Assembly (NCBI GenBank): GCA_023666145.1 | Contig: JAMPCO010000003.1 | Span: 3,027 to 67,026, forward strand | Source of the DNA: Prevotella sp. | Lineage (GTDB): Bacteria; Bacillota; Clostridia; Christensenellales; UBA1242 | DNA length: 64,000 bases | Reading direction: 5' to 3' | Shown: piece by piece, positions 1 to 64,000 of the stretch | How positions within the stretch are numbered: position 1 is the stretch's first letter | Layout of the letters: every line of letters begins with the position of its first letter | Made by a program: the position numbers and the translations under genes | The notes under the pieces: model-generated | Seen by the model: only the letters and a program-made list of their open reading frames with translations | Told to the model about the DNA's origin: nothing | The model's database searches: none

Positions 1-436
1 TTTGTCCGCGTACCAAAGTGTTCAAACCGTCAATCGCGGAAATGCCCGTTTGGATAAAATCTTGCGGATAATCGCGGGCAGTGGGGTTGATGGGAGCGCC
101 GTTGATGTCTAATTTTTTGGTGGCAATTAAGGGGGCGGCACCGTCTTTCGGACGACCCAGTCCGTCAAACACGCGTCCCAAAATGTTGGGGGCAACCGCG
201 ACTTCCAAGCCGTGTCCCGTAAATTTAACTGCGTTATCGTGGATGCCTAAGCCTTGTCCTGCGGTAAACATTTGGACAATGGCTTTATCGTCCATAACTT
301 CCAAGACTTTACCGTAACGCACGGTGCCGTCGTCGGCTTTGATTTCCACAAATTCGTTGTAGGTCACACCCGCGGTGTCGGTTACCACTAACAAGGGACC
401 GACCGCACTTTGAATTGTTTTGTAATATTTGTTCAT
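1..436 (-). CDS. ntpB: V-type ATP synthase subunit B, N-terminal 145 codons (gene continues beyond window start)
   Basis: Manual reverse translation from the ATG at 436 gives MNKYYKTIQSAVGPLLVVTDTAGVTYNEFVEIKADDGTVRYGKVLEV...FIQTGISAIDGLNTLVRGQ, a typical V/A-ATPase B N-terminus. The start forms an ATGA overlap with the subunit A stop (433-436). It is absent from the ORF track because it is truncated. Confidence 0.9.
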   Translation of the reverse strand, partial: MNKYYKTIQSAVGPLLVVTDTAGVTYNEFVEIKADDGTVRYGKVLEVMDDKAIVQMFTAGQGLGIHDNAVKFTGHGLEVAVAPNILGRVFDGLGRPKDGAAPLIATKKLDINGAPINPTARDYPQDFIQTGISAIDGLNTLVRGQ

Positions 437-2172
437 GCCAGTTTTCCCCCTAATTCGTATTTAATGCGGTTGGTGAGTGCCGCAATCTTGTCCGCGTCTT
501 GGTTGGGGATGTAACGGAATTGGGCAAATTCTTCCCGCACCGTGGGCAAGATGACGGCTTCGTATGCCACACCTTTTTGAATGGCGGCCGCCGCCAAATT
601 GTAGTAAGTCATCATGGATTCTAACATCAGGAACTGTTTGCGTGGCGCCGCGTAAGTGTCAATCTCGCTCATCGCGTCTTGCATTAAATAGTTTTCTCGT
701 AACAGATGGGCGGTGTCCAAAATCAAACGGTCGGCGTCAGATAAGGAATCTTCCCCGACTAAGCGCACGATTTCTTCCAAATTGGCCGCCAGTTGTAAAA
801 TTTTCATCGCGCCTTGACGGTGCTGTGCGTAATCGGGTGAAAGGTTGTCACGGTACCAAGTTGCCAGTTGGTCAGCGTACAAGGAATAAGATGTCAACCA
901 ATCAATCGCAGGAAAGTGGCGGCGATAGGCCAAAGCCGCGGATAAGCCCCAGAAAACTTTCACAATGCGCAGGGTGGCTTGCGAAACAGGTTCACTTAAA
1001 TCACCCCCTGGCGGCGAAACCGCACCAATCGCGGTAATCGAACCTAACTGCGCGTCTGACCCCAAAACTTGCACCCGTCCCGCCCGTTCGTAAAATTCCG
1101 CAATGCGGCTGCTGAGATAGGCGGGGTAGCCTTCTTCGCCCGGCAGTTCTTCCAAACGACCGCTCATTTCGCGTAAGGCTTCCGCCCAACGGCTGGTACT
1201 GTCCGCCATGATGGCAACGTCGTAGCCCATGTCACGGAAGTATTCGGCAATCGTAATTCCCGTGTAGATACTGGCTTCGCGCGCCGCCACGGGCATATCG
1301 CTGGTATTGGCAATCAAGATGGTGCGTTTCATTAAAGGTTCGCCCGTCTTGTGATCGATCAGGGCGGGAAATTCGTTCAAAACGTCGGTCATTTCGTTGC
1401 CGCGTTCGCCACAACCAATATAAACCACCACTTGGGCATCCGACCATTTGGCAATTTGGTGTTGGCAGACGGTTTTGCCCGAACCGAAGGGGCCAGGAAT
1501 GGCCGCCACACCTCCTTTGGCGATCGGGAACAGCGTATCCACGGTCCGTTGTCCCGTGATTAACGGCACACTGGTGGGTAACTTTTTGACGTAGGGGCGG
1601 GCTTGCCGTACCGGCCATTTTTGTAACATTTGGACGGGTTTGCCGTCGATGGCGGCGATGTCATCCACAATGGTAAAGTCACCCGATCGGATTTGGGTGA
1701 TTTTACCTTGCAGCCCGTAAGGCACCATGATGCGGTGTTCAATCACGGCGGTTTCTTGCACCGTTCCCAATACATCGCCCGCGGTCACTACGTCACCGAC
1801 TTTTTTGGTCGCTTGGAATTTCCATTTTTGGCTATGGTTTAATTTGTCTAACGTCAGTCCCGTAGTTATGCGGTCGCCCACCAAACGGCGGATGTCTTCT
1901 AACGGACGACCAATTCCGTCAAAAATGCCCGACATAATGCCTGGTGCCAATTCCATACACAGCGGGGCATTGGTGTTAATCACGGGGTCGCCAATTTTTA
2001 AGCCGCTGGTTTCTTCGTACACTTGGATACTGGCGTGGTCGCCACGCAGTTCAATGATTTCGCCGACCAGTTTGCCGTCGCCGACATAGACCACGTCGTG
2101 CAAATTGGCACTGTCCAGATTTTCCGCGACAATCAATGGCCCACTGACTTTAATAATTGTTCCTGTTTTCAT
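433..2172 (-). CDS. ntpA: V-type ATP synthase catalytic subunit A
   Basis: Walker A GPFGSGKT, and strong V/A-type A-subunit sequence throughout (SDMPVAAREASIYTGITIAEYFRDMGY). The track start at 2175 is TTG. The ATG at 2172 (MKTGTIIKVSGPL) overlaps the subunit F stop by 1 nt. Confidence 0.96.
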   Translation of the reverse strand: MKTGTIIKVSGPLIVAENLDSANLHDVVYVGDGKLVGEIIELRGDHASIQVYEETSGLKIGDPVINTNAPLCMELAPGIMSGIFDGIGRPLEDIRRLVGDRITTGLTLDKLNHSQKWKFQATKKVGDVVTAGDVLGTVQETAVIEHRIMVPYGLQGKITQIRSGDFTIVDDIAAIDGKPVQMLQKWPVRQARPYVKKLPTSVPLITGQRTVDTLFPIAKGGVAAIPGPFGSGKTVCQHQIAKWSDAQVVVYIGCGERGNEMTDVLNEFPALIDHKTGEPLMKRTILIANTSDMPVAAREASIYTGITIAEYFRDMGYDVAIMADSTSRWAEALREMSGRLEELPGEEGYPAYLSSRIAEFYERAGRVQVLGSDAQLGSITAIGAVSPPGGDLSEPVSQATLRIVKVFWGLSAALAYRRHFPAIDWLTSYSLYADQLATWYRDNLSPDYAQHRQGAMKILQLAANLEEIVRLVGEDSLSDADRLILDTAHLLRENYLMQDAMSEIDTYAAPRKQFLMLESMMTYYNLAAAAIQKGVAYEAVILPTVREEFAQFRYIPNQDADKIAALTNRIKYELGGKLA

Positions 2173-2498
2173 CAATTTCCTCCTACTTTAATGCCCATGG
2201 CTTTTTCCATATTTTGGTTCAGGCGTTGCAAACCATAATGATCCTGCGTCACGGTATCGGGAATGGACAGGATGATCGGGTAAGCAATGCCCGCACGGCG
2301 ATCCAAATACTGACCAATTTGGGCGGCAATCTTTTCCAAAATCAAAATGATTTTATAGCCGTCACGTTCTAACTCTTCACAACGGGTGATGACCGCGGTG
2401 GGTGCGGTGTCGTAATAACAAGCGTAACCAATCGCTTGGAAAACTTTGACAATGGCTGGTTCGCCGATGACAGCAATTGTTTTATTGGAATTGTTCAT
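2172..2498 (-). CDS. V-type ATP synthase subunit F (position of E. hirae NtpG)
   Basis: 108 aa. The N-terminus KTIAVIGEPAIVKVFQAIG is typical of V-type F subunits. It sits between subunits C and A, as in the ntp operon. Confidence 0.85.
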   Translation of the reverse strand: MNNSNKTIAVIGEPAIVKVFQAIGYACYYDTAPTAVITRCEELERDGYKIILILEKIAAQIGQYLDRRAGIAYPIILSIPDTVTQDHYGLQRLNQNMEKAMGIKVGGN

Positions 2499-3156
2499 AC
2501 AGCCCCCTTAAATTTTCGCGCAACCAAGTTACGTCATAATGAAAGCGTTTGCTGATTAACAAGGCTTTGATGATGATCAATTCTTTTTCGCGTTGCAAGT
2601 ACCACCAAAACAAAGGATTGGGTTGGAAAATGTCATCTTTATCGACCGCACCCAACGCATCCAATCGGGCGCGACACGCCGCCTCACGTTGGGCGGAAGT
2701 TTGATGGGGAAAGATGTCAAGGTTGTCTGCCGTCAGATTGCCACCAGGAAAGACCGTCTGGCTGCCTTTATAAAAATTGCGGACGTTGACCAGATCCACC
2801 CAAGTGGTGAGATAAGTGCGGATGCTGGGCGTTTTAATGCGCGGGATTTGTACCGCCAACAGGGCAAAGGTTTCCGTCGCGTTGGCTTCGGTCAATTGAT
2901 TTATCGCGCGAACACAGGACAGCAACGCAGGGTCTTCACACAGATTGCTGAATGTGTCCATGGTTTGCGCGCGGGCGGCATCTAACAAAGCATCATCGTC
3001 GTCAAAATCAGTTTGGTAGCCACATTCTGCCAGTACACGTAAACACGTAGCGCGGTCGTCGGCGGTCGCCATATCACGAATCCGTTTGCGCGTTAAAAGG
3101 TGGGCATCGCCCTGCATGATGATGCTGGCATTCGCAAATGTTACGCCGCCTGCCAT
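2482..3156 (-). CDS. ntpC: V-type ATP synthase subunit C (d-like), unusually short at 224 aa
   Basis: Operon position between E and F. AGGAG Shine-Dalgarno lies 9 nt upstream of the ATG at 3156. The protein is helical and ends in a WWYLQREKE...KALL motif. It is shorter than the roughly 330 aa usual for bacterial NtpC. Confidence 0.75.
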   Translation of the reverse strand: MAGGVTFANASIIMQGDAHLLTRKRIRDMATADDRATCLRVLAECGYQTDFDDDDALLDAARAQTMDTFSNLCEDPALLSCVRAINQLTEANATETFALLAVQIPRIKTPSIRTYLTTWVDLVNVRNFYKGSQTVFPGGNLTADNLDIFPHQTSAQREAACRARLDALGAVDKDDIFQPNPLFWWYLQREKELIIIKALLISKRFHYDVTWLRENLRGLYEQFQ

Positions 3157-3157
3157 G

Positions 3158-3691
3158 TCAAATCACTCCTAGAATTTCCGCCACCGATGGTGCCAGCGGT
3201 TCACGCAACGCGTTCAAAACACTGTCCACATCCAATTCTAAGCGGTAAGTTGGGTTTTCAATGATGATACCGCCCGCAATGGTATCCGTAATTGGTAACT
3301 GGGGTAATGCGTGCGCCCAGGCTTGTGCCACCACAATTTTATCGCCTGGCTGGGCGTATTTTTGGGTGTAGGCGTCCACCAAACGTTGGATTTCCGTTTT
3401 GGTTGCGTGCAGTAATTTTTCCCGTGTTTGGTTGAAGGCTTGGTCAATCCATTGTTGTTGGGCATTGATTTGGGCTTTGATTTGTGCTACTTCGTAGGCG
3501 CGCTTTTGCTGTGTTTGACGGTAGGCTAAATCCGCTTTGGCTTTTTTCAGGGCGGTGTTTTTCCGCACCGTGGCTTGGGCTTGGGCTTCCGCTATTTTGG
3601 CGTCGGCTTGGGCTTGGGCCGTAGCCAGCAAGTCTTTGGCTTGTTGGTTAGCATTCCGTAAAATTTTTTTGGTTAAATCTTGTTCGGTCAT
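3158..3691 (-). CDS. ntpE: V-type ATP synthase subunit E
   Basis: 177 aa with an N-terminal Ala/Gln/Lys-rich coiled coil (AQAQADAKIAEAQAQA) and a C-terminal globular part. Its operon position fits subunit E. Confidence 0.85.
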   Translation of the reverse strand: MTEQDLTKKILRNANQQAKDLLATAQAQADAKIAEAQAQATVRKNTALKKAKADLAYRQTQQKRAYEVAQIKAQINAQQQWIDQAFNQTREKLLHATKTEIQRLVDAYTQKYAQPGDKIVVAQAWAHALPQLPITDTIAGGIIIENPTYRLELDVDSVLNALREPLAPSVAEILGVI

Positions 3692-3700
3692 GAATGCTCC

Positions 3701-4183
3701 TTATAAAGTTGCCGCTGTGGTGGGAATCAATAACACGCACAAAATGGAAATAATCAAACCAAACAATGCAAACAATTCGGTGAAAACCGCCATGGTAATC
3801 GCACGGCCTAACGCGTCGTCACGTTTACCCACCATAACCACCGCGGAAGCACAAACTTTCCCTTGTGCAATGGCGGCGGTGGTACCCGCAATCGCCACGG
3901 CTAAGCAACCACCCAACACCATCAAACCTTGGTCGACCGAGTAGTAGGAACCGTCATTGGCTAAAACGGCTTTGACCAAGACCAAGAACGCGACGATAAA
4001 ACCGTACAGCGCACTGGACGACGGAATTAACTGCAAAATCAAAGTCTTGCTGTATTTTTCGGGTTTTTCCGCGATAATGCCGCAACTGGCCCGTTGCACA
4101 TGAAACACGCCGAACGCCGAACCCATACAGCAACAACCAACGGCCAGTGCCGCACCGATTAACGCAAAAGCATTTCCTCCCAT
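3701..4183 (-). CDS. ntpK: V-type ATP synthase proteolipid subunit K (duplicated 4-TM c subunit)
   Basis: 160 aa with four hydrophobic helices. It shares ILQLIPSSSALYGFIVAF and AIAQGKV, and has the essential Glu in FTELFALFG, with E. hirae NtpK. GGAGG Shine-Dalgarno lies upstream. Confidence 0.92.
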   Translation of the reverse strand: MGGNAFALIGAALAVGCCCMGSAFGVFHVQRASCGIIAEKPEKYSKTLILQLIPSSSALYGFIVAFLVLVKAVLANDGSYYSVDQGLMVLGGCLAVAIAGTTAAIAQGKVCASAVVMVGKRDDALGRAITMAVFTELFALFGLIISILCVLLIPTTAATL

Positions 4184-4216
4184 AAATTTCTTTCTTCCTC
4201 CTTTCCTTTTCTCAAT

Positions 4217-6166
4217 TTATATACGCGTACCCTGGTGGATACGGGCATAACGAAGTTTGCTGGCTAACGGAACAAACGGAGTCCCCGAGCCTTCATAAAA
4301 TTTGCCGAAGAATTCGACGAACTGTAAACGGGCATTATGGATGTACGCGGACAACAGGCTTAACGCGATGTTGAGGGCGTGGAACAAGACCGCTACAATT
4401 CCACCCAAAATCATCCCGATGAAGCCGATGTCCGCCAACATCCCGCACAAGAAATTGGCGACGTACGCAATTACGCAACCAACCAAACCCACCCCGAACA
4501 AGCGGGCGTAGGAGAGCAGGTCGCTGAAATAATTGACCAATTTATACGCGCCAGAAAACATCCCCAACACGTAACCACCGAAGCGGCGCCCAATGCCGTT
4601 AAACAGCACAACGCCCGCAAAACCGACCAAGGTTACGATCAAACCAGGTACCATCAGTGGTTGGAACCAATCAACCACCGCGTAATCCAACGGAATCAAT
4701 TTTTGGATTAAAGCCGGGAACGCTAAAGTCAAACCAACGAACATAACCAAGTTCGGTAAGGCTTTGCCAACGCCGTCGATAAAGTGTCGCAAACGCAATT
4801 GGTTAATGAAGTTTAATAAATTGCCGACCGTGATTTGAATCACACCCAAATAAAGGGAAAGGGCGAAGAACAGTGTTGCGTCGTTACCTAATGGGTCCAG
4901 CCAAGTTTTGTTAAGGATGAACGTCGGCAAATTCAAACCAAAAAAACTGTTAAACAATAAACCCCACAGTGCCGCCGAAATACCGCCCATGCAGAACAAC
5001 GCCAGTAATTGACGTGTACCCCCTTGGGGGCGTTTCACGCACAAGATGACCGCGGTAATTACGGACAGCAATAAGCCGTAACCCAAATCGCCAAACATGG
5101 AACCGAAAAAGAAGAAATAGAAGAAAGCGACAAAGGGGTTCGGGTCAATGTCGTTGCGGCCAGGGGCGCCATACATCATGGTAATGGCGTTATACGGTTG
5201 AACCAGTGGTGAATTATGTACTAAGGCGGGCGGGGTATCGGTGGCGGTCGCGTCTTTCAAGGAAACAACAATGTTTTTGTCGGTCTGGTGAATCAGGGTG
5301 GTAAATTCGTCCGCGGAGCGTGCCGGAATCCAGCCATGCACCACAAAACACAATTTGGTTTGAATCGTGGCGGTCAAAATGTCGAGCGTATCAATTTCGT
5401 TCAACAAATAATCGTAATAAGTTTTTAACAAATTGACTTGCTCGAGGGTGGGGTGGTGACTGCGCGTATTTTCCGTTAATTGCTCCGTCAAGGTTTGGTT
5501 TTGTTGGGACAGGTAATCAATTTGTTGCAAGGGCGTTCGTTCAAAACTGTAATAGGTGGGGAACGGAGTCAAACCGTAATCCAAAATCGTTTCGGCCAGC
5601 GGTTGGTTATCTAAGTCACCCATGATGACCACCAATAAATGGTTGTGGGTGGTGGGATAAGTTTCGTAGATGAAATCTTGGGTGTCGATGTCGTTGGTAA
5701 AACGGGTAAAATCCGCGGTTGCGATTAAACCCGCCAGCACGAAAGTAGTTTTGGTCGATTTTAATAAATGGGCGGGGATGGGTAAATCACGGAACTTTTG
5801 CAGGTTAGTAATCGTGGTTTGGTTTAAGTTAATTTGAGTTTGTAAATCGGTGGCTTCAATTTTGGCGTGTTCCAATTTGGTCAGCAAGGTTTCAATTTGT
5901 TTTTGTTTTTTGGTGACGCTTTTCAAGGCTTGGTAAGTTAAATCGACGGGTTTGCTGTCGGCTTGCAAGTATTGCAGCGCGCTGGTGACGCGGTTCAATT
6001 CGGCGGTGTAATCGTTCTTACGGGCTTGGTCGTCGGCGTCCAAAGGGGTATCGCTGTTTTTGTAAAAGGTAATTTGAAAGTTACCCGTGGCTTTCAGAGT
6101 ATCAATCACTTTTTTTAAGGCGGTGCGCTCCCCAACCAGGGAGACTTTTTTCATCTTGGCAATCAT
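4217..6166 (-). CDS. ntpI: V-type ATP synthase subunit I (a-subunit homolog)
   Basis: 649 aa. It starts MIAKMKKVSLVG, has a soluble N-terminal half and a polytopic C-terminal half ending LSAYIHNARLQFVEFFGKFYEG, which carries the conserved Arg region. Confidence 0.93.
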   Translation of the reverse strand: MIAKMKKVSLVGERTALKKVIDTLKATGNFQITFYKNSDTPLDADDQARKNDYTAELNRVTSALQYLQADSKPVDLTYQALKSVTKKQKQIETLLTKLEHAKIEATDLQTQINLNQTTITNLQKFRDLPIPAHLLKSTKTTFVLAGLIATADFTRFTNDIDTQDFIYETYPTTHNHLLVVIMGDLDNQPLAETILDYGLTPFPTYYSFERTPLQQIDYLSQQNQTLTEQLTENTRSHHPTLEQVNLLKTYYDYLLNEIDTLDILTATIQTKLCFVVHGWIPARSADEFTTLIHQTDKNIVVSLKDATATDTPPALVHNSPLVQPYNAITMMYGAPGRNDIDPNPFVAFFYFFFFGSMFGDLGYGLLLSVITAVILCVKRPQGGTRQLLALFCMGGISAALWGLLFNSFFGLNLPTFILNKTWLDPLGNDATLFFALSLYLGVIQITVGNLLNFINQLRLRHFIDGVGKALPNLVMFVGLTLAFPALIQKLIPLDYAVVDWFQPLMVPGLIVTLVGFAGVVLFNGIGRRFGGYVLGMFSGAYKLVNYFSDLLSYARLFGVGLVGCVIAYVANFLCGMLADIGFIGMILGGIVAVLFHALNIALSLLSAYIHNARLQFVEFFGKFYEGSGTPFVPLASKLRYARIHQGTRI

Positions 6167-6168
6167 GA

Positions 6169-6441
6169 TTAGGCACCATAAACTGCTGTGATAATGTGCG
6201 CCACCGCCGCATCCATTTTGGCTTGGGGAACATTGATGTTAACGGTGGGTGTCGCCAGCGGTTGGGGTTGCGGTAAATTTGTTACCGCCGCCGCAATTTC
6301 AGCATTCGTATTATTCTCAATTTTAGTTAAGCGTTGATAAGTATCTTTTTCAATTTCACGCACTTGCACATTGGCCTTCGCAATGATTTGTTCAGCCTGG
6401 TCTTCGGTGTCATGGAGCGTTTTCAAGATATCGGCTAACAT
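6169..6441 (-). CDS. Small V-ATPase stalk subunit (G/H-like; position of E. hirae NtpF)
   Basis: The ATG at 6441 gives a 90-aa helical protein (MLADILKTLHDTEDQAEQIIAKANVQVREIEKD...). It is the first gene of the operon, and a promoter sits 7 nt upstream. The 157-aa track ORF would extend through that promoter. Confidence 0.7.
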   Translation of the reverse strand: MLADILKTLHDTEDQAEQIIAKANVQVREIEKDTYQRLTKIENNTNAEIAAAVTNLPQPQPLATPTVNINVPQAKMDAAVAHIITAVYGA

Positions 6442-6448
6442 AAGGCTA

Positions 6449-6477
6449 ATTTTAATGGATTGGTCTTTGATTGACAA
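6449..6477 (-). promoter_or_regulatory. sigmaA-type promoter of the V-ATPase operon, positioned for a leaderless transcript
   Basis: On the minus strand: TTGTCA (6477-6472), 17 nt spacer, TAAAAT (6454-6449), 7 nt, then ATG (6441). No Shine-Dalgarno is present. The -35 is part of the quasi-palindrome TTGACAA, which also reads TTGACA on the plus strand. Confidence 0.55.
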
Positions 6478-6512
6478 GCAAATTTTGCCTGCCACCTTTA
6501 TATATATAGAAA

Positions 6513-9002
6513 ATGCAAGACTTTTACGGGTTAACCAGCCAGGAGGTCGAAAGTGCACGTCGTCAACACGGCAGCAATACTTTGACTCCACCCAAAAAGC
6601 GTAGTTTTTGGCAAATCTTGATTGGTAACTTGGGTGACCCAATCATGAAAATCTTAATGATTGTCACGGGCATTAACGTTGCGTGCTTGTTTTATACTCA
6701 CAATTTTTTGGAAACTTTTGGTATTGTGATGTCGATTTGTATTGCGGTCGTGGTCAGTACCCTCAGCGAATTAGGTAGTGAATCCGCGTTCAAAAAATTG
6801 GAAACCATGTCGGGACAAATTGAATCCCGTGTCAAACGCGCGGGCAAAACCGTCTTGTTACCGGCGACACAGATTGTGGCGGGCGACATCGTTTTGCTGG
6901 GCAGTGGGGATAAGATTCCCGCCGACGGCGTCGTAGTGGACGGCACATTGAGCGTCGACCAAAGTATTTTGAACGGCGAAAGTTTGGAATGTCACAAGCA
7001 CGTGGCACGTGACAGTGGCAAAACCGATTTTTTGGCGGCGGGACAATTATTTTCGGGGACGGTGGTCACGGGTGGCAGTGGGGTGATGCAGGTCACGGCG
7101 GTGGGTGACCAAACCGCTTACGGACAAATCGCGCAAGGTTTAACCGAAAGCGCACCGACCAGCCCGTTAAAAGTCAAATTATCCAAACTGGCGAACTTGG
7201 TTTCCGTGATTGGTTACATTGGTGCCGCGATTGCGGCGGTCACGTATTTAATCAGTGTCAGCGGGGGCGGCATTACTTTTCAAGAGATTTTGTCGGCGAT
7301 TACTTTGGTGGTGTCCGTGGTCGTCATGGCGGTTCCTGATGGTTTGCCGATGATGATTACCGTGGTGCTTTCGTCCAATATGCGCGCCATGATGCGCGAC
7401 CAATTATTGGTGCGAAAACTGAGCGCGGTGGAAACGGCGGGCAGTTTGAACATCCTTTTTACCGACAAAACGGGTACCATTACTCAAGGTAAATTAAGCG
7501 TGTGTGGGGTTTTGTTGCCCAACGGACAATATGTGACCCAAGATTTTCGGACGCAGTTGGGTGGGTTTGGACAGTTGTTGGGTACGGCTTTGGTGGTGAA
7601 TAACGAAGCCGAACCGACCGCGCAAGGGTTTATCGGGGGTAACATTACGGATCGGGTGTTGGCCGCGTTCGGGGGCGAATTGTTGAGTGGTGTGCTGCCC
7701 AAGGCCACGAAACAACACGTGGAACCGTTTTCTTCGGCGACCAAATTCATGGCGACCACCACGGCGCAAGGAGATACCTATTATAAAGGGGCGACCGAAG
7801 TGTTGTTGCCGCGTTGTCAGTTGGACGTTTCCGAACGCGCCCTCTTGATGCAGCGGGTGGCTGCGTTAAACCAACAAGCCATGCGCGTAATTTGCGTGAC
7901 CCAAGGCGAGGTGTTGTTGGGCTTTGTCGTGATTCGTGATGCGATTCGTCCCGAAGCCTTGACCAGTATCCAAACTTTACATACCGCCCAAATTCAAGTG
8001 GTGTTGGTGACGGGGGATGCGCGCGATACCGCGGTGGCGGTGGCGCGGGAAGTGGGAATTTTAGACGAAGATGGTTTGGTGTTAACCAGTGAGGAACTTA
8101 ACCGTTTGGACGATGCGGCTTTGGCACAAATTTTGCCACGGTTACGGGTGGTGTCACGGGCATATCCCCAAGACAAAAGTCGGTTGGTACGGGTGGCACA
8201 GTCCTTGAATTTAGTGGTCGGCATGACGGGGGATGGAGTTAACGATGCACCCGCGTTGAAACGTGCCGAGTTAGGTTTTGCGATGGGCAGTGGGACCGAA
8301 GTAGCCAAAGCGGCGGGCGATATCGTGATTATGGACGACAACATTCAATCCATTACCAAAGCGGTTTCGTTTGGACGCACTTTGTTTGAAAGTATCCGCA
8401 AATTTTTGGTTTTCAAATTGACGATTAACTTTATTGCGATGACGATTTGTATCTTGGCACCCTTGTTCGGCATTGCGGCACCGATTACCGTGATCCAAAT
8501 GTTGTGGATTAACTTGGTGATGGATACCTTGGCGGGCTTAGCGTTTGGGGGCGAAAAACCCGCACCGATATATATGCAGCAACCGCCGAAGCGGCGCGAC
8601 GAAAGTTTAATTACCAAAACCATGTGGGGCAAAATTATTTGGGGCAGTGTGTTCGGCAGTTTGATTTGCCTGTGGTTCTTAATTTCGCCGTACATCCAAA
8701 GCATTGTGGGTAACCAACAAGTTTTCGTTACCGTGTTCTTTACTTTCTTTATGTTCCTGAACGTTTGCAACGCATTTAACGCCCGCGCGAACGGCATGAA
8801 CTTACTGCGTGGATTGTTCAAAAACAAAGCGTTCGTCATTATCATGGTGGCGATTGTGTTATCACAATTTGTGATTATCTTTTGGGGTGGGGGTGTCTTT
8901 CGTACCGTGCCAATTGATTGGGGTTACATTATTTTCTCTGGTGTTTTGGCTCTGTCCATGTTGCCCGTCGAAATGTTCCGTCAAGCCATCTTCCGTCGCT
9001 AA
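6513..9002 (+). CDS. P-type Ca2+-transporting ATPase (type IIA, YloB-like)
   Basis: 829 aa with the phosphorylation motif DKTGTITQG and hinge TGDGVNDAPAL. The N-terminus GLTSQEVESARRQHGSNTL is typical. No Shine-Dalgarno is present, and a TATATATATA tract ends 4-6 nt before the ATG. Confidence 0.93.
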   Translation: MQDFYGLTSQEVESARRQHGSNTLTPPKKRSFWQILIGNLGDPIMKILMIVTGINVACLFYTHNFLETFGIVMSICIAVVVSTLSELGSESAFKKLETMSGQIESRVKRAGKTVLLPATQIVAGDIVLLGSGDKIPADGVVVDGTLSVDQSILNGESLECHKHVARDSGKTDFLAAGQLFSGTVVTGGSGVMQVTAVGDQTAYGQIAQGLTESAPTSPLKVKLSKLANLVSVIGYIGAAIAAVTYLISVSGGGITFQEILSAITLVVSVVVMAVPDGLPMMITVVLSSNMRAMMRDQLLVRKLSAVETAGSLNILFTDKTGTITQGKLSVCGVLLPNGQYVTQDFRTQLGGFGQLLGTALVVNNEAEPTAQGFIGGNITDRVLAAFGGELLSGVLPKATKQHVEPFSSATKFMATTTAQGDTYYKGATEVLLPRCQLDVSERALLMQRVAALNQQAMRVICVTQGEVLLGFVVIRDAIRPEALTSIQTLHTAQIQVVLVTGDARDTAVAVAREVGILDEDGLVLTSEELNRLDDAALAQILPRLRVVSRAYPQDKSRLVRVAQSLNLVVGMTGDGVNDAPALKRAELGFAMGSGTEVAKAAGDIVIMDDNIQSITKAVSFGRTLFESIRKFLVFKLTINFIAMTICILAPLFGIAAPITVIQMLWINLVMDTLAGLAFGGEKPAPIYMQQPPKRRDESLITKTMWGKIIWGSVFGSLICLWFLISPYIQSIVGNQQVFVTVFFTFFMFLNVCNAFNARANGMNLLRGLFKNKAFVIIMVAIVLSQFVIIFWGGGVFRTVPIDWGYIIFSGVLALSMLPVEMFRQAIFRR

Positions 9003-9709
9003 ATAATTTGACTTTTGCGCACAAATTTCCAATCGCCACTGGCTAAATTGCCCAAAGTCAATTTGCCTTCTTGCAAACGGATCAGGTGGGTGACTTGCAG
9101 GCCTAAGGTTTCAAACATTTTGCGAATTTGCCGATTGCGTCCTTCGTGGATGATGACTTGGATTTGGGTACGGTCGTGTTGCAGATAGGAAAATTCCGCG
9201 GGTGCCGTTTGGACACCATCGATCTTGACCCCGTGGGATAAAGTTGCTAATTCGGCCTTGGTGACGGGGCGGTTGACCGTAGCGTGATAGATTTTATTGA
9301 CGTGGGTGGACGGATGCGTTAATTGCTTGGTCAAAGCGCCGTCGTTGGTTAGCAGTAGCAAACCACACGTCTGATAATCCAAACGGCCAACGGGGTACAG
9401 GCGCACCGTTTTTAACAGGGTCGCGTATTGCTTGGGATTTTGGCGAATCACGTCCAAAACGGTGGTTCGACCTTGGGGGTCAAAAGTGGTGGTAACCACG
9501 CCCGCGGGTTTGTTCAATAAAATGTAGACTTTGTCGGTCGGGGGTTGGACGGGGCGGTTGTCGACCGTTACGGTCGCATCATCGGGAATGATGGTGGCTA
9601 AATTGGTAATCACCACCCCATTCAAACGGACACGTCCCGCGGTGATCAACGTTTCCACATGGCGGCGGCTGCCGAGTCCACACAAAGCAAGATATTTGTT
9701 TACGCGCAT
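8999..9709 (-). CDS. rluB: Pseudouridine synthase, RsuA/RluB family with S4 domain
   Basis: The ATG at 9709 gives MRVNKYLALCGLGSRRHVETLITAGRVRLNG (S4 domain). The catalytic motif GRLDYQTCGLLLLTNDG is present. The track ORF's upstream extension is hydrophobic junk. Confidence 0.9.
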   Translation of the reverse strand: MRVNKYLALCGLGSRRHVETLITAGRVRLNGVVITNLATIIPDDATVTVDNRPVQPPTDKVYILLNKPAGVVTTTFDPQGRTTVLDVIRQNPKQYATLLKTVRLYPVGRLDYQTCGLLLLTNDGALTKQLTHPSTHVNKIYHATVNRPVTKAELATLSHGVKIDGVQTAPAEFSYLQHDRTQIQVIIHEGRNRQIRKMFETLGLQVTHLIRLQEGKLTLGNLASGDWKFVRKSQII

Positions 9710-9717
9710 CAAAAAAA

Positions 9718-9726
9718 AGTATATCA
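9718..9726 (-). promoter_or_regulatory. Extended -10 promoter of rluB (leaderless-type)
   Basis: The minus strand reads TGaTATACT, then 8 nt (tttttttg), then ATG (9709). No Shine-Dalgarno is present. Confidence 0.45.
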
Positions 9727-10535
9727 TGAAAATGATGAATATCCTAATCGCAAATGTGCGGAATTTAGAGTCACGGGAATTAAAAGTGTTGGCGGGTGAA
9801 CTGGCAAAAAAACACACGGTGACGGTTTGTTCGCTGGAAGGTCCAGGACGCCAAAAGGGTAATGCGTTTTCTTACGGGGGTTTCCCAATTAAGTTCAAAC
9901 AGATTTCCAATTATACGGTTAACGGCGTGCGGATTCCCGCCTATAAATTTGACGGCACACCCGCGGATATGATTTCGGTCATGTTGGGCAACATTATGCA
10001 ACACCGTAAACCGCATTTGGTGATTTGTGGGATTAGCAACGGGATTTCGTTGGGTACCGACGTCTTTTGCTCATCGAACATTGGAATGGCGATGCAAACC
10101 GCTTTCAATAATATCCCGTGTATTGCGGTTGGCGTGCCAATGCAAATCGGGGGACACAGCGAAGCCGAATTGTTACCGGCGGCACAATTCATCGCGAAAA
10201 ACGTGGAAAAATTTGCCAAAGCCAAATTACCGACCGATACGTTCTTGAATATCACGCTTCCGATTGTCAAAAAATACGACGATTACCAAGGTGTTGGCAT
10301 TTCTTCCATGGATAATTTGACCAAGATGACGCGCTATTTGGAAAAAGTGGATTGCAAAGGCAACAAATACTACTGGGCTCAATTGGTTGAACGCGACAGT
10401 TCCCAAAAAGCCACGGTGGCACCGACCGCGGGCATGGCGTATTTCAAAAAGAATTACATCATTATGGCTCCGTTGACCTATAACTGCACCGACGCCGCCC
10501 ATTTGGCAGAAATGCAAAAGGAGGTCGTCAAATGA
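9726..10535 (+). CDS. SurE-like 5'/3'-nucleotidase paralog 1, catalytic DD motif absent
   Basis: SurE fold markers are present: GTPAD, CGISNGISLG, IAVGV. The N-terminus reads MNILIANVRNLE where SurE has NDDG. Three candidate ATGs lie at 9726, 9732 and 9735. The stop overlaps the next gene (ATGA). Confidence 0.8.
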   Translation: MKMMNILIANVRNLESRELKVLAGELAKKHTVTVCSLEGPGRQKGNAFSYGGFPIKFKQISNYTVNGVRIPAYKFDGTPADMISVMLGNIMQHRKPHLVICGISNGISLGTDVFCSSNIGMAMQTAFNNIPCIAVGVPMQIGGHSEAELLPAAQFIAKNVEKFAKAKLPTDTFLNITLPIVKKYDDYQGVGISSMDNLTKMTRYLEKVDCKGNKYYWAQLVERDSSQKATVAPTAGMAYFKKNYIIMAPLTYNCTDAAHLAEMQKEVVK

Positions 10536-11302
10536 AAATTTTATTGACGAACGAAGCGGGTTGCTTCCACCCTGGGATTGTGGCGTTGGCGAAAGAACTT
10601 TGTAAAGACCACCGTGTGTGTATTGTCGCACCGTTGACGCGACAGAGTGGTGCGGGACATTCTTTAACGGTCGACCAACGTCCGTTGCACGCACAACAAT
10701 GGTTTGTGTTGGACAACGTGAAAATGTGGTCGGTAGATGGTACGCCGTGTGATTGTGTTGCGTTGGCGTTGGATAAATTGTTATTAGACAAACCCGATTT
10801 AATCATTACGGGGATTGACCCCATCAATAATCTGGGCAATTTGATTTACAGCAGTGGGGTGGTCGCGGCCGCCATGGAAGGGGCGATTCAAGGCATCAAA
10901 AGTATTGCCATTAGCGCTGCGATTAAAGCGGAAAAGAAAGAACGGGCTTACCGTCATGTGGCGAAGTATGTTGCGCGTAAGTTAGAATTTTTGGTGACCA
11001 AAACACCTGATTACGGGGTCTTGAACGTGAATTTCCCCGACAAAGTGCAACCTAAGAAAGTGATGCCCGCCGCTTTAACGGACGGAATTTTTATCAACGA
11101 ATACGAAATTGAAGTCAATCCGTTTGGCTCGACGTTTGCTTGGGTTAAAAATCCGTTAATGGAATTCGGCTTGGACGCTTACGAACAAAAAGGCGATTTA
11201 TGTTGGTTGAAACAGGGCTACATTACTTTGACGCCCTTGAAATTGGATTTATTAAAAGGCGAGGCTTTAACGGCCTTACAAAAGGCAGGGATTAAATTAT
11301 GA
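10532..11302 (+). CDS. surE: SurE-like 5'/3'-nucleotidase paralog 2, DD motif replaced by EA
   Basis: MKILLTNEAGCFHPGIVALAKEL compares with canonical MRILLSNDDGxxAPGI. APLTRQSGAGHSLT, GTPCDCV and YSSGVVAAAMEG all align to SurE. GGAGG Shine-Dalgarno lies 8 nt upstream. Confidence 0.88.
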   Translation: MKILLTNEAGCFHPGIVALAKELCKDHRVCIVAPLTRQSGAGHSLTVDQRPLHAQQWFVLDNVKMWSVDGTPCDCVALALDKLLLDKPDLIITGIDPINNLGNLIYSSGVVAAAMEGAIQGIKSIAISAAIKAEKKERAYRHVAKYVARKLEFLVTKTPDYGVLNVNFPDKVQPKKVMPAALTDGIFINEYEIEVNPFGSTFAWVKNPLMEFGLDAYEQKGDLCWLKQGYITLTPLKLDLLKGEALTALQKAGIKL

Positions 11303-11961
11303 GTATCAACATTGCGATTGACGGACCCGTCGCCAGCGGAAAAGGGGCGGTCACCAAAGGGTTGTCGGCTAAATTGGGAATTCCCGCATTGGATACGGGT
11401 GCCGCTTACCGTGCGGTCACCTTGTATCTGTTGGAAAATAACATCGATTTGCACGATGAAAAACGGATTTTGATGACCTTGAATAAAATCGAATTGCGTT
11501 TGTACGTCACAGACCACCATGCGGTGCGGGTTTTTACCCAAGGGCAAGATGTGACGCCGCGGATTCGCGACAACCGTGTCAGTGTGGCGGTGCCCACCGT
11601 GGCGGCGTATGTTGGCGTGCGTGATTACGTCAACCGGCAAATTGCGTTGGTGGCAGCGCAAGGTGATTGCATTATGGAAGGGCGTGACATCGGGACGGCG
11701 GTTTTGCCCCAGGCTCAATACAAGTTTTATTTGACCGCTTCGTTGGAAGTGCGTGCCAAACGTCGGAAAGCGGATTTGGATGCCAAGGGCGAACATTTGT
11801 CTTTATTGGAAGTGATGGCGCAAATTAAGCGGCGCGATGAACAGGATATGACCCGCACGGTGGCGCCGTTGAAACAGGCTCCTGATGCCATTTACCTGGA
11901 CAACAGTGATCTGACGTTGGAACAAACCATTGACACAATGGCAAAATACATTAAAATGTAA
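11299..11961 (+). CDS. cmk: Cytidylate kinase
   Basis: IAIDGPVASGKG P-loop and overall Cmk-like sequence. ATGA overlap with the upstream gene. Confidence 0.93.
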   Translation: MSINIAIDGPVASGKGAVTKGLSAKLGIPALDTGAAYRAVTLYLLENNIDLHDEKRILMTLNKIELRLYVTDHHAVRVFTQGQDVTPRIRDNRVSVAVPTVAAYVGVRDYVNRQIALVAAQGDCIMEGRDIGTAVLPQAQYKFYLTASLEVRAKRRKADLDAKGEHLSLLEVMAQIKRRDEQDMTRTVAPLKQAPDAIYLDNSDLTLEQTIDTMAKYIKM

Positions 11962-11964
11962 GTA

Positions 11965-12330
11965 ATGGAAACGATTGTGCACGTGGAAAACGGCGAATAT
12001 TTGGGACAGACACGCTTTGCTAACGATTTGTTACGCGAATCGTTAATGCTGTGCGTGAAAGAAGTGCGTGGTGTGGCGGGGATTGGCAAACATATGCGCA
12101 GTAACAAAAACAAAATTAAAAATTTGAAAATCAGCCGCTGTAAGGACAGTAACCATTTGATCGTCGACATTAACCTGTTGGTGTCAACGGGCTTTTCCGT
12201 GCCTGACGTGGCTTACCGCGTGCAAGAAGCCGTGTTGAATACCGCCACGCAATTTACGAACGATAAAATTGACCAAGTCAATATCTATGTACGGGGCGCA
12301 AAGTATGGGGCAAGCACTAAGCAGAAGTGA
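11965..12330 (+). CDS. Asp23/Gls24 family envelope-stress protein (YqhY-like)
   Basis: 121 aa with Asp23-family features (...VRGVAGI...VDINLLVSTGFSVPDVAYRVQEAV). It lies immediately upstream of nusB, as yqhY does in Bacillus. Confidence 0.85.
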   Translation: METIVHVENGEYLGQTRFANDLLRESLMLCVKEVRGVAGIGKHMRSNKNKIKNLKISRCKDSNHLIVDINLLVSTGFSVPDVAYRVQEAVLNTATQFTNDKIDQVNIYVRGAKYGASTKQK

Positions 12331-12706
12331 GTCCCGCGAAGTTGCTTTCCGTTTGATTTTTGCCATGGGACAGCAGACGGTTTGGGATGCGGACGCGTGG
12401 AATTTGGCGTTGGACGGTAAAACGGCACCGACACCCGAACAACAATACATCACCAAAATTGTGGAAAAGTTTACCGAACTACGAACGGAGATTGATGCCA
12501 AGATTAGTGCGCATTTGCAGAAATGGACGTTGGATCGTTTGCGCCAAACCGACTTAGCCGCGTTACGTTTAGCGGCGACCGAAATGGCGTTGGGAACTGT
12601 CCCTGTACCAGTGATCATTAACGAAGCGGTCAGTTTAGCCAAAAAATACGGGGAGGCATCCAGCGGTGCGTTCGTGAACGGGGTGTTAGCACAACTGGCG
12701 GAGTAG
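12305..12706 (+). CDS. nusB: Transcription antitermination factor NusB
   Basis: The ATG at 12305 gives MGQALSRSESREVAFRLIFAM...AALRLAATEM...INEAVSLAKKYG, which is NusB-like. The start is uncertain (track TTG at 12269). Confidence 0.88.
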   Translation: MGQALSRSESREVAFRLIFAMGQQTVWDADAWNLALDGKTAPTPEQQYITKIVEKFTELRTEIDAKISAHLQKWTLDRLRQTDLAALRLAATEMALGTVPVPVIINEAVSLAKKYGEASSGAFVNGVLAQLAE

Positions 12707-12707
12707 C

Positions 12708-13706
12708 ATGGAACTATCGGTTACACAATTAAACAATTACATTAAATCGGTGTTTGTCGCCGAAGAAATGTTGCACAACATCCTTTTGAACGGAGAAGCG
12801 TCGGGCGTGTCGGTACGTGGCAACGGCGTATGGTTTACTTTGCGTGACCGCGAAGCGGCGATCCCGTGTGTTTGTTGGGAAAAAGCCCGTTGTGCGGTGA
12901 AGGACGGTGACCAAGTCACTTTACGCGGCACGGTCGATTATTGGCAGAAGGCGGGTAAAATCAATTTTAACGTCCATGCTTTGGTCAAGACGGGGGCGGG
13001 CGCATTGTTAGAACAGTTACAAGCCTTGACCGAAAAATTGCAGCGCGAAGGTTTATTTGACCGCAAAAAAGCGTTACCCAGTCAAGTTAAACGTATCGGG
13101 GTGGTCAGTTCCCGTTACGGTGCGGTGATTCATGATATTATGACGGTGACTAAACGGCGCAACCCGTTGGTGGATATTGTGTTATATCCTGCCGCGGTGC
13201 AGGGGGAAAACGCCGCCCGTGAAATTTGTGCAGGCGTGGCATATTTCAACCGTACCCAAACGGTTGATTTAATCATTGTGGCACGGGGTGGTGGTTCCAA
13301 CGAAGACCTGTCGTGCTTTAACACCGAAGATGTCGCCCGTGCCGTGGCAGGCAGTACTTTGCCGATTGTGGCCGCGGTCGGACACGAGACCGATTTTACT
13401 TTGGTGGATTACGTGGCGGATTTACGGGCCCCGACGCCCTCTGCCGCCGCCGAAATGGTGATTCCCGAATTGGTCTCACAAAAAGATGTGGTGCTGCGCT
13501 TGTGGTCACAAATGAAGTACAGTATTACCAGTCGTTTGCAACAATTACGCACCCAAGCGTTGGGCTTTTTGCATTTATTCCCGCAGGACTTTGTTGCGGT
13601 GGCGAAAGACGGGCAAGTGGTCAAAAGCGTCCGCGATCTAAAACCCAAAGACAAATTGCAAATTTGTTTTAATGATGGTAGAATTGGAGTAACAGTCGAT
13701 GAATAA
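12708..13706 (+). CDS. xseA: Exodeoxyribonuclease VII large subunit (compact, 332 aa)
   Basis: N-terminal OB fold (LSVTQLNNYIKSVF...GEASGVSVRGNGVWFTLRD) and catalytic core (RIGVVSSRYGAVIHDI, ARGGGSNEDL). Confidence 0.92.
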   Translation: MELSVTQLNNYIKSVFVAEEMLHNILLNGEASGVSVRGNGVWFTLRDREAAIPCVCWEKARCAVKDGDQVTLRGTVDYWQKAGKINFNVHALVKTGAGALLEQLQALTEKLQREGLFDRKKALPSQVKRIGVVSSRYGAVIHDIMTVTKRRNPLVDIVLYPAAVQGENAAREICAGVAYFNRTQTVDLIIVARGGGSNEDLSCFNTEDVARAVAGSTLPIVAAVGHETDFTLVDYVADLRAPTPSAAAEMVIPELVSQKDVVLRLWSQMKYSITSRLQQLRTQALGFLHLFPQDFVAVAKDGQVVKSVRDLKPKDKLQICFNDGRIGVTVDE

Positions 13707-13887
13707 AACCATTGCGGAATTAGAAAAATTAACCCAATCCATTCAGGCGGAAAAACGGATTGACCAAGCCTTGGATAGTTTTATCAGTGGCGCTGAATTG
13801 GTTAAAACGGTCTTAAAGGAATTGGACCAAGCCGAAGGCAAGGTGTACGCAGTCGTTAACGACGTGGAACAACTGTTGGAGGAATAA
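13699..13887 (+). CDS. xseB: Exodeoxyribonuclease VII small subunit
   Basis: 62-aa helical protein that overlaps the xseA stop. Typical XseB size and position. Confidence 0.88.
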   Translation: MNKTIAELEKLTQSIQAEKRIDQALDSFISGAELVKTVLKELDQAEGKVYAVVNDVEQLLEE

Positions 13888-15455
13888 TGCTGAATACCTT
13901 ACGCATTCAAAATTTGGCTTTGATTCCGGCGGTAGAAATCAATTTCGGTGCGGGGTTTAACGTCTTAACGGGGGAAACCGGGGCGGGTAAATCGATTATT
14001 ATTGGCAGTTTGAATTTTATTTTTGGTGACAAGTTATCGGTGAATGCGATTCGTCACGGGGCGGACTTGGCACGGGTGACCGCGGTGTTCGATGATACGA
14101 TTATCGTGCGTACTTTGCACGCGAACGGCAAAAGTGAAATTCGGGTCAACGATGAACCCATGACTTTGAAAGGTTTACGGGAAGTGGCCAGCGGTTTGAT
14201 CGATATCCACGGACAGCACGACACCGAAAAATTGTTGGACCCCAAAAACCATTTAAGGATTCTGGACGCGTTTGCCCAAACCGATTTGACCGCTTACCAA
14301 TCCGCGTATGCGCAGTTACAGGCGTTACGGAACGAATTGGCGACTTACGGGGATAACCCCGCCGAGCGAGCGCGCTTGTTAGATTTATACCAGTACCAAA
14401 TTAACGAAATTGAACGGGCACATTTGTCGGCGGACGAAGAAGAAAGTTTGAACCAACGGGCTTTGGTGTTACGCAACGCCGAAAAATTAGCGGAAGGTTT
14501 ACAAACCGTAGTAGATAATTTGACCGACGCGGACGGCGCGTTGGGTGTGGCGCAAAAACGGCTTTTAGGCATTCAACAATACGATGAAAAGTTACAGACA
14601 CTCGCCACACGTCTGAACGCCGCCAGTAGTGAAATCGGTGACATCTTCATGGAGTTACGGGATTATGCGGAGCAGACCGATTTCAGTGCGGATGCGTTAG
14701 AAAGTGTTTACGACCGTTTGGATGAAATCAAAAACTTGAAACGCAAATACGGTGCGACGGTGACGGATGTTTTGGCGTTTGCGGAAAAGACGAAAGCCGA
14801 ACAGACGCGCTTATTACAAGCGGGGGATACGATCGACCAATTGCAAACCCAAATTGCCGCCCAAACCGCGGTGGTGACCCAGTTAGCGACCCAATTGACG
14901 GCCGTACGTCAAGCGGCGGCCAAGGAATTGGCAGCCCAATTAACCACCCAATTAAAAGACCTTGGCATGGAACAAACCCAATTTGATGTCCAGTTCAATG
15001 CGGTTACCCCCAAAAACAACGGCGCGGACGCAGTTGAATTTCTGTTTTCCGCGAATGTGGGCGAACCCGTGCGCCCGTTAGCGCAAATTATTTCGGGTGG
15101 GGAAATGAGCCGTTTAATGTTGGCATTGAAAACGGTCGCAAATCCCGAACCCCAAAAGACCTTGGTGTTCGATGAAATTGATACGGGCATTTCGGGTAAA
15201 ATGGGGCTGGCGTTGGCGACTAAGTTGGCGGCGCTGGCGCGTCAATCCCAAATTATCGTGGTCACCCATTTGGCGGCGGTAGCCGCGGCGGGGCAGACCC
15301 ATTTCTTAATTCAAAAAAATGTGGAAGCGCACCAAACCATTACTAACGTTTATCCGTTAGATGCGCCCGCCCGCGAACAAGAAATCGCGCGGATTATCGG
15401 TGGTGGTGACACGGCGCTGGCCCATGCACGGGCTTTGTTGACTGCCCAAGGTTAA
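13887..15455 (+). CDS. recN: DNA repair protein RecN
   Basis: Starts MLNTLRIQNLALI. Walker A GETGAGKS, a long coiled coil, the C-terminal signature ISGGEMSRLMLAL and Walker B LVFDEIDTG. Confidence 0.95.
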   Translation: MLNTLRIQNLALIPAVEINFGAGFNVLTGETGAGKSIIIGSLNFIFGDKLSVNAIRHGADLARVTAVFDDTIIVRTLHANGKSEIRVNDEPMTLKGLREVASGLIDIHGQHDTEKLLDPKNHLRILDAFAQTDLTAYQSAYAQLQALRNELATYGDNPAERARLLDLYQYQINEIERAHLSADEEESLNQRALVLRNAEKLAEGLQTVVDNLTDADGALGVAQKRLLGIQQYDEKLQTLATRLNAASSEIGDIFMELRDYAEQTDFSADALESVYDRLDEIKNLKRKYGATVTDVLAFAEKTKAEQTRLLQAGDTIDQLQTQIAAQTAVVTQLATQLTAVRQAAAKELAAQLTTQLKDLGMEQTQFDVQFNAVTPKNNGADAVEFLFSANVGEPVRPLAQIISGGEMSRLMLALKTVANPEPQKTLVFDEIDTGISGKMGLALATKLAALARQSQIIVVTHLAAVAAAGQTHFLIQKNVEAHQTITNVYPLDAPAREQEIARIIGGGDTALAHARALLTAQG

Positions 15456-16489
15456 TTGGCAGAAGTTTCGTCTTCGGTGTGGTGTTTACGATTACGTTTG
15501 CGGCGGGGCGTCTTTTTGGGTTTGAGGGTGTGACGGTTAGGAAACATCCAAACCGCGACCGCGACGCAGGCGACCACCATGACGGCACAAACAATAAAAA
15601 ACGAACCCAGGTTATCCAGGTGGTCAAAGGGTAAATCGACGTTCATACCGTAGATACCCGCAATCAAGGTCGGAATCGCCAAGATGATGGTAACAATGGT
15701 TAACAAACGCATCCGTTCGGCTAATTGGTTACTGACCAGGTTGTTGTAGGTGCTCATGGTTTCGGTCATCAATTCACGTTGCAGGTTACAGGTGGCGAAG
15801 GCTTGCTTGATTTCGACGATAATGTTTTCCAAAGTTTCGACGTCGTCTTCGGTCAAGTTCTTTTGTGCCAGAGACTTTTCTGCTACCACAATGTTTTGGC
15901 GTAAAGACGAAGCAAAGTAAATTAACGCATTTTTCAGACGCATTAACTCACGGAGGTTGGTGTCCGTGTCACGGGATTGCATTAACTTGCTTTCTAAACG
16001 GGTACTGGATTTGTCAATCATGCGCAAATAAGTTTCGTACAGGCTGTGGAAAGCCAATAAGCATTGGTAATTGATTTTTTGACTGTCCAGCAGACTGTTG
16101 GTGCGTAAAGTGCCTTGTTTAATTTCTTGAAATTTGAAATGGTCTTGCAAACAAACGGTCACGGTTAAATTCCCCTTTTGAATCATGGATAACGGGATCG
16201 TGGTGTAAGGCGCATCACTGCTGTGGTCACGTTGCACCACGGGAATGTCAAAGACGGTTAACTTGTAATGGGTGTCGTCGTCTTCGTCCAAGCGCGGACC
16301 TTCTTCGTCGTCCAAGGCCGAACGCACGAAATCTTCGGGAATCTGCAATTCATCAATCACACGGTGGACTTCGATTTCGTTCGGGTTGGTTAATTGCACC
16401 CAAATGCGTTCGTTGGTCGGCAAAGATAATAAATCGTGGGTTTCGATTTTTACATATTTGCCGTCACGGTTGACCATTACGTTTGTCAT
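15452..16489 (-). CDS. corA: CorA-family Mg2+/Co2+ transporter with basic C-terminal tail
   Basis: GMN motif (GIYGMNV) between two C-terminal TM helices. The ATG at 16489 (MTNVMVNRDG) has a promoter 6 nt upstream. The stop overlaps the recN stop by 4 nt (convergent). Confidence 0.9.
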   Translation of the reverse strand: MTNVMVNRDGKYVKIETHDLLSLPTNERIWVQLTNPNEIEVHRVIDELQIPEDFVRSALDDEEGPRLDEDDDTHYKLTVFDIPVVQRDHSSDAPYTTIPLSMIQKGNLTVTVCLQDHFKFQEIKQGTLRTNSLLDSQKINYQCLLAFHSLYETYLRMIDKSSTRLESKLMQSRDTDTNLRELMRLKNALIYFASSLRQNIVVAEKSLAQKNLTEDDVETLENIIVEIKQAFATCNLQRELMTETMSTYNNLVSNQLAERMRLLTIVTIILAIPTLIAGIYGMNVDLPFDHLDNLGSFFIVCAVMVVACVAVAVWMFPNRHTLKPKKTPRRKRNRKHHTEDETSAN

Positions 16490-16495
16490 GTGCTC

Positions 16496-16525
16496 ATTGT
16501 ATGCCTGTTTGTGAAATAAAGTCAA
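16496..16525 (-). promoter_or_regulatory. sigmaA-type promoter of corA (leaderless-type)
   Basis: Minus strand: TTGACT (16525-16520), 18 nt spacer, TACAAT (16501-16496), 6 nt, then ATG (16489). Confidence 0.55.
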
Positions 16526-16545
16526 GAATTGTTGCAAATAATAAC

Positions 16546-16574
16546 TTGCTAATCTTGCGGATTGGTTTTATAAT
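16546..16574 (+). promoter_or_regulatory. sigmaA-type promoter of the large surface-protein gene (leaderless-type)
   Basis: TTGCTA (16546-16551), 17 nt spacer, TATAAT (16569-16574), 7 nt, then ATG (16582). No Shine-Dalgarno. Confidence 0.6.
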
Positions 16575-16581
16575 TATCAAC

Positions 16582-19500
16582 ATGGACAAATTGAAAAGAA
16601 GTTTGAAACGTTTGATTGCACCCGCCATTGTGCTTTTGTTGGTGGCGATTATGGGTGTGTTTAGCCCGGCCGTTTCGGTTGCGGCGGCATTACGCGTGAA
16701 CCCAATGAGCGTGACAGATACCAATCCTTTTACCATTACTAACTTACCCGCACGTACCGTGGAATTGGGTACTGATGCGGCGACGGTCACCGTGCCAACA
16801 ATTAACAACAACGGTGTGGTGGTGTTGAGTCATGCGGGTAAAAACATCAGTACGTTCCCCGATAACAAATATACCTACCAAGAAATCGGTCAATACGAAT
16901 GGCGTTTTTACACCGATGACACCAAAAAAGTGCTATTTGACACTTACACCGTGACCGTAACCGATACCACCTACGGCATGACGATGCCCGACAACGTGGT
17001 GACGGTGGCACCGAAAGATCTCGACCAATTAACCTTACCGTTGCCGTCCACTTACCGTGTGGCGGAAAAAACCGTGGAAGTTACCGAAATCGTTGAAGAC
17101 GAAAGCGGTAAATACGCGGTCGTTACTTTGCAAGACGATGATAATCAAAAAGTAGATTATATCTTACGTGCCAACATTACTTTGGAAAATGAAAATCTGA
17201 ACGACAAAATTACGGCGTTTGACCAAGATGGCATGGTCATTGATTTGAGCGATAATAAGAACACGGGTGTTTTGAAAGTTACTTACCAATTATTGAACGC
17301 CACCAGTCAAAAACTTTTGGTGGCGGTACCTTTGTCCGACATTGAAATTAAAAATATCACTAAAAGCCAAGTGACGTTTGCGAATATCCCGACCGCGCCC
17401 AGCGTGAAAAGTTTAGCCTATTATTCCAGCATCAGTTTAACCGCCCCCACCGCAGATAGTGCTAAAGTCGGTTCGACTTCGTTCAACGTTGAAGCCCAAA
17501 CCACCATCTGCCAAGTGCAATGCTACTTGTACTCCGACGAACCCAGCGATTGGACCGCTAAAAACAGTAAAATTCACAATTTGACCGTGGAAAAAGAGGA
17601 CGGGGCATGGGTCGTGAAAGAAAACGGCACCGCGGTCGACTATTTGGAAATTGATGACTTGACCGTGAAAATTAAAGCGTTGGGTTGGTATCGTTTCCAA
17701 TTCCAAACATCGACTTTGTTTGGTTACCAATTAGACGACGATTTTGACACCGACGACGTCAACATCGAACAAGACCCCAACAATTCCTACGTCCGTTATT
17801 GGAGCGACAGTATCCGTATCTACCGTGACGCCGTTGAACCCAGTTTCGCTTGGGTGGCTAATTACAACGAAGATGACAGCGCGACCATCGAAAATTACAA
17901 TAAAAATTTCAGCACCTTGCAAGAATATGATGTTTATTTGCCGATGACCGAAAAACCCGATGCGACTACGTCACAAAAAATTACCATTAACTATGACGGT
18001 TTAGTCTTGCCTGCAATTTTCCCACACGACAATGCTACTCCGTTCGAAAAAATGAAAGTCACTGCCTTCAATATTGAACAAATCCAAAATGTCGACGGTG
18101 AATCCATTACGTCGAATGATAACTATGTTTACAGTGGCAGTGAAAATGACAGCAAAACTTTTGTTTACGATATGACGGATCCTTTACAAATCCAATTCGT
18201 CATTGACGGCGCTACGCGTGCACAAGGCAACAATGTTGTGCAACTTTACCAACGTGAAGGTTTATACCGTGTACGCATCGTGGTGGAAGAAGAACAACCG
18301 ACTTTTGAAGATGGCACCCGTTACAGCGGTGGTTACGCGAATACCAAAACCAAATATTTGTACTTTTATGTCGACAGTGATTACAAATGCGGTACGGACG
18401 GTGAAAATTCGCCTGTGATTGACACCAACAATGTGTTCCAAGTCAGCGATGTTTATTTGTGGGAAGGTCACACCTTCGATTTCCGTATCCCGACCGTGAC
18501 CGATGCCCATACGCCCGCCGATGACATCCAAATTGATTATTATTTGGTCAATGCTGATGATCAAAGCAAAACATATAAATTGGATTACAATGTTAACGCG
18601 TCACACGTTACGGTTGATTTGGATGATTTGGACGGATTCGATACCAAAGATTTGTTGACGGACGTCGATTACTACATTTATGCGGTGGCACGCAATTTCA
18701 ACGGAATGCAAGCCAAATTGAAAGTAGAAGCGAATCCTGTCATCAAAGATGAAAATGTCGCCGATAACAAATATTTCGAGGAAGCCTTGTTTAGCAAATT
18801 AGACACTGACGAAATCGCACAATATGGTTATGCGTGGAAACGTGCCGCGTTTACCATTTACGCGACCAAAGACAGCAGTAAAGCCGATGCAGACTTCACG
18901 GTTACACCCAACAACGACAATTCCTACAAGGCGGGTGAAAAAGTGGTTTTCGACAGCATCAAAGTAGCATGGAGCGATAATACCGTCGTGGACGGACAAA
19001 TGACCGTCGCCGTGTATTTAATGAAAGACAACGGTACGCGTGTGCCAGTCAACATGGTAAACAGCAGTAACAGTTCCGCGGAAATTGTCAGTGCGGTGGC
19101 GTTTAACGCCAGCAGTTACGAAGCCACGGATTGGAGTTTCACTCCTGGTGTCGGTGGTACCTACATCCTGGTGATCACCGCCAAAGAACACGCCAGCAGT
19201 CAAATCCAAACCTGCGTGAAAACCATTGAAGTTGCATCCAGTGGTGATTGGAACATTACTCCGTTAAGTGTGTCTCCTGCCGCGGCCACCAATTACACGA
19301 TTGATGCCACGATCAGTTTAGGGGAAAGCGCCGTGTTGCCCAATTATGTGGTCAGTAAAGACGAACAAGGTGGCACAAAATATTTTGCGAAAAATCGTCG
19401 TTTGTATCCATACGACGATAACGGCAATGTTACCGACGGACCCGAAGGTTACTATACCATTACCGTGATGGGGGTCAACGATCCGAATTGTATCATCGGT

Positions 19501-20979
19501 AACAAATTTGTCCCGAACAAAACGGGAACTTACATTTTCCAATATACTTTTACGAAAGACAATGTCTTGAAAACCACCAATTATGTGGTGCAGGTTAACG
19601 ACAGCAGCAGTGGTGTTGCCAGCATCCGTATGGGCGAAGAATACGACGACAAAACTGTTTTGCCCAATGCCGATGCACCAACAGACGCTGATAGTGGAAA
19701 AACTACTAACAAGGTTGGTGACTTCACCTACGTTGTCGAAACTCGTACCGCAGACAATCCAGCGTACGCGATTATCTTACCAGAATTTATCGCGTCGAAC
19801 TATGGTGCCGCAACTGATTTCGTGGTCGACAGTGCGTACCTGTATGATTATTTGGAACCGATATACGAAGAAAAAGAAGGCAAAATGGAAATTACGGGTT
19901 ATCTGTATCCCGCGATTGCGATCCCGATGCCGAACGTCATTGCCGATACCACCAGTTCCGACGAAGTAGAAATCACCGTGCAAAAGAGCGGCAGCAGTAA
20001 CTACTTGGTTTCCAGCAAAAAATTGAATGCCGGTGGCAGCAGTAACAAAGCCAGTGTGATTACCCAAATTGATGGTTACTATGTTTTCCGCCCCGATGGT
20101 AAATTCTCCAAAGATTGCAAGGATACAGAAAAGTACAATCCCCAAACTTATCAACTTGCCGCGGTCAGTACCAGCGGTGCAACGGGCGTTTACACCGTGT
20201 CTTACAAAACCAATAGTACCAGCGTGAACTTCAACGTGACCATTGGTAACTTGGAAAATGGGGAATTGGCTTTCAATGAAGGCTTCTTAACCTACAACAA
20301 TGACGACGGCAAAGGGGCGCAAGCAATTACCGATACGGGCGACACCAACAACGTGGTGATTGAAAAAGTCGACGGTCATCGTTATGTTACCATTGATTTG
20401 TCCAAACTTTATTTTACGGGCAACAGTGATATGCAAGACTTGATCAATGAGGGACCGAATCCCGCTAACGACAACGATGGTTGCCACCCCGACCATTTGG
20501 ATACGGAATACCTTTATAAAAATGTGAGTGTTACGGTCAGTTACGAAGGTAGTTCGTTTATCAGTACCAGCGATTGGTCAGATGCGGATGATGAAACCAA
20601 AGCGCTTAAAATTTATGGTGACCAAGGTGACGGTTACAAATATCAATACAAATTTGATTTAACTGGTGGCAGCGGTACCTACAAAGTCAACGTTTCCATG
20701 GTTAACAAATACACTGGTAATACGATTTCGAATTCGATTGAATTTACGATTGATGTGGATGCAACCAACAAAAACACCAACCTGAACACGGTTTGGGGTA
20801 TTATCCTGGTGGTGTTGTCACTTGGTCTGTTGGCGGGTATGGTCTTCTACTTCGTGAAAACTGCACGGGCAACCCGTTTCGTTGATGCGCCCAGCGCCGT
20901 CAAGGATAAAAACAAAGTTAAGAAGGACAAACCTGTCGCCCCAAAAGCGGTGGAGGCACCCCAAGAAGATGTTAAATAA
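16582..20979 (+). CDS. Large (1466 aa) secreted, C-terminally membrane-anchored surface protein built of Ig/PKD-like beta-sandwich modules
   Basis: The ATG at 16582 gives the signal peptide MDKLKRSLKRLIAPAIVLLLVAIMGVFSPAVSVAAA. The G-x-Y-x-hydrophobic strand motif recurs (GQYEWRFY, GWYRFQFQ, GLYRVRIV, GTYILVIT, GTYIFQYT, GVYTVSYK, GTYKVNVS). The C-terminus has a TM helix (VWGIILVVLSLGLLAGMVFYFV) and a Lys-rich tail. No LPXTG, SLH or choline-binding motifs were seen. Confidence 0.85.
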   Translation: MDKLKRSLKRLIAPAIVLLLVAIMGVFSPAVSVAAALRVNPMSVTDTNPFTITNLPARTVELGTDAATVTVPTINNNGVVVLSHAGKNISTFPDNKYTYQEIGQYEWRFYTDDTKKVLFDTYTVTVTDTTYGMTMPDNVVTVAPKDLDQLTLPLPSTYRVAEKTVEVTEIVEDESGKYAVVTLQDDDNQKVDYILRANITLENENLNDKITAFDQDGMVIDLSDNKNTGVLKVTYQLLNATSQKLLVAVPLSDIEIKNITKSQVTFANIPTAPSVKSLAYYSSISLTAPTADSAKVGSTSFNVEAQTTICQVQCYLYSDEPSDWTAKNSKIHNLTVEKEDGAWVVKENGTAVDYLEIDDLTVKIKALGWYRFQFQTSTLFGYQLDDDFDTDDVNIEQDPNNSYVRYWSDSIRIYRDAVEPSFAWVANYNEDDSATIENYNKNFSTLQEYDVYLPMTEKPDATTSQKITINYDGLVLPAIFPHDNATPFEKMKVTAFNIEQIQNVDGESITSNDNYVYSGSENDSKTFVYDMTDPLQIQFVIDGATRAQGNNVVQLYQREGLYRVRIVVEEEQPTFEDGTRYSGGYANTKTKYLYFYVDSDYKCGTDGENSPVIDTNNVFQVSDVYLWEGHTFDFRIPTVTDAHTPADDIQIDYYLVNADDQSKTYKLDYNVNASHVTVDLDDLDGFDTKDLLTDVDYYIYAVARNFNGMQAKLKVEANPVIKDENVADNKYFEEALFSKLDTDEIAQYGYAWKRAAFTIYATKDSSKADADFTVTPNNDNSYKAGEKVVFDSIKVAWSDNTVVDGQMTVAVYLMKDNGTRVPVNMVNSSNSSAEIVSAVAFNASSYEATDWSFTPGVGGTYILVITAKEHASSQIQTCVKTIEVASSGDWNITPLSVSPAAATNYTIDATISLGESAVLPNYVVSKDEQGGTKYFAKNRRLYPYDDNGNVTDGPEGYYTITVMGVNDPNCIIGNKFVPNKTGTYIFQYTFTKDNVLKTTNYVVQVNDSSSGVASIRMGEEYDDKTVLPNADAPTDADSGKTTNKVGDFTYVVETRTADNPAYAIILPEFIASNYGAATDFVVDSAYLYDYLEPIYEEKEGKMEITGYLYPAIAIPMPNVIADTTSSDEVEITVQKSGSSNYLVSSKKLNAGGSSNKASVITQIDGYYVFRPDGKFSKDCKDTEKYNPQTYQLAAVSTSGATGVYTVSYKTNSTSVNFNVTIGNLENGELAFNEGFLTYNNDDGKGAQAITDTGDTNNVVIEKVDGHRYVTIDLSKLYFTGNSDMQDLINEGPNPANDNDGCHPDHLDTEYLYKNVSVTVSYEGSSFISTSDWSDADDETKALKIYGDQGDGYKYQYKFDLTGGSGTYKVNVSMVNKYTGNTISNSIEFTIDVDATNKNTNLNTVWGIILVVLSLGLLAGMVFYFVKTARATRFVDAPSAVKDKNKVKKDKPVAPKAVEAPQEDVK

Positions 20980-21343
20980 GACCGAAGCCCATGTCATGGC
21001 TTACATTTTTGAAAAGTGTAAGGGCGAAAACAAAGGCATCTTTACCCCCAAAGAATTGTTGACGGCGTTGATGCCGCACTACGAAATTACCGCTAAACAA
21101 TTAGACGTCGTCATCAGCAATTTGGCTTTGGATGATTACATCGAATGCGAAAAGAAAGACAAGGACGGCAAAGTTTATTTTTTAGTTTCGTTGACCATGC
21201 GGGGGGCGGCTTTTGACCGCGAACGACAGTCGCAAAAACGCCAAATGTTCCGTTCCGTGATGTGGAAATTGGCTTTGACGGTGGGTGGTGCAATTTTGGC
21301 GTTTATTTTGGGTCTGTTATTAAACCGTGTTTTTGGAAAATAA
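20969..21343 (+). CDS. Small winged-helix (BlaI/CopY-like) protein with C-terminal transmembrane anchor
   Basis: The ATG at 20969 overlaps the last 11 nt of the surface-protein gene. MLNKTEAHVMAYIFEKCKG..ITAKQLDVVISNLALDDYIECEKKDKDGKVYFLVSLT resembles a wHTH. The C-terminal WKLALTVGGAILAFILGLLL is a TM helix. An alternative start lies at 20996. Confidence 0.65.
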   Translation: MLNKTEAHVMAYIFEKCKGENKGIFTPKELLTALMPHYEITAKQLDVVISNLALDDYIECEKKDKDGKVYFLVSLTMRGAAFDRERQSQKRQMFRSVMWKLALTVGGAILAFILGLLLNRVFGK

Positions 21344-21349
21344 TCAAGT

Positions 21350-23320
21350 ATGGATTTCAAATTAGTGGCTCAGTACCAACCGACGGGTGACCAACCGCAA
21401 GCGATTGCGGCGTTAACCCAAGGTATCAAGGATGGTTTGCGCCACCAAGTTTTGTTGGGTGTGACGGGCAGTGGTAAGACTTTTACCATGGCGAACGTGA
21501 TTAAAAATGTGAACAAGCCTACCTTGGTGATTGCGCACAACAAAACTTTGGCGGCACAATTGTGTAACGAGTTTCGGGAATTTTTTCCCCAAAATCGCGT
21601 GGAATATTTTGTCAGTTATTACGATTATTACCAACCCGAAGCCTATTTGCCCGCGACCGATACTTACATTGAAAAGGACATGGCAATCAACGACGAAATC
21701 GATAAACTGCGCCACGCGGCAACCACGTCATTGTGCGAACGCAACGATACGATTGTTGTGGCTTCGGTATCCTGTATTTATGGCTTGGGTGAACCGCAAG
21801 AATATTTCAAAATGGGCATTTCGTTGCGCCCGGGCATGACGCTGAACCGCCGCGATTTGGTCACGCGTTTGGTCAACAATCAATACAAACGCGCCGATGT
21901 TGATTTTGTGCGGGGTAGTTTCCGCGCGCATGGCGATGTGGTGGATGTGATTCCGTCTTATGCTTCCAATGTGGCGGTGCGGATTCAATTTTGGGGTGAC
22001 GAAATCGATGGCATTTTCGAAATTGACGCTTTGACGGGACAAAAAATTTCTTCTTTGTCACATATCGCGATTTTCCCTGCTTCGCATTTTGCGGTGGGTT
22101 CGGAACGTTTACACGAAGCAATTGAAAAAATCCGTGCCGATTTAGCCATCCAAAAAAAGTTTTTTGATGATAACAACATGGTGGTGGAAAGTCATCGCAT
22201 TATCCAACGCACCAATTACGATTTGGAAATGTTGGCGGAATTGGGTTTTGTGAAAGGCATCGAAAATTACTCGCGTTACTTTGACGGGCGTCAACCAGGC
22301 GAACCGCCGTACACCTTGATGTCGTATTTTCCTGATGATTATTTGGTGTTTATTGACGAATCGCACATTACTGTCCCGCAAATTCGGGGGATGTTCAATG
22401 GCGATCGTGCCCGTAAAAAAGTGTTGGTCGATTTTGGTTTCCGTTTGCCGTCGGCCTACGATAACCGTCCCTTGAATTTTCAAGAATTTAACCAACGGTT
22501 GGGGCAGTGCATCTACGTATCGGCGACGCCTGAGCATTATGAATTGGATTTGGCGGGTGACCATGTGGTGGAGCAAATTATTCGCCCCACTGGATTGTTG
22601 GATCCAGTGGTGATTGTCCGTCCCAAAGACCACCAAGTCAGTGATGTTTTGCACGAAATCCGCACGGTGGCGGCGGGTAAAGGCAAAATTTTGGTCACGA
22701 CCTTAACCAAAAAAATGGCGGAAGATTTAACCGCATTCTTAACCGAAAATCAAGTGCGAGTGCGTTATTTACACAGCGAAATTGATACATTGGAACGTAC
22801 CGAGATTTTGACCGCGTTCCGTCAAGACCAATTTGATGTAATTGTGGGTATCAATTTGTTGCGAGAAGGTTTGGATTTGCCCGAAGTCGCATTGGTGGCA
22901 ATTTTGGATGCGGACAAGGAAGGTTTGTTTCGTTCTACGCGCGCTTTGATTCAAACAATTGGGCGGGCGGCGCGCAATGCACAAGCCCGGGTTATTTTGT
23001 ATGCCAACGCGGTCACCCCCAGTATGCAAGCCGCAATGGACGAAACGGCACGGCGCCGTCAAATTCAAATGGACTATAATACCAAGCACAACATCACGCC
23101 GCGCACGGTGTATAGTTCGATTAAAAATTCGCTTTACATTACCAAAAAAGCCAAGGGTGATACTACCGCAGAAAATTTGTCGGTGGAACAATTGACCGCG
23201 TTGATGAATACCGCCAGCCAGAACCTTAACTTTGAATTGGCGATTCAATACCGCGAACGGATTAACGCTTTACAAGCCAAAAAAGTGGGGCGCAAAGCAC
23301 CCAAAACCAAACCGAAATAA
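21350..23320 (+). CDS. uvrB: Excinuclease ABC subunit B
   Basis: 656 aa. Motifs: YQPTGDQPQAI, Walker A GVTGSGKT, YYDYYQPEAY, the helicase motifs, and the C-terminal UVR domain (ELAIQYRERINAL). Confidence 0.97.
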   Translation: MDFKLVAQYQPTGDQPQAIAALTQGIKDGLRHQVLLGVTGSGKTFTMANVIKNVNKPTLVIAHNKTLAAQLCNEFREFFPQNRVEYFVSYYDYYQPEAYLPATDTYIEKDMAINDEIDKLRHAATTSLCERNDTIVVASVSCIYGLGEPQEYFKMGISLRPGMTLNRRDLVTRLVNNQYKRADVDFVRGSFRAHGDVVDVIPSYASNVAVRIQFWGDEIDGIFEIDALTGQKISSLSHIAIFPASHFAVGSERLHEAIEKIRADLAIQKKFFDDNNMVVESHRIIQRTNYDLEMLAELGFVKGIENYSRYFDGRQPGEPPYTLMSYFPDDYLVFIDESHITVPQIRGMFNGDRARKKVLVDFGFRLPSAYDNRPLNFQEFNQRLGQCIYVSATPEHYELDLAGDHVVEQIIRPTGLLDPVVIVRPKDHQVSDVLHEIRTVAAGKGKILVTTLTKKMAEDLTAFLTENQVRVRYLHSEIDTLERTEILTAFRQDQFDVIVGINLLREGLDLPEVALVAILDADKEGLFRSTRALIQTIGRAARNAQARVILYANAVTPSMQAAMDETARRRQIQMDYNTKHNITPRTVYSSIKNSLYITKKAKGDTTAENLSVEQLTALMNTASQNLNFELAIQYRERINALQAKKVGRKAPKTKPK

Positions 23321-23330
23321 AAAAAAAGAC

Positions 23331-23359
23331 TGGACATTTCGCGGCAAAAAAATTATATT
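23331..23359 (+). promoter_or_regulatory. sigmaA-type promoter of the nfeD-SPFH pair (leaderless-type)
   Basis: TGGACA (23331-23336), 17 nt spacer, TATATT (23354-23359), 8 nt, then ATG (23368). No Shine-Dalgarno. Confidence 0.5.
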
Positions 23360-23367
23360 ATAGTAAT

Positions 23368-23811
23368 ATGACAACAACAATGATTGTAGTTTGGGCAGTG
23401 ATTATGGCGTTCACCTTGTTATTAGAGTTTTTCACCGTGGACTTCTTTGCTTGCTGCTTTTCGGTCGGTGCTTTGGTCGCTTTGATTTTGGCGGCTTGCG
23501 GCGTGAACATTTATTGGCAAGTGGGTGTGTTCTTTGTGTTGACCATTGTGGCAATTGGGGCGACACGTCCGTTGGTTAAACGTTTCATGAAAAAACCGAC
23601 GGTGCCGACCAACGTCGACCAAAACTTCGGTAAAACCGCACGTCTGTTGGCGGACGTCGTGGACGGTCATTCTTCGATTAAAATTAACGATGTCGTGTGG
23701 CAAGTGGCATGCGATACTAATTTGAAACAAAATGATTTGGTCACCATTGAAAGTGTGGAAGGTAACAAAATGGTCGTGAAAGCGGCCGAGAAGGAGGAAA
23801 GTAAAAAATGA
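23368..23811 (+). CDS. NfeD-family membrane protein
   Basis: 147 aa with N-terminal TM helices and a C-terminal OB-like soluble domain (GKTARLLADVVDGHSSIKINDVVWQVACD). ATGA overlap with the SPFH gene, which is the classic NfeD-SPFH pairing. Confidence 0.85.
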   Translation: MTTTMIVVWAVIMAFTLLLEFFTVDFFACCFSVGALVALILAACGVNIYWQVGVFFVLTIVAIGATRPLVKRFMKKPTVPTNVDQNFGKTARLLADVVDGHSSIKINDVVWQVACDTNLKQNDLVTIESVEGNKMVVKAAEKEESKK

Positions 23812-24719
23812 CACCTTGGTTAATTGCGATTATTGTTATCGGTGTGGCGTTGGTTGTAATTTTTGCACTGTCGGTGCGCATTGTTAAGCAAGGAACGGCG
23901 GTCATCGTCGAACGTTTGGGTAAGTACCACAAAACTTTGGGTACGGGCTTGAAGTTCATTGTGCCGTTCATTGACCGTGCTTTGCCGATGATCAGTTTGA
24001 AAGAACAAGTGGCCGATTTCAAACCACAGCCAGTGATTACCAAAGATAACGTTACCATGCAAATTGACAGTGTGGTGTTTTTTCAAATCGTCGACCCGAA
24101 ATTGTACACTTACGGGATTGAACGTCCGATGCAAGCGATTGAAAATTTAACCGCCACTACTTTACGTAATATTGTCGGCGAATTAGAATTGGACGAAACG
24201 TTAAGCAGTCGTGATACCGTGAACACCAAAATGCGCGAAATCATTGACACGGCGACCGACCCATGGGGCATTAAAGTTAACCGTGTGGAATTGAAAAACA
24301 TTTTACCACCCGCCGCGATTCAAGAAAGCATGGAAAAGCAAATGCGTGCCGAACGTGAACGTCGGGAAAACATTTTGCTGGCGGAAGGTGAAAAGCGCAG
24401 TAAAATTTTGGTTGCCGAAGGTGAAAAAGAAGCGGAAATTTTGAAAGCCGAAGCGCGTAAGATTGCGTTATTAACCGAAGCCGAAGGTCAACAACAAGCG
24501 ATTGAAAAAATTGTGGCGGCAAAACCCGACGCGGCTTATTTGACTTTGCAAGGTTATGAAGCCTTGAAAGCGTTGGCGGTGGGCGAAGCCACCAAAATCA
24601 TAGTCCCGAACGATTTAGCCAATGTAGCGACTTTGTTTTCCACGATTAAAGAAACGGTTGCAATGCCCGCAACGGACAAGGGCACAACCACCACCAAAGC
24701 CAAAAGTAAACAAAAATAA
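23808..24719 (+). CDS. SPFH/band-7 (stomatin/QmcA-like) protein
   Basis: N-terminal anchor, then VKQGTAVIVERLGKYHKTL..., the PHB domain, and an EA-rich coiled coil. Confidence 0.92.
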   Translation: MTPWLIAIIVIGVALVVIFALSVRIVKQGTAVIVERLGKYHKTLGTGLKFIVPFIDRALPMISLKEQVADFKPQPVITKDNVTMQIDSVVFFQIVDPKLYTYGIERPMQAIENLTATTLRNIVGELELDETLSSRDTVNTKMREIIDTATDPWGIKVNRVELKNILPPAAIQESMEKQMRAERERRENILLAEGEKRSKILVAEGEKEAEILKAEARKIALLTEAEGQQQAIEKIVAAKPDAAYLTLQGYEALKALAVGEATKIIVPNDLANVATLFSTIKETVAMPATDKGTTTTKAKSKQK

Positions 24720-24746
24720 GCCGTGGTTGTGACCTGGAAATGAGAC

Positions 24747-24779
24747 AAGACTTGCCCATGCGTGGCAAGTCTTTTTTTA
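24747..24779 (+). terminator. Rho-independent terminator after the SPFH gene
   Basis: A 10-bp perfect stem, aagacttgcc (24747-24756) with ggcaagtctt (24764-24773), a 7-nt loop, then a T-run. Confidence 0.8.
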
Positions 24780-24790
24780 GAAAATGGCGA

Positions 24791-24819
24791 TTGACAAAAT
24801 TGCTAAATGTGTTCATAAT
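24791..24819 (+). promoter_or_regulatory. sigmaA-type promoter of the RND transporter gene (leaderless or 1-2 nt leader)
   Basis: TTGACA (24791-24796), 17 nt spacer, CATAAT (24814-24819), 8 nt, then ATG (24828). No Shine-Dalgarno. Confidence 0.6.
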
Positions 24820-24827
24820 AAGTATTT

Positions 24828-27800
24828 ATGGCAACGAATCAAGAACAACTGGATCAAAATATTAAAGAAAATTGGTTTGCAAAAATCGGCGTACAAAAAC
24901 CATATACCGTGTTTGTTTGCATTATGGCGATCATCATTTTGGGTGTTTTTGCTTTTTCCAAAATGTCGGTGGATTTGTTTCCGTCGATGAACTTACCTTA
25001 CGCGGTGGTGGTGTTAAGCCCCAACGAAACCTACTTAATGGAACGTTTGAACGAGACCATGGTGCAATCCGCAATGGAAAAAGCGGCAACATATTATGAA
25101 GCCAATCCCGACGCTGATATCAATCAAGATGCCGCGGCTTTGCGCACAATTTTGCAAGGCGACTCGGCGTCTTTGATGACTAACTTAATGGCAGCCATTA
25201 AGGACAACAACATGGTTGCGTCTGCTTATAGTAGCCTACTCCAAGATGAAAGCAGTTATCAAGACCTTTTGGAATCCGTGATGCCCGATGATACGAAAAT
25301 GGAAACTTTAACCGATACGGCGTTGCAAGCCTTGTCGAGTGTGAACGGGATCCAAAACACCAGCAGCACAACCATGTTGTCGGTTGGTTTAGTGATGATT
25401 ACGCTGGAATACAACAGCGACGCGACGGTCGATTTGACCGAATTGGCTTTGGCGTTTGAAAACATCGCGTTGGACGATGCCACCACCTATGGTACCAAGT
25501 ACAATAAAACTATTTTGAAAATTGACCCGTCTTTGTTGGCGGTCATGTATGTCACGGTTTCTTACCAAGGCACGAATGACGCCCAAACCCAAACTTGGTT
25601 AGAAAATAATGTGCTGAACAAAGTTGCGACGACGGTGGGTGTTGGTACGGTCTCATCCAATATTGAATCCAGTGTGACCAACCAAAACGAGGCTTGGGAA
25701 GGTTCTGGTGACGAATTAGTTAAAACTTACAGCATTTCGATTCAAAAGAGCAGTAACGCGGTTACCGCCGAAGTTTGCGCGAATGTGTTGGTAACTTTGG
25801 ACAAAATTAAAGCGGAAAACCCTGGTTTCTCTTACGACGTGACCAGCAGTCAAGGCGAATACATTAACCAAACAATTGGTTCGGTCGGTGAAAATTTGAT
25901 TGTCGGTGGTTTGTTGGCTTTGTTGATTTTGTTCTTGTTCTTGCGCTCGGTCAAAATGACTTTGGCGATTGGTATTTCGATTCCGTTGGCTTTGGTCGGC
26001 ACCTTTGTGGCCATGTATTTCATGGGCATCAATTTGAACATTATTTCCATGTCGGGCTTAGCCTTAGCGGTGGGGATGTTGGTGGATAACTCGGTGGTGG
26101 TTTTGGAAAACATTTACCGTCTGCGCAGTAAGGGGTTCCCGCTGAAAGAGGCGTGCAGTAAGGGGGCTTCCCAAATTATGTTGGCGATGTTGGCATCGTC
26201 TTTGACGACTATTTGCGTGTTCTTCCCCATGTTCTTTTTGGAAGGCTTGATGATGCAAATCTTTACCGATTTGATTTGGGTCGTGATTTTGTCGTTACTG
26301 TGTTCGTTCGTCGTGGCGGTCATGTTCTTGCCGTCGATTGTGGCGACCTTCAAAATTAACCCGAAACCCGAGAAAAAAATTGCCGTGGTTGCTGATGCTG
26401 AACAAAAACCAACATTCTGGCAAAAAGTGCGCACTGGTTGGGGTAAATTTACCGCGGGTGCGAACCAAGTTTTTGACAAAGTGTTACGTTTCGCGATTGA
26501 TAAAAAATTGTTAACTGTGGCATTGGCGTTGGTCTTGTTCGTGGGGTCGGTCTTATTGGTATTTGTGAACGGTTTCATTTTGATGCCGTCCACCGATGAA
26601 GGTACGTTAACGGTGTCGGCGGTCTTGAACGCGCATGGACAAACGGTTGACAACAAACAAGAAGAATTAGCGCAACCGTTGTACGAAGAAGTGATGAATA
26701 TTTTGGGTAGCGACGTCGAAAAGTGCGTGGTAGAATACGACGCGGGTTCCAGCATCTTATCCAGTGGGGCACAAGTGTCATTGGAAATCAAATTAAAAGA
26801 CAACCGTAGTCTGACCACCGACCAAGCGAGTGAAAAGGTTTACAAGGCCTTACAAAATTACCACAATGAAAACTTCGATGACATTGAAGTTTCCGCTTCT
26901 TCTTTAACCAGCAGTATGATGTCGAGTGATGTTTCGGTTACCTTGGCGGTCGACGCCAGTGCCACCGCCGATGCATCGGCATACAAAGTTGCGTGTGGCG
27001 TTTTGGACGATTTTAATGCGGCGTTAGAAGCCAAATTCGCGGACAAAATGGACGACTTAGGTATCCGCGCGGTGGTTTATGACCAAAACCAAGGCATTAA
27101 AATTGTCAAGAGTAATGGTAAGTACGCGGCAACGGTGACCATTAAGGCGAACCCCAGTGCGGATACGAACCAAATTCAATCCAAATTAAACCAATATCTG
27201 GACGAATTGATGGACAGTGACCAATTCAAAGACCAAGCCATTACCATCTTGGATAACGGTTTGGAAGGCGAAATGGAAAGTACTTACACCTCTATGGGGA
27301 TTGCGTTGCTGGTTGGTTTCTTGTTGATTTATCTGGTCATGGTGGCAATTTTCCAATCGTTCTTAATGCCGTTTATCATTTTGATTTGTGTGCCGCTGGG
27401 CTTCACGGGGGCGTTCTTGCTGTTGGCGATGTGCGGTATGCCGTTATCAATTCCTGCTTTAATCGGTTTCTTAATCTTGATGGGAGTGGTCATCAACAAT
27501 GGTATTTTGGCGGTCGATTACACCAACCAAGCCCGTCGCGACGGCTTGTCGGTCAAAGAAGCGTTAGTGTCGGCGATGCATACCCGTATACGTCCGATCT
27601 TCATGACCGCGCTAACGACAGTGTTGGCCATGGTGCCCATGGCTTTCGGTTGGTCACTTTTCAATCAAGGTGGTAGCAGCGCGATTATGCAACCGTTAGC
27701 GGTCGTTTCGATTGGCGGATTGTTGTTTGGTACCGTAACGACGTTGATTGTGGTGCCCGCGTTTTATTCCATTTTCTGCCGCGATAAAAAAACTCAAATT

Positions 27801-27950
27801 GCACCGGTTACACCCACTACATCGGCGGAAGCGCCTGTTGTGACAACGGAAGCACCTGCTGAACCAGTTGAAACCGTGGCACAGCCTGTCAAAGCACCAC
27901 ACCCCGTGAAAGCAACAAAATCCGTAAAAACAGCACGACCAGTAAAATAA
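24828..27950 (+). CDS. RND-superfamily efflux transporter (AcrB/SwrC-like), no adjacent MFP gene
   Basis: 1040 aa with 12-TM RND architecture and two large extracytoplasmic loops (N-terminus WFAKIGVQKPYTVFVCIMAIIILGVFAF; LAVGMLVDNSVVVLENI). It ends in a Pro/Val/Lys-rich tail (PVKAPHPVKATKSVKTARPVK). Confidence 0.9.
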   Translation: MATNQEQLDQNIKENWFAKIGVQKPYTVFVCIMAIIILGVFAFSKMSVDLFPSMNLPYAVVVLSPNETYLMERLNETMVQSAMEKAATYYEANPDADINQDAAALRTILQGDSASLMTNLMAAIKDNNMVASAYSSLLQDESSYQDLLESVMPDDTKMETLTDTALQALSSVNGIQNTSSTTMLSVGLVMITLEYNSDATVDLTELALAFENIALDDATTYGTKYNKTILKIDPSLLAVMYVTVSYQGTNDAQTQTWLENNVLNKVATTVGVGTVSSNIESSVTNQNEAWEGSGDELVKTYSISIQKSSNAVTAEVCANVLVTLDKIKAENPGFSYDVTSSQGEYINQTIGSVGENLIVGGLLALLILFLFLRSVKMTLAIGISIPLALVGTFVAMYFMGINLNIISMSGLALAVGMLVDNSVVVLENIYRLRSKGFPLKEACSKGASQIMLAMLASSLTTICVFFPMFFLEGLMMQIFTDLIWVVILSLLCSFVVAVMFLPSIVATFKINPKPEKKIAVVADAEQKPTFWQKVRTGWGKFTAGANQVFDKVLRFAIDKKLLTVALALVLFVGSVLLVFVNGFILMPSTDEGTLTVSAVLNAHGQTVDNKQEELAQPLYEEVMNILGSDVEKCVVEYDAGSSILSSGAQVSLEIKLKDNRSLTTDQASEKVYKALQNYHNENFDDIEVSASSLTSSMMSSDVSVTLAVDASATADASAYKVACGVLDDFNAALEAKFADKMDDLGIRAVVYDQNQGIKIVKSNGKYAATVTIKANPSADTNQIQSKLNQYLDELMDSDQFKDQAITILDNGLEGEMESTYTSMGIALLVGFLLIYLVMVAIFQSFLMPFIILICVPLGFTGAFLLLAMCGMPLSIPALIGFLILMGVVINNGILAVDYTNQARRDGLSVKEALVSAMHTRIRPIFMTALTTVLAMVPMAFGWSLFNQGGSSAIMQPLAVVSIGGLLFGTVTTLIVVPAFYSIFCRDKKTQIAPVTPTTSAEAPVVTTEAPAEPVETVAQPVKAPHPVKATKSVKTARPVK

Positions 27951-27951
27951 G

Positions 27952-27980
27952 TTGTCAAAAATCCCGTTTCACGCTATGGT
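27952..27980 (+). promoter_or_regulatory. sigmaA-type promoter (leaderless-type) for the 163-aa membrane protein gene
   Basis: TTGTCA (27952-27957), 17 nt spacer, TATGGT (27975-27980), 8 nt, then ATG (27989). Confidence 0.5.
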
Positions 27981-27988
27981 ATAAATAT

Positions 27989-28480
27989 ATGGATTGGTTA
28001 TGGCTGTTTTTAAGTGTTGTCGGTTTAGGACTGTTGTGGCTATTGATTATGGGGGTAGAAAAATTAACGGAGCGTTTGAAAGCCCACGATGAAGCCCGTC
28101 AACGTGCCGCCCAACGTATCGCCGAACGTACCGCCGTCGCCGAAGCCGATTTATTAGCAAAACAATATGCCAAAGCCAGTGCCCAAGATTACATTGCCAA
28201 TGCCGATGCTGACGACCCCGCCAATGCGGAAAAGTTAGCGGAAGCCATTAACACTTTGTCTGCGGACGAACTGGTGGATTCGTTAACCATGCGTGCTTTC
28301 GGTGCCCCCGAAGGTACGGACGGAATTACCGCTAAACAGTCAGCCTTTGACCACCTGCACGCCCAAAAAGTGGTGGCAAGGGGTAACGGCGTCACTCCCG
28401 TTAAGGTTAAATCGTCGGGTAAATCGGCACTCAGTAAGTCCGAACAAAAAATGTTGAAAAAAATTAAGCAAGGGGATTGA
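27989..28480 (+). CDS. Hypothetical N-terminally anchored protein with Ala/Glu-rich helical region
   Basis: 163 aa. N-terminal TM helix WLWLFLSVVGLGLLWLLIMGV followed by helical AEA-rich sequence. No recognisable family. Confidence 0.6.
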   Translation: MDWLWLFLSVVGLGLLWLLIMGVEKLTERLKAHDEARQRAAQRIAERTAVAEADLLAKQYAKASAQDYIANADADDPANAEKLAEAINTLSADELVDSLTMRAFGAPEGTDGITAKQSAFDHLHAQKVVARGNGVTPVKVKSSGKSALSKSEQKMLKKIKQGD

Positions 28481-28530
28481 CTTTTTACCCCAATTTAGGG
28501 TATCATTATACTCGAAAGGGGAAAACGAAA

Positions 28531-29643
28531 ATGAAAAAAATCAATTTATTATTTAGTGCGTTGATGATTTGTTTGGCGCTTTTGGTCGCGGGTGGTGCGA
28601 CGGTACCCGCCGTTCAATTCCACGCCCAGGCTTTAGCGGTACGCACAGCCAGCAACAGTAATGGTCAATTATCTGGCATCGAGTTATTCGACAGTGTAGG
28701 ACGTTATGCCGTCAGCCAAGCGGACTTGAAAGTGGGTGAAACTTTCCAATTTTTTGGTTATGATTGGCGCGTGGTTTACGTTAATGCTGAACAAAAAGTG
28801 GCGACCTTCTGGATGGCGGACCCGTACACGAAAACCAATTTTAATGCCACCACCCGTGCGGGTAATTATATCTTCAAGGACGGTACGAATATTTGGTGCA
28901 ATGGCTACCGCGACACAATTTGGTGTAATGAAGAGAACATCAACAAGGGTGATGTTTCGTTAGGTGAAAGTGACATCCGTAAATTTTTAACCAACGAAGC
29001 CAGTACGATCATTGATAATTCAGATTACGAAAAATATGCGAACAAAGTCGTTAAAGGTTATGTCGTAGGTACCAACGAAGTCAATGACAATGCAAAACAA
29101 ACTATTCCGTATCTTGCTTACAGCAAGGATTCTGTTGATCAAGTTGAAGAATTGAAAGAATCGACCAAGGAATTAACTGCTTACTATAATTTGGGTGAAA
29201 ATGAACGTTTATGGTTGCCGTCGGTTGACGAAATTAAAAACATTTGGCAATTGCCCGAAACCATGCTGGGATGGACGGACAATACAGTTTCCAATCGCGC
29301 TTGGTTACGTACGCCAGATTATCAACAACCTGGCGAAAGTCAATATGTCATGGCGGTTTGTTCAGAAGAAACTGTGAGTGGTAATTATTTTACTTACAAA
29401 GCCGTTAAGCAAGACGCGGGTGTGCGCCCAGCGATTCATTTGAACATTGAAAATATTGAAACCGAATATCAAGAACATTTGGATGCTACCGGCAATGGCA
29501 GCAAGGGCGGTTGGTTTGATGATGATTGGTTGAAAGCCTTGTTCATTGTGGTTTGTGTCTTGGGTATTGTGGGTGTGGCTTTGGTCATCATCGCGGTTGT
29601 CATCAAAGCGCGCAAAAACAAAGCCGAATCACAACAAGCATAA
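28531..29643 (+). CDS. Secreted DUF6273-like protein with C-terminal membrane anchor
   Basis: The ATG at 28531 is preceded by an AAGGGGA Shine-Dalgarno. Signal peptide MKKINLLFSALMICLALLVAGGA. It carries the W..V......W.LP..DE...WLRTP...GVRPAIHLN pattern characteristic of DUF6273-type domains. C-terminal TM helix ALFIVVCVLGIVGVALVIIAVVI. Confidence 0.75.
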   Translation: MKKINLLFSALMICLALLVAGGATVPAVQFHAQALAVRTASNSNGQLSGIELFDSVGRYAVSQADLKVGETFQFFGYDWRVVYVNAEQKVATFWMADPYTKTNFNATTRAGNYIFKDGTNIWCNGYRDTIWCNEENINKGDVSLGESDIRKFLTNEASTIIDNSDYEKYANKVVKGYVVGTNEVNDNAKQTIPYLAYSKDSVDQVEELKESTKELTAYYNLGENERLWLPSVDEIKNIWQLPETMLGWTDNTVSNRAWLRTPDYQQPGESQYVMAVCSEETVSGNYFTYKAVKQDAGVRPAIHLNIENIETEYQEHLDATGNGSKGGWFDDDWLKALFIVVCVLGIVGVALVIIAVVIKARKNKAESQQA

Positions 29644-29664
29644 ACACTCAAATAATTCTTTGTA

Positions 29665-29693
29665 AAAACAACTCCGCAAGGGGTTGTTTTTTG
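29665..29693 (+). terminator. Rho-independent terminator
   Basis: An 11-bp stem pairs aaaacaactcc (29665-29675) with ggggttgtttt (29680-29690), including one G-U pair. GCAA tetraloop, then a T-run. Confidence 0.8.
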
Positions 29694-29741
29694 TTCCGTC
29701 GGCAGCAACGAAAAATTACGTTTTAATTCGTGGGGCAACCG

Positions 29742-29750
29742 TGCTATAAT
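29742..29750 (+). promoter_or_regulatory. Extended -10 promoter of the ABC-F gene (leaderless-type)
   Basis: TGcTATAAT (29742-29750), 7 nt, then ATG at 29758. The track start ATG at 29749 lies inside the -10 hexamer and is therefore unlikely. Confidence 0.6.
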
Positions 29751-29757
29751 GGCAAGT

Positions 29758-31305
29758 ATGATTCAAGTAGTCAATGTATCTTTGCAATATGGCAAACGGG
29801 TTTTGTTCAAAGATGTTAATTTGAAATTTTTGCCAGGGGAATGTTACGGCATTATCGGTGCCAACGGGGCGGGCAAATCAACGTTTTTAAAAATTTTATC
29901 GGGCGAAATTACCCCGAATAAAGGGGAAGTGGTGGTTGGTAAAAACCAACGGATTTCGACCCTGGCGCAAAACCAAAATGCGTTTGATGATTTATCCGTG
30001 ATTAATACTGTTATTGGCGGGCACCAACGTTTGGCAGAAATCGTCGCGTTAAAAGAAAAATATTATGCGTTGCCCACCATGACCGAAGCGCAGGGTAATG
30101 AATTGGGCGCGTTGGAAGCCGAATTTGCCGAATTGGACGGTTGGGATGCCGACAGCAACGCGCGGATCATGTTGTCGGGTTTGGGCGTCAGCGAAGAATT
30201 TCACGACCAACAAATGAAAGACTTGGATGCGAAACTGAAAGTTAAAGTTTTGTTGGCGCGGGCTTTATTTGGTAATCCCGATATTTTAATTTTGGACGAA
30301 CCAACCAATAATTTGGATTTGGCGGGTACGCATTGGTTGGAAGAATTTTTGTTGGAATTTAAAAACATTACCATTATTGTGTCGCACAATCGTCATTTTT
30401 TGAACCAAGTTTGTACGCACATTTGCGATGTTGACTTTAACCAAATCAATATGTTTGTGGGGAACTACGATTTTTGGTACGAAACCAGCCAATTATTGTT
30501 GAAGCAACAAAAGGAAGCCAACAAGAAAGCCGAAGCGCGTGCACAAGAATTGAAAGACTTTATTGCACGGTTTTCCGCGAACGCCAGTAAATCACGCCAA
30601 GCCACCAGTCGTAAAAAAGAATTGGAAAAATTGACGATTGAAGACATCAAACCGTCATCGCGTAAATATCCGTACATCAATTTCGAATGTGCGCGTGAAC
30701 CAGGTAACGAAATTTTGGCGGTGGAAAATTTGACCGTCAACGGCTATTTCCGCAATGTCTCTTTCCGCGTTAACAAGGGGGAAAAAATCGCTTTTTTAAC
30801 CGATAAAAGTGTGCGCATGGACAAATTGTTTAACTGTATCATGGGCATTGAAAAAGCCGACAGCGGTACCGTCACCATCGGCAAGACCATTACGACTTCG
30901 TATTTACCCGCGGACTACCGCAGTTATTTCGAAGGGGTCAATTTGAATTTGTTAGATTGGTTGAAACAGTATTCCCAAGACACTAACGAAACCTTTATCC
31001 GCAGTTGGTTAGGTCGGATGTTGTTTTCGGGGGAAGAAGCCTTAAAAAAAGCCAGTGTTTTGTCGGGTGGGGAAAGAGTGCGTTGTATGTTAGCGAAAAC
31101 CATGTTGGAACAAGGTAATCTGTTGATTTTGAACGAACCCACCAACCATTTGGATTTGGAAAGCATTACCGCCTTAAACCAAGGGATGATGCGTAGTAAG
31201 GCCGTAATGTTGTTTTACACCAGTGATGAAGAAATTATCGATACGGTGGCAACCCGCGTGATTGAAATTACTGCCGACAAAATCCACGACCGCGTTTTAG
31301 TTTAA
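29758..31305 (+). CDS. ABC-F family ATPase (YbiT/YkpA-like) with one degenerate ATP site
   Basis: Two ABC domains joined by a charged linker. NBD1 has GANGAGKST, ILILDEPTNNLD and SHNRHFLN. NBD2 has signature LSGGE, but its Walker A position reads FLTDKSVRMDKL and its Walker B reads LLILNEP. Confidence 0.92.
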   Translation: MIQVVNVSLQYGKRVLFKDVNLKFLPGECYGIIGANGAGKSTFLKILSGEITPNKGEVVVGKNQRISTLAQNQNAFDDLSVINTVIGGHQRLAEIVALKEKYYALPTMTEAQGNELGALEAEFAELDGWDADSNARIMLSGLGVSEEFHDQQMKDLDAKLKVKVLLARALFGNPDILILDEPTNNLDLAGTHWLEEFLLEFKNITIIVSHNRHFLNQVCTHICDVDFNQINMFVGNYDFWYETSQLLLKQQKEANKKAEARAQELKDFIARFSANASKSRQATSRKKELEKLTIEDIKPSSRKYPYINFECAREPGNEILAVENLTVNGYFRNVSFRVNKGEKIAFLTDKSVRMDKLFNCIMGIEKADSGTVTIGKTITTSYLPADYRSYFEGVNLNLLDWLKQYSQDTNETFIRSWLGRMLFSGEEALKKASVLSGGERVRCMLAKTMLEQGNLLILNEPTNHLDLESITALNQGMMRSKAVMLFYTSDEEIIDTVATRVIEITADKIHDRVLV

Positions 31306-31817
31306 TTACGTTCGTTGGGATTATGGCGGGGACTAACTCTCGGCATCGGTTGCGTGTCGTGCCGTTTTTCCGAAATCGGCGCACGATGGTTTCCAGGTTT
31401 TCTGTCATGGTTACGGGGCGCACCGTCGTATAACGCGGGGATAGGTTCTTCCGCATGGAAACGGGGACGTTCTTGGTCGTCGTTTGGGTTTGGTTCTGCT
31501 GTTTGGTCGGGATAAATCTCCAAAGTACGCGGTTGGTCATCCACTGGTTGATAGTTTGCTACGTGGGCGACCACAGGGGTATTTTGCCTTTCCAATTGAT
31601 GGATTTGGCTCTTTAATTGGCGATTATGTAACGCCGTGGCACCCAACAGGCTGCTGGTAACGGCTACGGCCAAAGCCATAACCGACATCGTAATTCCAGT
31701 CAAAATTTTGTGGCGCTGTCGTTGACGATGTTCATCCGCCACGGCGCTGTTGGAATTTTCCACCACGACGTTTCCTTGGTAATTTCTTTGGTGCGATTGA
31801 GTTGTAAATGATTGCAT
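31302..31817 (-). CDS. Hypothetical single-pass membrane protein, Pro/Arg/His-rich C-terminal region
   Basis: 171 aa. GGAGGTG Shine-Dalgarno lies 7 nt upstream of the ATG at 31817. One TM helix (ILTGITMSVMALAVAVTSSLLGA), followed by a short coiled segment and a disordered tail. A sigmaG-like promoter lies upstream. Confidence 0.7.
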   Translation of the reverse strand: MQSFTTQSHQRNYQGNVVVENSNSAVADEHRQRQRHKILTGITMSVMALAVAVTSSLLGATALHNRQLKSQIHQLERQNTPVVAHVANYQPVDDQPRTLEIYPDQTAEPNPNDDQERPRFHAEEPIPALYDGAPRNHDRKPGNHRAPISEKRHDTQPMPRVSPRHNPNERN

Positions 31818-31836
31818 GATTGTTCACCTCCGAGGA

Positions 31837-31866
31837 TAGTATCTACCGCCAGAGATAAAATATTCA
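31837..31866 (-). promoter_or_regulatory. Forespore sigmaG-type promoter candidate
   Basis: Minus strand: TGAATA (31866-31861), 17 nt spacer, GATACTA (31843-31837). The Bacillus sigmaG consensus is TGAATA-N17/18-CATACTA. A 19-nt leader with GGAGGTG Shine-Dalgarno follows. Confidence 0.5.
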
Positions 31867-31870
31867 CGCC

Positions 31871-32134
31871 TTAGTAAATTTTACAGCAGCAATCGTTGCA
31901 ACCGTGGTCTTGTTCCGGTTTTTCACAAGGCGACGGTTCTTTTTTCTCTTGGCAGACACATTCAAAGCGTTTTTCGCGACATTCGCATTTTTCTTCACGA
32001 TGTTCGCAGCGGTCTTCACATTTGTTTTCGCACTTGCATTCACAGCGGTTAACTGGCTTGCAGGTGTTGTGACAACGGCAGCAACGGAAAACCCAGCAGA
32101 ACAGGTCGCCAACAGTTGGACATTGATTACACAT
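31871..32134 (-). CDS. Cysteine-rich small protein (87 aa, 21 Cys)
   Basis: Perfect AGGAGG Shine-Dalgarno 8 nt upstream of the ATG at 32134. The sequence is MCNQCPTVGDLFCWVFRCCRCHNTCKPVNRCECKCENKCEDRCEHREEKCECREKRFECVCQEKKEPSPCEKPEQDHGCNDCCCKIY. Two other long ORFs overlapping here have no Shine-Dalgarno. Confidence 0.8.
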   Translation of the reverse strand: MCNQCPTVGDLFCWVFRCCRCHNTCKPVNRCECKCENKCEDRCEHREEKCECREKRFECVCQEKKEPSPCEKPEQDHGCNDCCCKIY

Positions 32135-32192
32135 CTTTGGTACCTCCTACGTACAGCATACGCGCACAGAAAAAAGAATGTGCCATCCCGCG

Positions 32193-32978
32193 TTAGGCGA
32201 CGGTGAGCGCGTGTTGGCGGCTGTGTTCCGCAATGACAGCCGTGGTGATATGGTAGGCCAGAATTTGTTGGTAAGTCGTGGATTGCAGCAATTGGCGTTC
32301 GTTGGCATTGGTCAAAAATCCGCATTCAATTAAAACGGCGGGGCAAGGCGAGTGTTCGACTAAATTGAAATCGGTGGGTTTAGCGGTTTTGTAAATTGGT
32401 AAGCCGCTGTCGTTAAATTGGTTTTGAATGGCGGTGGCGTAGGCTTGACTGCCCGTGGTTTCGTTGGCGTAAAAACATTGTAAACCACTGACCGAAGTTA
32501 ACGGGTAGGTATTTTGGTGAATTGAAATCACCAGGTCGGGGTTAAGACTGCGAATCTTTGCGCGACGTTTAGCCATGTCTTCCACTTTTTTATTACGGGC
32601 GTAAGGCGAATTCAGACTCTCACTGTCAACACGGGTCAAGGAAACTGCGCAACCGTGGTTACGTAATTCTTGCGCCAAAACTTGGACAATTTGTAAATTT
32701 AATCCCGCCTCACTGACCCCGTCAACGCAGGCACCGTTGTCGAAACCACCGTGTCCCGCGTCCAAAACCACATGAAACTGCTCTGGGGCAATGACCGCGG
32801 TGGAACCTTGCAACGCATCAATCCACAGCCCTACGCCCAGCACAACAAAACACAAACTAATTGCTAAGTAACGGATTTCTATGTATATTAAAATTGCATG
32901 CGTAAAATGCGGGAATACCACTTCCAAAGGGGGTTGGCCAAAGATTTGCTTGTGGCCACTTTCTTTTTTAGTTTGCAA
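32193..32978 (-). CDS. cwlD: Germination-specific N-acetylmuramoyl-L-alanine amidase CwlD (maximal ORF; true start unresolved, probably 32855-32894)
   Basis: Amidase_3 motifs are present: VVLDAGHGGFDNGA, VISIHQN, AVLIECGFLTN. An N-terminal signal-anchor (RYLAISLCFVVLGVGLWI) matches CwlD. The track start (TTG at 32978) would overlap the divergent ABC gene and its promoter. Confidence 0.85.
   Translation of the reverse strand: MQTKKESGHKQIFGQPPLEVVFPHFTHAILIYIEIRYLAISLCFVVLGVGLWIDALQGSTAVIAPEQFHVVLDAGHGGFDNGACVDGVSEAGLNLQIVQVLAQELRNHGCAVSLTRVDSESLNSPYARNKKVEDMAKRRAKIRSLNPDLVISIHQNTYPLTSVSGLQCFYANETTGSQAYATAIQNQFNDSGLPIYKTAKPTDFNLVEHSPCPAVLIECGFLTNANERQLLQSTTYQQILAYHITTAVIAEHSRQHALTVA
32861..32889 (+). 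promoter_or_regulatory. sigmaA-type promoter of the ABC half-transporter pair (leaderless-type)
   Basis: TTGCTA (32861-32866), 17 nt spacer, TATATT (32884-32889), 8 nt, then ATG (32898). It lies inside the 5' end of the cwlD reading frame on the other strand. Confidence 0.55.
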
Positions 32979-34643
32979 GAAATTTTGAATACGGTTTACC
33001 CGCTGGTCTTAAAAAATTTGGTCACCGAAAAGATTGAAAACGACACGGGGATGTTGCCCAGCATGGGAAACTTCTTAATCAGTGCGGGCATCGTGTTAGG
33101 ATTGTTGGTGATCATTTTCTTTGTTTCGTTTTATGCGCGGAATCGGGTTAGTGTCTATGGTGCCAAATGCCGTCGCAACGCCCGCAATCTGCTTTATGAT
33201 AAAATGACGCGTGTGCCGACCAATGTGTTGTACGAATACGGTACCAGCAAATTCTTGTCGTCGATGATGGAAGACACGACTTGGGTGAAATACCGTCACG
33301 AACAGTTTTTGCAAGCCGCGATTTATTTTGTGGTGACGATCTTAGGTAGTTGTGTGTTAATCATGACCTTGTCGCCGATTTATGTGCTGTTTATTGTGGC
33401 CGCGGTGGCGGTCGAAATCGGGATTTTAATGGTCCACCGTGCCATCATCAGCAAACGAATGCCCGCGGCGGTAGACGCATACGACAAATCCTTTGTGGCG
33501 ACACGCGAAAGCATCGCGGGCGCACGCGATATTCGTATCTTGGGTAAACAGTCCGAACGCTCCGCTACCGCCGCCCGTCAAAACAAGGCTTTAGCCCGCG
33601 AAGTTTTTGACATCGACCAATCCAAACACATTTTTGAATGCAGCAACAACATCGTTTTCGGCATTGTGACGTTTGGCATTATTTTATTCGGGGCTTTATC
33701 TTACGATGGTGTGCATTTGGCGGAACAGTTGGTAATTATCAACACCATTTTGCAATACATCACCCTGTGTACGACGGCGACGCTCAATATCTTCAAATTG
33801 CTGATTAACCCGATGACGCGTGGGCGGGTCGCCTACGCCAGAATTGATCAGTTCATGCATTTACCCGAAGAAGACATCGATCAGGGACTAACCAAATTAG
33901 ACACCGAATTTGGCAGTTCTTTGGTTTTGTATCAAGTCAGCCATCGTTTCTGGAATGGGCGTAAAACCATTGAGGATTTGTCGATGGAATTACAAAAAGG
34001 CAAAATGGTGGCTTTTTGTGGGGAAGTCGGTGCGGGGCGCACAACGTTAATCAAGATTTTATTACGTTATTTTGACCCGACGACAGGCATGGTTTTGGTG
34101 AACGGCATCAATATCAAAGACTTTAACAAACGTTTTTATCGTGCCAAAATTATCTCGTACTGTCCCGCTTATCCCGAATTTTTGTCTGGCACAGTGCGGG
34201 AAAATATCCGCCTTTTCAACCCTGAGGTTACCGACGAACAAATTTTAGCCGCGTTTAACGAAATCGGGGCGGCTAATCTAGCCATTTTACCGTCGTTTTT
34301 GGATACACCATTGTCGGTACGCGCACAGTTGCCACAAGATGTCAAAAGTTTAATCAATGTGGTGCGTTGTATTTTGAAACCAGCGGAGTTTTATGTTTTT
34401 GACGGCAGTTTCATCAATTTATCCAACGATGTGGTGCAAAGTACTTTACACAAATTGCGTGCGGAAAACAAAGCCTGTGTGTTCACAACCATCAATCCTT
34501 TAATTTGCGAAAGTGCCGACGAAGTGTTTTTTGCACAGAGCGACCACCATTATGTGAAAGGAACGCACACTTCATTGTTGGCGGAAAATCAAGAATACGC
34601 GGCTTTCTTCATGAAAGCCGAGCAATTGGAGGCGCAAGGATGA
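32898..34643 (+). CDS. ABC exporter half-transporter (TMD-NBD) with degenerate NBD
   Basis: 581 aa with a 6-TM type-I exporter domain and an NBD. The NBD has Walker A GEVGAGRTT (K to R), signature LSVRAQ, Walker B FYVFDGS and H-loop TTINPL. Confidence 0.88.
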   Translation: MRKMREYHFQRGLAKDLLVATFFFSLQEILNTVYPLVLKNLVTEKIENDTGMLPSMGNFLISAGIVLGLLVIIFFVSFYARNRVSVYGAKCRRNARNLLYDKMTRVPTNVLYEYGTSKFLSSMMEDTTWVKYRHEQFLQAAIYFVVTILGSCVLIMTLSPIYVLFIVAAVAVEIGILMVHRAIISKRMPAAVDAYDKSFVATRESIAGARDIRILGKQSERSATAARQNKALAREVFDIDQSKHIFECSNNIVFGIVTFGIILFGALSYDGVHLAEQLVIINTILQYITLCTTATLNIFKLLINPMTRGRVAYARIDQFMHLPEEDIDQGLTKLDTEFGSSLVLYQVSHRFWNGRKTIEDLSMELQKGKMVAFCGEVGAGRTTLIKILLRYFDPTTGMVLVNGINIKDFNKRFYRAKIISYCPAYPEFLSGTVRENIRLFNPEVTDEQILAAFNEIGAANLAILPSFLDTPLSVRAQLPQDVKSLINVVRCILKPAEFYVFDGSFINLSNDVVQSTLHKLRAENKACVFTTINPLICESADEVFFAQSDHHYVKGTHTSLLAENQEYAAFFMKAEQLEAQG

Positions 34644-36349
34644 AAATGCCCCACAAGAAGTCGGTCTTTCTGCGCGCCATGGCTTATTTCAAGCCGTTGC
34701 GTTGGCGCATTTTAATTGTGATTCTGTGCGGGATTGTGGGGATTGCTTTGTATTCTTTTATGCCAGGTTTGACGGCCGATGCGTTAAACGAATTTGAAAC
34801 TTGGGGCTTGAACCACGATTTATCGGTCGTTTTGCAACCGCTGATTTTGTACTTGATTTTGTGTCTTCTGTCGGAAACGTTCGCGCTGATTTGCAAATGC
34901 ATCATCATCAATTACGAATACAAAGTAACCTTGGGTATTATGGACGATGCCCGCCAAAAATTGGACGTGGTGCCGTTGTCCTTTATTGAGCAATTTGAAA
35001 TCAGCAAAACCACGCACCAAATTGCGGTCGGGCGTCGGTTATTGCAAGAATGTTTATCCATGATTTATCAAATTTGCCGTACCATTTTCTTCTTCGTTTT
35101 GAACATTGTGATGATGTTATCTTTGAACGGTACTTTAAGTCTCTTGGTGATTATTTCTTTGCCCGTGACCTTAATTATTGCGCAAATTGTCGTCAACAAA
35201 ACCCAAAAATATTACACGCGCAAAGAAGAAGCGAACGGGCGGATTTATGACTTTACCGAACAGCACGCGACTTTGCACGGCTTTTTCCAAGAAAACGGGA
35301 TTGTTGGTGAAGACGAATTTCAATCGATTAACGGGTACAAAGGCATTGTCGGCGTGGATACCGTGGTTGGTTTGAATGAAACTTACATCAGTTTTCTTTC
35401 TAATTTTATGTATTTGGCGATTACGGTGGTTTTCGGTATCTTGGCGATCAATGGGGCTTTGTCTATGGCCGACTTCGCCATTTTGCCCGCTTTCTTATTG
35501 TATAGTTCACGCTTCCTGTCCAACACTAAAATCATTACGACGGCCTCGAACATCATCCAACCAACCGAAAGTTACGCCAAAGTCTTTTTCGGGATTTTGG
35601 ATTGTCCCGATGACGTGACCGCGGACGAAGATGTCAACATCAAAAAAATTGACGGGAGCATCGTTTTTGACCATGTATCAACCGACAAAGTCAAAGACAT
35701 TACGTTTGAAATTCCCTTTGGTAGTAGTGTCGCCTTTTTGGAAGAAGACAATGTTACGGGTTCCGCGATTGTGAATTTAATGACGAAATTGGAATTGCCC
35801 AAGAGCGGCCAAATCAAAGTGAACAACATTGATTTGGCACGAATCCGCAGTAAGAAATTCTACGAACGCGTAGGGATGTGCTTCGACCGTCCGTTCTTGA
35901 TTGACGCAACGATTGCCGAAAACATTATGTACGGGGTGGGAAAAACTTTGCCCGAAAACGTGATTCAAGCCACCCAAATGTTTGGGTTTGACCAATTTAT
36001 CCGTTTGCTGCCACACGGCTACAACACCCGTTTAACCGAAAATACGGTTCTTTTAACCAACGCGGAACAACAAGCCGTCAATTTGTCGCGAACAGTATTG
36101 CACGCACCTGACTTATTGATTTTGAACCACGCTTTGAATTGTTTTGATACGGCAACCGAAAAAAAATGTAACGATGTGATTATTAACAAATTGAAAAACC
36201 GTACCCGTGTGTTCGTGACGACACAAATCAAAACGATTCAAAACGTTGACCGCATTTATGTTTGCAAAGGTGGGCGCATTGTCGAAACGGGTTCGCACGC
36301 CGAACTGATGGCGTTGCAAGGTGAATACTACCGCCGATACAAGAGTTAA
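34640..36349 (+). CDS. ABC exporter half-transporter (TMD-NBD) with strongly degenerate NBD
   Basis: The ATG at 34640 (ATGA overlap, GGAGG Shine-Dalgarno 7 nt upstream) gives MKMPHKKSVFLRAMAYFKPLRWRIL. The protein has 6 TM helices. In the NBD the Walker A position reads FLEEDNVTGSAI, the signature is LTNAE, Walker B is LLILNHA and the H-loop is TTQIKT. The C-terminal GSHAELMALQGEYYRRY is typical of the family. Confidence 0.88.
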   Translation: MKMPHKKSVFLRAMAYFKPLRWRILIVILCGIVGIALYSFMPGLTADALNEFETWGLNHDLSVVLQPLILYLILCLLSETFALICKCIIINYEYKVTLGIMDDARQKLDVVPLSFIEQFEISKTTHQIAVGRRLLQECLSMIYQICRTIFFFVLNIVMMLSLNGTLSLLVIISLPVTLIIAQIVVNKTQKYYTRKEEANGRIYDFTEQHATLHGFFQENGIVGEDEFQSINGYKGIVGVDTVVGLNETYISFLSNFMYLAITVVFGILAINGALSMADFAILPAFLLYSSRFLSNTKIITTASNIIQPTESYAKVFFGILDCPDDVTADEDVNIKKIDGSIVFDHVSTDKVKDITFEIPFGSSVAFLEEDNVTGSAIVNLMTKLELPKSGQIKVNNIDLARIRSKKFYERVGMCFDRPFLIDATIAENIMYGVGKTLPENVIQATQMFGFDQFIRLLPHGYNTRLTENTVLLTNAEQQAVNLSRTVLHAPDLLILNHALNCFDTATEKKCNDVIINKLKNRTRVFVTTQIKTIQNVDRIYVCKGGRIVETGSHAELMALQGEYYRRYKS

Positions 36350-36356
36350 TGATTGG

Positions 36357-38996
36357 TTAACTGATTTTACCGCAACATTGTTTGTATTTTTTGCCGCTGC
36401 CACAAGGGCAAGGGTCGTTGCGACCCACCTTTTTCAAATTGACATTGGTTGGCATCACCGTGCGTGGGGTGGGTGTGGGGGGCGTTTGGCGTTCAATGCG
36501 GACTTTGAACAGAAACAGGGCGGTCTCGTTGTTAATGGCTTCAATCATTTGGTTGAACATCCCAATTGCTTCACGGCGGTATTCCACCAGGGGGTCTTTG
36601 CCACCGTAACCACGTAAACCGATGCCGTTGCGCAAATTGACCATCGCGTCAATGTGGTCAACCCATTTTTTGTCTACGACCGAAAGCAGCACATCACGTT
36701 CGAATGCATCGAAATTAAAACCATCGGCTTTCAATTTTTCAATCTTGGCTGCGTATTGTTCGTTGACCGCGTCCAAAACCATTTCGTAAACGTCATTGAA
36801 ACTGGCTTTGTCCGTGTTGGCTTGGTCAAGGTAGGCGGTTTTGGTACCGAACAATTGATCAGACAAAATTTGGTTGGCTTTCTCCAAATCCCATTCGGTG
36901 TAATGACGCATCGGGTCAATTGCTTGGCTGACGACCCCATAAACCAAATCGGGGAAACATTTCACAATTTGCTCGTGGACGTTTTCGCCGTCCAAAATTT
37001 TATCGCGTTCCCGATAAATCGTGGTGCGTTGGTCGTTCAAAACATTATCGTATTCAAAGGTCACGCGGCGGCTGTCAAAGTAATAACCTTCCACCCGTTT
37101 TTGCACCCGTTCGAACAGTTTGGTAATCATTTTACTTTGCACATCGTCCAAATTCAGGAAACGCATGGTGCCACCAATCACATCTTTCCCAAAGCGTTTC
37201 ATGATTTCATCGTCACACGAAATGTAAAAAATCGAACTGCCAGGGTCGCCTTGTCGTCCCGCACGACCACGTAACTGGTTATCGATGCGGCGGCTGTCAT
37301 GGCGTTCGGTGCCGATGATATGCAAACCACCGAGCGCGACCACTTTTTCGCGTTCAGCGTCGGTCTCTTGTTTGAACTGGGCTAAATAATCTTTGAATAA
37401 TTGGCGGTGCGCCAAAATTTTTTCGTCGTTCGTTTCGAAGTAGGCGGTCGCGTCGTAAATTTCTTGTTCGGTCAAACCGTCTTTTTTCAGTTGGGTGGTG
37501 GCCATGTGTTCGGGGTTGCCGCCTAAATGGATATCCGTACCACGGCCAGCCATGTTGGTCGCAATCGTCACGCTGCCTAAACGTCCCGCACCCGCCACGA
37601 TGTCGGCTTCTTTTTCGTGGTTTTTCGCGTTCAAAACCACGTGTGGAATTTTTTTTGTTTTCAGAAATTTGGCTATCTCTTCACTGTGTTCAATGGTGGT
37701 CGTTCCAATTAAGACGGGTTGTTGACGCTCATAGCGGTAGAGCACGTCTTCGTAAATCGCACCCAATTTGTTTTCCATATTTTGGAAAATTACGTCGGGG
37801 GCATCTTCCCGAGCGATGGGGCGGTTGGTGGGAATTGCTACGACGTCCACCCCGTAGATTTTTTTGAATTCGTCTTCTTCGGTTTTGGCGGTACCTGTCA
37901 TCCCCGACAATTTGCGGTAAAGTTTGAACAAATTTTGAATCGTAATCGTGGCGACCGTTTTGTCTTCGTTTTTAATCGGTACACCTTCTTTGGCTTCGAT
38001 GGCTTGGTGCAAACCGTCACTGTAACGGCGACCCACCATCGCGCGTCCCGTGTTTTGGTCAATGATGATGATTTCTTTTTTGGCGTTGATAATGTAATCG
38101 GTATTTAAGGCAAACAAGTGGTGTGCCTTCATCGCATTATTGATGAAGTGGTTCAATTCCATGTTTTCCGCATCACTGATGTTTTCAATGTTGAACGCCC
38201 GTTCGGCTTTGGTAAAGCCCGATTCGGTCAAACGCACCGCGCGTTCTTTCAAATCAATTTCGTAATCATCTTGGTTTAAGGTGCGGGTGAATTTGTCCGC
38301 CACTTTGTACAATTCGCTGTTGTCTTTGGTCGGCGCCGACATAATTAACGGTGTACGGCTTTCGTCGATTAAAATACTGTCGATTTCATCAATGATGGCG
38401 AAGTTCATGCCGCGCAAAACACGGTTCTCTTTTTTGTGGGCGACGTTATCACGTAAGTAATCAAAACCGACTTCGCTGCTGGTAACATAAGTGATGTCTT
38501 GTTGGTACGCAAATTGCTTTTTATCAGGAGTATCGTGCGACAAACTTAAACCCACGGTTAAACCCAAGAAGCGGTGGACTTTACCCATCCATTCGCTGTT
38601 ACGTTTGGCCAAATATTCGTTAACTTCAACAATATGCACGCCTTTGCCCGTTAAGGCGTTCAAATAGGCGGGCATGGTCGAAACCAAAGTTTTCCCTTCG
38701 CCCGTTTTCATTTCGGCAATGCGCCCTTGGTGCAAAGCAATCCCACCCAAGATTTGGACATAATAGGCTTTTTGACCCAACACACGGTAAGCGGCTTCCC
38801 GCACGGTGGCAAAGGCTTCGGGCAAAATGTCATCTAAAGTTTCCCCTTGTGCCAAACGTTGTTTAAACTCAGCGGTTTTGGCCACCAAAGCATGGTCGTC
38901 CAGTGCGACATAATCGTCTTCCAAAGCCACGACTAAATCGGCAATACGTTGTAATTTGCGGACTGCACGCGTATTATCACTTGCAAATAAACCCAT
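36357..38996 (-). CDS. secA: Preprotein translocase ATPase SecA
   Basis: 879 aa. Motifs: MKTGEGKTL, DEIDSILIDESRTPLI, the full-length SecA pattern, and the C-terminal zinc motif CPCGSGKKYKQCCG. Confidence 0.98.
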   Translation of the reverse strand: MGLFASDNTRAVRKLQRIADLVVALEDDYVALDDHALVAKTAEFKQRLAQGETLDDILPEAFATVREAAYRVLGQKAYYVQILGGIALHQGRIAEMKTGEGKTLVSTMPAYLNALTGKGVHIVEVNEYLAKRNSEWMGKVHRFLGLTVGLSLSHDTPDKKQFAYQQDITYVTSSEVGFDYLRDNVAHKKENRVLRGMNFAIIDEIDSILIDESRTPLIMSAPTKDNSELYKVADKFTRTLNQDDYEIDLKERAVRLTESGFTKAERAFNIENISDAENMELNHFINNAMKAHHLFALNTDYIINAKKEIIIIDQNTGRAMVGRRYSDGLHQAIEAKEGVPIKNEDKTVATITIQNLFKLYRKLSGMTGTAKTEEDEFKKIYGVDVVAIPTNRPIAREDAPDVIFQNMENKLGAIYEDVLYRYERQQPVLIGTTTIEHSEEIAKFLKTKKIPHVVLNAKNHEKEADIVAGAGRLGSVTIATNMAGRGTDIHLGGNPEHMATTQLKKDGLTEQEIYDATAYFETNDEKILAHRQLFKDYLAQFKQETDAEREKVVALGGLHIIGTERHDSRRIDNQLRGRAGRQGDPGSSIFYISCDDEIMKRFGKDVIGGTMRFLNLDDVQSKMITKLFERVQKRVEGYYFDSRRVTFEYDNVLNDQRTTIYRERDKILDGENVHEQIVKCFPDLVYGVVSQAIDPMRHYTEWDLEKANQILSDQLFGTKTAYLDQANTDKASFNDVYEMVLDAVNEQYAAKIEKLKADGFNFDAFERDVLLSVVDKKWVDHIDAMVNLRNGIGLRGYGGKDPLVEYRREAIGMFNQMIEAINNETALFLFKVRIERQTPPTPTPRTVMPTNVNLKKVGRNDPCPCGSGKKYKQCCGKIS

Positions 38997-39002
38997 ACCC
39001 CC

Positions 39003-39031
39003 ATTATATACAAGATTTTATGACACCACAA
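39003..39031 (-). promoter_or_regulatory. Candidate secA promoter (leaderless-type)
   Basis: Minus strand: TTGTGG (weak -35, 39031-39026), 17 nt spacer, TATAAT (39008-39003), 6 nt (gggggt), then ATG (38996). Confidence 0.4.
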
Positions 39032-39070
39032 TCACAATCTTTGCGTTCATGTGCGGTGCGTGGAGAACAA

Positions 39071-39135
39071 TTTGACAACGTTTGCGGAAATGCGACATGA
39101 ATTGACAGCGCAAAAGTTTGGGTTTTTGTCATAAT
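39071..39135 (+). promoter_or_regulatory. spoIIE promoter region: TTGACA and extended -10 separated by 22 bp, with 0A-box-like repeats
   Basis: TTGACA (39102-39107), 22 nt, TGtCATAAT (39127-39135), 6 nt, then ATG (39142). TTTGACA (39071-77) and TGCGACA (39091-97) each match the reverse Spo0A box TTCGACA at 6 of 7 positions. ATTGACA (39101-07) matches at 5 of 7. Confidence 0.45.
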
Positions 39136-39141
39136 TTTGCG

Positions 39142-41427
39142 ATGAAAAAATTTCTGCTGACGTCTTTGGCGGTGGCGATGGTGATTGTGCTCGATTATGC
39201 TGCGGTGGCCAATGTGATTCGTCCGTTTGCTTTTGCGTTTATGTTTGTGTTGGCGGTGACCCCTGTTGTGAAAGTGGTGCCCGTGATTGCTTTAATTTTA
39301 ATTGAATTGTGGCGTTGTTCGGAACAACTGAATATGCTCAGTGTGTTATTCGGTTGCGGGATTTTTTTGCTGACGGCGTTGGTGATTCGTTTGATTAAAG
39401 GCAAAAAACGTTGGTACTTTCCCGTCTTATTGGCGGGTTTTGTGGTTTCGCAGGGCTTCAACGTGTACGTTGCGGTCGTACAACATACGCTGTTTGCCCA
39501 AACCATGATTGGCGTTTTGGTCGGCGGTATCTTTTTGCTGGCGTGTTATGTGACCGTGAAAGCAGTGGCGCAAAAAAAGTTCACTTTCCCGTGGACGATC
39601 GACCAGATCGTCAGTTTACTGTGCGTCGTGGTGGTGGCGGCGTTAGGACTGTGTGGCTTTGCGAATCCGTATTTTGATGTTTACCAATTTTGCAGTTTGT
39701 TCATCATTTTGTGGGGTGTTTATTATGTCAACCCCAAATCAACCGTGCTGTTGGCGGCGGCGTTAGGGTTAGGTAAAGCCTTCGCCACCACCAATTTGGT
39801 GTACGTCGCGATATTGGTGTTGTTAGCCATGGTGTGCATGGTGTTCAAAAGTAAACAACGCATTTACAGTATTGTCGCGTTGTTTTTCGGCGATTGGGTG
39901 ATTGGTTTGTATTTTAACGGGTACGGCGCTTACGATTGGTGGAGTGTGTTGCCCATGGTCGCGTCGGTTGCGTTGTTTTTGTGCGTACCACGGGCGACCG
40001 TACGTTACTTTACGTTCGGCGCCGACGGTTTAGGTGGGTTCTTGGTTTCCAAAAACACGATTAACCGTAATACGGCGGGGATATCCACGCGGATGCGTTC
40101 TTTGGCCGCCGTCTTTAACGAAATGCAAAATACCTACCGCAATTTGACCCGTGCGTCCTTACCACCCCAACAAACCGCAGTTTTATTGTGTACCGAAATT
40201 ACCGGGGCGGTTTGTGAAGGCTGTCCGCACCGTGGCACTTGTCGGAAAACCACGACCGCCAGTCAGGAGATAGAAACAGGCATCACGACTTTGGCGAAAG
40301 TGGGTTTGAAACACGGCCACGTAACTTTGTTGGATGTGCCCAATACGTTATCGGTGAAATGCACCCGCATCAACACCTTAATGTCAACCATGAATAAATT
40401 ATTGGCGGTTAATCAAAATAAGGAACAAATAATTGCGGGGTTGGACAGTGGTAAAATTTTGATGGCCAATTTGTTGGCTGGCATTTCCCAATTATGCAGT
40501 AAATTTGCTAATGACGTTTGTCGCAGTGTGGTTTTCGACAATGAACGCGGCGAAATGGTGAAAGAAGAATTATTGTTCCGTAATATTTTCGCGGAAGACT
40601 GTTTGATTACCAAGACCACCCAAAATGAATACGTAGTCTCCGTGTTGGTACCACGTGGTGATGCTAAAAACCAACGCATTGAAAAAGTCGTCAGCCATGT
40701 TTGTGGTCACAAAATGATTGTGGACGAAGTGGTGGATGCGGACACCAAGGGCTATGCAATTGTGTCTGTGCGTTCCGCACCGAAGTATGCCGTGTTGTTT
40801 GGGATGGCAGGTGTCACCAAAGGGGTCAACCAAACCAGCGGTGACAATTTTTCGTTCTTGCGCGTCACGAACGAAAAAACGTTGATGGCTTTGTGTGACG
40901 GTATGGGGGCTGGCGAACGTGCCGCGCGTGCCAGCACTTTGGCGTTATCCTTGGTCGAAAATTTTTACAAAGCCGGTTTCCCTGACGAGATTATTATGTA
41001 CTCGGTCAACCAATTGCTGACCTTTACGGGGCAAGATGTGTTTTCGGCGTTGGATATGTGTGTGTTCGATTTGGCTACGGGCGACACTGATTTTATTAAA
41101 GTGGGGGCGCCCGACGGATTTATCAAACGCGCACGCGAAGTCGAAGTGGTGGAAGCCGGGTCGTTGCCGTTGGGCATTTTGGATGACATTGAACCCAAAA
41201 TTACCAAGGCCGTTTTGACGGCGGGCGATATGGTGGTTTTGGTGAGTGATGGCATCTTGGACGTTTTTGGCGGTGAACGGGTGGCTTTGGCGGGTTTTAT
41301 CAATAACTTGGATGTCACCAACCCGCAACAGTTAGCCGACCAATTGGTAGCGGAGGTAACCACTTTGGCCGAGGGTTATCCTGCCGATGATTGTACGGTG
41401 ACGGTAGCGCAATTGGTAAAAATGTAA
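39142..41427 (+). CDS. spoIIE: Stage II sporulation protein E (membrane PP2C phosphatase)
   Basis: About 10 N-terminal TM helices, a central region with CEGCPHRGTC, and a C-terminal PP2C domain (GDNFSFL...ALCDGMGAGERAA...VLVSDGILD). Confidence 0.93.
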   Translation: MKKFLLTSLAVAMVIVLDYAAVANVIRPFAFAFMFVLAVTPVVKVVPVIALILIELWRCSEQLNMLSVLFGCGIFLLTALVIRLIKGKKRWYFPVLLAGFVVSQGFNVYVAVVQHTLFAQTMIGVLVGGIFLLACYVTVKAVAQKKFTFPWTIDQIVSLLCVVVVAALGLCGFANPYFDVYQFCSLFIILWGVYYVNPKSTVLLAAALGLGKAFATTNLVYVAILVLLAMVCMVFKSKQRIYSIVALFFGDWVIGLYFNGYGAYDWWSVLPMVASVALFLCVPRATVRYFTFGADGLGGFLVSKNTINRNTAGISTRMRSLAAVFNEMQNTYRNLTRASLPPQQTAVLLCTEITGAVCEGCPHRGTCRKTTTASQEIETGITTLAKVGLKHGHVTLLDVPNTLSVKCTRINTLMSTMNKLLAVNQNKEQIIAGLDSGKILMANLLAGISQLCSKFANDVCRSVVFDNERGEMVKEELLFRNIFAEDCLITKTTQNEYVVSVLVPRGDAKNQRIEKVVSHVCGHKMIVDEVVDADTKGYAIVSVRSAPKYAVLFGMAGVTKGVNQTSGDNFSFLRVTNEKTLMALCDGMGAGERAARASTLALSLVENFYKAGFPDEIIMYSVNQLLTFTGQDVFSALDMCVFDLATGDTDFIKVGAPDGFIKRAREVEVVEAGSLPLGILDDIEPKITKAVLTAGDMVVLVSDGILDVFGGERVALAGFINNLDVTNPQQLADQLVAEVTTLAEGYPADDCTVTVAQLVKM

Positions 41428-41428
41428 T

Positions 41429-41456
41429 TTGCGGAAAAGTCGGTTAATGCTATATT
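41429..41456 (+). promoter_or_regulatory. sigmaA-type extended -10 promoter of recR (leaderless-type)
   Basis: TTGCGG (41429-41434), 16 nt spacer, TGcTATATT (41448-41456), 5 nt, then ATG (41462). No Shine-Dalgarno. Confidence 0.6.
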
Positions 41457-41461
41457 AAGGT

Positions 41462-42055
41462 ATGCAGAACTTGTCGTGCATCGACGCGTTAATTAACTGT
41501 TTCACCAAGTTACCAGGCGTGGGGTACAAAACGGCCGAACGCTACGCGTACCGTGTGATTGAAATGTCGCGCGAAGATGCTGACCAATTCAGTGCAGCGC
41601 TGACCGCGGTCAAACGCCAAGTTAAATTTTGTCAGGTGTGTGGTAACTTTGCGGTGGAGGAACTTTGCGATATTTGTGCCAAACGCCACAGCGATACGGT
41701 TTGCGTGGTGGCCCACCCGAAAGACATCACAGTGATTGAACGTTGTCACGCGTTTAACGGAACTTATCATGTATTGCACGGGGTGTTATCGCCTTTGAAC
41801 AAAAAAGGTCCCGAACAATTAAACTTGAAATCTTTGATGACGCGGTTGCAGGGTGGCGCAATTAAAGAAGTGATTATCGCGCTGTCGGCCGACGTGGAAG
41901 GGGAAGCCACGGCCAATTATTTGGCGGCGTTAATTAAACCGAGCGGAATCAAAGTTTCCCGTTTAGCCACAGGCATCGCCATGGGTGTGGCGTTAGAATA
42001 TGCGGACGAAATGACCATTAGTATGGCTTTGCGCAACCGTACCGAGGTCAAGTAA
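41462..42055 (+). CDS. recR: Recombination protein RecR
   Basis: 197 aa. Motifs: LINCFTKLPGVGYKTAERYAY (HhH), zinc finger CQVCGNF..CDIC, and the Toprim domain. Confidence 0.96.
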   Translation: MQNLSCIDALINCFTKLPGVGYKTAERYAYRVIEMSREDADQFSAALTAVKRQVKFCQVCGNFAVEELCDICAKRHSDTVCVVAHPKDITVIERCHAFNGTYHVLHGVLSPLNKKGPEQLNLKSLMTRLQGGAIKEVIIALSADVEGEATANYLAALIKPSGIKVSRLATGIAMGVALEYADEMTISMALRNRTEVK

Positions 42056-42058
42056 GTG

Positions 42059-43144
42059 ATGGTCATTGAGTCAAAATTTGTACCCCAGTTATACGCGTAT
42101 GAAGACGAAGAAGCCAAACGCATCTTACGCAATTTGAAAAAAGTGGCAATCAAAAACGAATATCAATTGGTGGATTTGGGCGTGCGTGAATACGTTAGCG
42201 TCGCGAAACTCGACCAAAAAGCGTTCCGTTACATTGAAAAAAATGGCAAGTTATATTTACGGGAAAGTGTGCTTTCGGTGGGTGGCTTGGTGCAGGATAG
42301 TGTGTTAATTAACTTGGGCGATTTTACGTTGGGGGACGACGAAACGGGGGCAGAGTTAGAATACTTGGTGCGGGTCAAAGACGCCAAAGCCAAGCAGCGC
42401 GCGCGCCAATTACAAGAATGTGAACGCATTGCACAGGCGACCTTACAAAAAATCCAAAAGCAAGTCAAGAACGCGGAATTGTTGCAAAAATGGCAAGACG
42501 AATTGCAGGAATCTAAACGGTTTGTGCGCTTGGGAAAAGCCGATTACTATCAATCGCAGGTCGCGATTATTGCGAAGTTCGCCCAGCAAGATGAAACTCT
42601 GGCCAAGTTAATCGTGGAATACAACCAGAAAATGAACACGAAAAATGAGAAATGGCTGACCCAACCTTTGAAATTACCAACGGTGAAAAACGCGGCGGAA
42701 CGCATTGGTACCGCACCGCGTTCCGCCGATATTGGGGAACTGGACCCTGCCAAGCGTGCCGCGTTTGAACAATATTATGCGGCGCGGGCACCGCAGATGT
42801 CTCCGTACTTGAACCCTGCTCAGGATGTTGCGCAGGAATTACCACCCGCACCGACCATTATTGATGACAAACAACAAGCGGTACAATCAACTAACACCGC
42901 CGCGGTTGCAACGGCAACCACCACGCAAAAAGCCAAAAACGTGCGTGTCACGACGGGTGTCAACCAATTAAAACAGGCGTTCCAAACTACGGCAAACCAT
43001 GCGCAGTCCACGGTTACGACCAACAACGCCAGGGCAACCCACAAAGTCGCAACCTTGTTACAACCTGCCGAACGAAAAACGGTGACCAAACCAACAGCCG
43101 AAAATGCGCAGGTGTTTGACAACGGTAACGAAGTGTCGCGCTAA
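42059..43144 (+). CDS. Hypothetical protein: structured N-terminal domain, coiled coil, and long Thr/Ala/Gln-rich disordered tail
   Basis: 361 aa. It starts 4 nt after the recR stop (GTG at 42056 or ATG at 42059). I recognised no family. Confidence 0.65.
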   Translation: MVIESKFVPQLYAYEDEEAKRILRNLKKVAIKNEYQLVDLGVREYVSVAKLDQKAFRYIEKNGKLYLRESVLSVGGLVQDSVLINLGDFTLGDDETGAELEYLVRVKDAKAKQRARQLQECERIAQATLQKIQKQVKNAELLQKWQDELQESKRFVRLGKADYYQSQVAIIAKFAQQDETLAKLIVEYNQKMNTKNEKWLTQPLKLPTVKNAAERIGTAPRSADIGELDPAKRAAFEQYYAARAPQMSPYLNPAQDVAQELPPAPTIIDDKQQAVQSTNTAAVATATTTQKAKNVRVTTGVNQLKQAFQTTANHAQSTVTTNNARATHKVATLLQPAERKTVTKPTAENAQVFDNGNEVSR

Positions 43145-43148
43145 ACTG

Positions 43149-44312
43149 ATGAAACTGTGTAATTTTCGTCCGCTGTGTTGGTTAGCGCTGATCGTGATTT
43201 TGGCAATCGGGAGTGCCATGTTGTCCGCATGGGTGGCAGTTGTGGTGGGTTTTCTCGTGTTTGGTGTTTTGTTGTGGTCACGGTTACCGCGTCAATTCAA
43301 AATTGTGGCCATAGTCGTGTATGCCGCGGCAGTGATTAGTTACGCCTTAACGACCATTTTGGTCGCTAATCCGTATTACCGTACCTATGACCCCGAGGCG
43401 GGGTTGCGTGGGATTGTTTTACGTTATGTCCGTCGGTATTTGCCCATGTTTTTATCACAAGACAATGCCGATTTATTGTACGCGATGATGTTCGGCGACA
43501 AAAGTGTGCTAACGTGGGGCTTGCGTCAAGATTTCAGTGCGTCTGGTCTAGCCCATATGTTAGCCGTTTCGGGTTTGCACGTGACGTTGTTGGCGGGCGT
43601 TGTCGGAACTTTGTTACGATGGTGTCGGGTACCACGGCGCGCTCATTTGTGGGTGATGACACCAATTCTCATTTTTTACGCGTATTTATGCGGTTGGCAG
43701 TACGCCATTATGCGGGCGGTCATCATGTGTTTGGTTTATGCCATTGCTAAAAATCATTTGCACGTCGCCGACCCATTATCGGTTTTATCTTTGGCGGCGG
43801 TCATCATTTTAATGCTTTTCCCGTATGCACTGGTGTCGGTTTCGTTTTTGTTATCTTTTTCTTGTGTGCTGGGAATCAATCTGTGGTATCAATGCGTGTT
43901 ACGGGTGACTACGTCCAAATTGGTCGCGCTGTATGTCGCGGTCACATTGGGGAGTTTCCCGTTCCTGGTTTATTTCTTCGGATCAGTACCCGTATTGGGC
44001 ATTGTGGCCAATGTGATACTGGTCCCGTTGTTGGTCGCCTCATTTTATTTGGGGATGTTTGCGGTGAGTACGTTTGCGTGTGGGGCCGTTTTGTGGTTAG
44101 CGGAACCGATGCTCAATTTTGTCCGTTGGGTGACCAATGCCATGGGACAATTATCTTGGGCGACCTTGACGGTCAGTCACAATTTTGTGGCGATCCTGAT
44201 TTATTTGTGTGCGTCGCTTGTGTTATCGCGGTTTGTCTTTTTGCGACCCAAAATCAAATATCCGTTGGTGGCGGTTTTGTTTGGTTGTTATTTGTTATTA
44301 CTTGTGGTTTAA
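43149..44312 (+). CDS. comEC: ComEC/Rec2 competence-channel core domain only (no metallo-beta-lactamase domain)
   Basis: 387 aa, polytopic. It has the Competence-domain signature region (FSASGLAHMLAVSGLHVTLLAG...). holA follows immediately, as in Bacillus. Confidence 0.82.
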   Translation: MKLCNFRPLCWLALIVILAIGSAMLSAWVAVVVGFLVFGVLLWSRLPRQFKIVAIVVYAAAVISYALTTILVANPYYRTYDPEAGLRGIVLRYVRRYLPMFLSQDNADLLYAMMFGDKSVLTWGLRQDFSASGLAHMLAVSGLHVTLLAGVVGTLLRWCRVPRRAHLWVMTPILIFYAYLCGWQYAIMRAVIMCLVYAIAKNHLHVADPLSVLSLAAVIILMLFPYALVSVSFLLSFSCVLGINLWYQCVLRVTTSKLVALYVAVTLGSFPFLVYFFGSVPVLGIVANVILVPLLVASFYLGMFAVSTFACGAVLWLAEPMLNFVRWVTNAMGQLSWATLTVSHNFVAILIYLCASLVLSRFVFLRPKIKYPLVAVLFGCYLLLLVV

Positions 44313-44319
44313 TGGGGTA

Positions 44320-45237
44320 GTGGACTTTGCACAGTTAAAATCCAGTTTGAAAAGCCAAATTGAATCCGCGTACTTGTTATATGGGACGGATTATTTTTTG
44401 ATTCATAAGGCGGTCAGTTTAATTCAAGCGGCATTGCCATCCGCCGAAATGACCAAATTTGCTGACGATGTGACGGGCGAAACGATTACGACCGCTTTGG
44501 CGACGACTTCGTTTTTTACCAACGCCCGTTTGGTGGTGGCAACGTTAGGGGAAAAAACCGCGCTAAGTGCCATCAACCAATACCTCAAAAATCCAGTGGC
44601 GGGCAATGTATTGGTGCTAATCAGTTACCGTGAAAAACCCGAAGCCAATTTGAAAGGTGCTACCGTGGTGAATTGTAACCCCATGCCCGCCACAATTTTG
44701 ATACCGCTGATTGCCCGGCAAATTGCGCCGCACCAAATTACCCGTGACGCGGCCACTTATTTGGTGGAAGCCACGGGTGGTTATTACACTTTGATTGACA
44801 ACGAATTGACCAAATTTTTGGCCTACTATGCCGATGTCCCCGTCTGGGATACCAAACATTTACAACCGTATTTGACCAAGACTTTGGATTACCAAATTTA
44901 CGAATTGGGGGCAGCCATTTTGGCACACCAAGTGACCGCCGCCGCCAACATTTTCGCGTGGCTGCTCGGCAGTAACACCAACGAATATTTAATTTTTGGT
45001 GGGGTAGTCGCCCAAATGCGCCGTGCTTATTACGCGACCGCCAGTCACGAAGATATCAACGTCTTGGGCAAAAGATTGGGTTGTTCCCCGTACGCCATTA
45101 AATACAGCCGCCGCGATTACGGTGCGAACCCTTCCGTGGTTAAGGACTGTTATGCCCGCAGTTTGGAATTAGAGTACCAAATTAAAGCGGGGCAGACGAC
45201 GGTGACGGCGGCTTTGGACGCCTTAATATATCGTTAG
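44320..45237 (+). CDS. holA: DNA polymerase III delta subunit
   Basis: YLLYGTDYFLIHKAV and overall delta-subunit length. The synteny is after comEC. The start is uncertain (GTG at 44320 or TTG at 44302), and there is no ATG in the 5' region. Confidence 0.8.
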   Translation: MDFAQLKSSLKSQIESAYLLYGTDYFLIHKAVSLIQAALPSAEMTKFADDVTGETITTALATTSFFTNARLVVATLGEKTALSAINQYLKNPVAGNVLVLISYREKPEANLKGATVVNCNPMPATILIPLIARQIAPHQITRDAATYLVEATGGYYTLIDNELTKFLAYYADVPVWDTKHLQPYLTKTLDYQIYELGAAILAHQVTAAANIFAWLLGSNTNEYLIFGGVVAQMRRAYYATASHEDINVLGKRLGCSPYAIKYSRRDYGANPSVVKDCYARSLELEYQIKAGQTTVTAALDALIYR

Positions 45238-46372
45238 GTCGTAATGGGTAAGGGCAACCCACGATTGTGACCATGGTTGCGGGTTGGTTTTGGACATCAC
45301 CCGTCCAAACAAAAGTTTGGTTATCCGTATCGTCATGGGGCGAAAGAATTTCCAACGTGTCACCAGGTTGGACTTTGTTTTTTAGCAGCATCGTGGTGGG
45401 AGTGGTAACCAAACCGATAAAATCATAGGTTTGTTCTTCACGGGCGGCGGGGTAATATTCGGTGGGTTCTTTTTCAAAAGTGAAACCCAACGTGTAGGGT
45501 CGGTGCGAAATTTTGTCCAATTCGTGCAGGTAGTCGCGTTGGACGCCGTCCAAGGCTTGACGGTAAGCGTGGGTCACCCCCGCCACGTAGTAGGCACTTT
45601 TAACGCGGCCTTCAATTTTGATACTGGTTACGCCCGCTGCGACCAATTCGTCCAAATGGTTAATCAGACACAAATCACGGCTGTTCAAAATGTAGGTGCC
45701 GTGTGCATCTTCTTCGATTGGCCAAAATTGGTCGGGGCGTTTGGCTTCCTGCAAGGCGTAATTGTAACGACACGCATGGGCGCAATCGCCACGGTTGCTG
45801 GCGCGGTTGGTCATGTAATTGGAAAGCAGACAGCGTCCGCTGTACGAAACGCACATGGCACCGTGTACGAAAACTTCAATTTCGGCTTGACCGCGCACTG
45901 CTTGGCAAATGGCTTTAATTTCGGCAAGGTTTAATTCGCGCGCCAAAACCAGTCGTTTGGCACCCAAACGGACGTATGCCAAAGCGGCGGATTGGTTGGT
46001 AATGTTGGCTTGGGTGGAAACATGGATGGGAATTTGGGTTTGATCACGGAAGATTTGCATCACGCCCAAGTCCGCAACAATCACGCCGTCGACCCGTAAG
46101 GCATCCAGCCGTTTTGCATAGTCCACCAATGCGGTAAAATCGGCGTTGCGGGCGAAAATGTTGACCGTAACGTAGACTTTTTTGTGGCGACGGTGGGCGA
46201 TTTCCACGATTTGGCGCATTTCCTGGTCGGTAAAATTAATCGCACGGGCGCGCAGACTGAAATCTTTACCGCCCAAATAAATCGCGTCGGCGCCATAATC
46301 CATGGCAATCACGGCACGGGCTAAATCACCAGCCGGGGCTAATAATTCAATTTTGGGTGATGGGTGGTTCAT
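45182..46372 (-). CDS. Peptidase U32 family protein
   Basis: U32 signature EVFVHGAMCVSYSGRCLLS and N-terminus ELLAPAGDL..AIAMDYGADAIYLGG. The 3' end overlaps the holA 3' end by 56 nt (convergent). Confidence 0.9.
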   Translation of the reverse strand: MNHPSPKIELLAPAGDLARAVIAMDYGADAIYLGGKDFSLRARAINFTDQEMRQIVEIAHRRHKKVYVTVNIFARNADFTALVDYAKRLDALRVDGVIVADLGVMQIFRDQTQIPIHVSTQANITNQSAALAYVRLGAKRLVLARELNLAEIKAICQAVRGQAEIEVFVHGAMCVSYSGRCLLSNYMTNRASNRGDCAHACRYNYALQEAKRPDQFWPIEEDAHGTYILNSRDLCLINHLDELVAAGVTSIKIEGRVKSAYYVAGVTHAYRQALDGVQRDYLHELDKISHRPYTLGFTFEKEPTEYYPAAREEQTYDFIGLVTTPTTMLLKNKVQPGDTLEILSPHDDTDNQTFVWTGDVQNQPATMVTIVGCPYPLRPNDILRRPKPPSPSSAPL

Positions 46373-46382
46373 TTGCTACCAC

Positions 46383-46411
46383 ATTTTAATGTGATTTAGT
46401 ACGGACGGCAA
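46383..46411 (-). promoter_or_regulatory. sigmaA-type promoter of the U32 gene (very short leader)
   Basis: Minus strand: TTGCCG (46411-46406), 17 nt spacer, TAAAAT (46388-46383), 10 nt, then ATG (46372). Confidence 0.5.
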
Positions 46412-46431
46412 ATGGTTTATCGGATTGACGG

Positions 46432-46460
46432 TTGCGACTTGAGCCAGAAAATGGTATGCT
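46432..46460 (+). promoter_or_regulatory. sigmaA-type extended -10 promoter of addBA (leaderless-type)
   Basis: TTGCGA (46432-46437), 17 nt spacer, TGgTATGCT (46452-46460), 4 nt, then ATG (46465). The track's TTG start at 46432 is the -35 element itself. Confidence 0.5.
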
Positions 46461-46464
46461 GACC

Positions 46465-49005
46465 ATGGTGAAAGTTACCGTCTACCAAGGGAAAAATTTT
46501 GTCTTAACCAATGAACACGTGTTGCGGCAAGCGGCGGCGCAACCCATTTTGCAAACGGTTTTAGTGTTGGTGCCTGACCGTTTCACTTTGCAAGCCGAAC
46601 GCATACTGTTAAAACAACAGCCGCATTTATTGAATACACGGGTGATTACATTTTCCATGTTGTATCGTTTAGTTGCCGCGGAATTAAACCATGGTGAGAC
46701 TCCCGCGGTCTTGGATAAAACCAGTGCGGTGATGCACTTGTGGACGGCCATTCGGCAGGTGCAAGGTGAATTGACTTGGTTCAAAACCAGTGCGGGGCAT
46801 TATGACTTTGCCGAAAAGATGTTCAATACGATTAACCAGATGCGCAGTTCCTGTGTCAATTTTACCACTTTGGAAGCCCAAGCCCCATCCGCCGTGGCAC
46901 GCAAAAAATACCATGACATTAACTTGATTTATCAAGCCTACCGTCAAATCATCGCCAATGTGACCGATACGTCGGGGATGTTAGAATATTTAAGCACGCA
47001 CGTTGCCGCCAGTACCACCGTGCAAAATGCGGCCATCTTTGTCTGCGGTTTTGCCAGTTTGTCGCCCGCGCGTTTGCAGGTTCTTTCCGCGCTGTGTCAT
47101 ACGGCGCAGGCGGTGACGATTGCCGCCAGTGAGGGGGAATTCAGTCAACAGTTATCCCCGTATCCACATTACCAAATTCAAGCCTTGCCTTTTACGCCCC
47201 AACTTACTACTGTCCGTGCAGAAACCGAGCGCGGAGAAGCCACTGTCATTGTGGAACGCATTGTGGCATTGCTGGAGCAAGGGGTGCCTCCCGAAGCGAT
47301 TGTGGTGCTGTTAACCGAGTTTGATACTTTGGCGCCCGTGTGGCAAGTGGTTGCCGATAAATATCAATTACCGATTAACTTGGATGTGGGCACCAAATTA
47401 AGTACGACCGCCGAGGCTAAGTATTTACGCGATTTGTTAGAATTGGCGGCAAACGACGATGCCGAAAATACAGTGGCGGTGTTGTTTAACCAATGCAGTG
47501 CGATTGACGATGAAACGGCGTTTGCGTTGGAAAACCGTATTTTGCAAGCCAATTTGCGGGCGAGTGCGGTACCCGAAATCAAAAAATTAGTGGCGACCAA
47601 GGACACGGTGGCATTATGTACCCAGTTAAAGTCTTTGACCACCAACGAAAAATTGCAAGCGATTTTCGACCAGATTGCTGCTGGTTACGGGACACAACCG
47701 TTCAATTTACGGGAACTGATTGCGCTGTTTTGGACATTGTGCAGTGCGACCAAAATTTCGCAAATTCCGCAATACATTGACCGTGTGCTGATTGCACCCG
47801 TCAACGAATGGGTGCCCAGTCGGGTGCAGTATTTGTTCATTGCGAACTGTACCGCGGAAAATTTTCCCCAAGGACAAGCCGACGATGACATTTTGCAGGA
47901 AGCCGATTTGGTCGGTACACAGATTACGCCGACGCCAGCCTTGCAACGTCTGCGCAATTACCGCCACGCCGAACTGCTGCAAACGGTGGCAACCGCACAA
48001 GTGACTTTGTCGGGGACGCGCGAAGATTTTCAGGTCGTGCCTTATACTCCGTATTATAGTTTCCGTTGGTACGATGACCAAACGCCGTTGACGGTGGGGT
48101 CAGCGTTATTTTTTCCGCAGCAGCATGTTAAGACAACTCTGTTGGAACGTTATTATACTTGTCCACGTTTGAACTTTATCCAAAACGGGTTAGGTCTGGC
48201 GCCGCGCCCGTTATACCGCTTGCAAGCCAACACCGTGGGGTCGGCAATTCACGCGGCGTTGCAAGATTATTTTACCAATCACAACATGGAAAAAGCGGTG
48301 GCGGTGGGGGTGTCCGCATTGGCGTATGATTATCCGCCGTTAACGAAAAATATTGCCAAGGAAATTCGCTTCATTTTACAACAACTGGCCAAAATCTTTG
48401 CCACGGGAAAGTTTCAGTACCAAACCGTCGTCGAAAAGGCGATTAAACGTCCGTTAGCCCATGGTTTAACTTTGGTGGGACGGGTTGACCGCGTTGATGT
48501 GGCAGATTTGGGTGATCACCGCCGTGCTATATGGGTCTTGGATTATAAAACGGGCAATGTCAGCGGCAGTATCCCGAAAAGCATTTATCTGGGCAACAAA
48601 TTGCAGTTACCCGTTTACGCCAGTATCTTATCCGCCGAGATGGGGACCATTGCGGGGGCGGGCTACTTACCGTTAAGTAGTGGTTATGCGACCGACCAAA
48701 AGAAATTTTTGTTAAAAGGGTTTTTAGATCGGGATTACCAAGACTTGTTCCCGTCGGCAATTCTCAGCGAACGTGCCCGTTATTATGTGACGGCCGATGT
48801 GATTCACCACATTTGTCAGCACGCGAACCGTTTGGTCGATGCCGCGGTCGAAAAGTTAATGGCGGGTGATGTTGTTGCTCACGCGGTTGAAAAAGCGGTG
48901 TGCAAATACTGTCCCGTGCGGTTGTTATGTACGCGGGCGGAAACCGACTGCCGCGGCGAGGGGGTTGAAGTTTCTTTCAAAACTTTTGAGGAGGTTCCAT
49001 CATGA
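46465..49005 (+). CDS. addB: Helicase-nuclease AddAB subunit B (RexB-type, no Walker A) with Fe-S cysteines
   Basis: C-terminal RecB-type nuclease (VLDYKTG) and an Fe-S cluster cysteine set (YYTCPRLNF ... CKYCPVRLLC). No P-loop at the N-terminus. ATGA-type overlap with addA. Confidence 0.88.
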   Translation: MVKVTVYQGKNFVLTNEHVLRQAAAQPILQTVLVLVPDRFTLQAERILLKQQPHLLNTRVITFSMLYRLVAAELNHGETPAVLDKTSAVMHLWTAIRQVQGELTWFKTSAGHYDFAEKMFNTINQMRSSCVNFTTLEAQAPSAVARKKYHDINLIYQAYRQIIANVTDTSGMLEYLSTHVAASTTVQNAAIFVCGFASLSPARLQVLSALCHTAQAVTIAASEGEFSQQLSPYPHYQIQALPFTPQLTTVRAETERGEATVIVERIVALLEQGVPPEAIVVLLTEFDTLAPVWQVVADKYQLPINLDVGTKLSTTAEAKYLRDLLELAANDDAENTVAVLFNQCSAIDDETAFALENRILQANLRASAVPEIKKLVATKDTVALCTQLKSLTTNEKLQAIFDQIAAGYGTQPFNLRELIALFWTLCSATKISQIPQYIDRVLIAPVNEWVPSRVQYLFIANCTAENFPQGQADDDILQEADLVGTQITPTPALQRLRNYRHAELLQTVATAQVTLSGTREDFQVVPYTPYYSFRWYDDQTPLTVGSALFFPQQHVKTTLLERYYTCPRLNFIQNGLGLAPRPLYRLQANTVGSAIHAALQDYFTNHNMEKAVAVGVSALAYDYPPLTKNIAKEIRFILQQLAKIFATGKFQYQTVVEKAIKRPLAHGLTLVGRVDRVDVADLGDHRRAIWVLDYKTGNVSGSIPKSIYLGNKLQLPVYASILSAEMGTIAGAGYLPLSSGYATDQKKFLLKGFLDRDYQDLFPSAILSERARYYVTADVIHHICQHANRLVDAAVEKLMAGDVVAHAVEKAVCKYCPVRLLCTRAETDCRGEGVEVSFKTFEEVPS

Positions 49006-51839
49006 GTCGACCAACCAAAGCACAACAAACGGTCATCGATTCGACGGCGAACCAAATTGCCATTTCGGCCAGCGCGGGTAGTGGTAAAACCACCACGATG
49101 ATCAACCGTATCGCCCACATTTTGCAAATGAAAAGTTGTCGGGTGGACGAAATTTTGGTTTTGACCTTTACCGATGCTTCCGCGCAAGACATGCGCCAAA
49201 AATTAAAGAAGCAGTTGGGTGATGTATTATCGCCCGTTGAATTGCAAGCGGCAGCGATTGGCACCTTTCACAGTTTCTGTGCGAACTTAGTCCGGGCGTG
49301 GTTCTCGGTCGCGGAAGTCAGCCCCAGTTTCGCGGTCATGGATGCCATTGAAAGTGCCAAAATAAAAACGAACGTGTTCGAGCAAGTGGTCTTAAACCAT
49401 TATCAGGACGTGGCAACCGCGGTGGATTTATTCGCAGTCAATCGTAACTTAGACGAATTGCGGGATGTGGTCTTCAAAATTCATGCGTTTTTGGCAACCC
49501 GTCGTGACCGTGAGGCTTGGTTAAAGGAGACCGCTTTGGCGGCCTATGAACCCGACGTTGATCGTAACGCGGCGGTGTGTGCTTTGATGGAATTTTACCG
49601 ACAAACCGCGACCAAGTACCGTGCATTGTTCATTGGGTTGGGACACACTTCGCCCCAAATCGACCGGGTGGTGGGGCTGGCCAACCAGATTATCCATGCC
49701 AAAACTTATGCCGACTTTCAAAGATTAGATTTAAGTTTACCGACCTTAAAACGTGAACCAGATTTTGTGCTGTATGAAGATTTTAAGACTTTGCGTGCGG
49801 ATTTCCGTGAAAAAGTTTGTAAGCCGATTACGGAGCAATTCAAATTCCCCGTCAGCCAAATTCAAGTGGACATTGCCGCCGACCGTCACATCGTGGCACA
49901 ATTATTGCAATTAGTGCAAATTTTTGATACCGCATACAGCACGAAAAAAGCCGAATACAAAAAATTGGATTTTGACGATTTGGAAAAATACGCCTTAAAA
50001 GTGTTATCCCACCCCGCGGCGGTAGCGGCCATTCGCGCGCAGTACCGCTACATTTTTGTGGACGAAGGGCAGGACACGAACCCCGTGCAATTTGCGATGA
50101 TTGACATCTTGCGTGGTGATGATAAGTTTTTCTGCATTGTGGGGGATACCAAACAAAGCATTTATGGTTTCCGCGACTGTGAACCCGAATTGTTTGACGC
50201 CATGACAACCGCCCGCTTAATTCAATCGTTGCGCCTGAACCAAAATTTCCGCAGTGTGGACCCCATTTTGCATTTTGTGAACCAGGTGATGCAACCATTG
50301 CTGGCTGATTATGCCACTGCACACCAATTTGTGTTGACCAGCCAACCCGATTTAGCCGCACTGCAACAGGTCGTTAAAATTGAAACAGCACAGGATTTGC
50401 CGTCCCAAATGGAACTGGTTTACCAACGGATTGTGCAATCCCAACGTCCCTTTGCTGAGATTGCGGTTTTGTCGGAGACAGGGACACATTTCGAGCGGTT
50501 ACAGAAATATTTGGCGGCACGGAATATTCCCAGTGTGATTGACCGCAAGACGAACGCTTTGGAAGAACCAGAGATTGTTTTGCTAAATCATTGCTTGTTT
50601 GCTGCAATGAATCCTACCAACGAATTGTCGCGTTACATCGTGTTGCAAAATCTATTTGATTGCTCCAATGATGATTTAGCGCGCATCCGTTTGGGCAAAA
50701 TTGACGCAACCTTAGCCCGCAAAGTGGCAAAATGTGATCAAGTTTTGGCGCATTACCGCCAATTAGGACGCACCCAAGCCACTGAAGAAGTTTTGACACA
50801 AGTAGCAACCGAATTCGGGATGTTGGAAATCCCCGTGGTGAACGCGTATTTGGGGTCGATTCGTGGGGTCAATGATTTTGACACGGTGGCACGTTACCTT
50901 TATTTGATTGAACATCAATTAGTGACGATTGAAATCAACGTGGGCGCGCACACGACCAATGCGGTCAAGTTAATGACAATTCATCATGCCAAAGGTTTGG
51001 AATTCCCGTGCGTCATCTTATTTCACATGGGGGCGCTGTGGTCGCAACATCACGACAGCGGTAAAATCGCGTTAGACAAAAATCTCGGGATTTGTGTGGC
51101 TTCGGTGGATACCGAAAATTATGTTCACAAAAGTCCCGTGCTACGGTTAGGAATTTTGAAACACCAGCAAGCCCGTTTGTTGGCGGAAAAGAAACGCTTG
51201 TTGTACGTGGCGTTGACCCGTGCTAAAGAAGAACTGTACATCGTTGGTACTTGGCAACGCAATCCCTACTTAATTCAACCCAATTCGATGTTGGATTTGA
51301 TTAACCCGTTGGGCGTGGTGGCACGTGGCACGGTCGCGCCTTCGGCGGTTATTGACACAACCACCATGGCAACCGTACCGCAGCCGAAGGTTTGTCAGGC
51401 GGTGGGGCATCCCGAGATTTTGGTCAAACAAAGTGTCACGGCGTTGGCAACGGCGGAACCGTTCCAAGATTATGTTGCGCCCGTTAAATACAGCGACGCA
51501 GGCGGCAAAGCCTTTGGTACGGCTTATCACCGCCAAATCCAATACGGAATGTTACCCCCTGCGGTGCAAAACTTGGTTGACGGGTATACGGTTTACCGCG
51601 AATTGCCATTTTTGTACTTACAAGACCAAACCATTGTGCAAGGTATCATGGACTTGTTGGCGGTCAAGGGGACGGAAGCCATCATTGTGGATTATAAAAC
51701 GACGCGCTTGCCACGCGCCAACTTAGTGGCAAAATACCGCGAACAGTTACGTTTGTACGCGCAAGCCATTCCACAATACCAGGTACGCACTTACATTTAT
51801 TCTACTGTACACGCCGCGTTAATTGAGGTATCCTTTTAA
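49002..51839 (+). CDS. addA: Helicase-nuclease AddAB subunit A (UvrD-like helicase plus RecB nuclease), compact at 945 aa
   Basis: Walker A SASAGSGKTTTM, motif II IFVDEGQDTN, and C-terminal nuclease GIMDLLAV...IVDYKTT. Confidence 0.93.
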   Translation: MSRPTKAQQTVIDSTANQIAISASAGSGKTTTMINRIAHILQMKSCRVDEILVLTFTDASAQDMRQKLKKQLGDVLSPVELQAAAIGTFHSFCANLVRAWFSVAEVSPSFAVMDAIESAKIKTNVFEQVVLNHYQDVATAVDLFAVNRNLDELRDVVFKIHAFLATRRDREAWLKETALAAYEPDVDRNAAVCALMEFYRQTATKYRALFIGLGHTSPQIDRVVGLANQIIHAKTYADFQRLDLSLPTLKREPDFVLYEDFKTLRADFREKVCKPITEQFKFPVSQIQVDIAADRHIVAQLLQLVQIFDTAYSTKKAEYKKLDFDDLEKYALKVLSHPAAVAAIRAQYRYIFVDEGQDTNPVQFAMIDILRGDDKFFCIVGDTKQSIYGFRDCEPELFDAMTTARLIQSLRLNQNFRSVDPILHFVNQVMQPLLADYATAHQFVLTSQPDLAALQQVVKIETAQDLPSQMELVYQRIVQSQRPFAEIAVLSETGTHFERLQKYLAARNIPSVIDRKTNALEEPEIVLLNHCLFAAMNPTNELSRYIVLQNLFDCSNDDLARIRLGKIDATLARKVAKCDQVLAHYRQLGRTQATEEVLTQVATEFGMLEIPVVNAYLGSIRGVNDFDTVARYLYLIEHQLVTIEINVGAHTTNAVKLMTIHHAKGLEFPCVILFHMGALWSQHHDSGKIALDKNLGICVASVDTENYVHKSPVLRLGILKHQQARLLAEKKRLLYVALTRAKEELYIVGTWQRNPYLIQPNSMLDLINPLGVVARGTVAPSAVIDTTTMATVPQPKVCQAVGHPEILVKQSVTALATAEPFQDYVAPVKYSDAGGKAFGTAYHRQIQYGMLPPAVQNLVDGYTVYRELPFLYLQDQTIVQGIMDLLAVKGTEAIIVDYKTTRLPRANLVAKYREQLRLYAQAIPQYQVRTYIYSTVHAALIEVSF

Positions 51840-51840
51840 T

Positions 51841-52296
51841 ATGGTTAAACAACGGCGTCGGATTTCCAACAAAGCGATTGTCATCATGAAAATTATTTCG
51901 GCGTTGGGTTTGATGTTTGCGTGTTGTTTGTATGTCTTCATGAATTTTGACACGTTCAAAGATGATTTAGGCTTGAACAGCGCCAAGCCCCTGGGGTCGG
52001 CGGCCAATCCGTGGTATCATGTGGCGTTTCCCGTTTTGTTTATTTTAGGTTTTTGTTTTGTGATTTATTACGTTGGTAATATGATTATCCGCGTCGAAGC
52101 CAAACAAATGTGGAAAGCCGATCGGATGTTTTTGGTTTATCAAATCGTTTTTACGGGCTTGTTGTTGATTACCATTTGGCGTTGGTTTTTGGTCGATTTA
52201 TCCAACGCTTGGTTACCTAGTGTCATGATGATTGTCTCGGGGGCTTTGAATTTATGTACCCCCAAAATTGTTGATAACAACAACCGAGATTTTTAA
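51841..52296 (+). CDS. Hypothetical 4-TM membrane protein
   Basis: The ATG at 51841 gives MVKQRRRISNKAIVIMKIISALGLMFACCLYVF. Four hydrophobic segments. No recognisable family. Confidence 0.6.
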   Translation: MVKQRRRISNKAIVIMKIISALGLMFACCLYVFMNFDTFKDDLGLNSAKPLGSAANPWYHVAFPVLFILGFCFVIYYVGNMIIRVEAKQMWKADRMFLVYQIVFTGLLLITIWRWFLVDLSNAWLPSVMMIVSGALNLCTPKIVDNNNRDF

Positions 52297-52320
52297 TCTT
52301 GTGGGATTGATGACCTTTGG

Positions 52321-52743
52321 TTAGTCATAATCATCTTGGTTTTTCAACAATTCATTCATGGTGGCACTGTCGTTAACGGTGGTATTGCCACGTAAATCGC
52401 GGTAATGGTACAGGTCATGCAAAATGGTTAAATCAGGTTCACCGTTGAAGTAAATAGCGGTGCAATGCGCCAAAGACACTGCGTCCAACATTTCCCGTAC
52501 TTTGGTACCTTGGTAAGTCACGGTTTCGGATTCAAGACTGTCTGAGCCAGCCGATGGTTTGAATTTTTGCGCCGTGATTTGTATTTCGTCGCCTGTACGT
52601 TCGATGGTCATAGCCGTGATGACCGTGGTAGAACGGACTTGTAAATCGTGTCCGATCGTATTGGGCAAAAGGATTAATACTAACGCCAACAATAAAATAA
52701 AAAACTTTTTGCCCCACAAATAATGCAACGTGTGTTTTATCAT
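52321..52743 (-). CDS. Short GerxC-position protein of the germinant-receptor operon (140 aa, N-terminal anchor, no lipobox Cys)
   Basis: Third gene of the gerA-like operon, with a 4-nt overlap with the B gene. N-terminal hydrophobic segment FFILLLALVLILL. Canonical GerAC lipoproteins are about 370 aa. Confidence 0.6.
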   Translation of the reverse strand: MIKHTLHYLWGKKFFILLLALVLILLPNTIGHDLQVRSTTVITAMTIERTGDEIQITAQKFKPSAGSDSLESETVTYQGTKVREMLDAVSLAHCTAIYFNGEPDLTILHDLYHYRDLRGNTTVNDSATMNELLKNQDDYD

Positions 52744-53612
52744 TGGCGGTTTAACCCCCGTTTAATTAAAGTGACGACGGCCACCAATTGGACCCCGAAA
52801 CGCAAGACTAACGCCGCCATCATGGCTATGGCAATCACCCAATCCAAACTGCCCGTATTGGTAATGAATTGGGCAGCGGTGGTCATGTCAATTAACCCCA
52901 TTGTTTGGTGTTGGCTTAAAGTCCCGAACAACAACACAAACAAGACCATGAAAGCCACGTAACCAATTCCGCACAACAGCGCCGTTAAATTCAAACGGCA
53001 TAAATCGCGGTTGGTTTTGCGTGTTTCGGAGCCGAACGCCAACACAAAAGCCGCCGTTTCAAAAAAGCACAAGTGCATGGTGGTGGCGGGCACAATTTGC
53101 CCAGCGTTACCGCGCACTAAGTCGTGCCAATCCACTTGGATATTGTACAGGGTTGGCACAATGGCGAGAATTAAACCAAACGCGAACAAGAGCCAGAGAA
53201 TTTCGCCTGCCCGAAAAACGGCACGTGGTTGACGGGTTAAAAAGAAGCACCCCAACGCCACCATAGTAATCACAAACACGGTGATACCTAAATTCGTAAA
53301 GAAATCGGTGTAGGATAATTGATAAACTTGGAGGGCAGTAATCGCGATTTCCCCGACCACCACGGGGAGCAGTACCCAACAAACAGCGCGGAAAAATTTG
53401 TTTTGGTTGTCGGTAAATTTTAAGATTATGCTGGCGATTGCCACCAAAACTAATTCAAAAATCACGCCAAGCAGCGCGGAAACCCACGCCCAATTGCCTG
53501 TGGCACTGGCCAGTCCTGATGGTAAAGTCAGGAGTTTGATACTGGTGCTGTACAAAAAGTAGCCAAAACACAATTGACGGAGACTGATGGCTTGGTGGTG
53601 TCGGTTATTCAT
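52740..53612 (-). CDS. Spore germination protein, GerAB-type (APC-superfamily membrane subunit)
   Basis: The ATG at 53612 gives MNNRHHQAISLRQLCFGYFLYSTSIKLLTLP, typical of GerAB N-termini. The protein is polytopic. It overlaps the A-subunit stop by 8 nt. Confidence 0.82.
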   Translation of the reverse strand: MNNRHHQAISLRQLCFGYFLYSTSIKLLTLPSGLASATGNWAWVSALLGVIFELVLVAIASIILKFTDNQNKFFRAVCWVLLPVVVGEIAITALQVYQLSYTDFFTNLGITVFVITMVALGCFFLTRQPRAVFRAGEILWLLFAFGLILAIVPTLYNIQVDWHDLVRGNAGQIVPATTMHLCFFETAAFVLAFGSETRKTNRDLCRLNLTALLCGIGYVAFMVLFVLLFGTLSQHQTMGLIDMTTAAQFITNTGSLDWVIAIAMMAALVLRFGVQLVAVVTLIKRGLNRQ

Positions 53613-54741
53613 GGCTATCCTCCATGGGGCGTTGACGAATAGGGTTGCGGTTGGGAATACTGCGCGGGCGTTCAATCATTTCGGGGAAGGGAACTTTTTG
53701 CAACGCATCTTTTTGGTCATCGGGGATGTACGGAGTAAATGGTGCTAAATAGGGTGAACCGTAGTGATCAATGCCTGCGGTGTAAACCAACAAGACGACG
53801 AAAGCCGCTACCAAACCGTACAAGCCTAAGAAACCACCAATTAAACAAAAAATGAAACGCAGGACACTGATTTGGGCCAACATATTCGGCATGATGTAGG
53901 AAGTGATACCCGAAATGGCCACGACCAAAACCGTGGGGGCGGAAAGCAATCCTACCGAAGCCGCCACTTCACCCACCACAAACACCGCAATGATACTGGT
54001 CGCTGAACCGAGATGTTTAGGCATGATTAACGTCGCTTCGTAAATGATTTCGAAAAGCAGAAGGACGATAATCATTTCGATAATCGGTGGAAATAAATCG
54101 TTTTCGGTGGAGTTCGCAATCGTGGCTAAAGTGTTCAACGGGATAATTGACAAATGGTATAAACTGACCGCTAAGAAAAAACCAGGCAGCAAGACCGCAA
54201 TCAACCCACCCAACAGGCGGATGGTGCGTTTCATTGTGACGCCTGCATTACCGCTGTAATAATCATTGCTGTTTTGGATGTTTTCCAAAAACAAATGCGG
54301 AATGGTCAACACGACGGGGCTGCCGTCCACAAAAATGGCCACGCGCCCTTCCAGCAGTCGGGATGCTACGATATCGGGTTTTTCTTCGGAAGCGGCGGCT
54401 TTGTACAAGGCAATGCGGTCAGGATTCAAACATTCACTGATGTAGGAAGAATCGATAATCCCGTCGCAATCAATTTTTTTTAAGCGCGCTAAAACGGATT
54501 GCACCACGGCCGGCGTCGCAATGCTGTCAATGTAAGCCAGTTGCACTTTGGTTTGGGTGTATTTGCCAATCGTTAAAGTTACAAATTGCAAATCCTGGTT
54601 TTTAATGCGTTTGGTGATTAAAGCCACATTGGTATCAATATTTTCCACAAAACCTTCGCGTGGACCCAAGAGCACTTGACCAGTGGGTGGTTCAGTTAAA
54701 CCACGTTGTGGTGGTTGCTGCGGTTGGTTTGGTGCTGCCAT
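53605..54741 (-). CDS. Spore germination protein, GerAA-type subunit (N-terminally short)
   Basis: GPREGFVENIDTNVALITKRIK..., KPDIVASRLLEGRVAIFVDGSPVVLTIP and DYY, followed by 5 TM helices, match the GerA family. I prefer the start at 54741 (MAAPNQ), because the ATG at 54792 would overlap the divergent lysK start. Confidence 0.82.
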   Translation of the reverse strand: MAAPNQPQQPPQRGLTEPPTGQVLLGPREGFVENIDTNVALITKRIKNQDLQFVTLTIGKYTQTKVQLAYIDSIATPAVVQSVLARLKKIDCDGIIDSSYISECLNPDRIALYKAAASEEKPDIVASRLLEGRVAIFVDGSPVVLTIPHLFLENIQNSNDYYSGNAGVTMKRTIRLLGGLIAVLLPGFFLAVSLYHLSIIPLNTLATIANSTENDLFPPIIEMIIVLLLFEIIYEATLIMPKHLGSATSIIAVFVVGEVAASVGLLSAPTVLVVAISGITSYIMPNMLAQISVLRFIFCLIGGFLGLYGLVAAFVVLLVYTAGIDHYGSPYLAPFTPYIPDDQKDALQKVPFPEMIERPRSIPNRNPIRQRPMEDSHE

Positions 54742-54752
54742 ACGGATATTAT

Positions 54753-54781
54753 TTGCATTTTCACAAAAAAAATTATATATT
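54753..54781 (+). promoter_or_regulatory. sigmaA-type promoter of class-I lysyl-tRNA synthetase gene (leaderless-type)
   Basis: TTGCAT (54753-54758), 17 nt spacer, TATATT (54776-54781), 5 nt, then ATG (54787). There is no room for a T-box leader. Confidence 0.6.
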
Positions 54782-54786
54782 GCATC

Positions 54787-56355
54787 ATGCATTGGAGTTA
54801 TGAATTAGCCGCCGCAATATTGCAAAAATATCCTGACCGTGAAGAATACGTGGTTGCCAGTGGTATTTCCCCGTCGGGCAGTGTGCACATCGGTAACTAC
54901 CGTGAATTTGTGACACAGTATTACGTGGCGAAGGCTTTGCAAAGTATGGGCAAAAAAGTGCGTGAAATTTTTTCTTGGGACGAATTTGACCGTTTTCGTA
55001 AAGTACCCAAAAATTTCCCTGTCGCTTACGCGGTGCACGTGGGAAAACCCTATGTCGATATTCCGTCGCCGTTTAGTGCGGGCGAAAGCAGTGCTAAATA
55101 TTTTGAACGGGAATTTGAAGGTGCCTTGCAAAAATTGGGCATGAACGAAATTCCCGTGCAGATGATTTACCAAGCCGACGAATACCGTAGCGGTCGTTAC
55201 GGGGTGGCGATTGCCGAAGCCATAAAAAAACGTCAACAAATTTATGACATTATCATGTCGTTCAAAACTCAGGACGGGGACGAAGGCGACCGCGCAAATT
55301 ATTATCCGATTACGATTTATTGTCCTATTTGTGGCAAAGACGATACCCAGGTTTTAAGTTTTGATGCCAAGACCGATGTGCTGACTTACCAATGTCGTTG
55401 CGGACACCAACACAGCGTGGACGTTAAAACCGCTAATAACATCAAATTGGTTTGGAAAGTGGACTGGCCGATGCGTTGGAAAGCCGAAAACGTCTGCTTT
55501 GAAGCCGCGGGGATTGACCACCACAGTGAGGGGGGCAGTTATGACGTCAGTTCACGCATCGCCCGTGAAATTTGGGGCATTGAACCGCCCGTGTCGACTT
55601 GCTATGCGTGGGTCGGCATTCGCGGTGTCGGTAATATGCACAGTAGTACGGGCATCAACATTACACCGAACCAGTTATTGCAAGTTTATGAACCCGAAAT
55701 TCTGCGTTACTTGTACGCGAAGTATCCTGTGGGTGACGCTTTCGATTTTGGTTACGATGATACGATTATTCGCCACTACATGGAATTTGACCGCAATTTA
55801 GAAAAGTATTTGGCGCACGACCCCAGTTTGCCTGAATACGACAAAGTTGTTTACGATTTGTGTTTATTCCCCAAAAGTCAGGGTAACCGTGTCAGTTTCA
55901 GTACTTTGGCGACCGTGGCACCGTTGACCGGTTTCAACCAAGCCTTAACTCTCAAAATGTTAAAGCAGGCTGGCATTACCGCACTGGGCAATTTTGAATC
56001 CCGTTTCGCAAAAGTCAAATATTGGCTGGAAAATTATCAACCCGACCGTATTTACCATTTGTTACCCACGTTTAACCAAGCGTACTACCATACTTTAGAT
56101 GACACCCAAAAGGCCGTCTTGCAACAGTTAGCGGCATTTTTAACCACACCCCACACGGAAAGCGAAATCCAAACTTACTTGTACCAAATCATCAATGATC
56201 CCAATTTGTCCAAAAAAGAAAACCAACAGCGACAACAAGTTTATTTCAAAATCTTTTACAATATGCTGTTTGGGCGCGATGCTGGCCCGCGTTTGTACTT
56301 ATATTTAGCCGTGGCAAATCCGCAAGATTACTTGAAACTCTTGCAAGAAAAATAA
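54787..56355 (+). CDS. lysK: Lysyl-tRNA synthetase, class I (archaeal-type)
   Basis: ASGISPSGSVHIGNYREF (the HIGH-region variant typical of class I LysRS). Size and overall pattern fit class I LysRS. The KMSKS-equivalent region reads GNMHSSTG. Confidence 0.88.
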   Translation: MHWSYELAAAILQKYPDREEYVVASGISPSGSVHIGNYREFVTQYYVAKALQSMGKKVREIFSWDEFDRFRKVPKNFPVAYAVHVGKPYVDIPSPFSAGESSAKYFEREFEGALQKLGMNEIPVQMIYQADEYRSGRYGVAIAEAIKKRQQIYDIIMSFKTQDGDEGDRANYYPITIYCPICGKDDTQVLSFDAKTDVLTYQCRCGHQHSVDVKTANNIKLVWKVDWPMRWKAENVCFEAAGIDHHSEGGSYDVSSRIAREIWGIEPPVSTCYAWVGIRGVGNMHSSTGINITPNQLLQVYEPEILRYLYAKYPVGDAFDFGYDDTIIRHYMEFDRNLEKYLAHDPSLPEYDKVVYDLCLFPKSQGNRVSFSTLATVAPLTGFNQALTLKMLKQAGITALGNFESRFAKVKYWLENYQPDRIYHLLPTFNQAYYHTLDDTQKAVLQQLAAFLTTPHTESEIQTYLYQIINDPNLSKKENQQRQQVYFKIFYNMLFGRDAGPRLYLYLAVANPQDYLKLLQEK

Positions 56356-56369
56356 TTATTGATTATAAT
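56341..56369 (+). promoter_or_regulatory. sigmaA-type promoter for the 181-aa hypothetical gene (leaderless-type)
   Basis: TTGCAA (56341-56346, inside the lysK 3' end), 17 nt spacer, TATAAT (56364-56369), 8 nt, then ATG (56378). Confidence 0.55.
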
Positions 56370-56377
56370 AAAGTATT

Positions 56378-56923
56378 ATGAACAATAAAGAAGTGCGCAA
56401 ATATGATTTAGTGGTACAAATCGGTAACCAAGGTGGTGCGTTGGCAATTAAAGAATTGGCCACCATTGATTTTAATTTGGCGGTCGATATGTGGGAATAC
56501 AAATTACTGAAAGATATCAATGCGTTTGCGGGGGATGATATTTTTGAAATTTTGGAAAACGTTTCCGAAAGTAAATTGCGCGCGGCGGTGTTGGGTAATT
56601 CCGCTTTATTAAAATTGATTTATGGTGCCAGCGAAGACAGTTGCAGTGGTGCCAATTTACAATTCTTGGCGTCTTTGATTGTGGCATCCAAAATTAACGA
56701 AGCCGAAGAAATTTTGAAAATGGTGAAAAATAATGGGACGGGTGATTTTACCGAACGGATGCGTGCCGTTGTCGATGCGGTTTTTGCGTTATCCATGGGC
56801 AAGACTGGCACGAAGAAAGCCACATTGAACCACAAACAAACCATTTTGTTGTTTGACTTTGTGTCGAAAATGAAAACGGGCACAACGAAAAATTTGTTAA
56901 CGCAACGCTTAAAAGAATTGTAA
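56378..56923 (+). CDS. Hypothetical all-helical cytoplasmic protein
   Basis: 181 aa with no TM helix and no recognisable motif. Its stop directly abuts the mnmG stop (convergent, 0 nt gap). Confidence 0.6.
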   Translation: MNNKEVRKYDLVVQIGNQGGALAIKELATIDFNLAVDMWEYKLLKDINAFAGDDIFEILENVSESKLRAAVLGNSALLKLIYGASEDSCSGANLQFLASLIVASKINEAEEILKMVKNNGTGDFTERMRAVVDAVFALSMGKTGTKKATLNHKQTILLFDFVSKMKTGTTKNLLTQRLKEL

Positions 56924-58687
56924 TTAACCTTGCTTCCGTAAATGAATTAGCAAGACCGTGATGTCGGCGGGGGTGACGCCCGAAATGCGGGTGGCTTGAC
57001 CGACACTCAGCGGTTTAATTTGGTTTAACTTGATTTGGGCTTCGCGGCGCAAACCCGTGACTGTCTCGTAATCCAGTTCGGGGGAAAGCAGCGTGGCTTC
57101 TTGGCGTTTGATTTCCGCAATTGCGGATTGTTCGCGGGCAATGTAACCCGCGTATTTAATTTCGGTGGTAATTTGTTCCAATAAAGCAGCAGGTTGGTCG
57201 GTGATAAATTCACCGAGCGTATGACCTTGTTTGGCCACTTCTTGGCGCATTTTGGGCGTCACCATTTGGCGAATTTCCGCTAAGTGTTTTTGCTTGGTGG
57301 TAAAGACCTGATAACGGTGGTCGTCAACCAAACCGATTGCACGGCCGATGGGGGTCAAACGTTCATCGGCATTGTCTTGGCGTAAAGACAAGCGGTATTC
57401 CGCGCGGGCGGTAAACATCCGATAAGGTTCCAAAGTGCCTTCCGTGGTCAAGTCGTCAATTAACACACCAATGTAGGAATTGGTGCGCGATAAGATCAAA
57501 GGGCTTTGTGCGTTGATTTCCCGTACCGCGTTGATACCCGCCACTAAACCTTGCGCGGCGGCTTCTTCGTAGCCACTGGTACCATTGATTTGTCCCGCAC
57601 AATAAAGGCCACGGTACCGTTTATGTCGCAATGTCGGTAACAATTCTAACGGGTCAATGCAAGTATACTCAATCGCATAACCCGCCCGGACAATCGACAC
57701 GTGTTCCAGACCTTTAATGCTGTGAATGAATTGGTCTTGCACGGCGGCCGGTAAAGAACTGGATAAACCTTGTAAATAAATTTCGCGGCTGGACAGACTT
57801 TCGCGTTCCAAAAAAGTTTGGTGGCGTGTGCGGTCGGCGAAACGGGTCACTTTGTCTTCGATACTGGGGCAGTAGCGGGGGCCAACGCCCACAATTAAAC
57901 CGCTGTACATGGCGGATTCTTGGATGTGGTCGCGAATAATTTGATGGGTAGTTTCGTTGGTATAGGTCAAATAGCACGGGCAAACATTTTTAATGGGTTG
58001 GGTTGCCAAAAAAGAAAAGGCGCGAATGTTGTCATCGCCGTTTTGAATTTCCGTTTGGTCGTAATCAATGGTATCCATGTCGACGCGGGCGGGGGTGCCA
58101 GTTTTGAAGCGGCGGATGGTAATCCCCATAGCGGTCAATGATTGTTCCAAGGTGGTGGCGTTCGGCAAACCAGCGGGACCTTCGTGTTTCACTTGGTTCC
58201 CCACAAAAGTATCGCTGTTCAAATAGGTGCCCGTCGCCACAATCACCGCACGGCAGGTCACAGGAGTGCCGTGCAAAATTACGCCCGTAATCTGTTGGTC
58301 TCGCCAGGTGATGGCGGTAACTTCGCCAATCGCCAACGTTAAATGGGGGGTGTGTTTTAACAAATCTAACATGGCTGTGTGGTAACGGACTTTGTCAATT
58401 TGGGCGCGGAGACTGCGCACCGCGGGGCCTTTGGCGGCGTTTAACATCCGAATTTGGATGGCGGTTTGGTCCGCCAAAAGTCCCATAATCCCGCCCAGCG
58501 CATCAATTTCGCAAACTAAATGTCCCTTAGCGGTGCCGCCAATCGACGGGTTGCAGGGTAACATTCCAATACTGCGTTCGTCCAATGTGGTCAGCAAAAC
58601 GCGCTGACCCAATTTGGCGGCGGCTACCGCGGCCTCACAACCAGCGTGCCCAGCCCCAATCACTACGATGTCATAATCGTTGGTCAT
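56924..58687 (-). CDS. mnmG: tRNA uridine 5-carboxymethylaminomethyl modification enzyme MnmG (GidA)
   Basis: FAD motif YDIVVIGAGHAGCEAA and GidA core motifs (GPRYCPSIEDK, GQINGTSGYEEAAAQG). AGGAGG Shine-Dalgarno upstream. Confidence 0.97.
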   Translation of the reverse strand: MTNDYDIVVIGAGHAGCEAAVAAAKLGQRVLLTTLDERSIGMLPCNPSIGGTAKGHLVCEIDALGGIMGLLADQTAIQIRMLNAAKGPAVRSLRAQIDKVRYHTAMLDLLKHTPHLTLAIGEVTAITWRDQQITGVILHGTPVTCRAVIVATGTYLNSDTFVGNQVKHEGPAGLPNATTLEQSLTAMGITIRRFKTGTPARVDMDTIDYDQTEIQNGDDNIRAFSFLATQPIKNVCPCYLTYTNETTHQIIRDHIQESAMYSGLIVGVGPRYCPSIEDKVTRFADRTRHQTFLERESLSSREIYLQGLSSSLPAAVQDQFIHSIKGLEHVSIVRAGYAIEYTCIDPLELLPTLRHKRYRGLYCAGQINGTSGYEEAAAQGLVAGINAVREINAQSPLILSRTNSYIGVLIDDLTTEGTLEPYRMFTARAEYRLSLRQDNADERLTPIGRAIGLVDDHRYQVFTTKQKHLAEIRQMVTPKMRQEVAKQGHTLGEFITDQPAALLEQITTEIKYAGYIAREQSAIAEIKRQEATLLSPELDYETVTGLRREAQIKLNQIKPLSVGQATRISGVTPADITVLLIHLRKQG

Positions 58688-58696
58688 GCTGTCCTC

Positions 58697-59974
58697 CTAT
58701 TTCCCCAAACAAAATTTGGCGAAAATTTCATCCAAAGTCCGTTCGTCAACGTTGGTCCCCGTAATTTTGCCAATGTAACTTAACGCCAAAGTAATGTTGG
58801 CGGCAATTTGATCCAAAGGGGCTTGGGTGTCAATTGTTGTGAGTAATCGGTATGCTTGCGTCAACAGGTTGGCTTGGCGTTCGTTTGTTACACAAACCAA
58901 GTTGCTGATGGGCGTGGTACGGGTGGCCAGTTCCACGATTTTGGGTAAAATCAACGCCACATTTTTACCAGTTTTCGCGGAAACCGCGATGCCGTCCGTG
59001 GGTATGTCAGAACAAAGGTCACATTTGTTATAAACAATGATGTGTTTTTTGTCACGCGGGAAATCGACCATGACACGGGTAGTAGCGTCGACCACGACCA
59101 ACAAGATATCTGCTTCTTGTAAGATGGCTTTGGCACGGGCAATGCCTTGCTGTTCAATGACTGATGTGGCGGTGTCGTGAATACCCGCCGTATCGATGAA
59201 ATTGATTTTGATGCCTTGGTAGGTAATTTTTTCCGTAATCGCGTCGGTCGTGGTGCCTGCAATGTCGGTTACAATGCTGCGGTTGTTACCAATTAACGCG
59301 TTGAACAGGCTGCTTTTCCCCGCGTTGGGACAACCAATTAAACAAACGTTAATCCCGTTTTTAATGATTTGCCCGTGGTCGGCCGTCGCCAGCAGTTGGG
59401 CAATGGTGTCTTTCGCACGGTTGATTGGTGCCATGGGAACATCTGGTGATACCAAATCTTCGGGATAATCCAAGTAAGCGTCAATTTGGGCGCGCGCATC
59501 AATTAGATCGTTTTCCACCGTGGACATTAAAGTCTGCAATTCACCTGCCATGAGGCGCGCGGCATTTTGCAATTCGGCATCGGATTCGGCATGAATTAAG
59601 TCCAAAGTGCTTTCGGCTTGACTTAACGTCATTTTATTGTTTAACACGGCCAGGCGGGTGAATTCGCCTGGTTCCGCGGGGGTTGCCCCGTGTTGAACCG
59701 CGGTCTGCATGATCCGGTTGATTAAATGCCACCCGCCGTGGGCTTGAATTTCGACGACATCTTCGCCCGTAAAACTGTGTGGGGCAGGGAAATAAAGGGC
59801 AATGACCGTGTCGGTAAAATTTTTACCGCGGAGTAGCCCTAACGTCGCGTGGCGCGGTTGCAACGGGCGATCAAACATTTGGGCAGTAATCGACAGCGCG
59901 TTTGCCCCCGAAAGCCGCACAATACCCACTCCGCCAAAGCCAACTGGTGTCGCAATCCCAACAATGGTTTTCAT
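58697..59974 (-). CDS. mnmE: tRNA modification GTPase MnmE (TrmE)
   Basis: N-terminus TIVGIATPVGFGGVGIVRLSG, G-domain GCPNAGKSSLFNAL and DTAG, and the C-terminal FCLGK motif. Confidence 0.96.
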   Translation of the reverse strand: MKTIVGIATPVGFGGVGIVRLSGANALSITAQMFDRPLQPRHATLGLLRGKNFTDTVIALYFPAPHSFTGEDVVEIQAHGGWHLINRIMQTAVQHGATPAEPGEFTRLAVLNNKMTLSQAESTLDLIHAESDAELQNAARLMAGELQTLMSTVENDLIDARAQIDAYLDYPEDLVSPDVPMAPINRAKDTIAQLLATADHGQIIKNGINVCLIGCPNAGKSSLFNALIGNNRSIVTDIAGTTTDAITEKITYQGIKINFIDTAGIHDTATSVIEQQGIARAKAILQEADILLVVVDATTRVMVDFPRDKKHIIVYNKCDLCSDIPTDGIAVSAKTGKNVALILPKIVELATRTTPISNLVCVTNERQANLLTQAYRLLTTIDTQAPLDQIAANITLALSYIGKITGTNVDERTLDEIFAKFCLGK

Positions 59975-60225
59975 GATTGATCAATCATAGCATTAAATTC
60001 CAAAATATCAAAGGGGATACTTTCGATAAAGTCGCGTTGTTTTAATTTCAAAAGGTTAAAAGCCAAAAAATTATCAATTTGGGATTGGGTAATTATGGGC
60101 GTCGGAATTTTCAGTGCGGCGGCGATTTGCGTGACGCCATCGTAAAAATGGTCGGGGTCAAGCGGCACCACGACACTGCGTTTGACTTTATGGTCAATGA
60201 TAATTTTGGCCCAGACATTAATCAT
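59971..60225 (-). CDS. Hypothetical 84-aa protein, first gene of the mnmE-mnmG operon
   Basis: ATGA overlap with the mnmE start. Its promoter lies 8 nt upstream. I recognised no family. It occupies the position usually held by jag/yidC genes. Confidence 0.6.
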   Translation of the reverse strand: MINVWAKIIIDHKVKRSVVVPLDPDHFYDGVTQIAAALKIPTPIITQSQIDNFLAFNLLKLKQRDFIESIPFDILEFNAMIDQS

Positions 60226-60233
60226 TTGGTTTC

Positions 60234-60262
60234 ATTATAATCCTTTCAGTGGGGTTCGGCAA
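60234..60262 (-). promoter_or_regulatory. sigmaA-type promoter of the 84aa-mnmE-mnmG operon (leaderless-type)
   Basis: Minus strand: TTGCCG (60262-60257), 17 nt spacer, TATAAT (60239-60234), 8 nt, then ATG (60225). Confidence 0.6.
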
Positions 60263-60286
60263 GGCATTGCGACGGGAAAAAATAAT

Positions 60287-60315
60287 TTGCGCAAACGGGG
60301 TGTTACAGGTATCAT
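60287..60315 (+). promoter_or_regulatory. sigmaA-type promoter of the GT2 gene (leaderless-type)
   Basis: TTGCGC (60287-60292), 17 nt spacer, TATCAT (60310-60315), 6 nt, then ATG (60322). Confidence 0.5.
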
Positions 60316-60321
60316 ATACGT

Positions 60322-61260
60322 ATGGGGAAAATTTCTTTATTGTTGCCAGTCTATAATGAACAAGTTATTTTGCGCGATGTGTTGGCGAAATACATTGCCG
60401 ATTTAGAAAATTTGCGTTTGAAAATGCAATACCAATGGGAAATTATTGCGGTCGATGATTGCAGTGATGATGAGTCGCGGTTGATTATGTTAGATTTTGC
60501 CCGCCGTCATCATAATTTCCGCATTGTCACGTTGGCACAGCGTTCGGGCAAACATACGGCGGTCACCGCGGGGTTAAGTGTGGCGTCGGGTGATTTAGTT
60601 TTGATTGCCGAAATCAGTTTGCAAAACCCTATGGGCTTGTTGGAAAACATGGTTAAAGAACATTTGGCCAGTGGTGCACAGATTATTTATGGCTACCGCC
60701 AGTTTAATGGTTGGCGCCGCCGTAAAGCCTTAATCACCGACCGTTTAACCCGTTTGGCGTGTAAATTGTTTGTCTTGGACGGTTATTTTACGGGGATTGT
60801 GAACGCCGAATTGTACACCGCCGATGTGGCTGCGGTGTTACGTGACAATCCGTCCAAAACGAAATATATGCGTTCGATGAATAACTGGGTTGGTTGGAAA
60901 ACGCAAGAATATTGGTACGCCAGTGAATATACTGACACCGAAGCCAAAATTAAAATGGAACAATTACGCGCCCGTACCCACCGACATACCCGTTTCAAAA
61001 AGAGTGGTCATGTTGCGCCTGTCAACATTTGGTGGGGCATTTTGTATTTGGTGGTTGCGGCGGCGGCTTTTATCTTGGGCGGCACTTTGCTGACGGTGGC
61101 ACACCCAGGTGTGATTGGCACGATATTTACGGTGGGTTCCGCGGGGATTGTGTTAGCCTTGTTGTCCTTTTTGCGCGCTTTGTTATTGGAACACATTGGC
61201 AAAATCAGTTACCGCGCGGGCGAAGTGGTTTATGAGATTAAATCAATCATCAATCGTTAA
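60322..61260 (+). CDS. Family-2 glycosyltransferase, GtrB/polyprenyl-phosphate glycosyltransferase-like, 2 C-terminal TM helices
   Basis: ISLLLPVYNE and IIAVDDCSDDES match the family, and the C-terminal membrane hairpin is as in GtrB. The DxD region reads IAEISLQNP where GtrB has IDVDLQDP. Confidence 0.85.
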   Translation: MGKISLLLPVYNEQVILRDVLAKYIADLENLRLKMQYQWEIIAVDDCSDDESRLIMLDFARRHHNFRIVTLAQRSGKHTAVTAGLSVASGDLVLIAEISLQNPMGLLENMVKEHLASGAQIIYGYRQFNGWRRRKALITDRLTRLACKLFVLDGYFTGIVNAELYTADVAAVLRDNPSKTKYMRSMNNWVGWKTQEYWYASEYTDTEAKIKMEQLRARTHRHTRFKKSGHVAPVNIWWGILYLVVAAAAFILGGTLLTVAHPGVIGTIFTVGSAGIVLALLSFLRALLLEHIGKISYRAGEVVYEIKSIINR

Positions 61261-61284
61261 TCATTTAGAAAGGAGAAAATTAAA

Positions 61285-62289
61285 ATGAGAATTGGCATCA
61301 ATGGTTTTGGACGGATTGGGCGTTTAATGTTGCGCAACACCTTACAACGCAAGGATGCGACCGTGGTCGCGGTGAACGACCCGTTCGTCACTTTGGATTA
61401 TGCCGCGTATTTGCTGACTTATGATACCGTACACGGCCAATTAAATGCCGACATCAAAGTTGACGACGCGCAAAAGGCTTTAATCATTAACGGGCAGACC
61501 GTTAAATTTTATACTGAAAAAGAACCCATCAATATTCCGTGGGGTAAAAATCGGGTGGATGTGGTGATAGAAGCCACGGGGGTTTTTTTAACCAGTGAAA
61601 AATGCCAAGCCCACTTGGACGCTGGCGCTGGGAAAGTCATTATCACCGCACCCGCGAAAGACCAAGTTACCCCGACTTATGTGATGGGGGTTAACGAAAA
61701 AACTTACCAACCAACCCAGCGTATCATTTCCAACGCTTCGTGTACCACCAATTGCCTGGCACCGTTGTGTAAAGTGATTCACGGCCGTTTTGGTATTGAA
61801 AACGGTTTGATGACCACAGTGCACGCGGTGACCGCGACCCAAAATACCGTGGACGGCGCCAGCGCGAAAAATTGGCGTTTGGGACGTGCGGCGTATCACA
61901 ACATGATTCCGTCAACCACGGGAGCCGCCAAAGCGGTGGGGTTGGTCATCCCCGACTTAGCAGGTAAATTAACGGGAACCAGTTTGCGCGTGCCAGTGGA
62001 TAATGTTTCCGTGGTGGATTTGACCTGCACTTTGCAAAAAGCGGCTTCGCAAGCGGAAATCTGTGCCGCCTTAAAAGATGCCAGCGAACACGAATTGAAA
62101 GGCATCTTGCAATACACCGAAGTACCCGTAGTTTCCAGTGACATTATTGGCAATCCGCACACCGCGGTCTTTGATGCCAAAGCCAGTGTTTTTTTAAACG
62201 ACCATTTCGTGAAATTGTTGGCATGGTACGACAACGAATGGGGCTACAGCGTAAAAACCGTCGACTTGGCGGTGCATATTGGCAAATAA
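61285..62289 (+). CDS. gap: Glyceraldehyde-3-phosphate dehydrogenase
   Basis: INGFGRIGR, active site [12 protein letters not shown], and [14 protein letters not shown] Shine-Dalgarno 9 nt upstream. Confidence 0.98.
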
Positions 62290-62318
62290 TTGACTGTCGA
62301 TAAAAATCAAAGTACACT
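62290..62318 (+). promoter_or_regulatory. sigmaA-type promoter upstream of the DUF1963 gene
   Basis: TTGACT (62290-62295), 17 nt spacer, TACACT (62313-62318), 5 nt, then GTG (62324). The first ATG is at 62336. Confidence 0.45.
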
Positions 62319-62323
62319 TTGCT

Positions 62324-63295
62324 GTGAACAAACAAATGAAGTTTTTTCGCAAAACTGCGATGATTTCACTGATATTGGGTATGGGATTTTTATTACTCTG
62401 TGTCGTTGCGTCAAGTGCATCGGATGGTTCTGATTTAGTTGCAATGATTCAGTTATTCAGTTTGATTTTCGGGTTGGTTTTAATTACTTTATCGGTTGAG
62501 TCTTGGAAAAAATATCGTCAAGCATGGAAACAAAACGGGAAAGCAATTTCAGATGAACGCCACGTTGCTAAAAAATTTCCTAAATGGGTACAACGGTTTG
62601 AACACCTGACTAAAACCGCCGCTAAACTTGTACGGTCCAATGAAAATAGGCAAATATTTTCTAAATTTGGTGGTTTGCCTCAGGTGCCTGCTGATTTCAA
62701 ATGGCCAACTTGTAACAACGAACCAGTTCCGTTTTTGTTACAACTTGATTTTGCGGAAATCAATGTCAATGGGCAGTTAAAAAATTTCCCCACATCGGGA
62801 TTGTTGTATGTATTTGTTGAAGAAGATGCTACCGAAGATTATCATAACCTGAAAATTTTATTTTTTGAACCAACAGAAAATCTAGCATTGGCGCATCAAC
62901 CGCAGAATTTATCTACCATTTTCCGAGAAATTTATGTTGCTCCTGAACTGATTAAAACCTATCCTGCTGTTGAGGATTGTGCCGAAGCCACCCAAATTTG
63001 TGATACTGAATCAGACAAAAATCTGCATCGTGCTTATGATGTGTTGTGTTGGAAAAACATGGACAGTCATTTGGTCGGTGGTTGGGCAAGTTATGTTCAA
63101 GAGGGTTGGTTTATGCGGGAGCAAGACAATCCCAGTGACTGGGTGTTACTGTGTCAAATTGCTAGTGAATGTTCAACCAATGGGGAAGGTGACTTCATGT
63201 GGGGGGATGCGGGAACAATTTACATTTATATCCGTGAAAAAGACCTCATAGCGCGCAATTTTGACAACGTTAAGTTAGATATGCAATGCGGTTAA
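62324..63295 (+). CDS. DUF1963 (YwqG-like) domain protein with two N-terminal TM helices
   Basis: FGGLPQVPADFKWP...PVPFLLQLDF and WGDAGTIYIYI match the DUF1963 pattern. The N-terminus has two hydrophobic helices. The start is either GTG at 62324 or ATG at 62336. Confidence 0.8.
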   Translation: MNKQMKFFRKTAMISLILGMGFLLLCVVASSASDGSDLVAMIQLFSLIFGLVLITLSVESWKKYRQAWKQNGKAISDERHVAKKFPKWVQRFEHLTKTAAKLVRSNENRQIFSKFGGLPQVPADFKWPTCNNEPVPFLLQLDFAEINVNGQLKNFPTSGLLYVFVEEDATEDYHNLKILFFEPTENLALAHQPQNLSTIFREIYVAPELIKTYPAVEDCAEATQICDTESDKNLHRAYDVLCWKNMDSHLVGGWASYVQEGWFMREQDNPSDWVLLCQIASECSTNGEGDFMWGDAGTIYIYIREKDLIARNFDNVKLDMQCG

Positions 63296-63303
63296 AATAA
63301 TTT

Positions 63304-63651
63304 TTAATCGTTGTCTTCGGGTGGCACGCCGTAAAGGTATTGTAACGGGTTGCGGGACAATTCGACAATCGCATCGAAGTCGTCGTCGGGGGCGGCTTTG
63401 TTGTTGTGGTAAGCGCCGCAGGTGTCGCAATGGTAATTGATAATGGTACCCTTTTTGCTGTTTTGCGTGATGCCGATTGGTACCAACAAACCGTGGCACT
63501 CGTTGGCGCGGTCGCCAGGGTTAATGTCCACATGCAACGAATACAGGCAAGCCGTGCAATGGTCGCGCGACGACGAAAGCAAGGGCGGAATGTAACGCCC
63601 ACAATGCTGGCAAGTAAAACCAGCATCGTTTTTGGTAAAACGTTTATGCAT
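63304..63651 (-). CDS. RNHCP-domain zinc-ribbon protein
   Basis: The ATG at 63651 gives MHKRFTKNDAGFTCQHCGRYIPPLLSSSRDHCTACLYSLHVD..., the RNHCP-type motif, plus HCDTCG. It overlaps the stop of the upstream ORF by 8 nt. Confidence 0.75.
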   Translation of the reverse strand: MHKRFTKNDAGFTCQHCGRYIPPLLSSSRDHCTACLYSLHVDINPGDRANECHGLLVPIGITQNSKKGTIINYHCDTCGAYHNNKAAPDDDFDAIVELSRNPLQYLYGVPPEDND

Positions 63652-64000
63652 GAGTGGGGTCTTGTGGGTGTGACGGAGTTTTTTGGTCGTTTCCATTAGC
63701 GGTTTCCTTTGGTTTGGTCGTCTTTTTCGTGGTCGTGGTTTGCTTTGGAGCGGTCGGTTTTTTCGTCGCGGGAGTGGTGGACTTGTCCGCTGTGGCAACC
63801 GTTGGTTGGGGTGTTTCGACAACGACCAGGGTGGGATATTTTTCCAACGATTCAAAATCGATGGTCGGGATGGGTGGAATTTTGCCCGTTTGACGGACGT
63901 ATTGACGCGCTAGTTCGCAATTTTGACGTAATTTGACCACGTGTTCTTCGGTCACCAATTTTTCTTGTAAATGCAAATTAGCAATGTCCAGCGCACGGGT
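63644..64000 (-). CDS. C-terminal part of a hypothetical protein with Thr/Lys/Pro-rich tail (gene starts beyond window end)
   Basis: The reading frame stays open to position 64000 (..TRALDIANLHLQEKLVTEEHVVKLRQNCELARQYVRQTGKIPPIP...TTTTKKTTKPKETANG). The track's TTG at 63976 is internal. Confidence 0.6.
   Translation of the reverse strand, partial: TRALDIANLHLQEKLVTEEHVVKLRQNCELARQYVRQTGKIPPIPTIDFESLEKYPTLVVVETPQPTVATADKSTTPATKKPTAPKQTTTTKKTTKPKETANGNDQKTPSHPQDPTHA

Follow-up and report, generated by a model that had tools for sequence, protein, structure and literature searches.

A YbiT-type ABC-F protein family of uncultured Clostridia with one canonical and one degenerate composite ATP site

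An uncultured bacterium of the Clostridia, from rumen or gut and close to Christensenellaceae, has an ABC-F gene whose product combines one canonical composite ATP site with a degenerate one. Site 1, composed of the NBD1 motifs together with the signature and D-loop of NBD2, is fully preserved, whilst site 2 lacks both the Walker A lysine of NBD2 and the signature serine of NBD1, which are missing not only from this protein but from 119 of its 120 best homologues, the exception being a sister-group protein (P0017), and from all 80 species-representative genomes or loci. We consider it probable that the protein is a functional housekeeping translation factor of the YbiT type, with site 2 dismantled, site 1 kept and a cycle using one ATP. 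The family it represents is a large clade, widespread in uncultured gut and rumen Clostridia.

The gene and its assignment to the YbiT subfamily

The gene lies within a 64-kb window, this being the whole stretch of DNA analysed, in which no second ABC-F gene is found. The mechanically called open reading frame spans 29749..31305 on the + strand (518 aa, ATG at 29749), and the residues of the protein are numbered from this codon. However, the ATG at 29758 is most likely the true start, because the family consensus opens with MIQ, and the ATG at 29749 coincides in part with a conserved -10 box; this agrees with the start coordinate given in an initial annotation of the sequence. The features of the locus are as follows:

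29758..31305, + strand: ABC-F gene of YbiT type, 515 aa from the ATG at 29758
29663..29695, + strand: terminator-like hairpin and T-run behind the upstream gene, identified by reading the sequence itself
29722..29750, + strand: promoter-like element with a layout conserved in loci L001-L017
30424..30684, + strand: inter-domain linker (PtIM, Pfam ABC_tran_Xtn, PF12848)

The promoter-like element has a -35-like TTTAAT, separated by 14 nt from the TG of an extended -10 and by 17 nt from the TATAAT hexamer; the extended -10 (TGCTATAAT) ends 7 nt upstream of the ATG at 29758. No Shine-Dalgarno sequence precedes this start, and the mRNA may be leaderless. Since the upstream gene is followed by the terminator-like hairpin and T-run, the ABC-F gene would form its own transcription unit. 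When 29400-31700 was scanned with consensus patterns for promoters and terminators, the counts matched those of shuffled controls, and the hairpin was not in the output. The intergenic region upstream of the gene is 105 nt long, and an Rfam gathering scan of the whole window for leader or attenuator RNAs returned 0 hits.

Synteny of the locus is restricted to the close lineage (L001-L014, L019, L023, L046 and, in part, L017), and no conserved partner gene was found beside the ABC-F gene across the compared loci; a function inferred from an operon was rejected on these grounds. The ABC-F gene is the best-conserved gene of its neighbourhood. An RND pump is also encoded in this neighbourhood.

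Two stretches of the protein match Pfam ABC_tran (119 bits against a cutoff of 25), the AF2 model contains two NBD folds and there is no membrane-domain hit: it thus has the two tandem NBDs in one polypeptide, lacking a transmembrane domain, by which ABC-F proteins are recognised. The PtIM/ARD linker expected between them is present, with PF12848 matched over its full profile at residues 226-312 (73.9 bits, cutoff 25.9). Canonical Walker A and B motifs at two nucleotide sites, the basis of EQ2 trapping mutants, are a usual property of ABC-Fs and no formal criterion of membership; this protein, having lost site 2, does not have them.

Within the ABC-Fs, the best NCBIfam model is the YbiT-type NF011646 (PRK15064), which scores 548.3 bits, the runner-up scoring 294.7, and matches residues 4-514 of the protein to positions 1-515 of the 530 in the profile. 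The score falls short of the equivalog cutoff of 762, an observation that counts against our preferred explanation. In a phmmer search of the PDB, the best match was E. coli YbiT (9njf_Y, E 5.7e-132), aligned in one stretch from residue 7 to 514, followed by YheS (7.6e-68) and EttA (7e-63). The best Foldseek matches are likewise ribosome-bound YbiT (9njf_Y and 9nlf_Y). The protein ends four residues past the last one aligned to YbiT (query 514/518, YbiT 515/530), hence the C-terminal extension that marks YheS and Uup is absent, as expected of the YbiT subfamily. Both E. coli YbiT (PDB 9njf, 9nlf) and B. subtilis YkpA resemble the protein in domain order, length and the lack of this extension, at about 41-45% identity over the full length.

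Motifs of the two composite sites

The motifs that make up site 1 are all canonical:

29857..29883, + strand: NBD1 Walker A, GANGAGKST, residues 37-45
29956..29976, + strand: NBD1 Q-loop, STLAQNQ, Gln74 kept
30283..30318, + strand: NBD1 Walker B and D-loop, ILILDEPTNNLD, residues 179-190
30379..30396, + strand: NBD1 H-loop, VSHNRH, residues 211-216, His213 kept
31060..31083, + strand: NBD2 signature, LSGGERVR, residues 438-445

Every motif quoted in the initial annotation in support of a consensus site 1 was found, and eight site-1 residues are each present in 80/80 of the species-representative orthologues: Lys43, Gln74, Asp183 and Glu184 of Walker B, His213, and the S-G-G of the NBD2 signature. 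The NBD1 P-loop has an entropy of 0 bits in the family. The D-loop of NBD2, which serves site 1, is near-invariant from N466 to I473, with S472 in 109/118 sequences and the other seven residues in 118/118.

Site 2 is composed of the following:

30220..30249, + strand: NBD1 signature position, DLDAKLKVKV, residues 158-167, LSGG replaced by L-D-A-K
30736..30741, + strand: family-specific deletion of the five-residue A-loop segment, between Val330 and Asn331
30796..30828, + strand: NBD2 Walker A position, LTDKSVRMDKL, residues 350-360, without Gly-rich loop or Lys
30898..30918, + strand: NBD2 Q-loop, SYLPADY, residues 384-390, Gln replaced by Ala388
31120..31167, + strand: NBD2 Walker B and D-loop, LLILNEPTNHLDLESI, Asp replaced by Asn462, Glu463 kept
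31213..31233, + strand: NBD2 H-loop, FYTSDEE, residues 489-495, His replaced by Ser492

The claim that all elements of site 2 are altered held for each string that had been quoted, including the Walker B sequence LLILNEPTNHLD (residues 458-469), and a sixth loss, absent from that description, was identified: the five-residue deletion removes the aromatic residue of the NBD2 A-loop, which reads K-x-F/Y in canonical relatives and K-T-I in the sister group, and the gap is present in all sampled family members. What had been overlooked is that these losses differ in age and distribution. The Walker A lysine and the signature serine are each retained in 0/80 orthologues, the serine being replaced by Asp in 79/80 and the second Gly by Lys in 78/80. 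By contrast, the losses of the Q-loop Gln (kept in 61/80), the Walker B Asp (kept in 62/80, with Glu in 79/80) and the H-loop His (kept in 61/80) are recent and confined to sublineages, including that of the source protein.

The replaced signature is itself conserved, with D160 in 108/118, K162 in 111/118 and both K164 and K166 in 118/118 sequences. The remnant of the NBD2 P-loop is variable across the family (entropy 1.1-2.65 bits), and AF2 predicts that it is absorbed into a helix, leaving a loop of two residues at the Walker A position against five in NBD1. The variable P-loop remnant, the repeated losses of Gln, Asp and His and the retention of the NBD2 D-loop form a pattern that fits a dead binding site. 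Across the 80 orthologues, the contrast between the two sites is far beyond chance.

An intact Walker A concealed by a shift in register, which the initial annotation had named as the observation that would overturn its reading, was not found. The phmmer alignment to YbiT (9njf_Y) is gapless through this region, placing TDKSVRMDK opposite GTNGVGKST, and a pattern search of NBD2 found no GxxGxGK[ST]. The other two reading frames of the region contain 14-15 stops, therefore no frameshift conceals a P-loop. One candidate matched a looser pattern:

30865..30888, + strand: GTVTIGKT, residues 373-380, matching GxxxxGK[ST] by chance and lying in the beta-hairpin that follows the Walker A helix and precedes the Q-loop

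This was rejected as a P-loop, as both NBDs of YbiT, and NBD1 of the protein itself, have their beta-hairpin at the corresponding place: a four-way MAFFT alignment sets it against GTVKWSEN in YbiT and GEVVVGKN in NBD1, and AF2 places two beta-strands here (372-377 and 383-386) and no strand-loop-helix. A BLASTP comparison of NBD1 with NBD2 gave an E value of 1.9.

Selection, phylogeny and comparison with related proteins

Purifying selection acts as strongly on NBD2 as on NBD1, with dN/dS values of 0.014-0.096 and 0.013-0.028 respectively, and near 0 in the linker. No stops were found in orthologues of at least 65% identity, for which dS could be estimated; there is one in the span of L042 (64% identity), a 1.8-Mb Christensenellaceae chromosome (OZ006985.1) that carries the family gene. 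A check suggested in the initial annotation, whether orthologues share the single-site architecture, thus has a positive outcome, and its view that the degeneration of site 2 reflects real evolution rather than error is borne out, given its occurrence in 119/120 homologues and 80/80 loci, the selection on NBD2 and the unshifted register.

The linker is conserved more strongly than any other region of the protein, having 82-100% identity at all distances and a mean entropy of 0.49 bits, compared with 0.92 and 1.04 for the NBDs. Its core, FxxRFSANASKSRQATSR, closely matches that of YbiT. The AF2 model has a pLDDT of 87.9, with NBD2 mostly above 90.

In a neighbour-joining tree with 100 bootstraps, the sole tree method used, support was 100 for the one-site family, 99 when the partly degenerate relatives are included and 86 when E. 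coli YbiT is added, a slightly wider clade around the family and E. coli YbiT having 100/100. The family is therefore nested inside a clade holding E. coli YbiT and is separated from Uup-, YheS- and EttA-type proteins, as is expected of a member of the YbiT subfamily.

E. coli YbiT has a near-identical PtIM core and a canonical site 1. It also has a non-canonical NBD1 signature in site 2 (VAPGW), described as 'strongly degenerate', with the catalytic competence of the site uncertain (bioRxiv 10.1101/2023.06.15.543498). The statement that ABC-Fs are described with two competent sites consequently stands as the usual picture, but not for YbiT as a clean reference, and the one-site protein marks the extreme of a tendency that its own YbiT subfamily displays, rather than a break from a uniform two-site family. 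Nevertheless, the A-loop, Walker A, Q-loop, Walker B and H-loop of NBD2 are all intact in E. coli YbiT, whereas in the one-site family the A-loop is deleted and Walker A gone, with the Gln, Asp and His also lost in the source subclade.

An intermediate condition is represented by the P0121-like sister group (544 aa, YbiT-like, 52-56% identity), found in Fibrobacterota, Chitinispirillaceae, Spirochaetota, Elusimicrobia and others, and having a cultured member in Spirochaeta dissipatitropha. These proteins share the canonical site 1 and have a coherently non-canonical site 2, with the signature LEGGQ, Ile in place of the A-loop aromatic residue, Lys in place of the Q-loop Gln and the third Gly of Walker A lost (GPSSVAKTT). 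Unlike the one-site family, they keep the Walker A Lys and Ser/Thr, the Walker B Asp-Glu and the H-loop His, and they do not have the A-loop deletion; nucleotide binding at site 2 may persist in this group because these elements are kept. The one-site family and the P0121-like group cluster with a bootstrap of 99 when P0123 and P0146 are included, although as direct sisters they have a bootstrap of 12, only the larger clade being supported.

Erosion of site 2 is stepwise, affecting the signature first, then Walker A and the A-loop, and then the Q-loop, Walker B Asp and H-loop in sublineages, amongst them that of the source protein. The site-2 Gln, Asp and His were lost repeatedly and in an order differing among sublineages, and basal members of the family, which retain the Gln, Asp-Glu and His, could still have a residual role for site 2. 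This provides a graded natural series running from fully canonical proteins through E. coli YbiT, the P0121 type and the one-site family to the source subclade.

Possible mechanism and alternative readings

If the protein acts as a YbiT-type factor, a single ATP at site 1 would close the two domains into a form fitting the ribosomal E site; the conserved linker would then reposition the P-site tRNA's acceptor stem, relieving stalls on hard-to-translate sequences, and hydrolysis of the one site-1 ATP would release the factor from the ribosome. The substrates would be poly-acidic and poly-basic stalls, both of which YbiT and YkpA relieve. Site 2 is most likely nucleotide-free and would act as a fixed interface between protein surfaces, which a pairing of the conserved Asp160/Lys162 with the retained Glu463 may hold together. 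The analysis shows the motif states, their conservation throughout the family, the purifying selection and the nesting in the tree; that the protein binds ribosomes, which substrates it serves and that it cycles with one ATP is extrapolated from E. coli and B. subtilis relatives of only about 41-45% identity, and the salt bridge is likewise what we infer. ATP-dependent binding to the E site has indirect support in the conserved linker and in the best structural matches, which are ribosome-bound ABC-Fs. Arg162 is found only together with Asp463; with five sequences, all from a single lineage, this is too faint a signal of a contact between Lys162 and Glu463.

A more specific form of this proposal, which we put forward only tentatively, is that a permanent latch without nucleotide (Asp160/Lys162 against Glu463) has taken the place of the second nucleotide sandwich, making a clamp gated by site 1 and hinged on one side. 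Were this true, the family would be a mechanistically distinct, one-stroke class of ABC-F, and the second ATP of canonical ABC-Fs would be a regulatory add-on and no requirement. In current structural models ribosome binding requires closure of the ABC-F around two ATP, which counts against a one-ATP clamp. YbiT has been seen with ATP in site 2, and in MtbEttA the engagement of the two sites is asymmetric. A 2026 review (PMC13602936) considers it unclear what part nucleotide hydrolysis plays in anti-stalling ABC-Fs. No published description of an ABC-F without Walker A was found in the open-access literature searched, an absence that is no proof.

The family is a conserved, selected, natural counterpart of the single-site mutant and hence a natural test of whether ABC-Fs need two ATPs; its existence indicates that YbiT-type factors can do without site 2, whatever their task. 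Questions that it opens to experiment include this need for two ATPs, the significance of the degenerate signature in E. coli YbiT and the way in which the cost of each rescue event evolves.

Division into one catalytic site and one disabled by coordinated substitutions across both domains, in motifs such as Walker B and the H-loop of one and in the signature of the other, is familiar from heterodimeric ABC exporters (TM287/288, BmrCD, TmrAB) and CFTR-type proteins, in which the degenerate site normally retains Walker A and holds ATP. These are membrane transporters, whereas the protein described here is a soluble ribosome factor in which the binding elements themselves are lost (Walker A Lys 0/80, A-loop deleted); the likeness is one of principle, without homology beyond the ABC fold. 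The precedent nevertheless raises the alternative that site 2 binds nucleotide, or another phosphate ligand, non-canonically, as a non-hydrolytic structural or regulatory site. ATP usually stays bound at degenerate ABC sites elsewhere, the site-2 Gln, Asp-Glu and His are kept in 61-79 of 80 orthologues, and the replacement signature carries conserved charges at D160 and K162. We regard this as unlikely, however, as every member has the A-loop deletion, lacks the Walker A Lys and Gly-rich loop and carries other residues in place of the signature Ser and Gly; what remains of the P-loop varies in sequence and is predicted to be helical, and the source subclade is also without the Asp that binds Mg, the Gln and the His.

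The conserved D160 and K162 could alternatively mark a new binding surface at the old site 2, with NBD2 repurposed and a single ATP switch serving a different partner or process from E-site rescue, a reading with which the below-cutoff match to the curated YbiT model would also accord. It seems quite improbable to us: the part contacting ribosome and tRNA, the linker, is the most conserved and close to that of YbiT, the architecture and best structural matches are those of ribosome-bound ABC-Fs, and no conserved gene neighbour hints at a new partner.

Antibiotic resistance (ARE) and housekeeping ABC-Fs are not cleanly separated by sequence (Murina et al. 2019, PMC6723617), and with an RND pump in the neighbourhood the protein might be suspected of shielding the ribosome from drugs binding the PTC or tunnel. 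This is very unlikely, since the curated ARE models all score far below their cutoffs (Vga 215/725, CplR 198/780, Sal 184/725, Msr 182/680, OptrA 177/1450, Lsa 163/750), the linker is of YbiT length without extension, the setting is chromosomal and syntenic in close relatives, and the short upstream region, with its -10 box 7 nt from the ATG, contains no leader or attenuator.

In an isolated sequence, the loss of five or six motifs from one domain might pass for decay. Neither gene decay nor an error of assembly or sequencing accounts for it, however, as the frame is intact with alternative frames full of stops, the dN/dS of NBD2 is 0.01-0.1, and the same motif states recur in independent assemblies from many hosts.

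All the named cluster members of the one-site family are MAG-derived Clostridia, Eubacteriales or Firmicutes, none of them a cultured host, cultured species being found only in the sister group. The members of the family are annotated generically, as 'ATP-binding cassette domain-containing protein'.

A YbiT-type ABC-F protein with one consensus ATP site

The ABC-F gene is a single long reading frame, the product of which matches Pfam ABC_tran twice and, at residues 226-312 (counting from ATG 29749), the linker profile ABC_tran_Xtn (the PtIM) over its full length.

29749..31305, + strand: ABC-F ORF, 518 aa

The top NCBIfam model is that of the YbiT-type ABC-Fs (NF011646), at 548 bits, below its curated cutoff of 762, with the runner-up at 295 bits. 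The nearest solved structure is E. coli YbiT (9njf_Y, E 5.7e-132, in a single stretch over residues 7-514), followed by YheS (~1e-67) and EttA (~1e-62), and the top Foldseek matches are to ribosome-bound E. coli YbiT. Judged from its sequence, the protein descends from, and would work like, YbiT-type ABC-Fs; because it falls below the YbiT-model cutoff and is without the usual second site, it is a divergent member of the YbiT clade, not an equivalog.

The initial annotation had described a consensus site 1 and a site 2 altered in every element, and all the strings it quoted are present. The NBD1 Walker A, Q-loop, Walker B and H-loop and the NBD2 signature LSGGE, which make up site 1, are indeed canonical, and alignment to E. 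coli YbiT, ungapped through the NBD2 Walker A, confirmed the alteration of all the site 2 elements.

Site 2 elements in E. coli YbiT and in the present protein
NBD2 Walker A: YbiT GTNGVGKST; present protein TDKSVRMDK
NBD2 Q-loop: YbiT YYAQDH; present protein YLPADY
NBD2 Walker B: YbiT IMD(E/Q)PTNHLD; present protein ILNEPTNHLD
NBD2 H-loop: YbiT VSHDRE; present protein YTSDEE
NBD1 signature: YbiT VAPGWKLRV; present protein LDAKLKVKV

A sixth lost element is the aromatic residue of the NBD2 A-loop (K-x-F/Y in canonical relatives), which falls in a five-residue deletion. In the AF2 model (mean pLDDT 87.9, NBD2 mostly >90), NBD1 runs from strand through a five-residue P-loop to helix, and NBD2 from strand through two residues to helix, so that the phosphate-binding loop of NBD2 is predicted to have been absorbed into the helix.

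NBD2 contains no intact GxxGxGK[ST] in a shifted register, the alternative raised by the initial annotation. The one match to the less strict GxxxxGK[ST] is GTVTIGKT (residues 373-380), which, in a four-way alignment of both NBDs of this protein and of YbiT, lines up with GEVVVGKN, GNVSLDPN and GTVKWSEN at the beta-hairpin between the Walker A helix and the Q-loop; this placement, and the two strands modelled there by AF2, rule it out as a displaced P-loop. A frameshift concealing a P-loop is also ruled out, as the other frames of the region are full of stops. Hence neither a shifted register nor a frameshift is involved.

Conservation and stepwise loss of site 2

The single-site architecture is shared by 119 of the 120 best database homologues and by all 80 orthologues from species-representative genomes (63-98% identity). 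In all 120 homologues (96-65% identity) the NBD1 signature is degenerate and the NBD2 Walker A departs from the canonical form; 119 lack the Walker A lysine and carry LD(A/P)KxKVKV at the signature, the lone exception, P0017, being a member of the sister group that has kept the lysine. Lys43, Gln74, Asp183, Glu184, His213 and Ser439-Gly440-Gly441 of site 1 are each found in 80/80 orthologues, and the Walker A Lys and signature Ser of site 2 in 0/80, with Asp replacing the latter in 79/80 and Lys the second signature Gly in 78/80.

Amongst orthologues with estimable dS, none of which contained stops, dN/dS was 0.014-0.096 in NBD2, 0.013-0.028 in NBD1 and ~0 in the linker, the best-conserved region at all distances; the gene is conserved more strongly than any of its neighbours. 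Within the protein's family, the sampled members of which lack both the NBD2 Walker A Lys and the NBD1 signature Ser, what is left of the NBD2 P-loop varies (1.1-2.65 bits) and the NBD1 P-loop is invariant. The replacement signature is conserved (D160 in 108/118, K162 in 111/118), as are Glu463 (111/118) and the NBD2 D-loop, which serves site 1 and is invariant save for Ser472 (109/118).

Representatives clustered at 50% identity form a graded series. Some have an LSGG-type signature and an intact NBD2 Walker A (e.g. P0125, ISGGL; P0137, LSGGF); E. coli YbiT and P0136 (VAPGW), P0126 (IDAAI) and P0148 (IPTDR) have lost the signature with Walker A intact; a group of 544 aa proteins from Fibrobacterota, Spirochaetota, Elusimicrobia and others has the signature LEGGQ, an A-loop Ile, Walker A GPSSVAKTT and a Q-loop Lys; and in the present family A-loop, Walker A and signature are all lost. 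Its sublineages show further losses in varying combinations (Q-loop Gln kept in 61/80, Walker B Asp in 62/80, H-loop His in 61/80), all three residues being lost in the subclade of the present protein. In a bootstrapped neighbour-joining tree (support out of 100), this family received 100, the subclade 92, the family with the partly degenerate groups 99, these with E. coli YbiT and its relatives 86, and a slightly wider clade adding P0134 and P0148 100; an exact sister relationship to the 544 aa group received 12. As read from these sequences, the order of loss is that nucleotide-holding elements went first, clade-wide, and idle catalytic residues then eroded piecemeal, the pattern that should be expected of a site no longer binding nucleotide.

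Elsewhere in the YbiT clade, site 2 has eroded independently in P0146 (523 aa, from the representative library; signature LKNTL, Walker A G-TSLQKKA, Q-loop Asn, Walker B DDPT, H-loop TTQDY), which suggests that such loss occurred more than once. The metagenomic proteins P0017 and P0271 (~826-828 aa) are YbiT-like, of the type of P0121 in the 544 aa group, and exceed the other members of that group by ~280 residues; P0017 is recorded with a UvrD_C helicase domain (PF13361), and the extra length could reflect gene fusions or assembly chimeras.

A proposed clamp run by a single ATP

Heterodimeric ABC exporters and CFTR combine one consensus with one degenerate site, the latter normally keeping its Walker A and bound ATP. 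The principle is common to these and the present protein; however, the Walker A usually kept there is lost here. ABC-Fs bind the E site in an ATP-closed form, the PtIM touching the P-site tRNA, and need hydrolysis for release (PMC6723617 among other sources). YbiT and YkpA relieve stalls on poly-acidic and poly-basic stretches, MtbEttA engages its two sites asymmetrically, and E. coli YbiT, with a 'strongly degenerate' signature in site 2, adopts closed but non-hydrolytic states (bioRxiv 10.1101/2023.06.15.543498). As this signature was already known and degenerate ABC sites are frequent, a single-site state is not shocking. No ABC-F without a Walker A is described in the open-access literature searched, including PMC6723617, a four-paralog cryo-EM study and a 2026 review (PMC13602936). 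The family offers a clear-cut and widespread natural example of an ABC-F with a single site, in which the need for one ATP or two can be directly tested.

On the most parsimonious interpretation, the protein would still be an E-site factor, a single ATP at site 1 closing and then reopening its clamp and site 2 serving as a nucleotide-free interface. Lys162 and Glu463, with Asp160, may form a putative latch in place of ATP, which would explain their conservation amid drifting neighbours; the sole covariation of the pair is an Arg162 found only with Asp463, in a single lineage. Some non-canonical binding of nucleotide may persist at site 2 in basal members, and is unlikely in the present protein. 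The strong conservation of the PtIM and the absence of any conserved neighbour gene argue against repurposing of NBD2 for a new partner. An antibiotic resistance (ARE) role would be a further rival, but every NCBIfam ARE ABC-F model scored far under its cutoff, and there is neither a long linker nor a leader. Decay or artefact is refuted, as the gene is under purifying selection and the same states recur in independent assemblies, bearing out the initial annotation's preference for real evolution over error.

Gene start and neighbouring genes

The source, from rumen or gut metagenomes, is an uncultured member of the Clostridia close to Christensenellaceae. The ABC-F gene stands alone, with a terminator-like hairpin 3' of the upstream gene. 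Across orthologous loci L001-L017 (~71% identity or more), a -35-like box and extended -10 (TGnTAtAaT) are conserved (window 29722-29760), the latter ending 7 nt before ATG 29758, the start of the conserved MIQ N-terminus, and no Shine-Dalgarno sequence precedes this ATG; the more distant L018-L067 have AGGAG-type ribosome-binding sites. Hence the protein appears, from these sequences, to be made from leaderless mRNA in the L001-L017 clade, and the mechanical start at 29749, overlapping the -10 box, is probably unused.

Genes around the ABC-F gene
21350-23320, upstream: UvrB
23368-24719, upstream: NfeD/SPFH pair
24828-27950, upstream: RND-type transporter
28477-29643, upstream: secreted or membrane protein, weak DUF6273 match
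31302-31817, - strand: convergent 171 aa ORF, its stop overlapping the ABC-F stop by 4 nt
31871-32134, - strand: Cys-rich small ORF, 87 aa, 21 Cys, repeated C-x-C-x motifs (e.g. CECKCENKCEDRCEHREEKCECREKRFECVC)
32898-34643 and 34505-36349, + strand, just downstream: ABC exporter half-transporters, subunits A and B, both NBDs degenerate

The upstream order (21350-29643) is kept only among close relatives. The 171 aa ORF, without a Pfam match, has one hydrophobic segment and is syntenic in 18 loci, though poorly conserved (30-48% identity). The Cys-rich ORF has counterparts in 16 orthologous loci, in about ten of which the alignment spans nearly its whole length (E down to 1.6e-35), and an overlapping 153 aa ORF in another frame (31864-32325) aligns in fragments only; of the two frames, the Cys-rich one is probably the gene.

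Subunit A of the half-transporter pair has Walker A GEVGAGRTT (Lys to Arg), LPQDV at the signature position, Walker B FYVFDG without the catalytic Glu, and no H-loop His; subunit B has no Walker A (LEEDNVTGSA), signature LTNAE, Walker B LLILNH and no H-loop His. Across 16 orthologous loci these motif states are for the most part retained, both subunits lacking the catalytic Glu in all of them; the subunit A Walker A has Lys in 4/16, and two subunit B matches are truncated. All curated exporter models scored far under their cutoffs. With the motifs of both NBDs degenerate, neither composite site looks hydrolytic, and the pair may be an ATPase-dead, exporter-like heterodimer.

Follow-up and report, generated by a model that had tools for sequence, protein, structure and literature searches.

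The stretch of DNA analyzed here, 64,000 nucleotides in its entirety and hereafter called the window, carries on its minus strand a small open reading frame (ORF) at 31871..32134, which starts with an ATG at 32134-32132, ends with a TAA at 31873-31871 and encodes an 87-residue protein (MCNQCPTVGDLFCWVFRCCRCHNTCKPVNRCECKCENKCEDRCEHREEKCECREKRFECVCQEKKEPSPCEKPEQDHGCNDCCCKIY). Twenty-one of the 87 residues (24.1%) are cysteines. These are located at positions 2, 5, 13, 18, 19, 21, 25, 31, 33, 35, 39, 43, 50, 52, 59, 61, 70, 79, 82, 83 and 84 and form CxCxC, CxxxC and CCC arrays, the CxCxC and CxxxC arrays being flanked by lysine and glutamate; the protein also contains three phenylalanines, one tryptophan, one tyrosine and three histidines. 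Its cysteine density is an extreme outlier, far above background: window ORFs of at least 200 residues average 1.3% cysteine, and the second most cysteine-rich of the 695 window ORFs of at least 30 residues reaches 15% over 33 residues. Tandem Repeats Finder detected no DNA repeat in 31800..32200, and the KCE periodicity of the protein is present at the protein level only, being too degenerate at the DNA level. A Shine-Dalgarno sequence, AGGAGG (32143..32148, minus strand), is located 8 nt 5′ of the ATG, with TACCAAAG as the spacer. The maximal Kyte-Doolittle mean over any 19 residues is 0.72, indicating that the protein lacks a transmembrane helix or signal-peptide core, and residues 7 to 21 form a moderately amphipathic hydrophobic stretch. 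Thus, the basic description in the original prediction, namely the quoted sequence of 87 residues with 21 cysteines (24%), a perfect AGGAGG at good spacing and no signal peptide or transmembrane helix, was reproduced in full from the minus-strand ORF.

Immediately upstream is a gene for an N-acetylmuramoyl-L-alanine amidase (32193..~32876, minus strand). The encoded protein matches the Amidase_3 family (Pfam, E=8e-38) and carries an N-terminal hydrophobic membrane anchor. The longest ORF reaches 32978, but comparison of the N-termini places the true start probably close to 32876. By far the best NCBIfam model is that of CwlD (TIGR02883), with 143.5 bits and E=8e-42; as this score is below the curated cut-off of 221.55, we refer to the amidase as CwlD-like rather than as a certified equivalog. 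The CwlD-like amidase gene has no Shine-Dalgarno sequence, its likely start position is occupied by ATC, ATA, ATG or GTG, depending on the locus, and in locus L010 an in-frame stop is found five codons upstream of that start. Next to it, a divergently transcribed ABC exporter gene (ATG at 32898, plus strand) is preceded by a TATATT -10-like hexamer that ends 9 nt before the ATG. The amidase and the divergent exporter genes may be leaderless or use noncanonical starts (window 32860..32900).

The downstream neighbor (31302..31817, minus strand) encodes a 171-residue single-pass membrane protein of no named family, which we call TM171. Its N-terminus, MQSFTTQSHQRNYQGNVV, is conserved, while its tail evolves fast. 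Across its orthologues (L001-L021) the N-terminus reads invariantly MQ[STN][FY]TTQxHQRNYQGNVV, and most members of the main clade end in PIS[DNE]xxH[DE]xxP[LMI]P, a motif missing in L005, L006, L011-L013 and L020. TM171 is restricted to this clade, with 31 relatives, none of which is named; the TM171 protein of the window is 100% identical to MCM1404041.1, "MAG: hypothetical protein NC133_00830 [Prevotella sp.]", encoded on a 70.7-kb contig. Upstream of the TM171 gene is the footprint GAATA-N17-GATACTA (31837..31865, minus strand). Alignment of the TM171 upstream regions (A3) revealed that G[ACGT]ATA-N17-[CAG]AT[AG][AC]TA is conserved, the distant loci having GTATA or GGATA-N17-CATAATA or CATGATA (specifically, GTATA-N17-CATAATA in L011, with -10 boxes CATAATA in L012 and CATGATA in L013). 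The forespore σG/σF consensus of Bacillus subtilis is GnATR-N17-18-CATnnTA, and on this basis we take the TM171 footprint to be of the forespore σG/σF type. The consensus of Clostridioides difficile σG/σF is very similar to that of B. subtilis (PMC3789822). As a calibration, the putative GerA operon of the window was inspected for a forespore motif, and none was clear in the short region that it shares with lysS. The original prediction placed cwlD upstream and a gene with a σG-like promoter downstream, both on the same strand; the positions and the σG-type motif hold, the latter being conserved across loci, while the amidase can be named only CwlD-like.

The order amidase, cysteine-rich gene, TM171 gene is kept in every locus recovered. 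In each locus these genes are part of a syntenic block of ~12 kb that also encodes SecA, two ABC exporters, an ABC-F protein, a protein with a weak DUF6273 match and an RND transporter, and a genome scan together with the most divergent members revealed the same extended synteny throughout. When the amidase alignment was used to scan metagenomes for distant cwlD loci that might contain analogous cysteine-rich ORFs, all loci obtained (L015-L021) belonged to this clade. Because the whole ~12 kb is syntenic, adjacency to cwlD does not constitute independent evidence of a functional link. Co-occurrence with cwlD and sporulation genes, suggested in the original prediction as a check, was thus found within this clade, in that the amidase adjoins the cysteine-rich gene in every locus, yet this linkage counts for little.

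Further genes of the window specify SpoIIE and a GerA-family germinant receptor protein, which makes the organism a spore former. The GerA-family spore germination protein (53605..54792, minus strand; Pfam E=1.6e-113) is followed by a 311-residue multipass membrane protein (52740..53675, minus strand) and a 140-residue ORF (52321..52743, minus strand), neither of which has a family match; together, the genes in 52321..54792 may constitute a divergent gerA-type germinant receptor operon. The presence of SpoIIE, GerA and the CwlD-like amidase, along with relatives labeled "Clostridia bacterium", suggests that the Prevotella label of the source record is probably a binning or taxonomy error. Elsewhere, the window contains a 1498-residue ORF (16483..20979, plus strand) with no Pfam or NCBIfam match, two consecutive overlapping genes for SurE-domain proteins (9531..10535 and 10532..11302, both plus strand) and a gene for a class I lysyl-tRNA synthetase (54706..56355, plus strand; PF01921, E=2.6e-106), the listed start of which is probably overextended. 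Class I lysyl-tRNA synthetases are uncommon among bacteria.

Searches for relatives of the cysteine-rich protein revealed a small family. Among 5.8 billion protein clusters, a word-indexed search identified 11 relatives with E values from 1e-25 to 2e-8, all unnamed and all from metagenomes or "Clostridia bacterium" metagenome-assembled genomes (MAGs), and an exhaustive profile search over 1.84 billion representatives yielded only seven clusters, all belonging to this family and none a known coat protein. With loci added from genome, metagenome and assembly collections, the family comprises ~17 distinct orthologues of 42 to 94 residues, found at the same position, between a CwlD-like amidase and the single-pass membrane protein, in related Clostridia MAGs. 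The window protein has no match in Pfam (E<=0.1) or NCBIfam, a Pfam search with 12 family members at E<=10 yielded nothing beyond isolated noise hits of single members, and a profile search of the PDB returned nothing at E<=10. One NCBI entry of the family carries the label "hypothetical protein". By these sequence searches, the family is tiny, lineage-restricted, unnamed and essentially undescribed.

Could the ORF be spurious, having stayed open by chance in a region of low complexity? The exact 87-residue protein is absent from a collection of 15 billion proteins and has no family match, as would be the case for such a frame. However, that collection does contain its neighbor MCM1404041.1, which comes from the same NCBI record, and this suggests that the cysteine-rich gene was not annotated in the source record. 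Moreover, of the six frames, only the cysteine-rich one lacks stops in each of the 13 loci tested, and the length differences among the orthologues are all in frame, which together indicate that the gene is real and under selection. The two alternative ORFs that overlap it (153 residues on the same strand and 100 residues on the opposite strand) both carry stops in most orthologues. In every related locus the gene is conserved in frame with an invariant Shine-Dalgarno sequence and start codon, and the N-terminal motifs are invariant, as set out below; the extreme cysteine content likewise speaks against a chance frame. The evidence from the reading frame, the upstream footprint and the family comparison thus effectively rules out a nonfunctional ORF, to which we assign a negligible probability. 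The claims of the original prediction that bear on this point, namely that the gene is very likely translated and that no named family has this pattern, were supported; the homologue search that it suggested found relatives, and the frame that it quoted, not an overlapping one, is the conserved one.

Comparison of the family members revealed two conserved ends that flank a divergent core. The N-terminal module (residues 1 to 25 of the window protein) has the pattern M-x(1-3)-C-P-T-[VI]-G-[DE]-[LFA]-[FIV]-x4-[RN]-C-x2-C-x3-C and carries aromatic and hydrophobic residues (F, W, V, F). The C-terminus has the motif C-x4-C-[GKP]-[IF]-x, seen as DCxCK[IF][YF] or C[LM]xGAC[GP]Ix and, in the window protein, as CNDCCCKIY. 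Many members also contain a central motif, [FY]EC[VF]C[QR]EKKEP, of which the window version is FECVCQEKKEP. Between these conserved parts, the core is hypervariable in sequence and variable in length. In the sub-clade of the window protein it is built of [KR]CE[NDH] repeats that differ in copy number, whereas other members (L008-L010 and L016-L019) have CPC/KPxC or CQC/N-rich tracts. Thus, the charged, repeat-like core noted in the original prediction is a feature of the window's own sub-clade, being replaced elsewhere by sequence rich in C, Q, N and P. Despite this complete turnover from KCE repeats to C/Q/N/P-rich sequence, and although the core cysteines cannot be aligned between sub-clades, the cysteine fraction is held at 17 to 24% across members; the smallest has 42 residues, seven of them cysteines. 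Across loci, the cysteine-rich proteins are 40 to 70% identical, compared with 73 to 96% for comparable neighboring proteins (SecA, 79 to 91%; the amidase, 73 to 86%; ABC-F, 93 to 96%). The lower identity combined with the retained cysteine fraction shows that the protein evolves fast under a compositional constraint. AlphaFold2, supplied with a 12-sequence alignment, produced no confident fold (pLDDT of 41, pTM of 0.15), the model containing a single short helix at residues 7 to 15; from this low-confidence model, the protein is predicted to be intrinsically disordered.

These properties bear directly on the resemblance to metallothioneins drawn in the original prediction. According to this explanation, the protein would be a metal-thiolate protein that stores Zn or Cu, or detoxifies Cd or Cu, during sporulation or in the spore, its CxC and CxxxC arrays acting as a metal sponge. 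As in metallothioneins (SmtA/BmtA and the eukaryotic proteins), the window protein is small and very cysteine-rich, at 24%, with CxC, CxxC and CC motifs and with CxCxC and CxxxC arrays flanked by Lys and Glu; the high cysteine content is retained in all members, and the lack of a predicted fold is what would be expected of an apo-metallothionein, which has no stable structure. The likeness is confined to composition, however. Neither the Pfam metallothionein models, including that of the bacterial SmtA type, nor the DUF326 copper-storage model matched any of 12 members at E<=10, and no relative was found in the PDB. Metallothioneins have few or no aromatic residues and cysteine positions that are conserved across the family; here, the N-terminal module is aromatic and hydrophobic, the whole protein contains five aromatics along with three histidines, the core cysteines are not conserved between sub-clades, and one member consists of only 42 residues with seven cysteines. 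In addition, the Glu-rich core of the window's sub-clade is atypical of metallothioneins, the gene is not specifically associated with any metal-responsive regulator or transporter, and the promoter setting, described below, is of a sporulation type rather than a metal-responsive one. The proposed resemblance therefore did not hold beyond composition, and we consider a metallothionein-like role possible but rather unlikely. A more specific version, in which the family would be a sporulation-specific bacterial metallothionein-like protein that serves as a hypervariable thiolate "sponge" of the mother cell in strictly anaerobic gut Clostridia, for Zn/Cu loading of the spore surface or for redox/electrophile buffering and not solely for cross-linking, appears to us unlikely. 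If true, it would represent a new class of prokaryotic metallothionein, under developmental rather than metal-responsive control, and would be more novel than a spore coat role. A copper storage protein of the Csp1/Csp3 type, a four-helix bundle lined with cysteines, was rejected, given the lack of a DUF326 match and a model with one short helix at that low pLDDT.

The conserved genomic position and the cysteine spacing of the N-terminal module raise the alternative that the protein is an accessory or regulatory partner, either delivering Zn to, or regulating, the Zn-dependent CwlD-like amidase or acting as a CsfB/Gin-like Zn-ribbon regulator of a σ factor. The gene invariably lies between those for the amidase and TM171 and, in L011 and L012, overlaps the amidase stop by 8 nt; also, the arrangement C2xxC5...C18xxC21 resembles a pair of zinc knuckles. 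Yet C2 is missing in L016 (MNNPCP) and L017 (MSHHCP), and C18 is missing in P0008 (RAGSC), P0010 and P0011, so that neither cysteine is invariant, and a hypervariable core is unlike that of a specific binding partner. The protein also has no export signal, while the catalytic domain of the anchored CwlD would face the cortex space, and the synteny is global and not specific to these genes. We therefore regard such a partnership as quite unlikely. A CsfB/Gin-type anti-σ factor in particular was rejected, as the two invariant CxxC knuckles are not found in a family in which several members lack C2 or C18.

A conserved N-terminus followed by a hypervariable cysteine-rich remainder is also the layout of a RiPP precursor, in which the former would be the leader and the latter the core peptide, exported by the adjacent ABC transporters; indeed, two ABC exporter genes are located divergently beside the amidase gene. 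These exporters, though, carry only ABC_membrane and ABC_tran domains, and no radical-SAM, lanthipeptide, cyclodehydratase or peptidase-C39 domain was found within ±6 kb in five Pfam-annotated loci or among the annotated ORFs of the window. The putative leader is itself cysteine-rich, the C-terminus is conserved as well, and the promoter footprint is of a sporulation type. A RiPP precursor is, therefore, very improbable.

In an alignment of the 70 nt upstream of the cysteine-rich gene from 13 loci (A2), two conserved blocks stand out in otherwise variable DNA, AC(A)-N17-C[G/A]TATG[C/A]T, so that the order in the direction of transcription is an invariant ACA, a variable 17-nt spacer, C[G/A]TATG[C/A]T, the Shine-Dalgarno block GGAGGTA, which is invariant in the 13 loci, and the ATG. 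In the window, the -35-like box is CACA (32179..32182, minus strand; ACA corresponding to the invariant A20, C21 and A22 of A2) and the -10-like box is CGTATGCT (32155..32162, minus strand), with 17 nt between the AC of the former and the C of the latter. The invariant positions of the -10-like box are C39, T41, A42, T43 and T46, while G44 reaches a conservation of at least 90%. In L011-L013 the amidase gene ends later, which places the -35 block inside the end of the amidase coding sequence, and there too it is found at a near-constant 17 to 18 nt from the -10; L009 uses a separate intergenic AACATT.

Promoters recognized by σE and σK have a two-block architecture (PMC517825). In C. difficile, σE and σK share a very similar -10, for example CATATAAT, and are distinguished at the -35, which is ATA for σE and AC for σK; both consensus sequences are similar to their B. 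subtilis counterparts (PMC3789822). Set against the mother-cell σ -10, CATA...T / CATATAAT, the -10-like box CGTATGCT is of the same type, save that position 2 is G in most loci where the consensus has A (it is A in L004 and L011). The AC at the -35 combined with a mother-cell-type -10 gives the footprint a σK-type architecture, and we infer that it is probably a promoter of the σE/σK class, most consistent with σK. A degenerate form of the motif occurs twice in the window against ~4 matches expected and is thus not significant in a single sequence, meaning that the promoter assignment draws on how well the footprint is conserved and on where it lies. Transcription from the predicted start would give a short leader, of just ~15 nt. 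Neither a σ70-type promoter nor an intrinsic terminator was found among the amidase, cysteine-rich and TM171 genes. A conserved RNA hairpin in the leader around the Shine-Dalgarno sequence was considered and rejected, since the GTAC...GTAC pairing of the window is not kept in orthologues. The original prediction had proposed a spore coat or forespore component; the conserved σK-type footprint that the gene has for itself favors the coat and speaks against the forespore.

Taken together, the mother-cell footprint, the strong Shine-Dalgarno sequence, the absence of an export signal, the predicted disorder, the conserved terminal modules, the core constrained only in its cysteines and the narrow phyletic range lead us to favor, with moderate confidence, a late mother-cell, cysteine-rich protein of the spore coat or exosporium. 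In the mechanism that we envisage, the gene would be switched on in the mother cell at a late stage of sporulation, driven by its own σK-type promoter, and efficiently translated from the consensus Shine-Dalgarno sequence into a small, intrinsically unstructured cysteine-rich protein in the cytoplasm. The N-terminal module of ~25 residues, with its short amphipathic or hydrophobic helix and its cysteines, and the C-terminal cysteine motif would dock onto the assembling spore surface. The cysteine-rich core of variable length would then supply dense thiols for intermolecular disulfide, possibly metal-bridged, cross-links that harden and insolubilize the coat or exosporium. A core that keeps its cysteine content but not its sequence is what would be expected of a cross-linking structural protein, as opposed to a defined metal site or an enzyme, and the lack of a transmembrane helix or signal peptide is consistent with deposition from the mother-cell cytoplasm. 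Several points count against this reading, among them the deviating -10 position, the nonsignificant motif count and the short leader noted above, as well as the lack of sequence homology to any known coat protein in the profile search. In addition, the window protein contains 24% cysteine compared with ~9% in known coat and exosporium proteins, placing it nearer to metallothioneins, and strict anaerobes have little oxidant for disulfide formation until the spore is released. The organisms that carry the gene are uncultured and represented by MAGs.

By analogy, the closest described counterparts are CdeC and CdeM, the cysteine-rich exosporium morphogenetic proteins of C. difficile, which have (putative) σK promoters directly upstream, no conserved domain, no signal peptide and a lineage-restricted distribution and contain short cysteine-containing repeats for which disulfide cross-linking has been proposed (PMC6101409). 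The family described here similarly combines cysteine-rich repeats or clusters with the lack of a signal peptide or other domain and with a narrow phyletic range, and the C-terminal cysteine cluster of the window protein, CNDCCCKIY, can be compared with CNECC and CNCCNCCRK in CdeC/CdeM (PMC6101409). The proteins differ in size (405 residues in CdeC and 161 in CdeM vs. 42 to 94 here) and in cysteine content (~9% each vs. 17 to 24%, a two- to threefold enrichment), and CdeC and CdeM have no detectable homology to the cysteine-rich family, to which the CPTVG N-terminal module is unique. Further analogues are CotY/CotZ of the B. subtilis crust and ExsY/CotY of the B. cereus group exosporium, which are cysteine-rich, mother-cell-made cross-linkers of the outermost layer (PMC6101409). 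Those proteins are folded, ~150 to 160 residues long and members of a conserved family, whereas the window protein is much smaller, predicted to be disordered and hypervariable, and has no detectable homology to them. The members of sub-clade B (CKPVCPCQPKPKC..., CQCSCQCGCQCGC) resemble, in addition, keratin-associated proteins. In the ultra-high-sulfur keratin-associated proteins, as in the "keratin-like" cystine-rich coat fraction, low-complexity Cys/Pro/Gln repeats of conserved composition form a disulfide matrix. Keratin-associated proteins are eukaryotic and unrelated in sequence to the cysteine-rich family, and the likeness is one of analogy only. A lineage-specific, cysteine-rich spore surface protein is of a known kind; the cysteine density and the hypervariable core are what is unusual.

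How gut spore formers resist, persist and interact with the host is determined by the surface layers of the spore, whose components show poor conservation and, beyond Bacillus and C. difficile, have hardly been described. Our data reveal that an uncultured lineage of Clostridia from the herbivore and human gut has its own rapidly evolving small protein, with up to 24% cysteine and with control signals of the late mother-cell type. The gene apparently escaped annotation in the source record, which illustrates how small ORFs are overlooked. If the protein is a cross-linker of the coat or exosporium, the gene would offer a way to track the diversity of spore surfaces among MAGs, and the principle of CdeC, CdeM and CotY, that of lineage-specific cysteine-rich morphogenetic proteins, would gain a new and far more extreme version.

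What the first reader, a model, noticed from the sequence alone, without database searches (positions are those of the whole stretch)
32898..36349. Heterodimeric ABC-exporter pair in which both composite ATP sites have lost their catalytic motifs
These are two translationally coupled half-transporters (ATGA overlap at 34640-34643), each with a 6-TM type-I exporter domain plus an NBD. ABC1 reads: Walker A GEVGAGRTT (Lys to Arg), Q-loop region CPAYPEFL (no Gln), signature LSVRAQ (not LSGGQ), Walker B FYVFDGS (catalytic Glu to Gly), H-loop TTINPL (His to Asn). ABC2 reads: Walker A position FLEEDNVTGSAI (no GxxGxGK[ST]), signature LTNAE, Walker B LLILNHA (Asp to Asn, Glu to His), H-loop TTQIKT (His to Gln). 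Characterised heterodimeric exporters with a degenerate site (the TM287/288, BmrCD and LmrCD type) keep one consensus site. Here neither composite site is intact. This is not general drift, because SecA, UvrB, RecN, AddA, MnmE, Cmk and V-ATPase A in the same window all keep canonical P-loops. The rest of the NBD fold is well conserved (for example the C-terminal GSHAELMALQGEYYRRY), and the reading frames are intact, which argues for a maintained function. That function would be non-hydrolytic: a nucleotide-sensing or ATP-independent membrane module. The pair sits divergently against cwlD and the cysteine-rich gene cluster, so a sporulation link is possible.
Basis: partly seen in the sequence, partly recalled or inferred. 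Interest (0 to 1): 0.78.

Follow-up and report, generated by a model that had tools for sequence, protein, structure and literature searches.

The report
ABC exporter pair without catalytic ATP sites
Two coupled genes encode an ABC-exporter-shaped membrane complex that lacks every residue needed to burn ATP at both sites yet is strongly conserved in uncultured gut Clostridia, so it probably does something other than ATP-driven pumping.

Summary
Window 32898-34643 (ABC1, 581 aa) and 34640-36349 (ABC2, 569 aa) overlap by ATGA. Each has a six-helix exporter domain plus an ABC ATPase domain, and both predicted folds match heterodimeric exporters such as TM287/288, TmrAB and MsRv1273c/72c.

Alignment to solved ABC proteins shows that both composite ATP sites lack a full catalytic set. 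ABC1 has Walker A Lys to Arg and no Q-loop Gln, catalytic Glu or H-loop His. ABC2 has an acidic EEDNVTGS stretch in place of the P-loop, a deleted A-loop, and Walker B Asn-His.

These are not decaying genes. About 55 cluster representatives of each protein and 17 species-level loci are intact, with the ATGA overlap in 14 of 17 and dN/dS of 0.02-0.07.

The two sites are not equally degraded. The ABC1 P-loop site, with ABC2's LTNAEQ, is more conserved than the domain average and carries the normal Lys in deeper relatives. The ABC2 site and all former catalytic positions are relaxed.

I infer a non-hydrolytic complex with at most one non-catalytic nucleotide pocket. A CwlD-like amidase gene is adjacent in several divergent lineages, which hints at a spore-cortex link. 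Function is untested. I rate it a new variant of a known kind.

The parts
32898..34643 (+). ABC1, a half-transporter of 581 aa: six long transmembrane helices plus a degenerate ATPase domain that keeps a P-loop scaffold.
   Evidence: ORF. Pfam ABC_membrane 53.7 bits and ABC_tran 53.2 bits. AlphaFold2 pLDDT 85. Foldseek TM-score 0.8 to TmrAB, TM287/288 and MsbA. dN/dS 0.03-0.07.
34640..36349 (+). ABC2, a half-transporter of 569 aa: six transmembrane helices plus an ATPase domain that has lost its P-loop and A-loop.
   Evidence: ORF. Pfam ABC_membrane 37.0 bits and ABC_tran 37.1 bits. AlphaFold2 pLDDT 79. Foldseek hits to MsRv1273c/72c chain B, TmrB, TM288 and EfrD. dN/dS 0.02-0.05.
34640..34643 (+). 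ATGA stop/start overlap between ABC1 and ABC2, consistent with translational coupling.
   Evidence: Sequence. The same 4-base overlap occurs in 14 of 17 orthologous loci.
33942..33962 (+). ABC1 A-loop region HRFWNGR. The aromatic Phe/Tyr sits at the adenine-stacking position and WNGR is nearly invariant.
   Evidence: Aligned to the canonical FSY. Mean entropy 0.30 against the domain mean of 0.81.
34020..34046 (+). ABC1 Walker A GEVGAGRTT. The glycine scaffold is invariant. Lys is replaced by Arg in this subclade, while Lys is retained in deeper orthologues.
   Evidence: An independent Lys-to-Arg change occurs in L027.
34158..34181 (+). ABC1 former Q-loop YCPAYPEF. Gln is replaced by Ala or Thr, and the replacement motif is itself conserved.
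   Evidence: Entropy 0.39.
34329..34346 (+). ABC1 signature column LPQDVK in place of LSGGQ[RK]. It faces ABC2's dead site and is variable.
   Evidence: Entropy 1.09.
34389..34409 (+). ABC1 Walker B FYVFDGS. Asp is kept and the catalytic Glu is replaced by Gly.
   Evidence: The family variants are DG, DR, DS and NR, never DE; outgroup ABC1 has NQ.
34482..34502 (+). ABC1 former H-loop FTTINPL. There is no His and the region is variable.
   Evidence: Entropy 1.33.
35675..35698 (+). ABC2 A-loop region VSTDKVKD. It has a 7-residue deletion and no aromatic residue.
35741..35767 (+). ABC2 pseudo-Walker A EEDNVTGSA. An acidic stretch replaces GxxGxGK[ST].
   Evidence: The family consensus is EEESGTGS[EA].
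35876..35899 (+). ABC2 former Q-loop MCFDRPFL. Gln is replaced by Asp here and by Glu throughout the wider clade.
36053..36070 (+). ABC2 signature column LTNAEQ in place of LSGGQ. It faces the ABC1 P-loop and is highly conserved.
   Evidence: Found in 42 of 55 representatives. Entropy 0.31.
36113..36133 (+). ABC2 Walker B LLILNHA. Asp is replaced by Asn, and the former catalytic Glu position is hypervariable.
   Evidence: Entropy 2.1 at the former Glu position.
36212..36232 (+). ABC2 former H-loop FVTTQIK. There is no His.
   Evidence: His is retained in the sister clade.
32861..32889 (+). Promoter-like TTGCTA-17-TATATT ending 8 nt before the ABC1 ATG. This is tentative. It lies inside a block conserved at all codon positions of the overlapping cwlD 5' end.
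   Evidence: Consensus scan, which by itself is no better than chance. The block AATTGCnAAnTAnCG...TATGTATATTAAAA is conserved in 10 loci.
32193..32927 (-). CwlD-like N-acetylmuramoyl-L-alanine amidase gene, head-to-head with ABC1. The start codon is uncertain (TTG at 32927 or GTG at 32921). It is a recurrent neighbour of the pair and a possible functional partner, which is not shown.
   Evidence: Best NCBIfam hit TIGR02883 spore_cwlD at 143.7 bits, below the cut-off of 221.6. Adjacent to ABC1 in every core locus that reaches upstream of ABC1 and in L014, L018, L026, L027/L028 and L031.

Best explanation
ABC1 and ABC2 form a heterodimeric ABC exporter-fold (type IV) membrane complex. It is expressed, is under strong purifying selection, and cannot hydrolyse ATP at either composite site.

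It descends from a lineage-specific clade of heterodimeric exporters. In that clade ABC1 was already the degenerate subunit, with a natural Asn-Gln or Asp-Gly Walker B and no Q-loop Gln or H-loop His. ABC2 carried the more canonical site. In the window's clade the ABC2 site was then lost completely: the P-loop became EEE-x-GTGS, the A-loop was deleted, and Walker B became Asn-x.

The remaining site is ABC1's A-loop aromatic residue, its GxxGxG[K/R][ST] loop and its Walker B strand, facing ABC2's LTNAEQ. This site is the best-conserved part of the ATPase domains. It most likely still binds a nucleotide, or another phosphate-bearing ligand, without turning it over.

The complex therefore does not act as a primary pump. 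It most likely works as a ligand-stabilised or ligand-gated membrane module, meaning a passive gate or facilitator, a scaffold or a regulator. Its ATPase-like domains would serve as a dimerisation and sensing unit.

Shown: the anatomy, the motif states, the selection, the predicted fold, the phylogenetic distribution and the gene neighbourhood.

Inferred: absence of hydrolysis, retention of nucleotide binding at the ABC1 site, and the non-pumping role.
For: - Motif columns are fixed by alignment to solved ABC proteins and canonical homologues.
- None of 53 ABC1 and 55 ABC2 cluster representatives has a Walker B Asp-Glu pair. None has an H-loop His apart from one distant outgroup ABC2, P0058.
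- All 17 loci examined lack internal stops, and 14 of 17 keep the ATGA overlap.
- dN/dS is 0.02-0.07, and the ATPase domains are at least as constrained as the transmembrane domains.
- The predicted folds match heterodimeric type IV exporters with TM-scores of about 0.6-0.85.
- Site asymmetry is clear from the entropy analysis. ABC1 A-loop is 0.30, Walker B 0.43 and the former Q-loop 0.39; ABC2 LTNAEQ is 0.31; the P-loop glycines are invariant. The domain means are 0.81 and 0.59. By contrast the ABC2 pseudo-P-loop is 0.78, the ABC1 signature 1.09, the two H-loops 1.33 and 1.09, and the former catalytic Glu positions 0.9 and 2.1.
- ABC1 Walker A is the canonical GxxGxGK[ST] in L012, L013, L014, L018 and L026 and keeps the Lys in the sister-clade loci L030-L033. 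Lys to Arg arose independently in the window's subclade and in L027.
- Sister-clade ABC2 proteins keep the P-loop Lys and H-loop His but have a very variable Walker B, which documents stepwise loss.
- There is experimental precedent that two degenerate sites abolish or strongly reduce transport: the CTS D606N mutant (PMC4652930) and TAP with two degenerate C-loops (PMC5277011).
Against: - There is no biochemical or expression data, and the organisms are uncultured.
- Nucleotide binding at the ABC1 site is inferred from conservation only. The Q-loop Gln that helps hold Mg2+ is missing. ABC2's LTNAEQ replaces both signature glycines with bulkier residues and ends in Glu, which could hinder closure around a triphosphate.
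- An Arg in place of the Walker A Lys may weaken binding.
- The heterodimer itself is inferred from the gene overlap and from homology. No multimer model could be built with these tools.
- Conserved 'neo-motifs' could serve protein-protein contacts rather than ligand binding.
Confidence: 0.55

Rival explanations
1. The ATPase-like domains bind no nucleotide at all. They are purely structural dimerisation and coupling domains. The transmembrane domains work as a secondary (ion-coupled) transporter, a uniporter or a scramblase. This is comparable to SbmA/BacA, which uses an ABC-exporter-like membrane fold without any ATPase domain.
For: - The window's ABC1 has Arg in place of the Walker A Lys, lacks the Q-loop Gln, and faces a non-glycine signature (LTNAEQ).
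- ABC2 has no P-loop or A-loop at all.
- The transmembrane domains are under purifying selection, with dN/dS of 0.04-0.07.
- That an exporter-like membrane fold can work without ATP (SbmA/BacA) is from my own knowledge and was not tested here.
Against: - The glycine scaffold GxxGxG plus a basic residue plus Ser/Thr, and the aromatic A-loop of ABC1, are among the most conserved positions. Lys is retained across the wider clade. That is hard to explain without a phosphate or nucleotide ligand.
- If the ATPase domains were only structural, loss or shortening would be expected in some lineages, and none was seen. The one exception is a C-terminal truncation of about 20 residues in L017 ABC1.
Confidence: 0.25
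2. The pair is still an ATP-driven exporter. It would hydrolyse ATP slowly through non-canonical residues, for example Walker B Asp502 of ABC1 with a substitute general base, or Arg acting in place of Lys.
For: - ABC1 in the window's clade keeps the Walker B Asp, a P-loop and an A-loop.
- The intracellular coupling-helix regions align with those of canonical exporters.
- A few sister-clade ABC2 proteins, such as P0195 and P0342, keep Lys, Asp-Glu and His. Hydrolysis may therefore exist elsewhere in the clade.
Against: - Five separate catalytic elements are missing or altered at each site. For the ABC1 site these are the Walker A Lys, the Q-loop Gln, the catalytic Glu, the H-loop His and the partner's signature.
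- The positions of the former catalytic Glu and H-loop His are among the most variable in the family. That is the opposite of what a substitute catalytic residue would show.
- Engineered two-degenerate-site transporters lose function.
Confidence: 0.1
3. The genes are decaying pseudogenes or annotation artefacts of a former multidrug exporter operon.
For: Pfam ABC_tran scores are low at 53 and 37 bits. The pair evolves faster than the neighbouring SecA and ABC-F genes: 75-81% identity against 89-95% in the same genome pairs.
Against: - Reading frames are intact in 17 loci spanning down to about 31-38% identity, and the start/stop overlap is conserved.
- dN/dS is 0.02-0.07.
- About 55 distinct 90%-identity clusters exist for each protein.
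- The replacement motifs are themselves conserved.
Confidence: 0.01

Closest known systems
Heterodimeric type IV (type I exporter) ABC transporters with one degenerate site: TM287/288, TmrAB, BmrCD, EfrCD, LmrCD, PatAB, MsRv1273c/72c
   Same: - Two adjacent genes for different half-transporters, each with a six-helix membrane domain and an ATPase domain.
- These are the best structural matches.
- The ABC2 membrane domain matches only the B chains of these heterodimers by sequence.
- One subunit (ABC1) carries a Walker A/B set that can probably bind but not hydrolyse nucleotide, like the degenerate site of these transporters.
   Different: - Those transporters keep one full consensus site that drives transport (review PMC7756269). 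Here that second site is destroyed: ABC2 has no P-loop, A-loop, Walker B Asp-Glu or H-loop His, and ABC1 has no LSGGQ.
- The retained degenerate site is itself further eroded, with no Q-loop Gln and Lys replaced by Arg in the window.
CFTR (ABCC7) and SUR1/2 (ABCC8/9), ABC proteins used as a gated channel or a channel regulator
   Same: An ABC exporter fold is used for something other than pumping. A non-catalytic site 1 holds ATP stably and acts as a hinge or sensor (PMC7756269).
   Different: CFTR and SUR keep a catalytically competent site 2, are single polypeptides with extra domains, and are eukaryotic. No homology beyond the general ABCB/ABCC level was found.
SbmA/BacA (and the related Rv1819c), an ABC-exporter-like membrane fold working without ATP hydrolysis
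   Same: This is precedent, from my own knowledge, that this membrane fold can work without ATP hydrolysis.
   Different: SbmA/BacA has no ATPase domain at all. Here both ATPase-like domains are retained and strongly conserved.
FtsEX and other partner-dependent activators of cell-wall amidases (EnvC, ActH-LytH, GerS-CwlD)
   Same: Amidase_3 enzymes such as CwlD and LytH commonly need a membrane-associated partner (PMC8496864; PMC9245657). FtsEX shows that an ABC-type complex can regulate peptidoglycan hydrolases (my own knowledge). The pair is adjacent to a CwlD-like gene in several divergent lineages.
   Different: FtsEX has a different (type VII) fold and needs ATP hydrolysis. GerS and ActH are unrelated proteins. 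No interaction evidence exists here, and the pair has only short extracellular loops.

Membership tests
ABC transporter, type IV / type I exporter fold (ABCB-like half-transporter) | N-terminal six-helix ABC_membrane domain (PF00664) | tested here: met
   ABC1 scores 53.7 bits and ABC2 37.0 bits against a cut-off of 28. The AlphaFold2 models show six long helices.
ABC transporter, type IV / type I exporter fold (ABCB-like half-transporter) | C-terminal ABC ATPase fold (PF00005) | tested here: met
   53.2 and 37.1 bits against a cut-off of 25. Foldseek TM-scores of about 0.6-0.85 to TM287/288, TmrAB and MsbA over the full length.
ABC transporter, type IV / type I exporter fold (ABCB-like half-transporter) | Walker A GxxGxGK[ST] | tested here: not met
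   ABC1 has GEVGAGRTT (Lys to Arg) and ABC2 has EEDNVTGSA. No [AG]xxxxGK[ST] match occurs in either protein.
ABC transporter, type IV / type I exporter fold (ABCB-like half-transporter) | Walker B hhhhDE with the catalytic Glu | tested here: not met
   ABC1 has FYVFDG and ABC2 has LLILNH. No Asp-Glu pair occurs in 108 family representatives.
ABC transporter, type IV / type I exporter fold (ABCB-like half-transporter) | Signature LSGGQ, Q-loop Gln and H-loop His | tested here: not met
   The signatures are LPQDV and LTNAE. The Q-loop Gln is Ala in ABC1 and Asp in ABC2. The H-loop His is Ile in ABC1 and Thr in ABC2.
Heterodimeric exporters with one degenerate and one consensus site (TM287/288 type) | Two different half-transporter genes, adjacent and co-expressed | tested here: met
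   ATGA overlap, conserved in 14 of 17 loci.
Heterodimeric exporters with one degenerate and one consensus site (TM287/288 type) | One non-catalytic but nucleotide-binding site | tested here: inconclusive
   The ABC1 P-loop scaffold and A-loop aromatic residue are conserved, and Lys is present in relatives. Binding itself cannot be tested with these tools.
Heterodimeric exporters with one degenerate and one consensus site (TM287/288 type) | One fully consensus, catalytic site | tested here: not met
   The ABC2 Walker A, Walker B and H-loop and the ABC1 signature are all non-consensus.
CFTR/SUR-type regulatory ABC proteins | ATP hydrolysis at site 2 that times gating or regulation | tested here: not met
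   No catalytic set is present at either site.
SbmA/BacA family | Exporter-like membrane domain without an ATPase domain | tested here: not met
   Both proteins carry a full-length ABC_tran domain.
CwlD (TIGR02883) for the neighbouring amidase gene | NCBIfam equivalog score at or above the cut-off | tested here: not met
   143.7 bits against a cut-off of 221.55. It is nevertheless the best hit by far and covers the full profile. I therefore call it 'CwlD-like'.

The most novel reading that the evidence does not exclude
The pair is a naturally ATPase-dead ABC exporter that has been repurposed as a nucleotide-sensing (or nucleotide-free) membrane partner of the spore-cortex amidase CwlD. Alternatively it could be a passive gate whose state reports cellular ATP during sporulation or germination.

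In this reading the acidic EEE-x-GTGS stretch of ABC2 replaces the ATP 'glue' at one site and holds the two ATPase-like domains together permanently. The ABC1 pocket would be the only ligand-responsive element. This would be the first ABC exporter-fold complex known to work with no catalytic site. It would also be a third, unrelated solution, after GerS and ActH, to the need of Amidase_3 enzymes for a partner.
Probability: 0.2. Interest if true: 0.85.

Novelty: new variant of a known kind. Interest (0 to 1): 0.62.

Why it matters
All characterised ABC exporters, including those with one degenerate site, are thought to need at least one catalytic ATP site. Engineering a second degenerate site abolishes or strongly reduces transport.

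This family has had no catalytic site across many species and yet remains under strong purifying selection. That makes it a natural experiment on two questions: what the exporter fold and the 'degenerate' nucleotide site can do on their own, and how an ATPase becomes a pseudo-ATPase step by step. The intermediate states are preserved in sister lineages.

If the CwlD link is real, it also bears on how spore-cortex amidases are controlled outside the model organisms.

Tried and rejected
- **Pseudogene or decay hypothesis.** Rejected by intact frames and dN/dS of 0.02-0.07.
- **Assigning ABC1 to the TM287-like chain and ABC2 to the TM288-like chain.** The ABC2 membrane domain matches only B chains. 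The ABC1 family profile, however, also scores TM288 above TM287, and the ABC1 membrane domain matches only 9x46_A. I therefore make no chain-orthology claim.
- **Sporulation-sigma promoter motifs upstream of either gene.** Only a sigma-70-like TTGCTA-17-TATATT was found. The scan as a whole is at chance level, with 6 found against 6.6 expected. I inspected the sequence by eye for sigma E, G and K motifs and found nothing convincing.
- **cwlD start at GTG 32843 with a 54-nt intergenic region.** Abandoned. The apparent ATG in relatives is out of frame, so the cwlD 5' end probably overlaps the ABC1 5' end.
- **Rfam scan of the whole window.** No hits.
- **Literature searches for naturally doubly-degenerate ABC exporters.** Nothing relevant was found in the held library. 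This is absence of evidence only.
- **Context of the most distant relatives.** L019, L020, L032 and L033 lack both the amidase and SecA genes, so the neighbourhood is not universal.

Full report
**1. What is there.**

The region holds two same-strand ORFs. ABC1 runs from 32898 to 34643 (581 aa). ABC2 runs from the ATG at 34640 to 36349 (569 aa). The stop of the first overlaps the start of the second in ATGA.

Both proteins pass the Pfam gathering thresholds for ABC_membrane and ABC_tran. The ATPase-domain scores are unusually low, at 53 and 37 bits. The NCBIfam hits are generic MsbA/CydC/HlyB-type exporters, all far below their cut-offs.

The AlphaFold2 models have pLDDT 85 for ABC1 and 79 for ABC2. 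Each shows six long transmembrane helices followed by an ABC ATPase fold. Foldseek against the PDB returns heterodimeric type IV exporters first: MsRv1273c/72c, TmrAB, TM287/288, EfrCD and IrtAB, and then MsbA. TM-scores are about 0.6-0.85.

**2. The motif columns.**

I used phmmer alignments to ABCB1 and ABCB19 and MAFFT alignments with canonical homologues.

| Motif | ABC1 | ABC2 |
|---|---|---|
| A-loop | aromatic Phe retained (HRFWNGR) | 7-residue deletion, no aromatic |
| Walker A | GEVGAGRTT (Lys to Arg) | EEDNVTGSA in place of GxxGxGKST |
| Q-loop Gln | Ala | Asp |
| Signature | LPQDV | LTNAE |
| Walker B | FYVFDG (Asp kept, Glu to Gly) | LLILNH |
| D-loop | INLS | not scored here |
| H-loop His | Ile | Thr |

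Two details need correcting:
- The ABC1 signature is LPQDV.

Neither composite site has a full catalytic set. Site 1 is the ABC1 Walker motifs plus the ABC2 signature. Site 2 is the ABC2 'Walker' positions plus the ABC1 signature.

Other P-loop proteins in the window have normal GxxxxGK[ST] motifs.

**3. The genes are not decaying.**

- Word-indexed searches of 5.8 billion proteins found about 55 cluster representatives for each protein, from 92% down to about 37-40% identity. Similarity then drops abruptly to generic ABC proteins at about 25%.
- One ABC1 hit is 100% identical. It comes from an NCBI MAG labelled 'Prevotella sp.'.
- A scan of one genome per GTDB species found 22 loci carrying the pair. 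They come from uncultured Clostridia/Eubacteriales MAGs from rumen, caecum and gut, one Christensenellaceae MAG, and two termite-gut Bacillota MAGs.
- In the 17 loci with both genes complete, there are no internal stops. The ATGA overlap is present in 14.
- Pairwise Nei-Gojobori dN/dS is 0.02-0.07 for pairs with unsaturated dS. The ATPase domains are at least as constrained as the membrane domains.
- Across 53 ABC1 and 55 ABC2 representatives, none has a Walker B Asp-Glu pair. None has an H-loop His, apart from one distant outgroup ABC2, P0058.

**4. The two sites are not equally dead.**

Column entropies within the family show that the parts of site 1 are better conserved than the ATPase-domain averages of 0.81 (ABC1) and 0.59 (ABC2):
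- ABC1 A-loop: 0.30
- ABC1 P-loop glycines: about 0
- ABC1 Walker B: 0.43
- ABC1 former Q-loop: 0.39
- ABC2 LTNAEQ: 0.31

The parts of site 2 and all former catalytic positions are relaxed:
- ABC2 pseudo-P-loop: 0.78
- ABC1 signature: 1.09
- ABC1 D-loop: 1.21
- H-loops: 1.33 and 1.09
- Former catalytic Glu positions: 0.9 and 2.1

ABC1's Walker A is the fully canonical GxxGxGK[ST] in the deeper orthologues L012, L013, L014, L018 and L026. The sister-clade loci L030-L033 also keep the Lys. The Lys-to-Arg change is confined to the window's subclade and arose a second time independently in L027.

Taken together, this argues that ABC1 still holds a phosphate-bearing ligand, most simply a nucleotide, without catalysis. 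ABC2's site has become ligand-free.

**5. Evolutionary setting.**

An exhaustive HMMER search of 1.84 billion cluster representatives found only about half a dozen representatives of the wider clade before generic ABCB proteins took over.

A further search seeded with one of these (P0195) revealed a sister clade of about 60 clusters in Christensenellaceae and 'Firmicutes' MAGs. In that sister clade:
- ABC2 keeps the P-loop Lys and the H-loop His.
- ABC2 always has Glu at the Q-loop position.
- ABC2 has a remarkably variable Walker B: Asp-Glu in a few, and otherwise Asn-Glu, His-Gln, Asp-Ala, Ser-Glu and others.
- ABC1 is uniformly GGxGSGK plus an A-loop Tyr plus a Walker B h-Y-h-F-N-Q-C, with no Q-loop Gln or H-loop His.

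The window's pair is therefore the end state of a lineage in which ABC1 was the degenerate subunit from the start and ABC2's site eroded stepwise. Intermediate forms such as GETEDMPER and GDNAGGQEK occur in L018, P0398 and P0399.

I tried to map ABC1 and ABC2 onto the A and B chains of solved heterodimers. The ABC2 membrane domain matches only B chains. ABC1 gives mixed signals. I make no orthology claim.

**6. Neighbourhood.**

In the window the order is:
- a YbiT-like ABC-F gene
- an unknown 171-aa ORF (31302-31817, minus strand)
- a cysteine-rich 87-aa ORF
- a CwlD-like amidase gene (minus strand, head-to-head with ABC1)
- ABC1
- ABC2
- SecA (convergent)
- a SpoIIE-like gene
- RecR

.

This order is conserved across the core clade and in L014 and L018.

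The amidase's best NCBIfam hit is spore_cwlD at 144-178 bits. This is below the equivalog cut-off of 221.6.

Adjacency of the amidase gene to ABC1 recurs in distant relatives with different arrangements:
- divergent in L026, which has glycogen genes downstream
- co-directional with an extra small gene in L027/L028
- co-directional with a 5-nt gap in L031

It is absent in L019, L020, L030, L032 and L033.

Amidase_3 enzymes often need a membrane-associated partner. Examples are GerS for C. difficile CwlD and ActH for LytH (PMC8496864; PMC9245657). A functional link is therefore plausible. However, the adjacency could also be inherited synteny. I put the probability of a real link at about 0.2-0.3.

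**7. Mechanism.**

Established ABC enzymology (review PMC7756269, and my own knowledge) requires all of the following for hydrolysis:
- the Walker A Lys
- the Q-loop Gln
- the Walker B Asp-Glu pair
- the H-loop His
- the partner's LSGGQ

Engineered transporters with two degenerate sites lose or nearly lose function (CTS D606N, PMC4652930; TAP with two degenerate C-loops, PMC5277011).

I therefore infer that the complex does not hydrolyse ATP and is not a primary pump. My best-supported model is an exporter-fold heterodimer with these properties:
- Its ATPase-like domains act as a dimerisation and sensing unit.
- It has one non-catalytic ligand pocket, at ABC1.
- It has one ligand-free interface, at ABC2, possibly held together by the acidic stretch that replaces the P-loop.

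What the membrane domains do is unknown. They could form a gate or facilitator, a scaffold, or an amidase partner.

Rivals, in decreasing order of probability:
- purely structural ATPase-like domains with a secondary-transport membrane domain
- residual non-canonical ATPase activity
- pseudogenes, which I consider refuted

**8. Novelty and verdict.**

Four searches of the held literature found no report of a naturally doubly-degenerate ABC exporter. This is not proof of absence.

The system belongs to the ABC type IV exporter fold but fails every catalytic-motif criterion. It also fails the 'one consensus site' criterion of the TM287/288 class. I rate it a new variant of a known kind.

Interest is moderate to high. 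The case is clean, conserved and evolutionarily traceable. Its function is still unknown and its hosts are uncultured.

Noticed in passing
window 29749-31305 (+): The neighbouring YbiT-like ABC-F protein (5.7e-132 to E. coli YbiT, PDB 9njf) has a dead second ATP site. Its NBD2 Walker A is LTDKSVRMDK in place of GTNGVGKST, its Walker B is LLILNEP (Asp to Asn), and its H-loop His is replaced by Ser. NBD1 and the NBD2 signature LSGGE are canonical. The state is conserved in relatives as far as L018.
   Followed up: partly
window 32843-32927 (both strands): The cwlD-like ORF has no in-frame ATG near its 5' end. The candidate starts are TTG at 32927 and GTG at 32921, so its 5' end probably overlaps the ABC1 5' end head-to-head by about 24-30 nt. 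The block AATTGCnAAnTAnCG...TATGTATATTAAAA just upstream of the ABC1 ATG is conserved at all codon positions in 10 loci. It contains a TTGCTA-17-TATATT promoter-like pair ending 8 nt before the ATG, with no Shine-Dalgarno sequence, which may indicate a leaderless or near-leaderless ABC1 mRNA.
   Followed up: partly
window 31871-32134 (-): An 87-aa cysteine-rich ORF (MCNQCPTVGDLFCWVFRCCRCHNTCK...) has no NCBIfam hit. It is conserved at about 45-62% identity in the same position in about ten related loci. The adjacent 171-aa ORF (31302-31817, minus strand) also has no family hit.
   Followed up: partly
whole window; P0084, L001, L014: The 100%-identical ABC1 protein and two related contigs are deposited as MAGs labelled 'Prevotella sp.'. 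The contigs nevertheless carry SpoIIE-like and CwlD-like genes and are syntenic with Clostridia and Christensenellaceae MAGs. The taxonomic label is probably a binning or labelling error.
   Followed up: no
L017:4260-5942: ABC1 in this MAG ends about 20 residues early (560 aa), and a 58-nt gap replaces the ATGA overlap. This could be an assembly error or a real C-terminal truncation. It is the only irregular copy among the 17 loci.
   Followed up: no
L006:7689-12132 and L007:7704-8952: Insertions of about 4.4 kb (L006) and 1.2 kb (L007) lie between ABC2 and SecA in these relatives. Their content was not examined.
   Followed up: no
window 1-64000: No Rfam family reaches its gathering score anywhere in the 64-kb window, so no riboswitch, tRNA-like or rRNA hit was reported.
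   Followed up: yes
L027:1405-3087 (-): In the termite-gut relative, a third ABC_membrane+ABC_tran gene (560 aa) lies just upstream of the amidase-ABC1-ABC2 cluster on the opposite strand. Its motif state was not examined.
   Followed up: no
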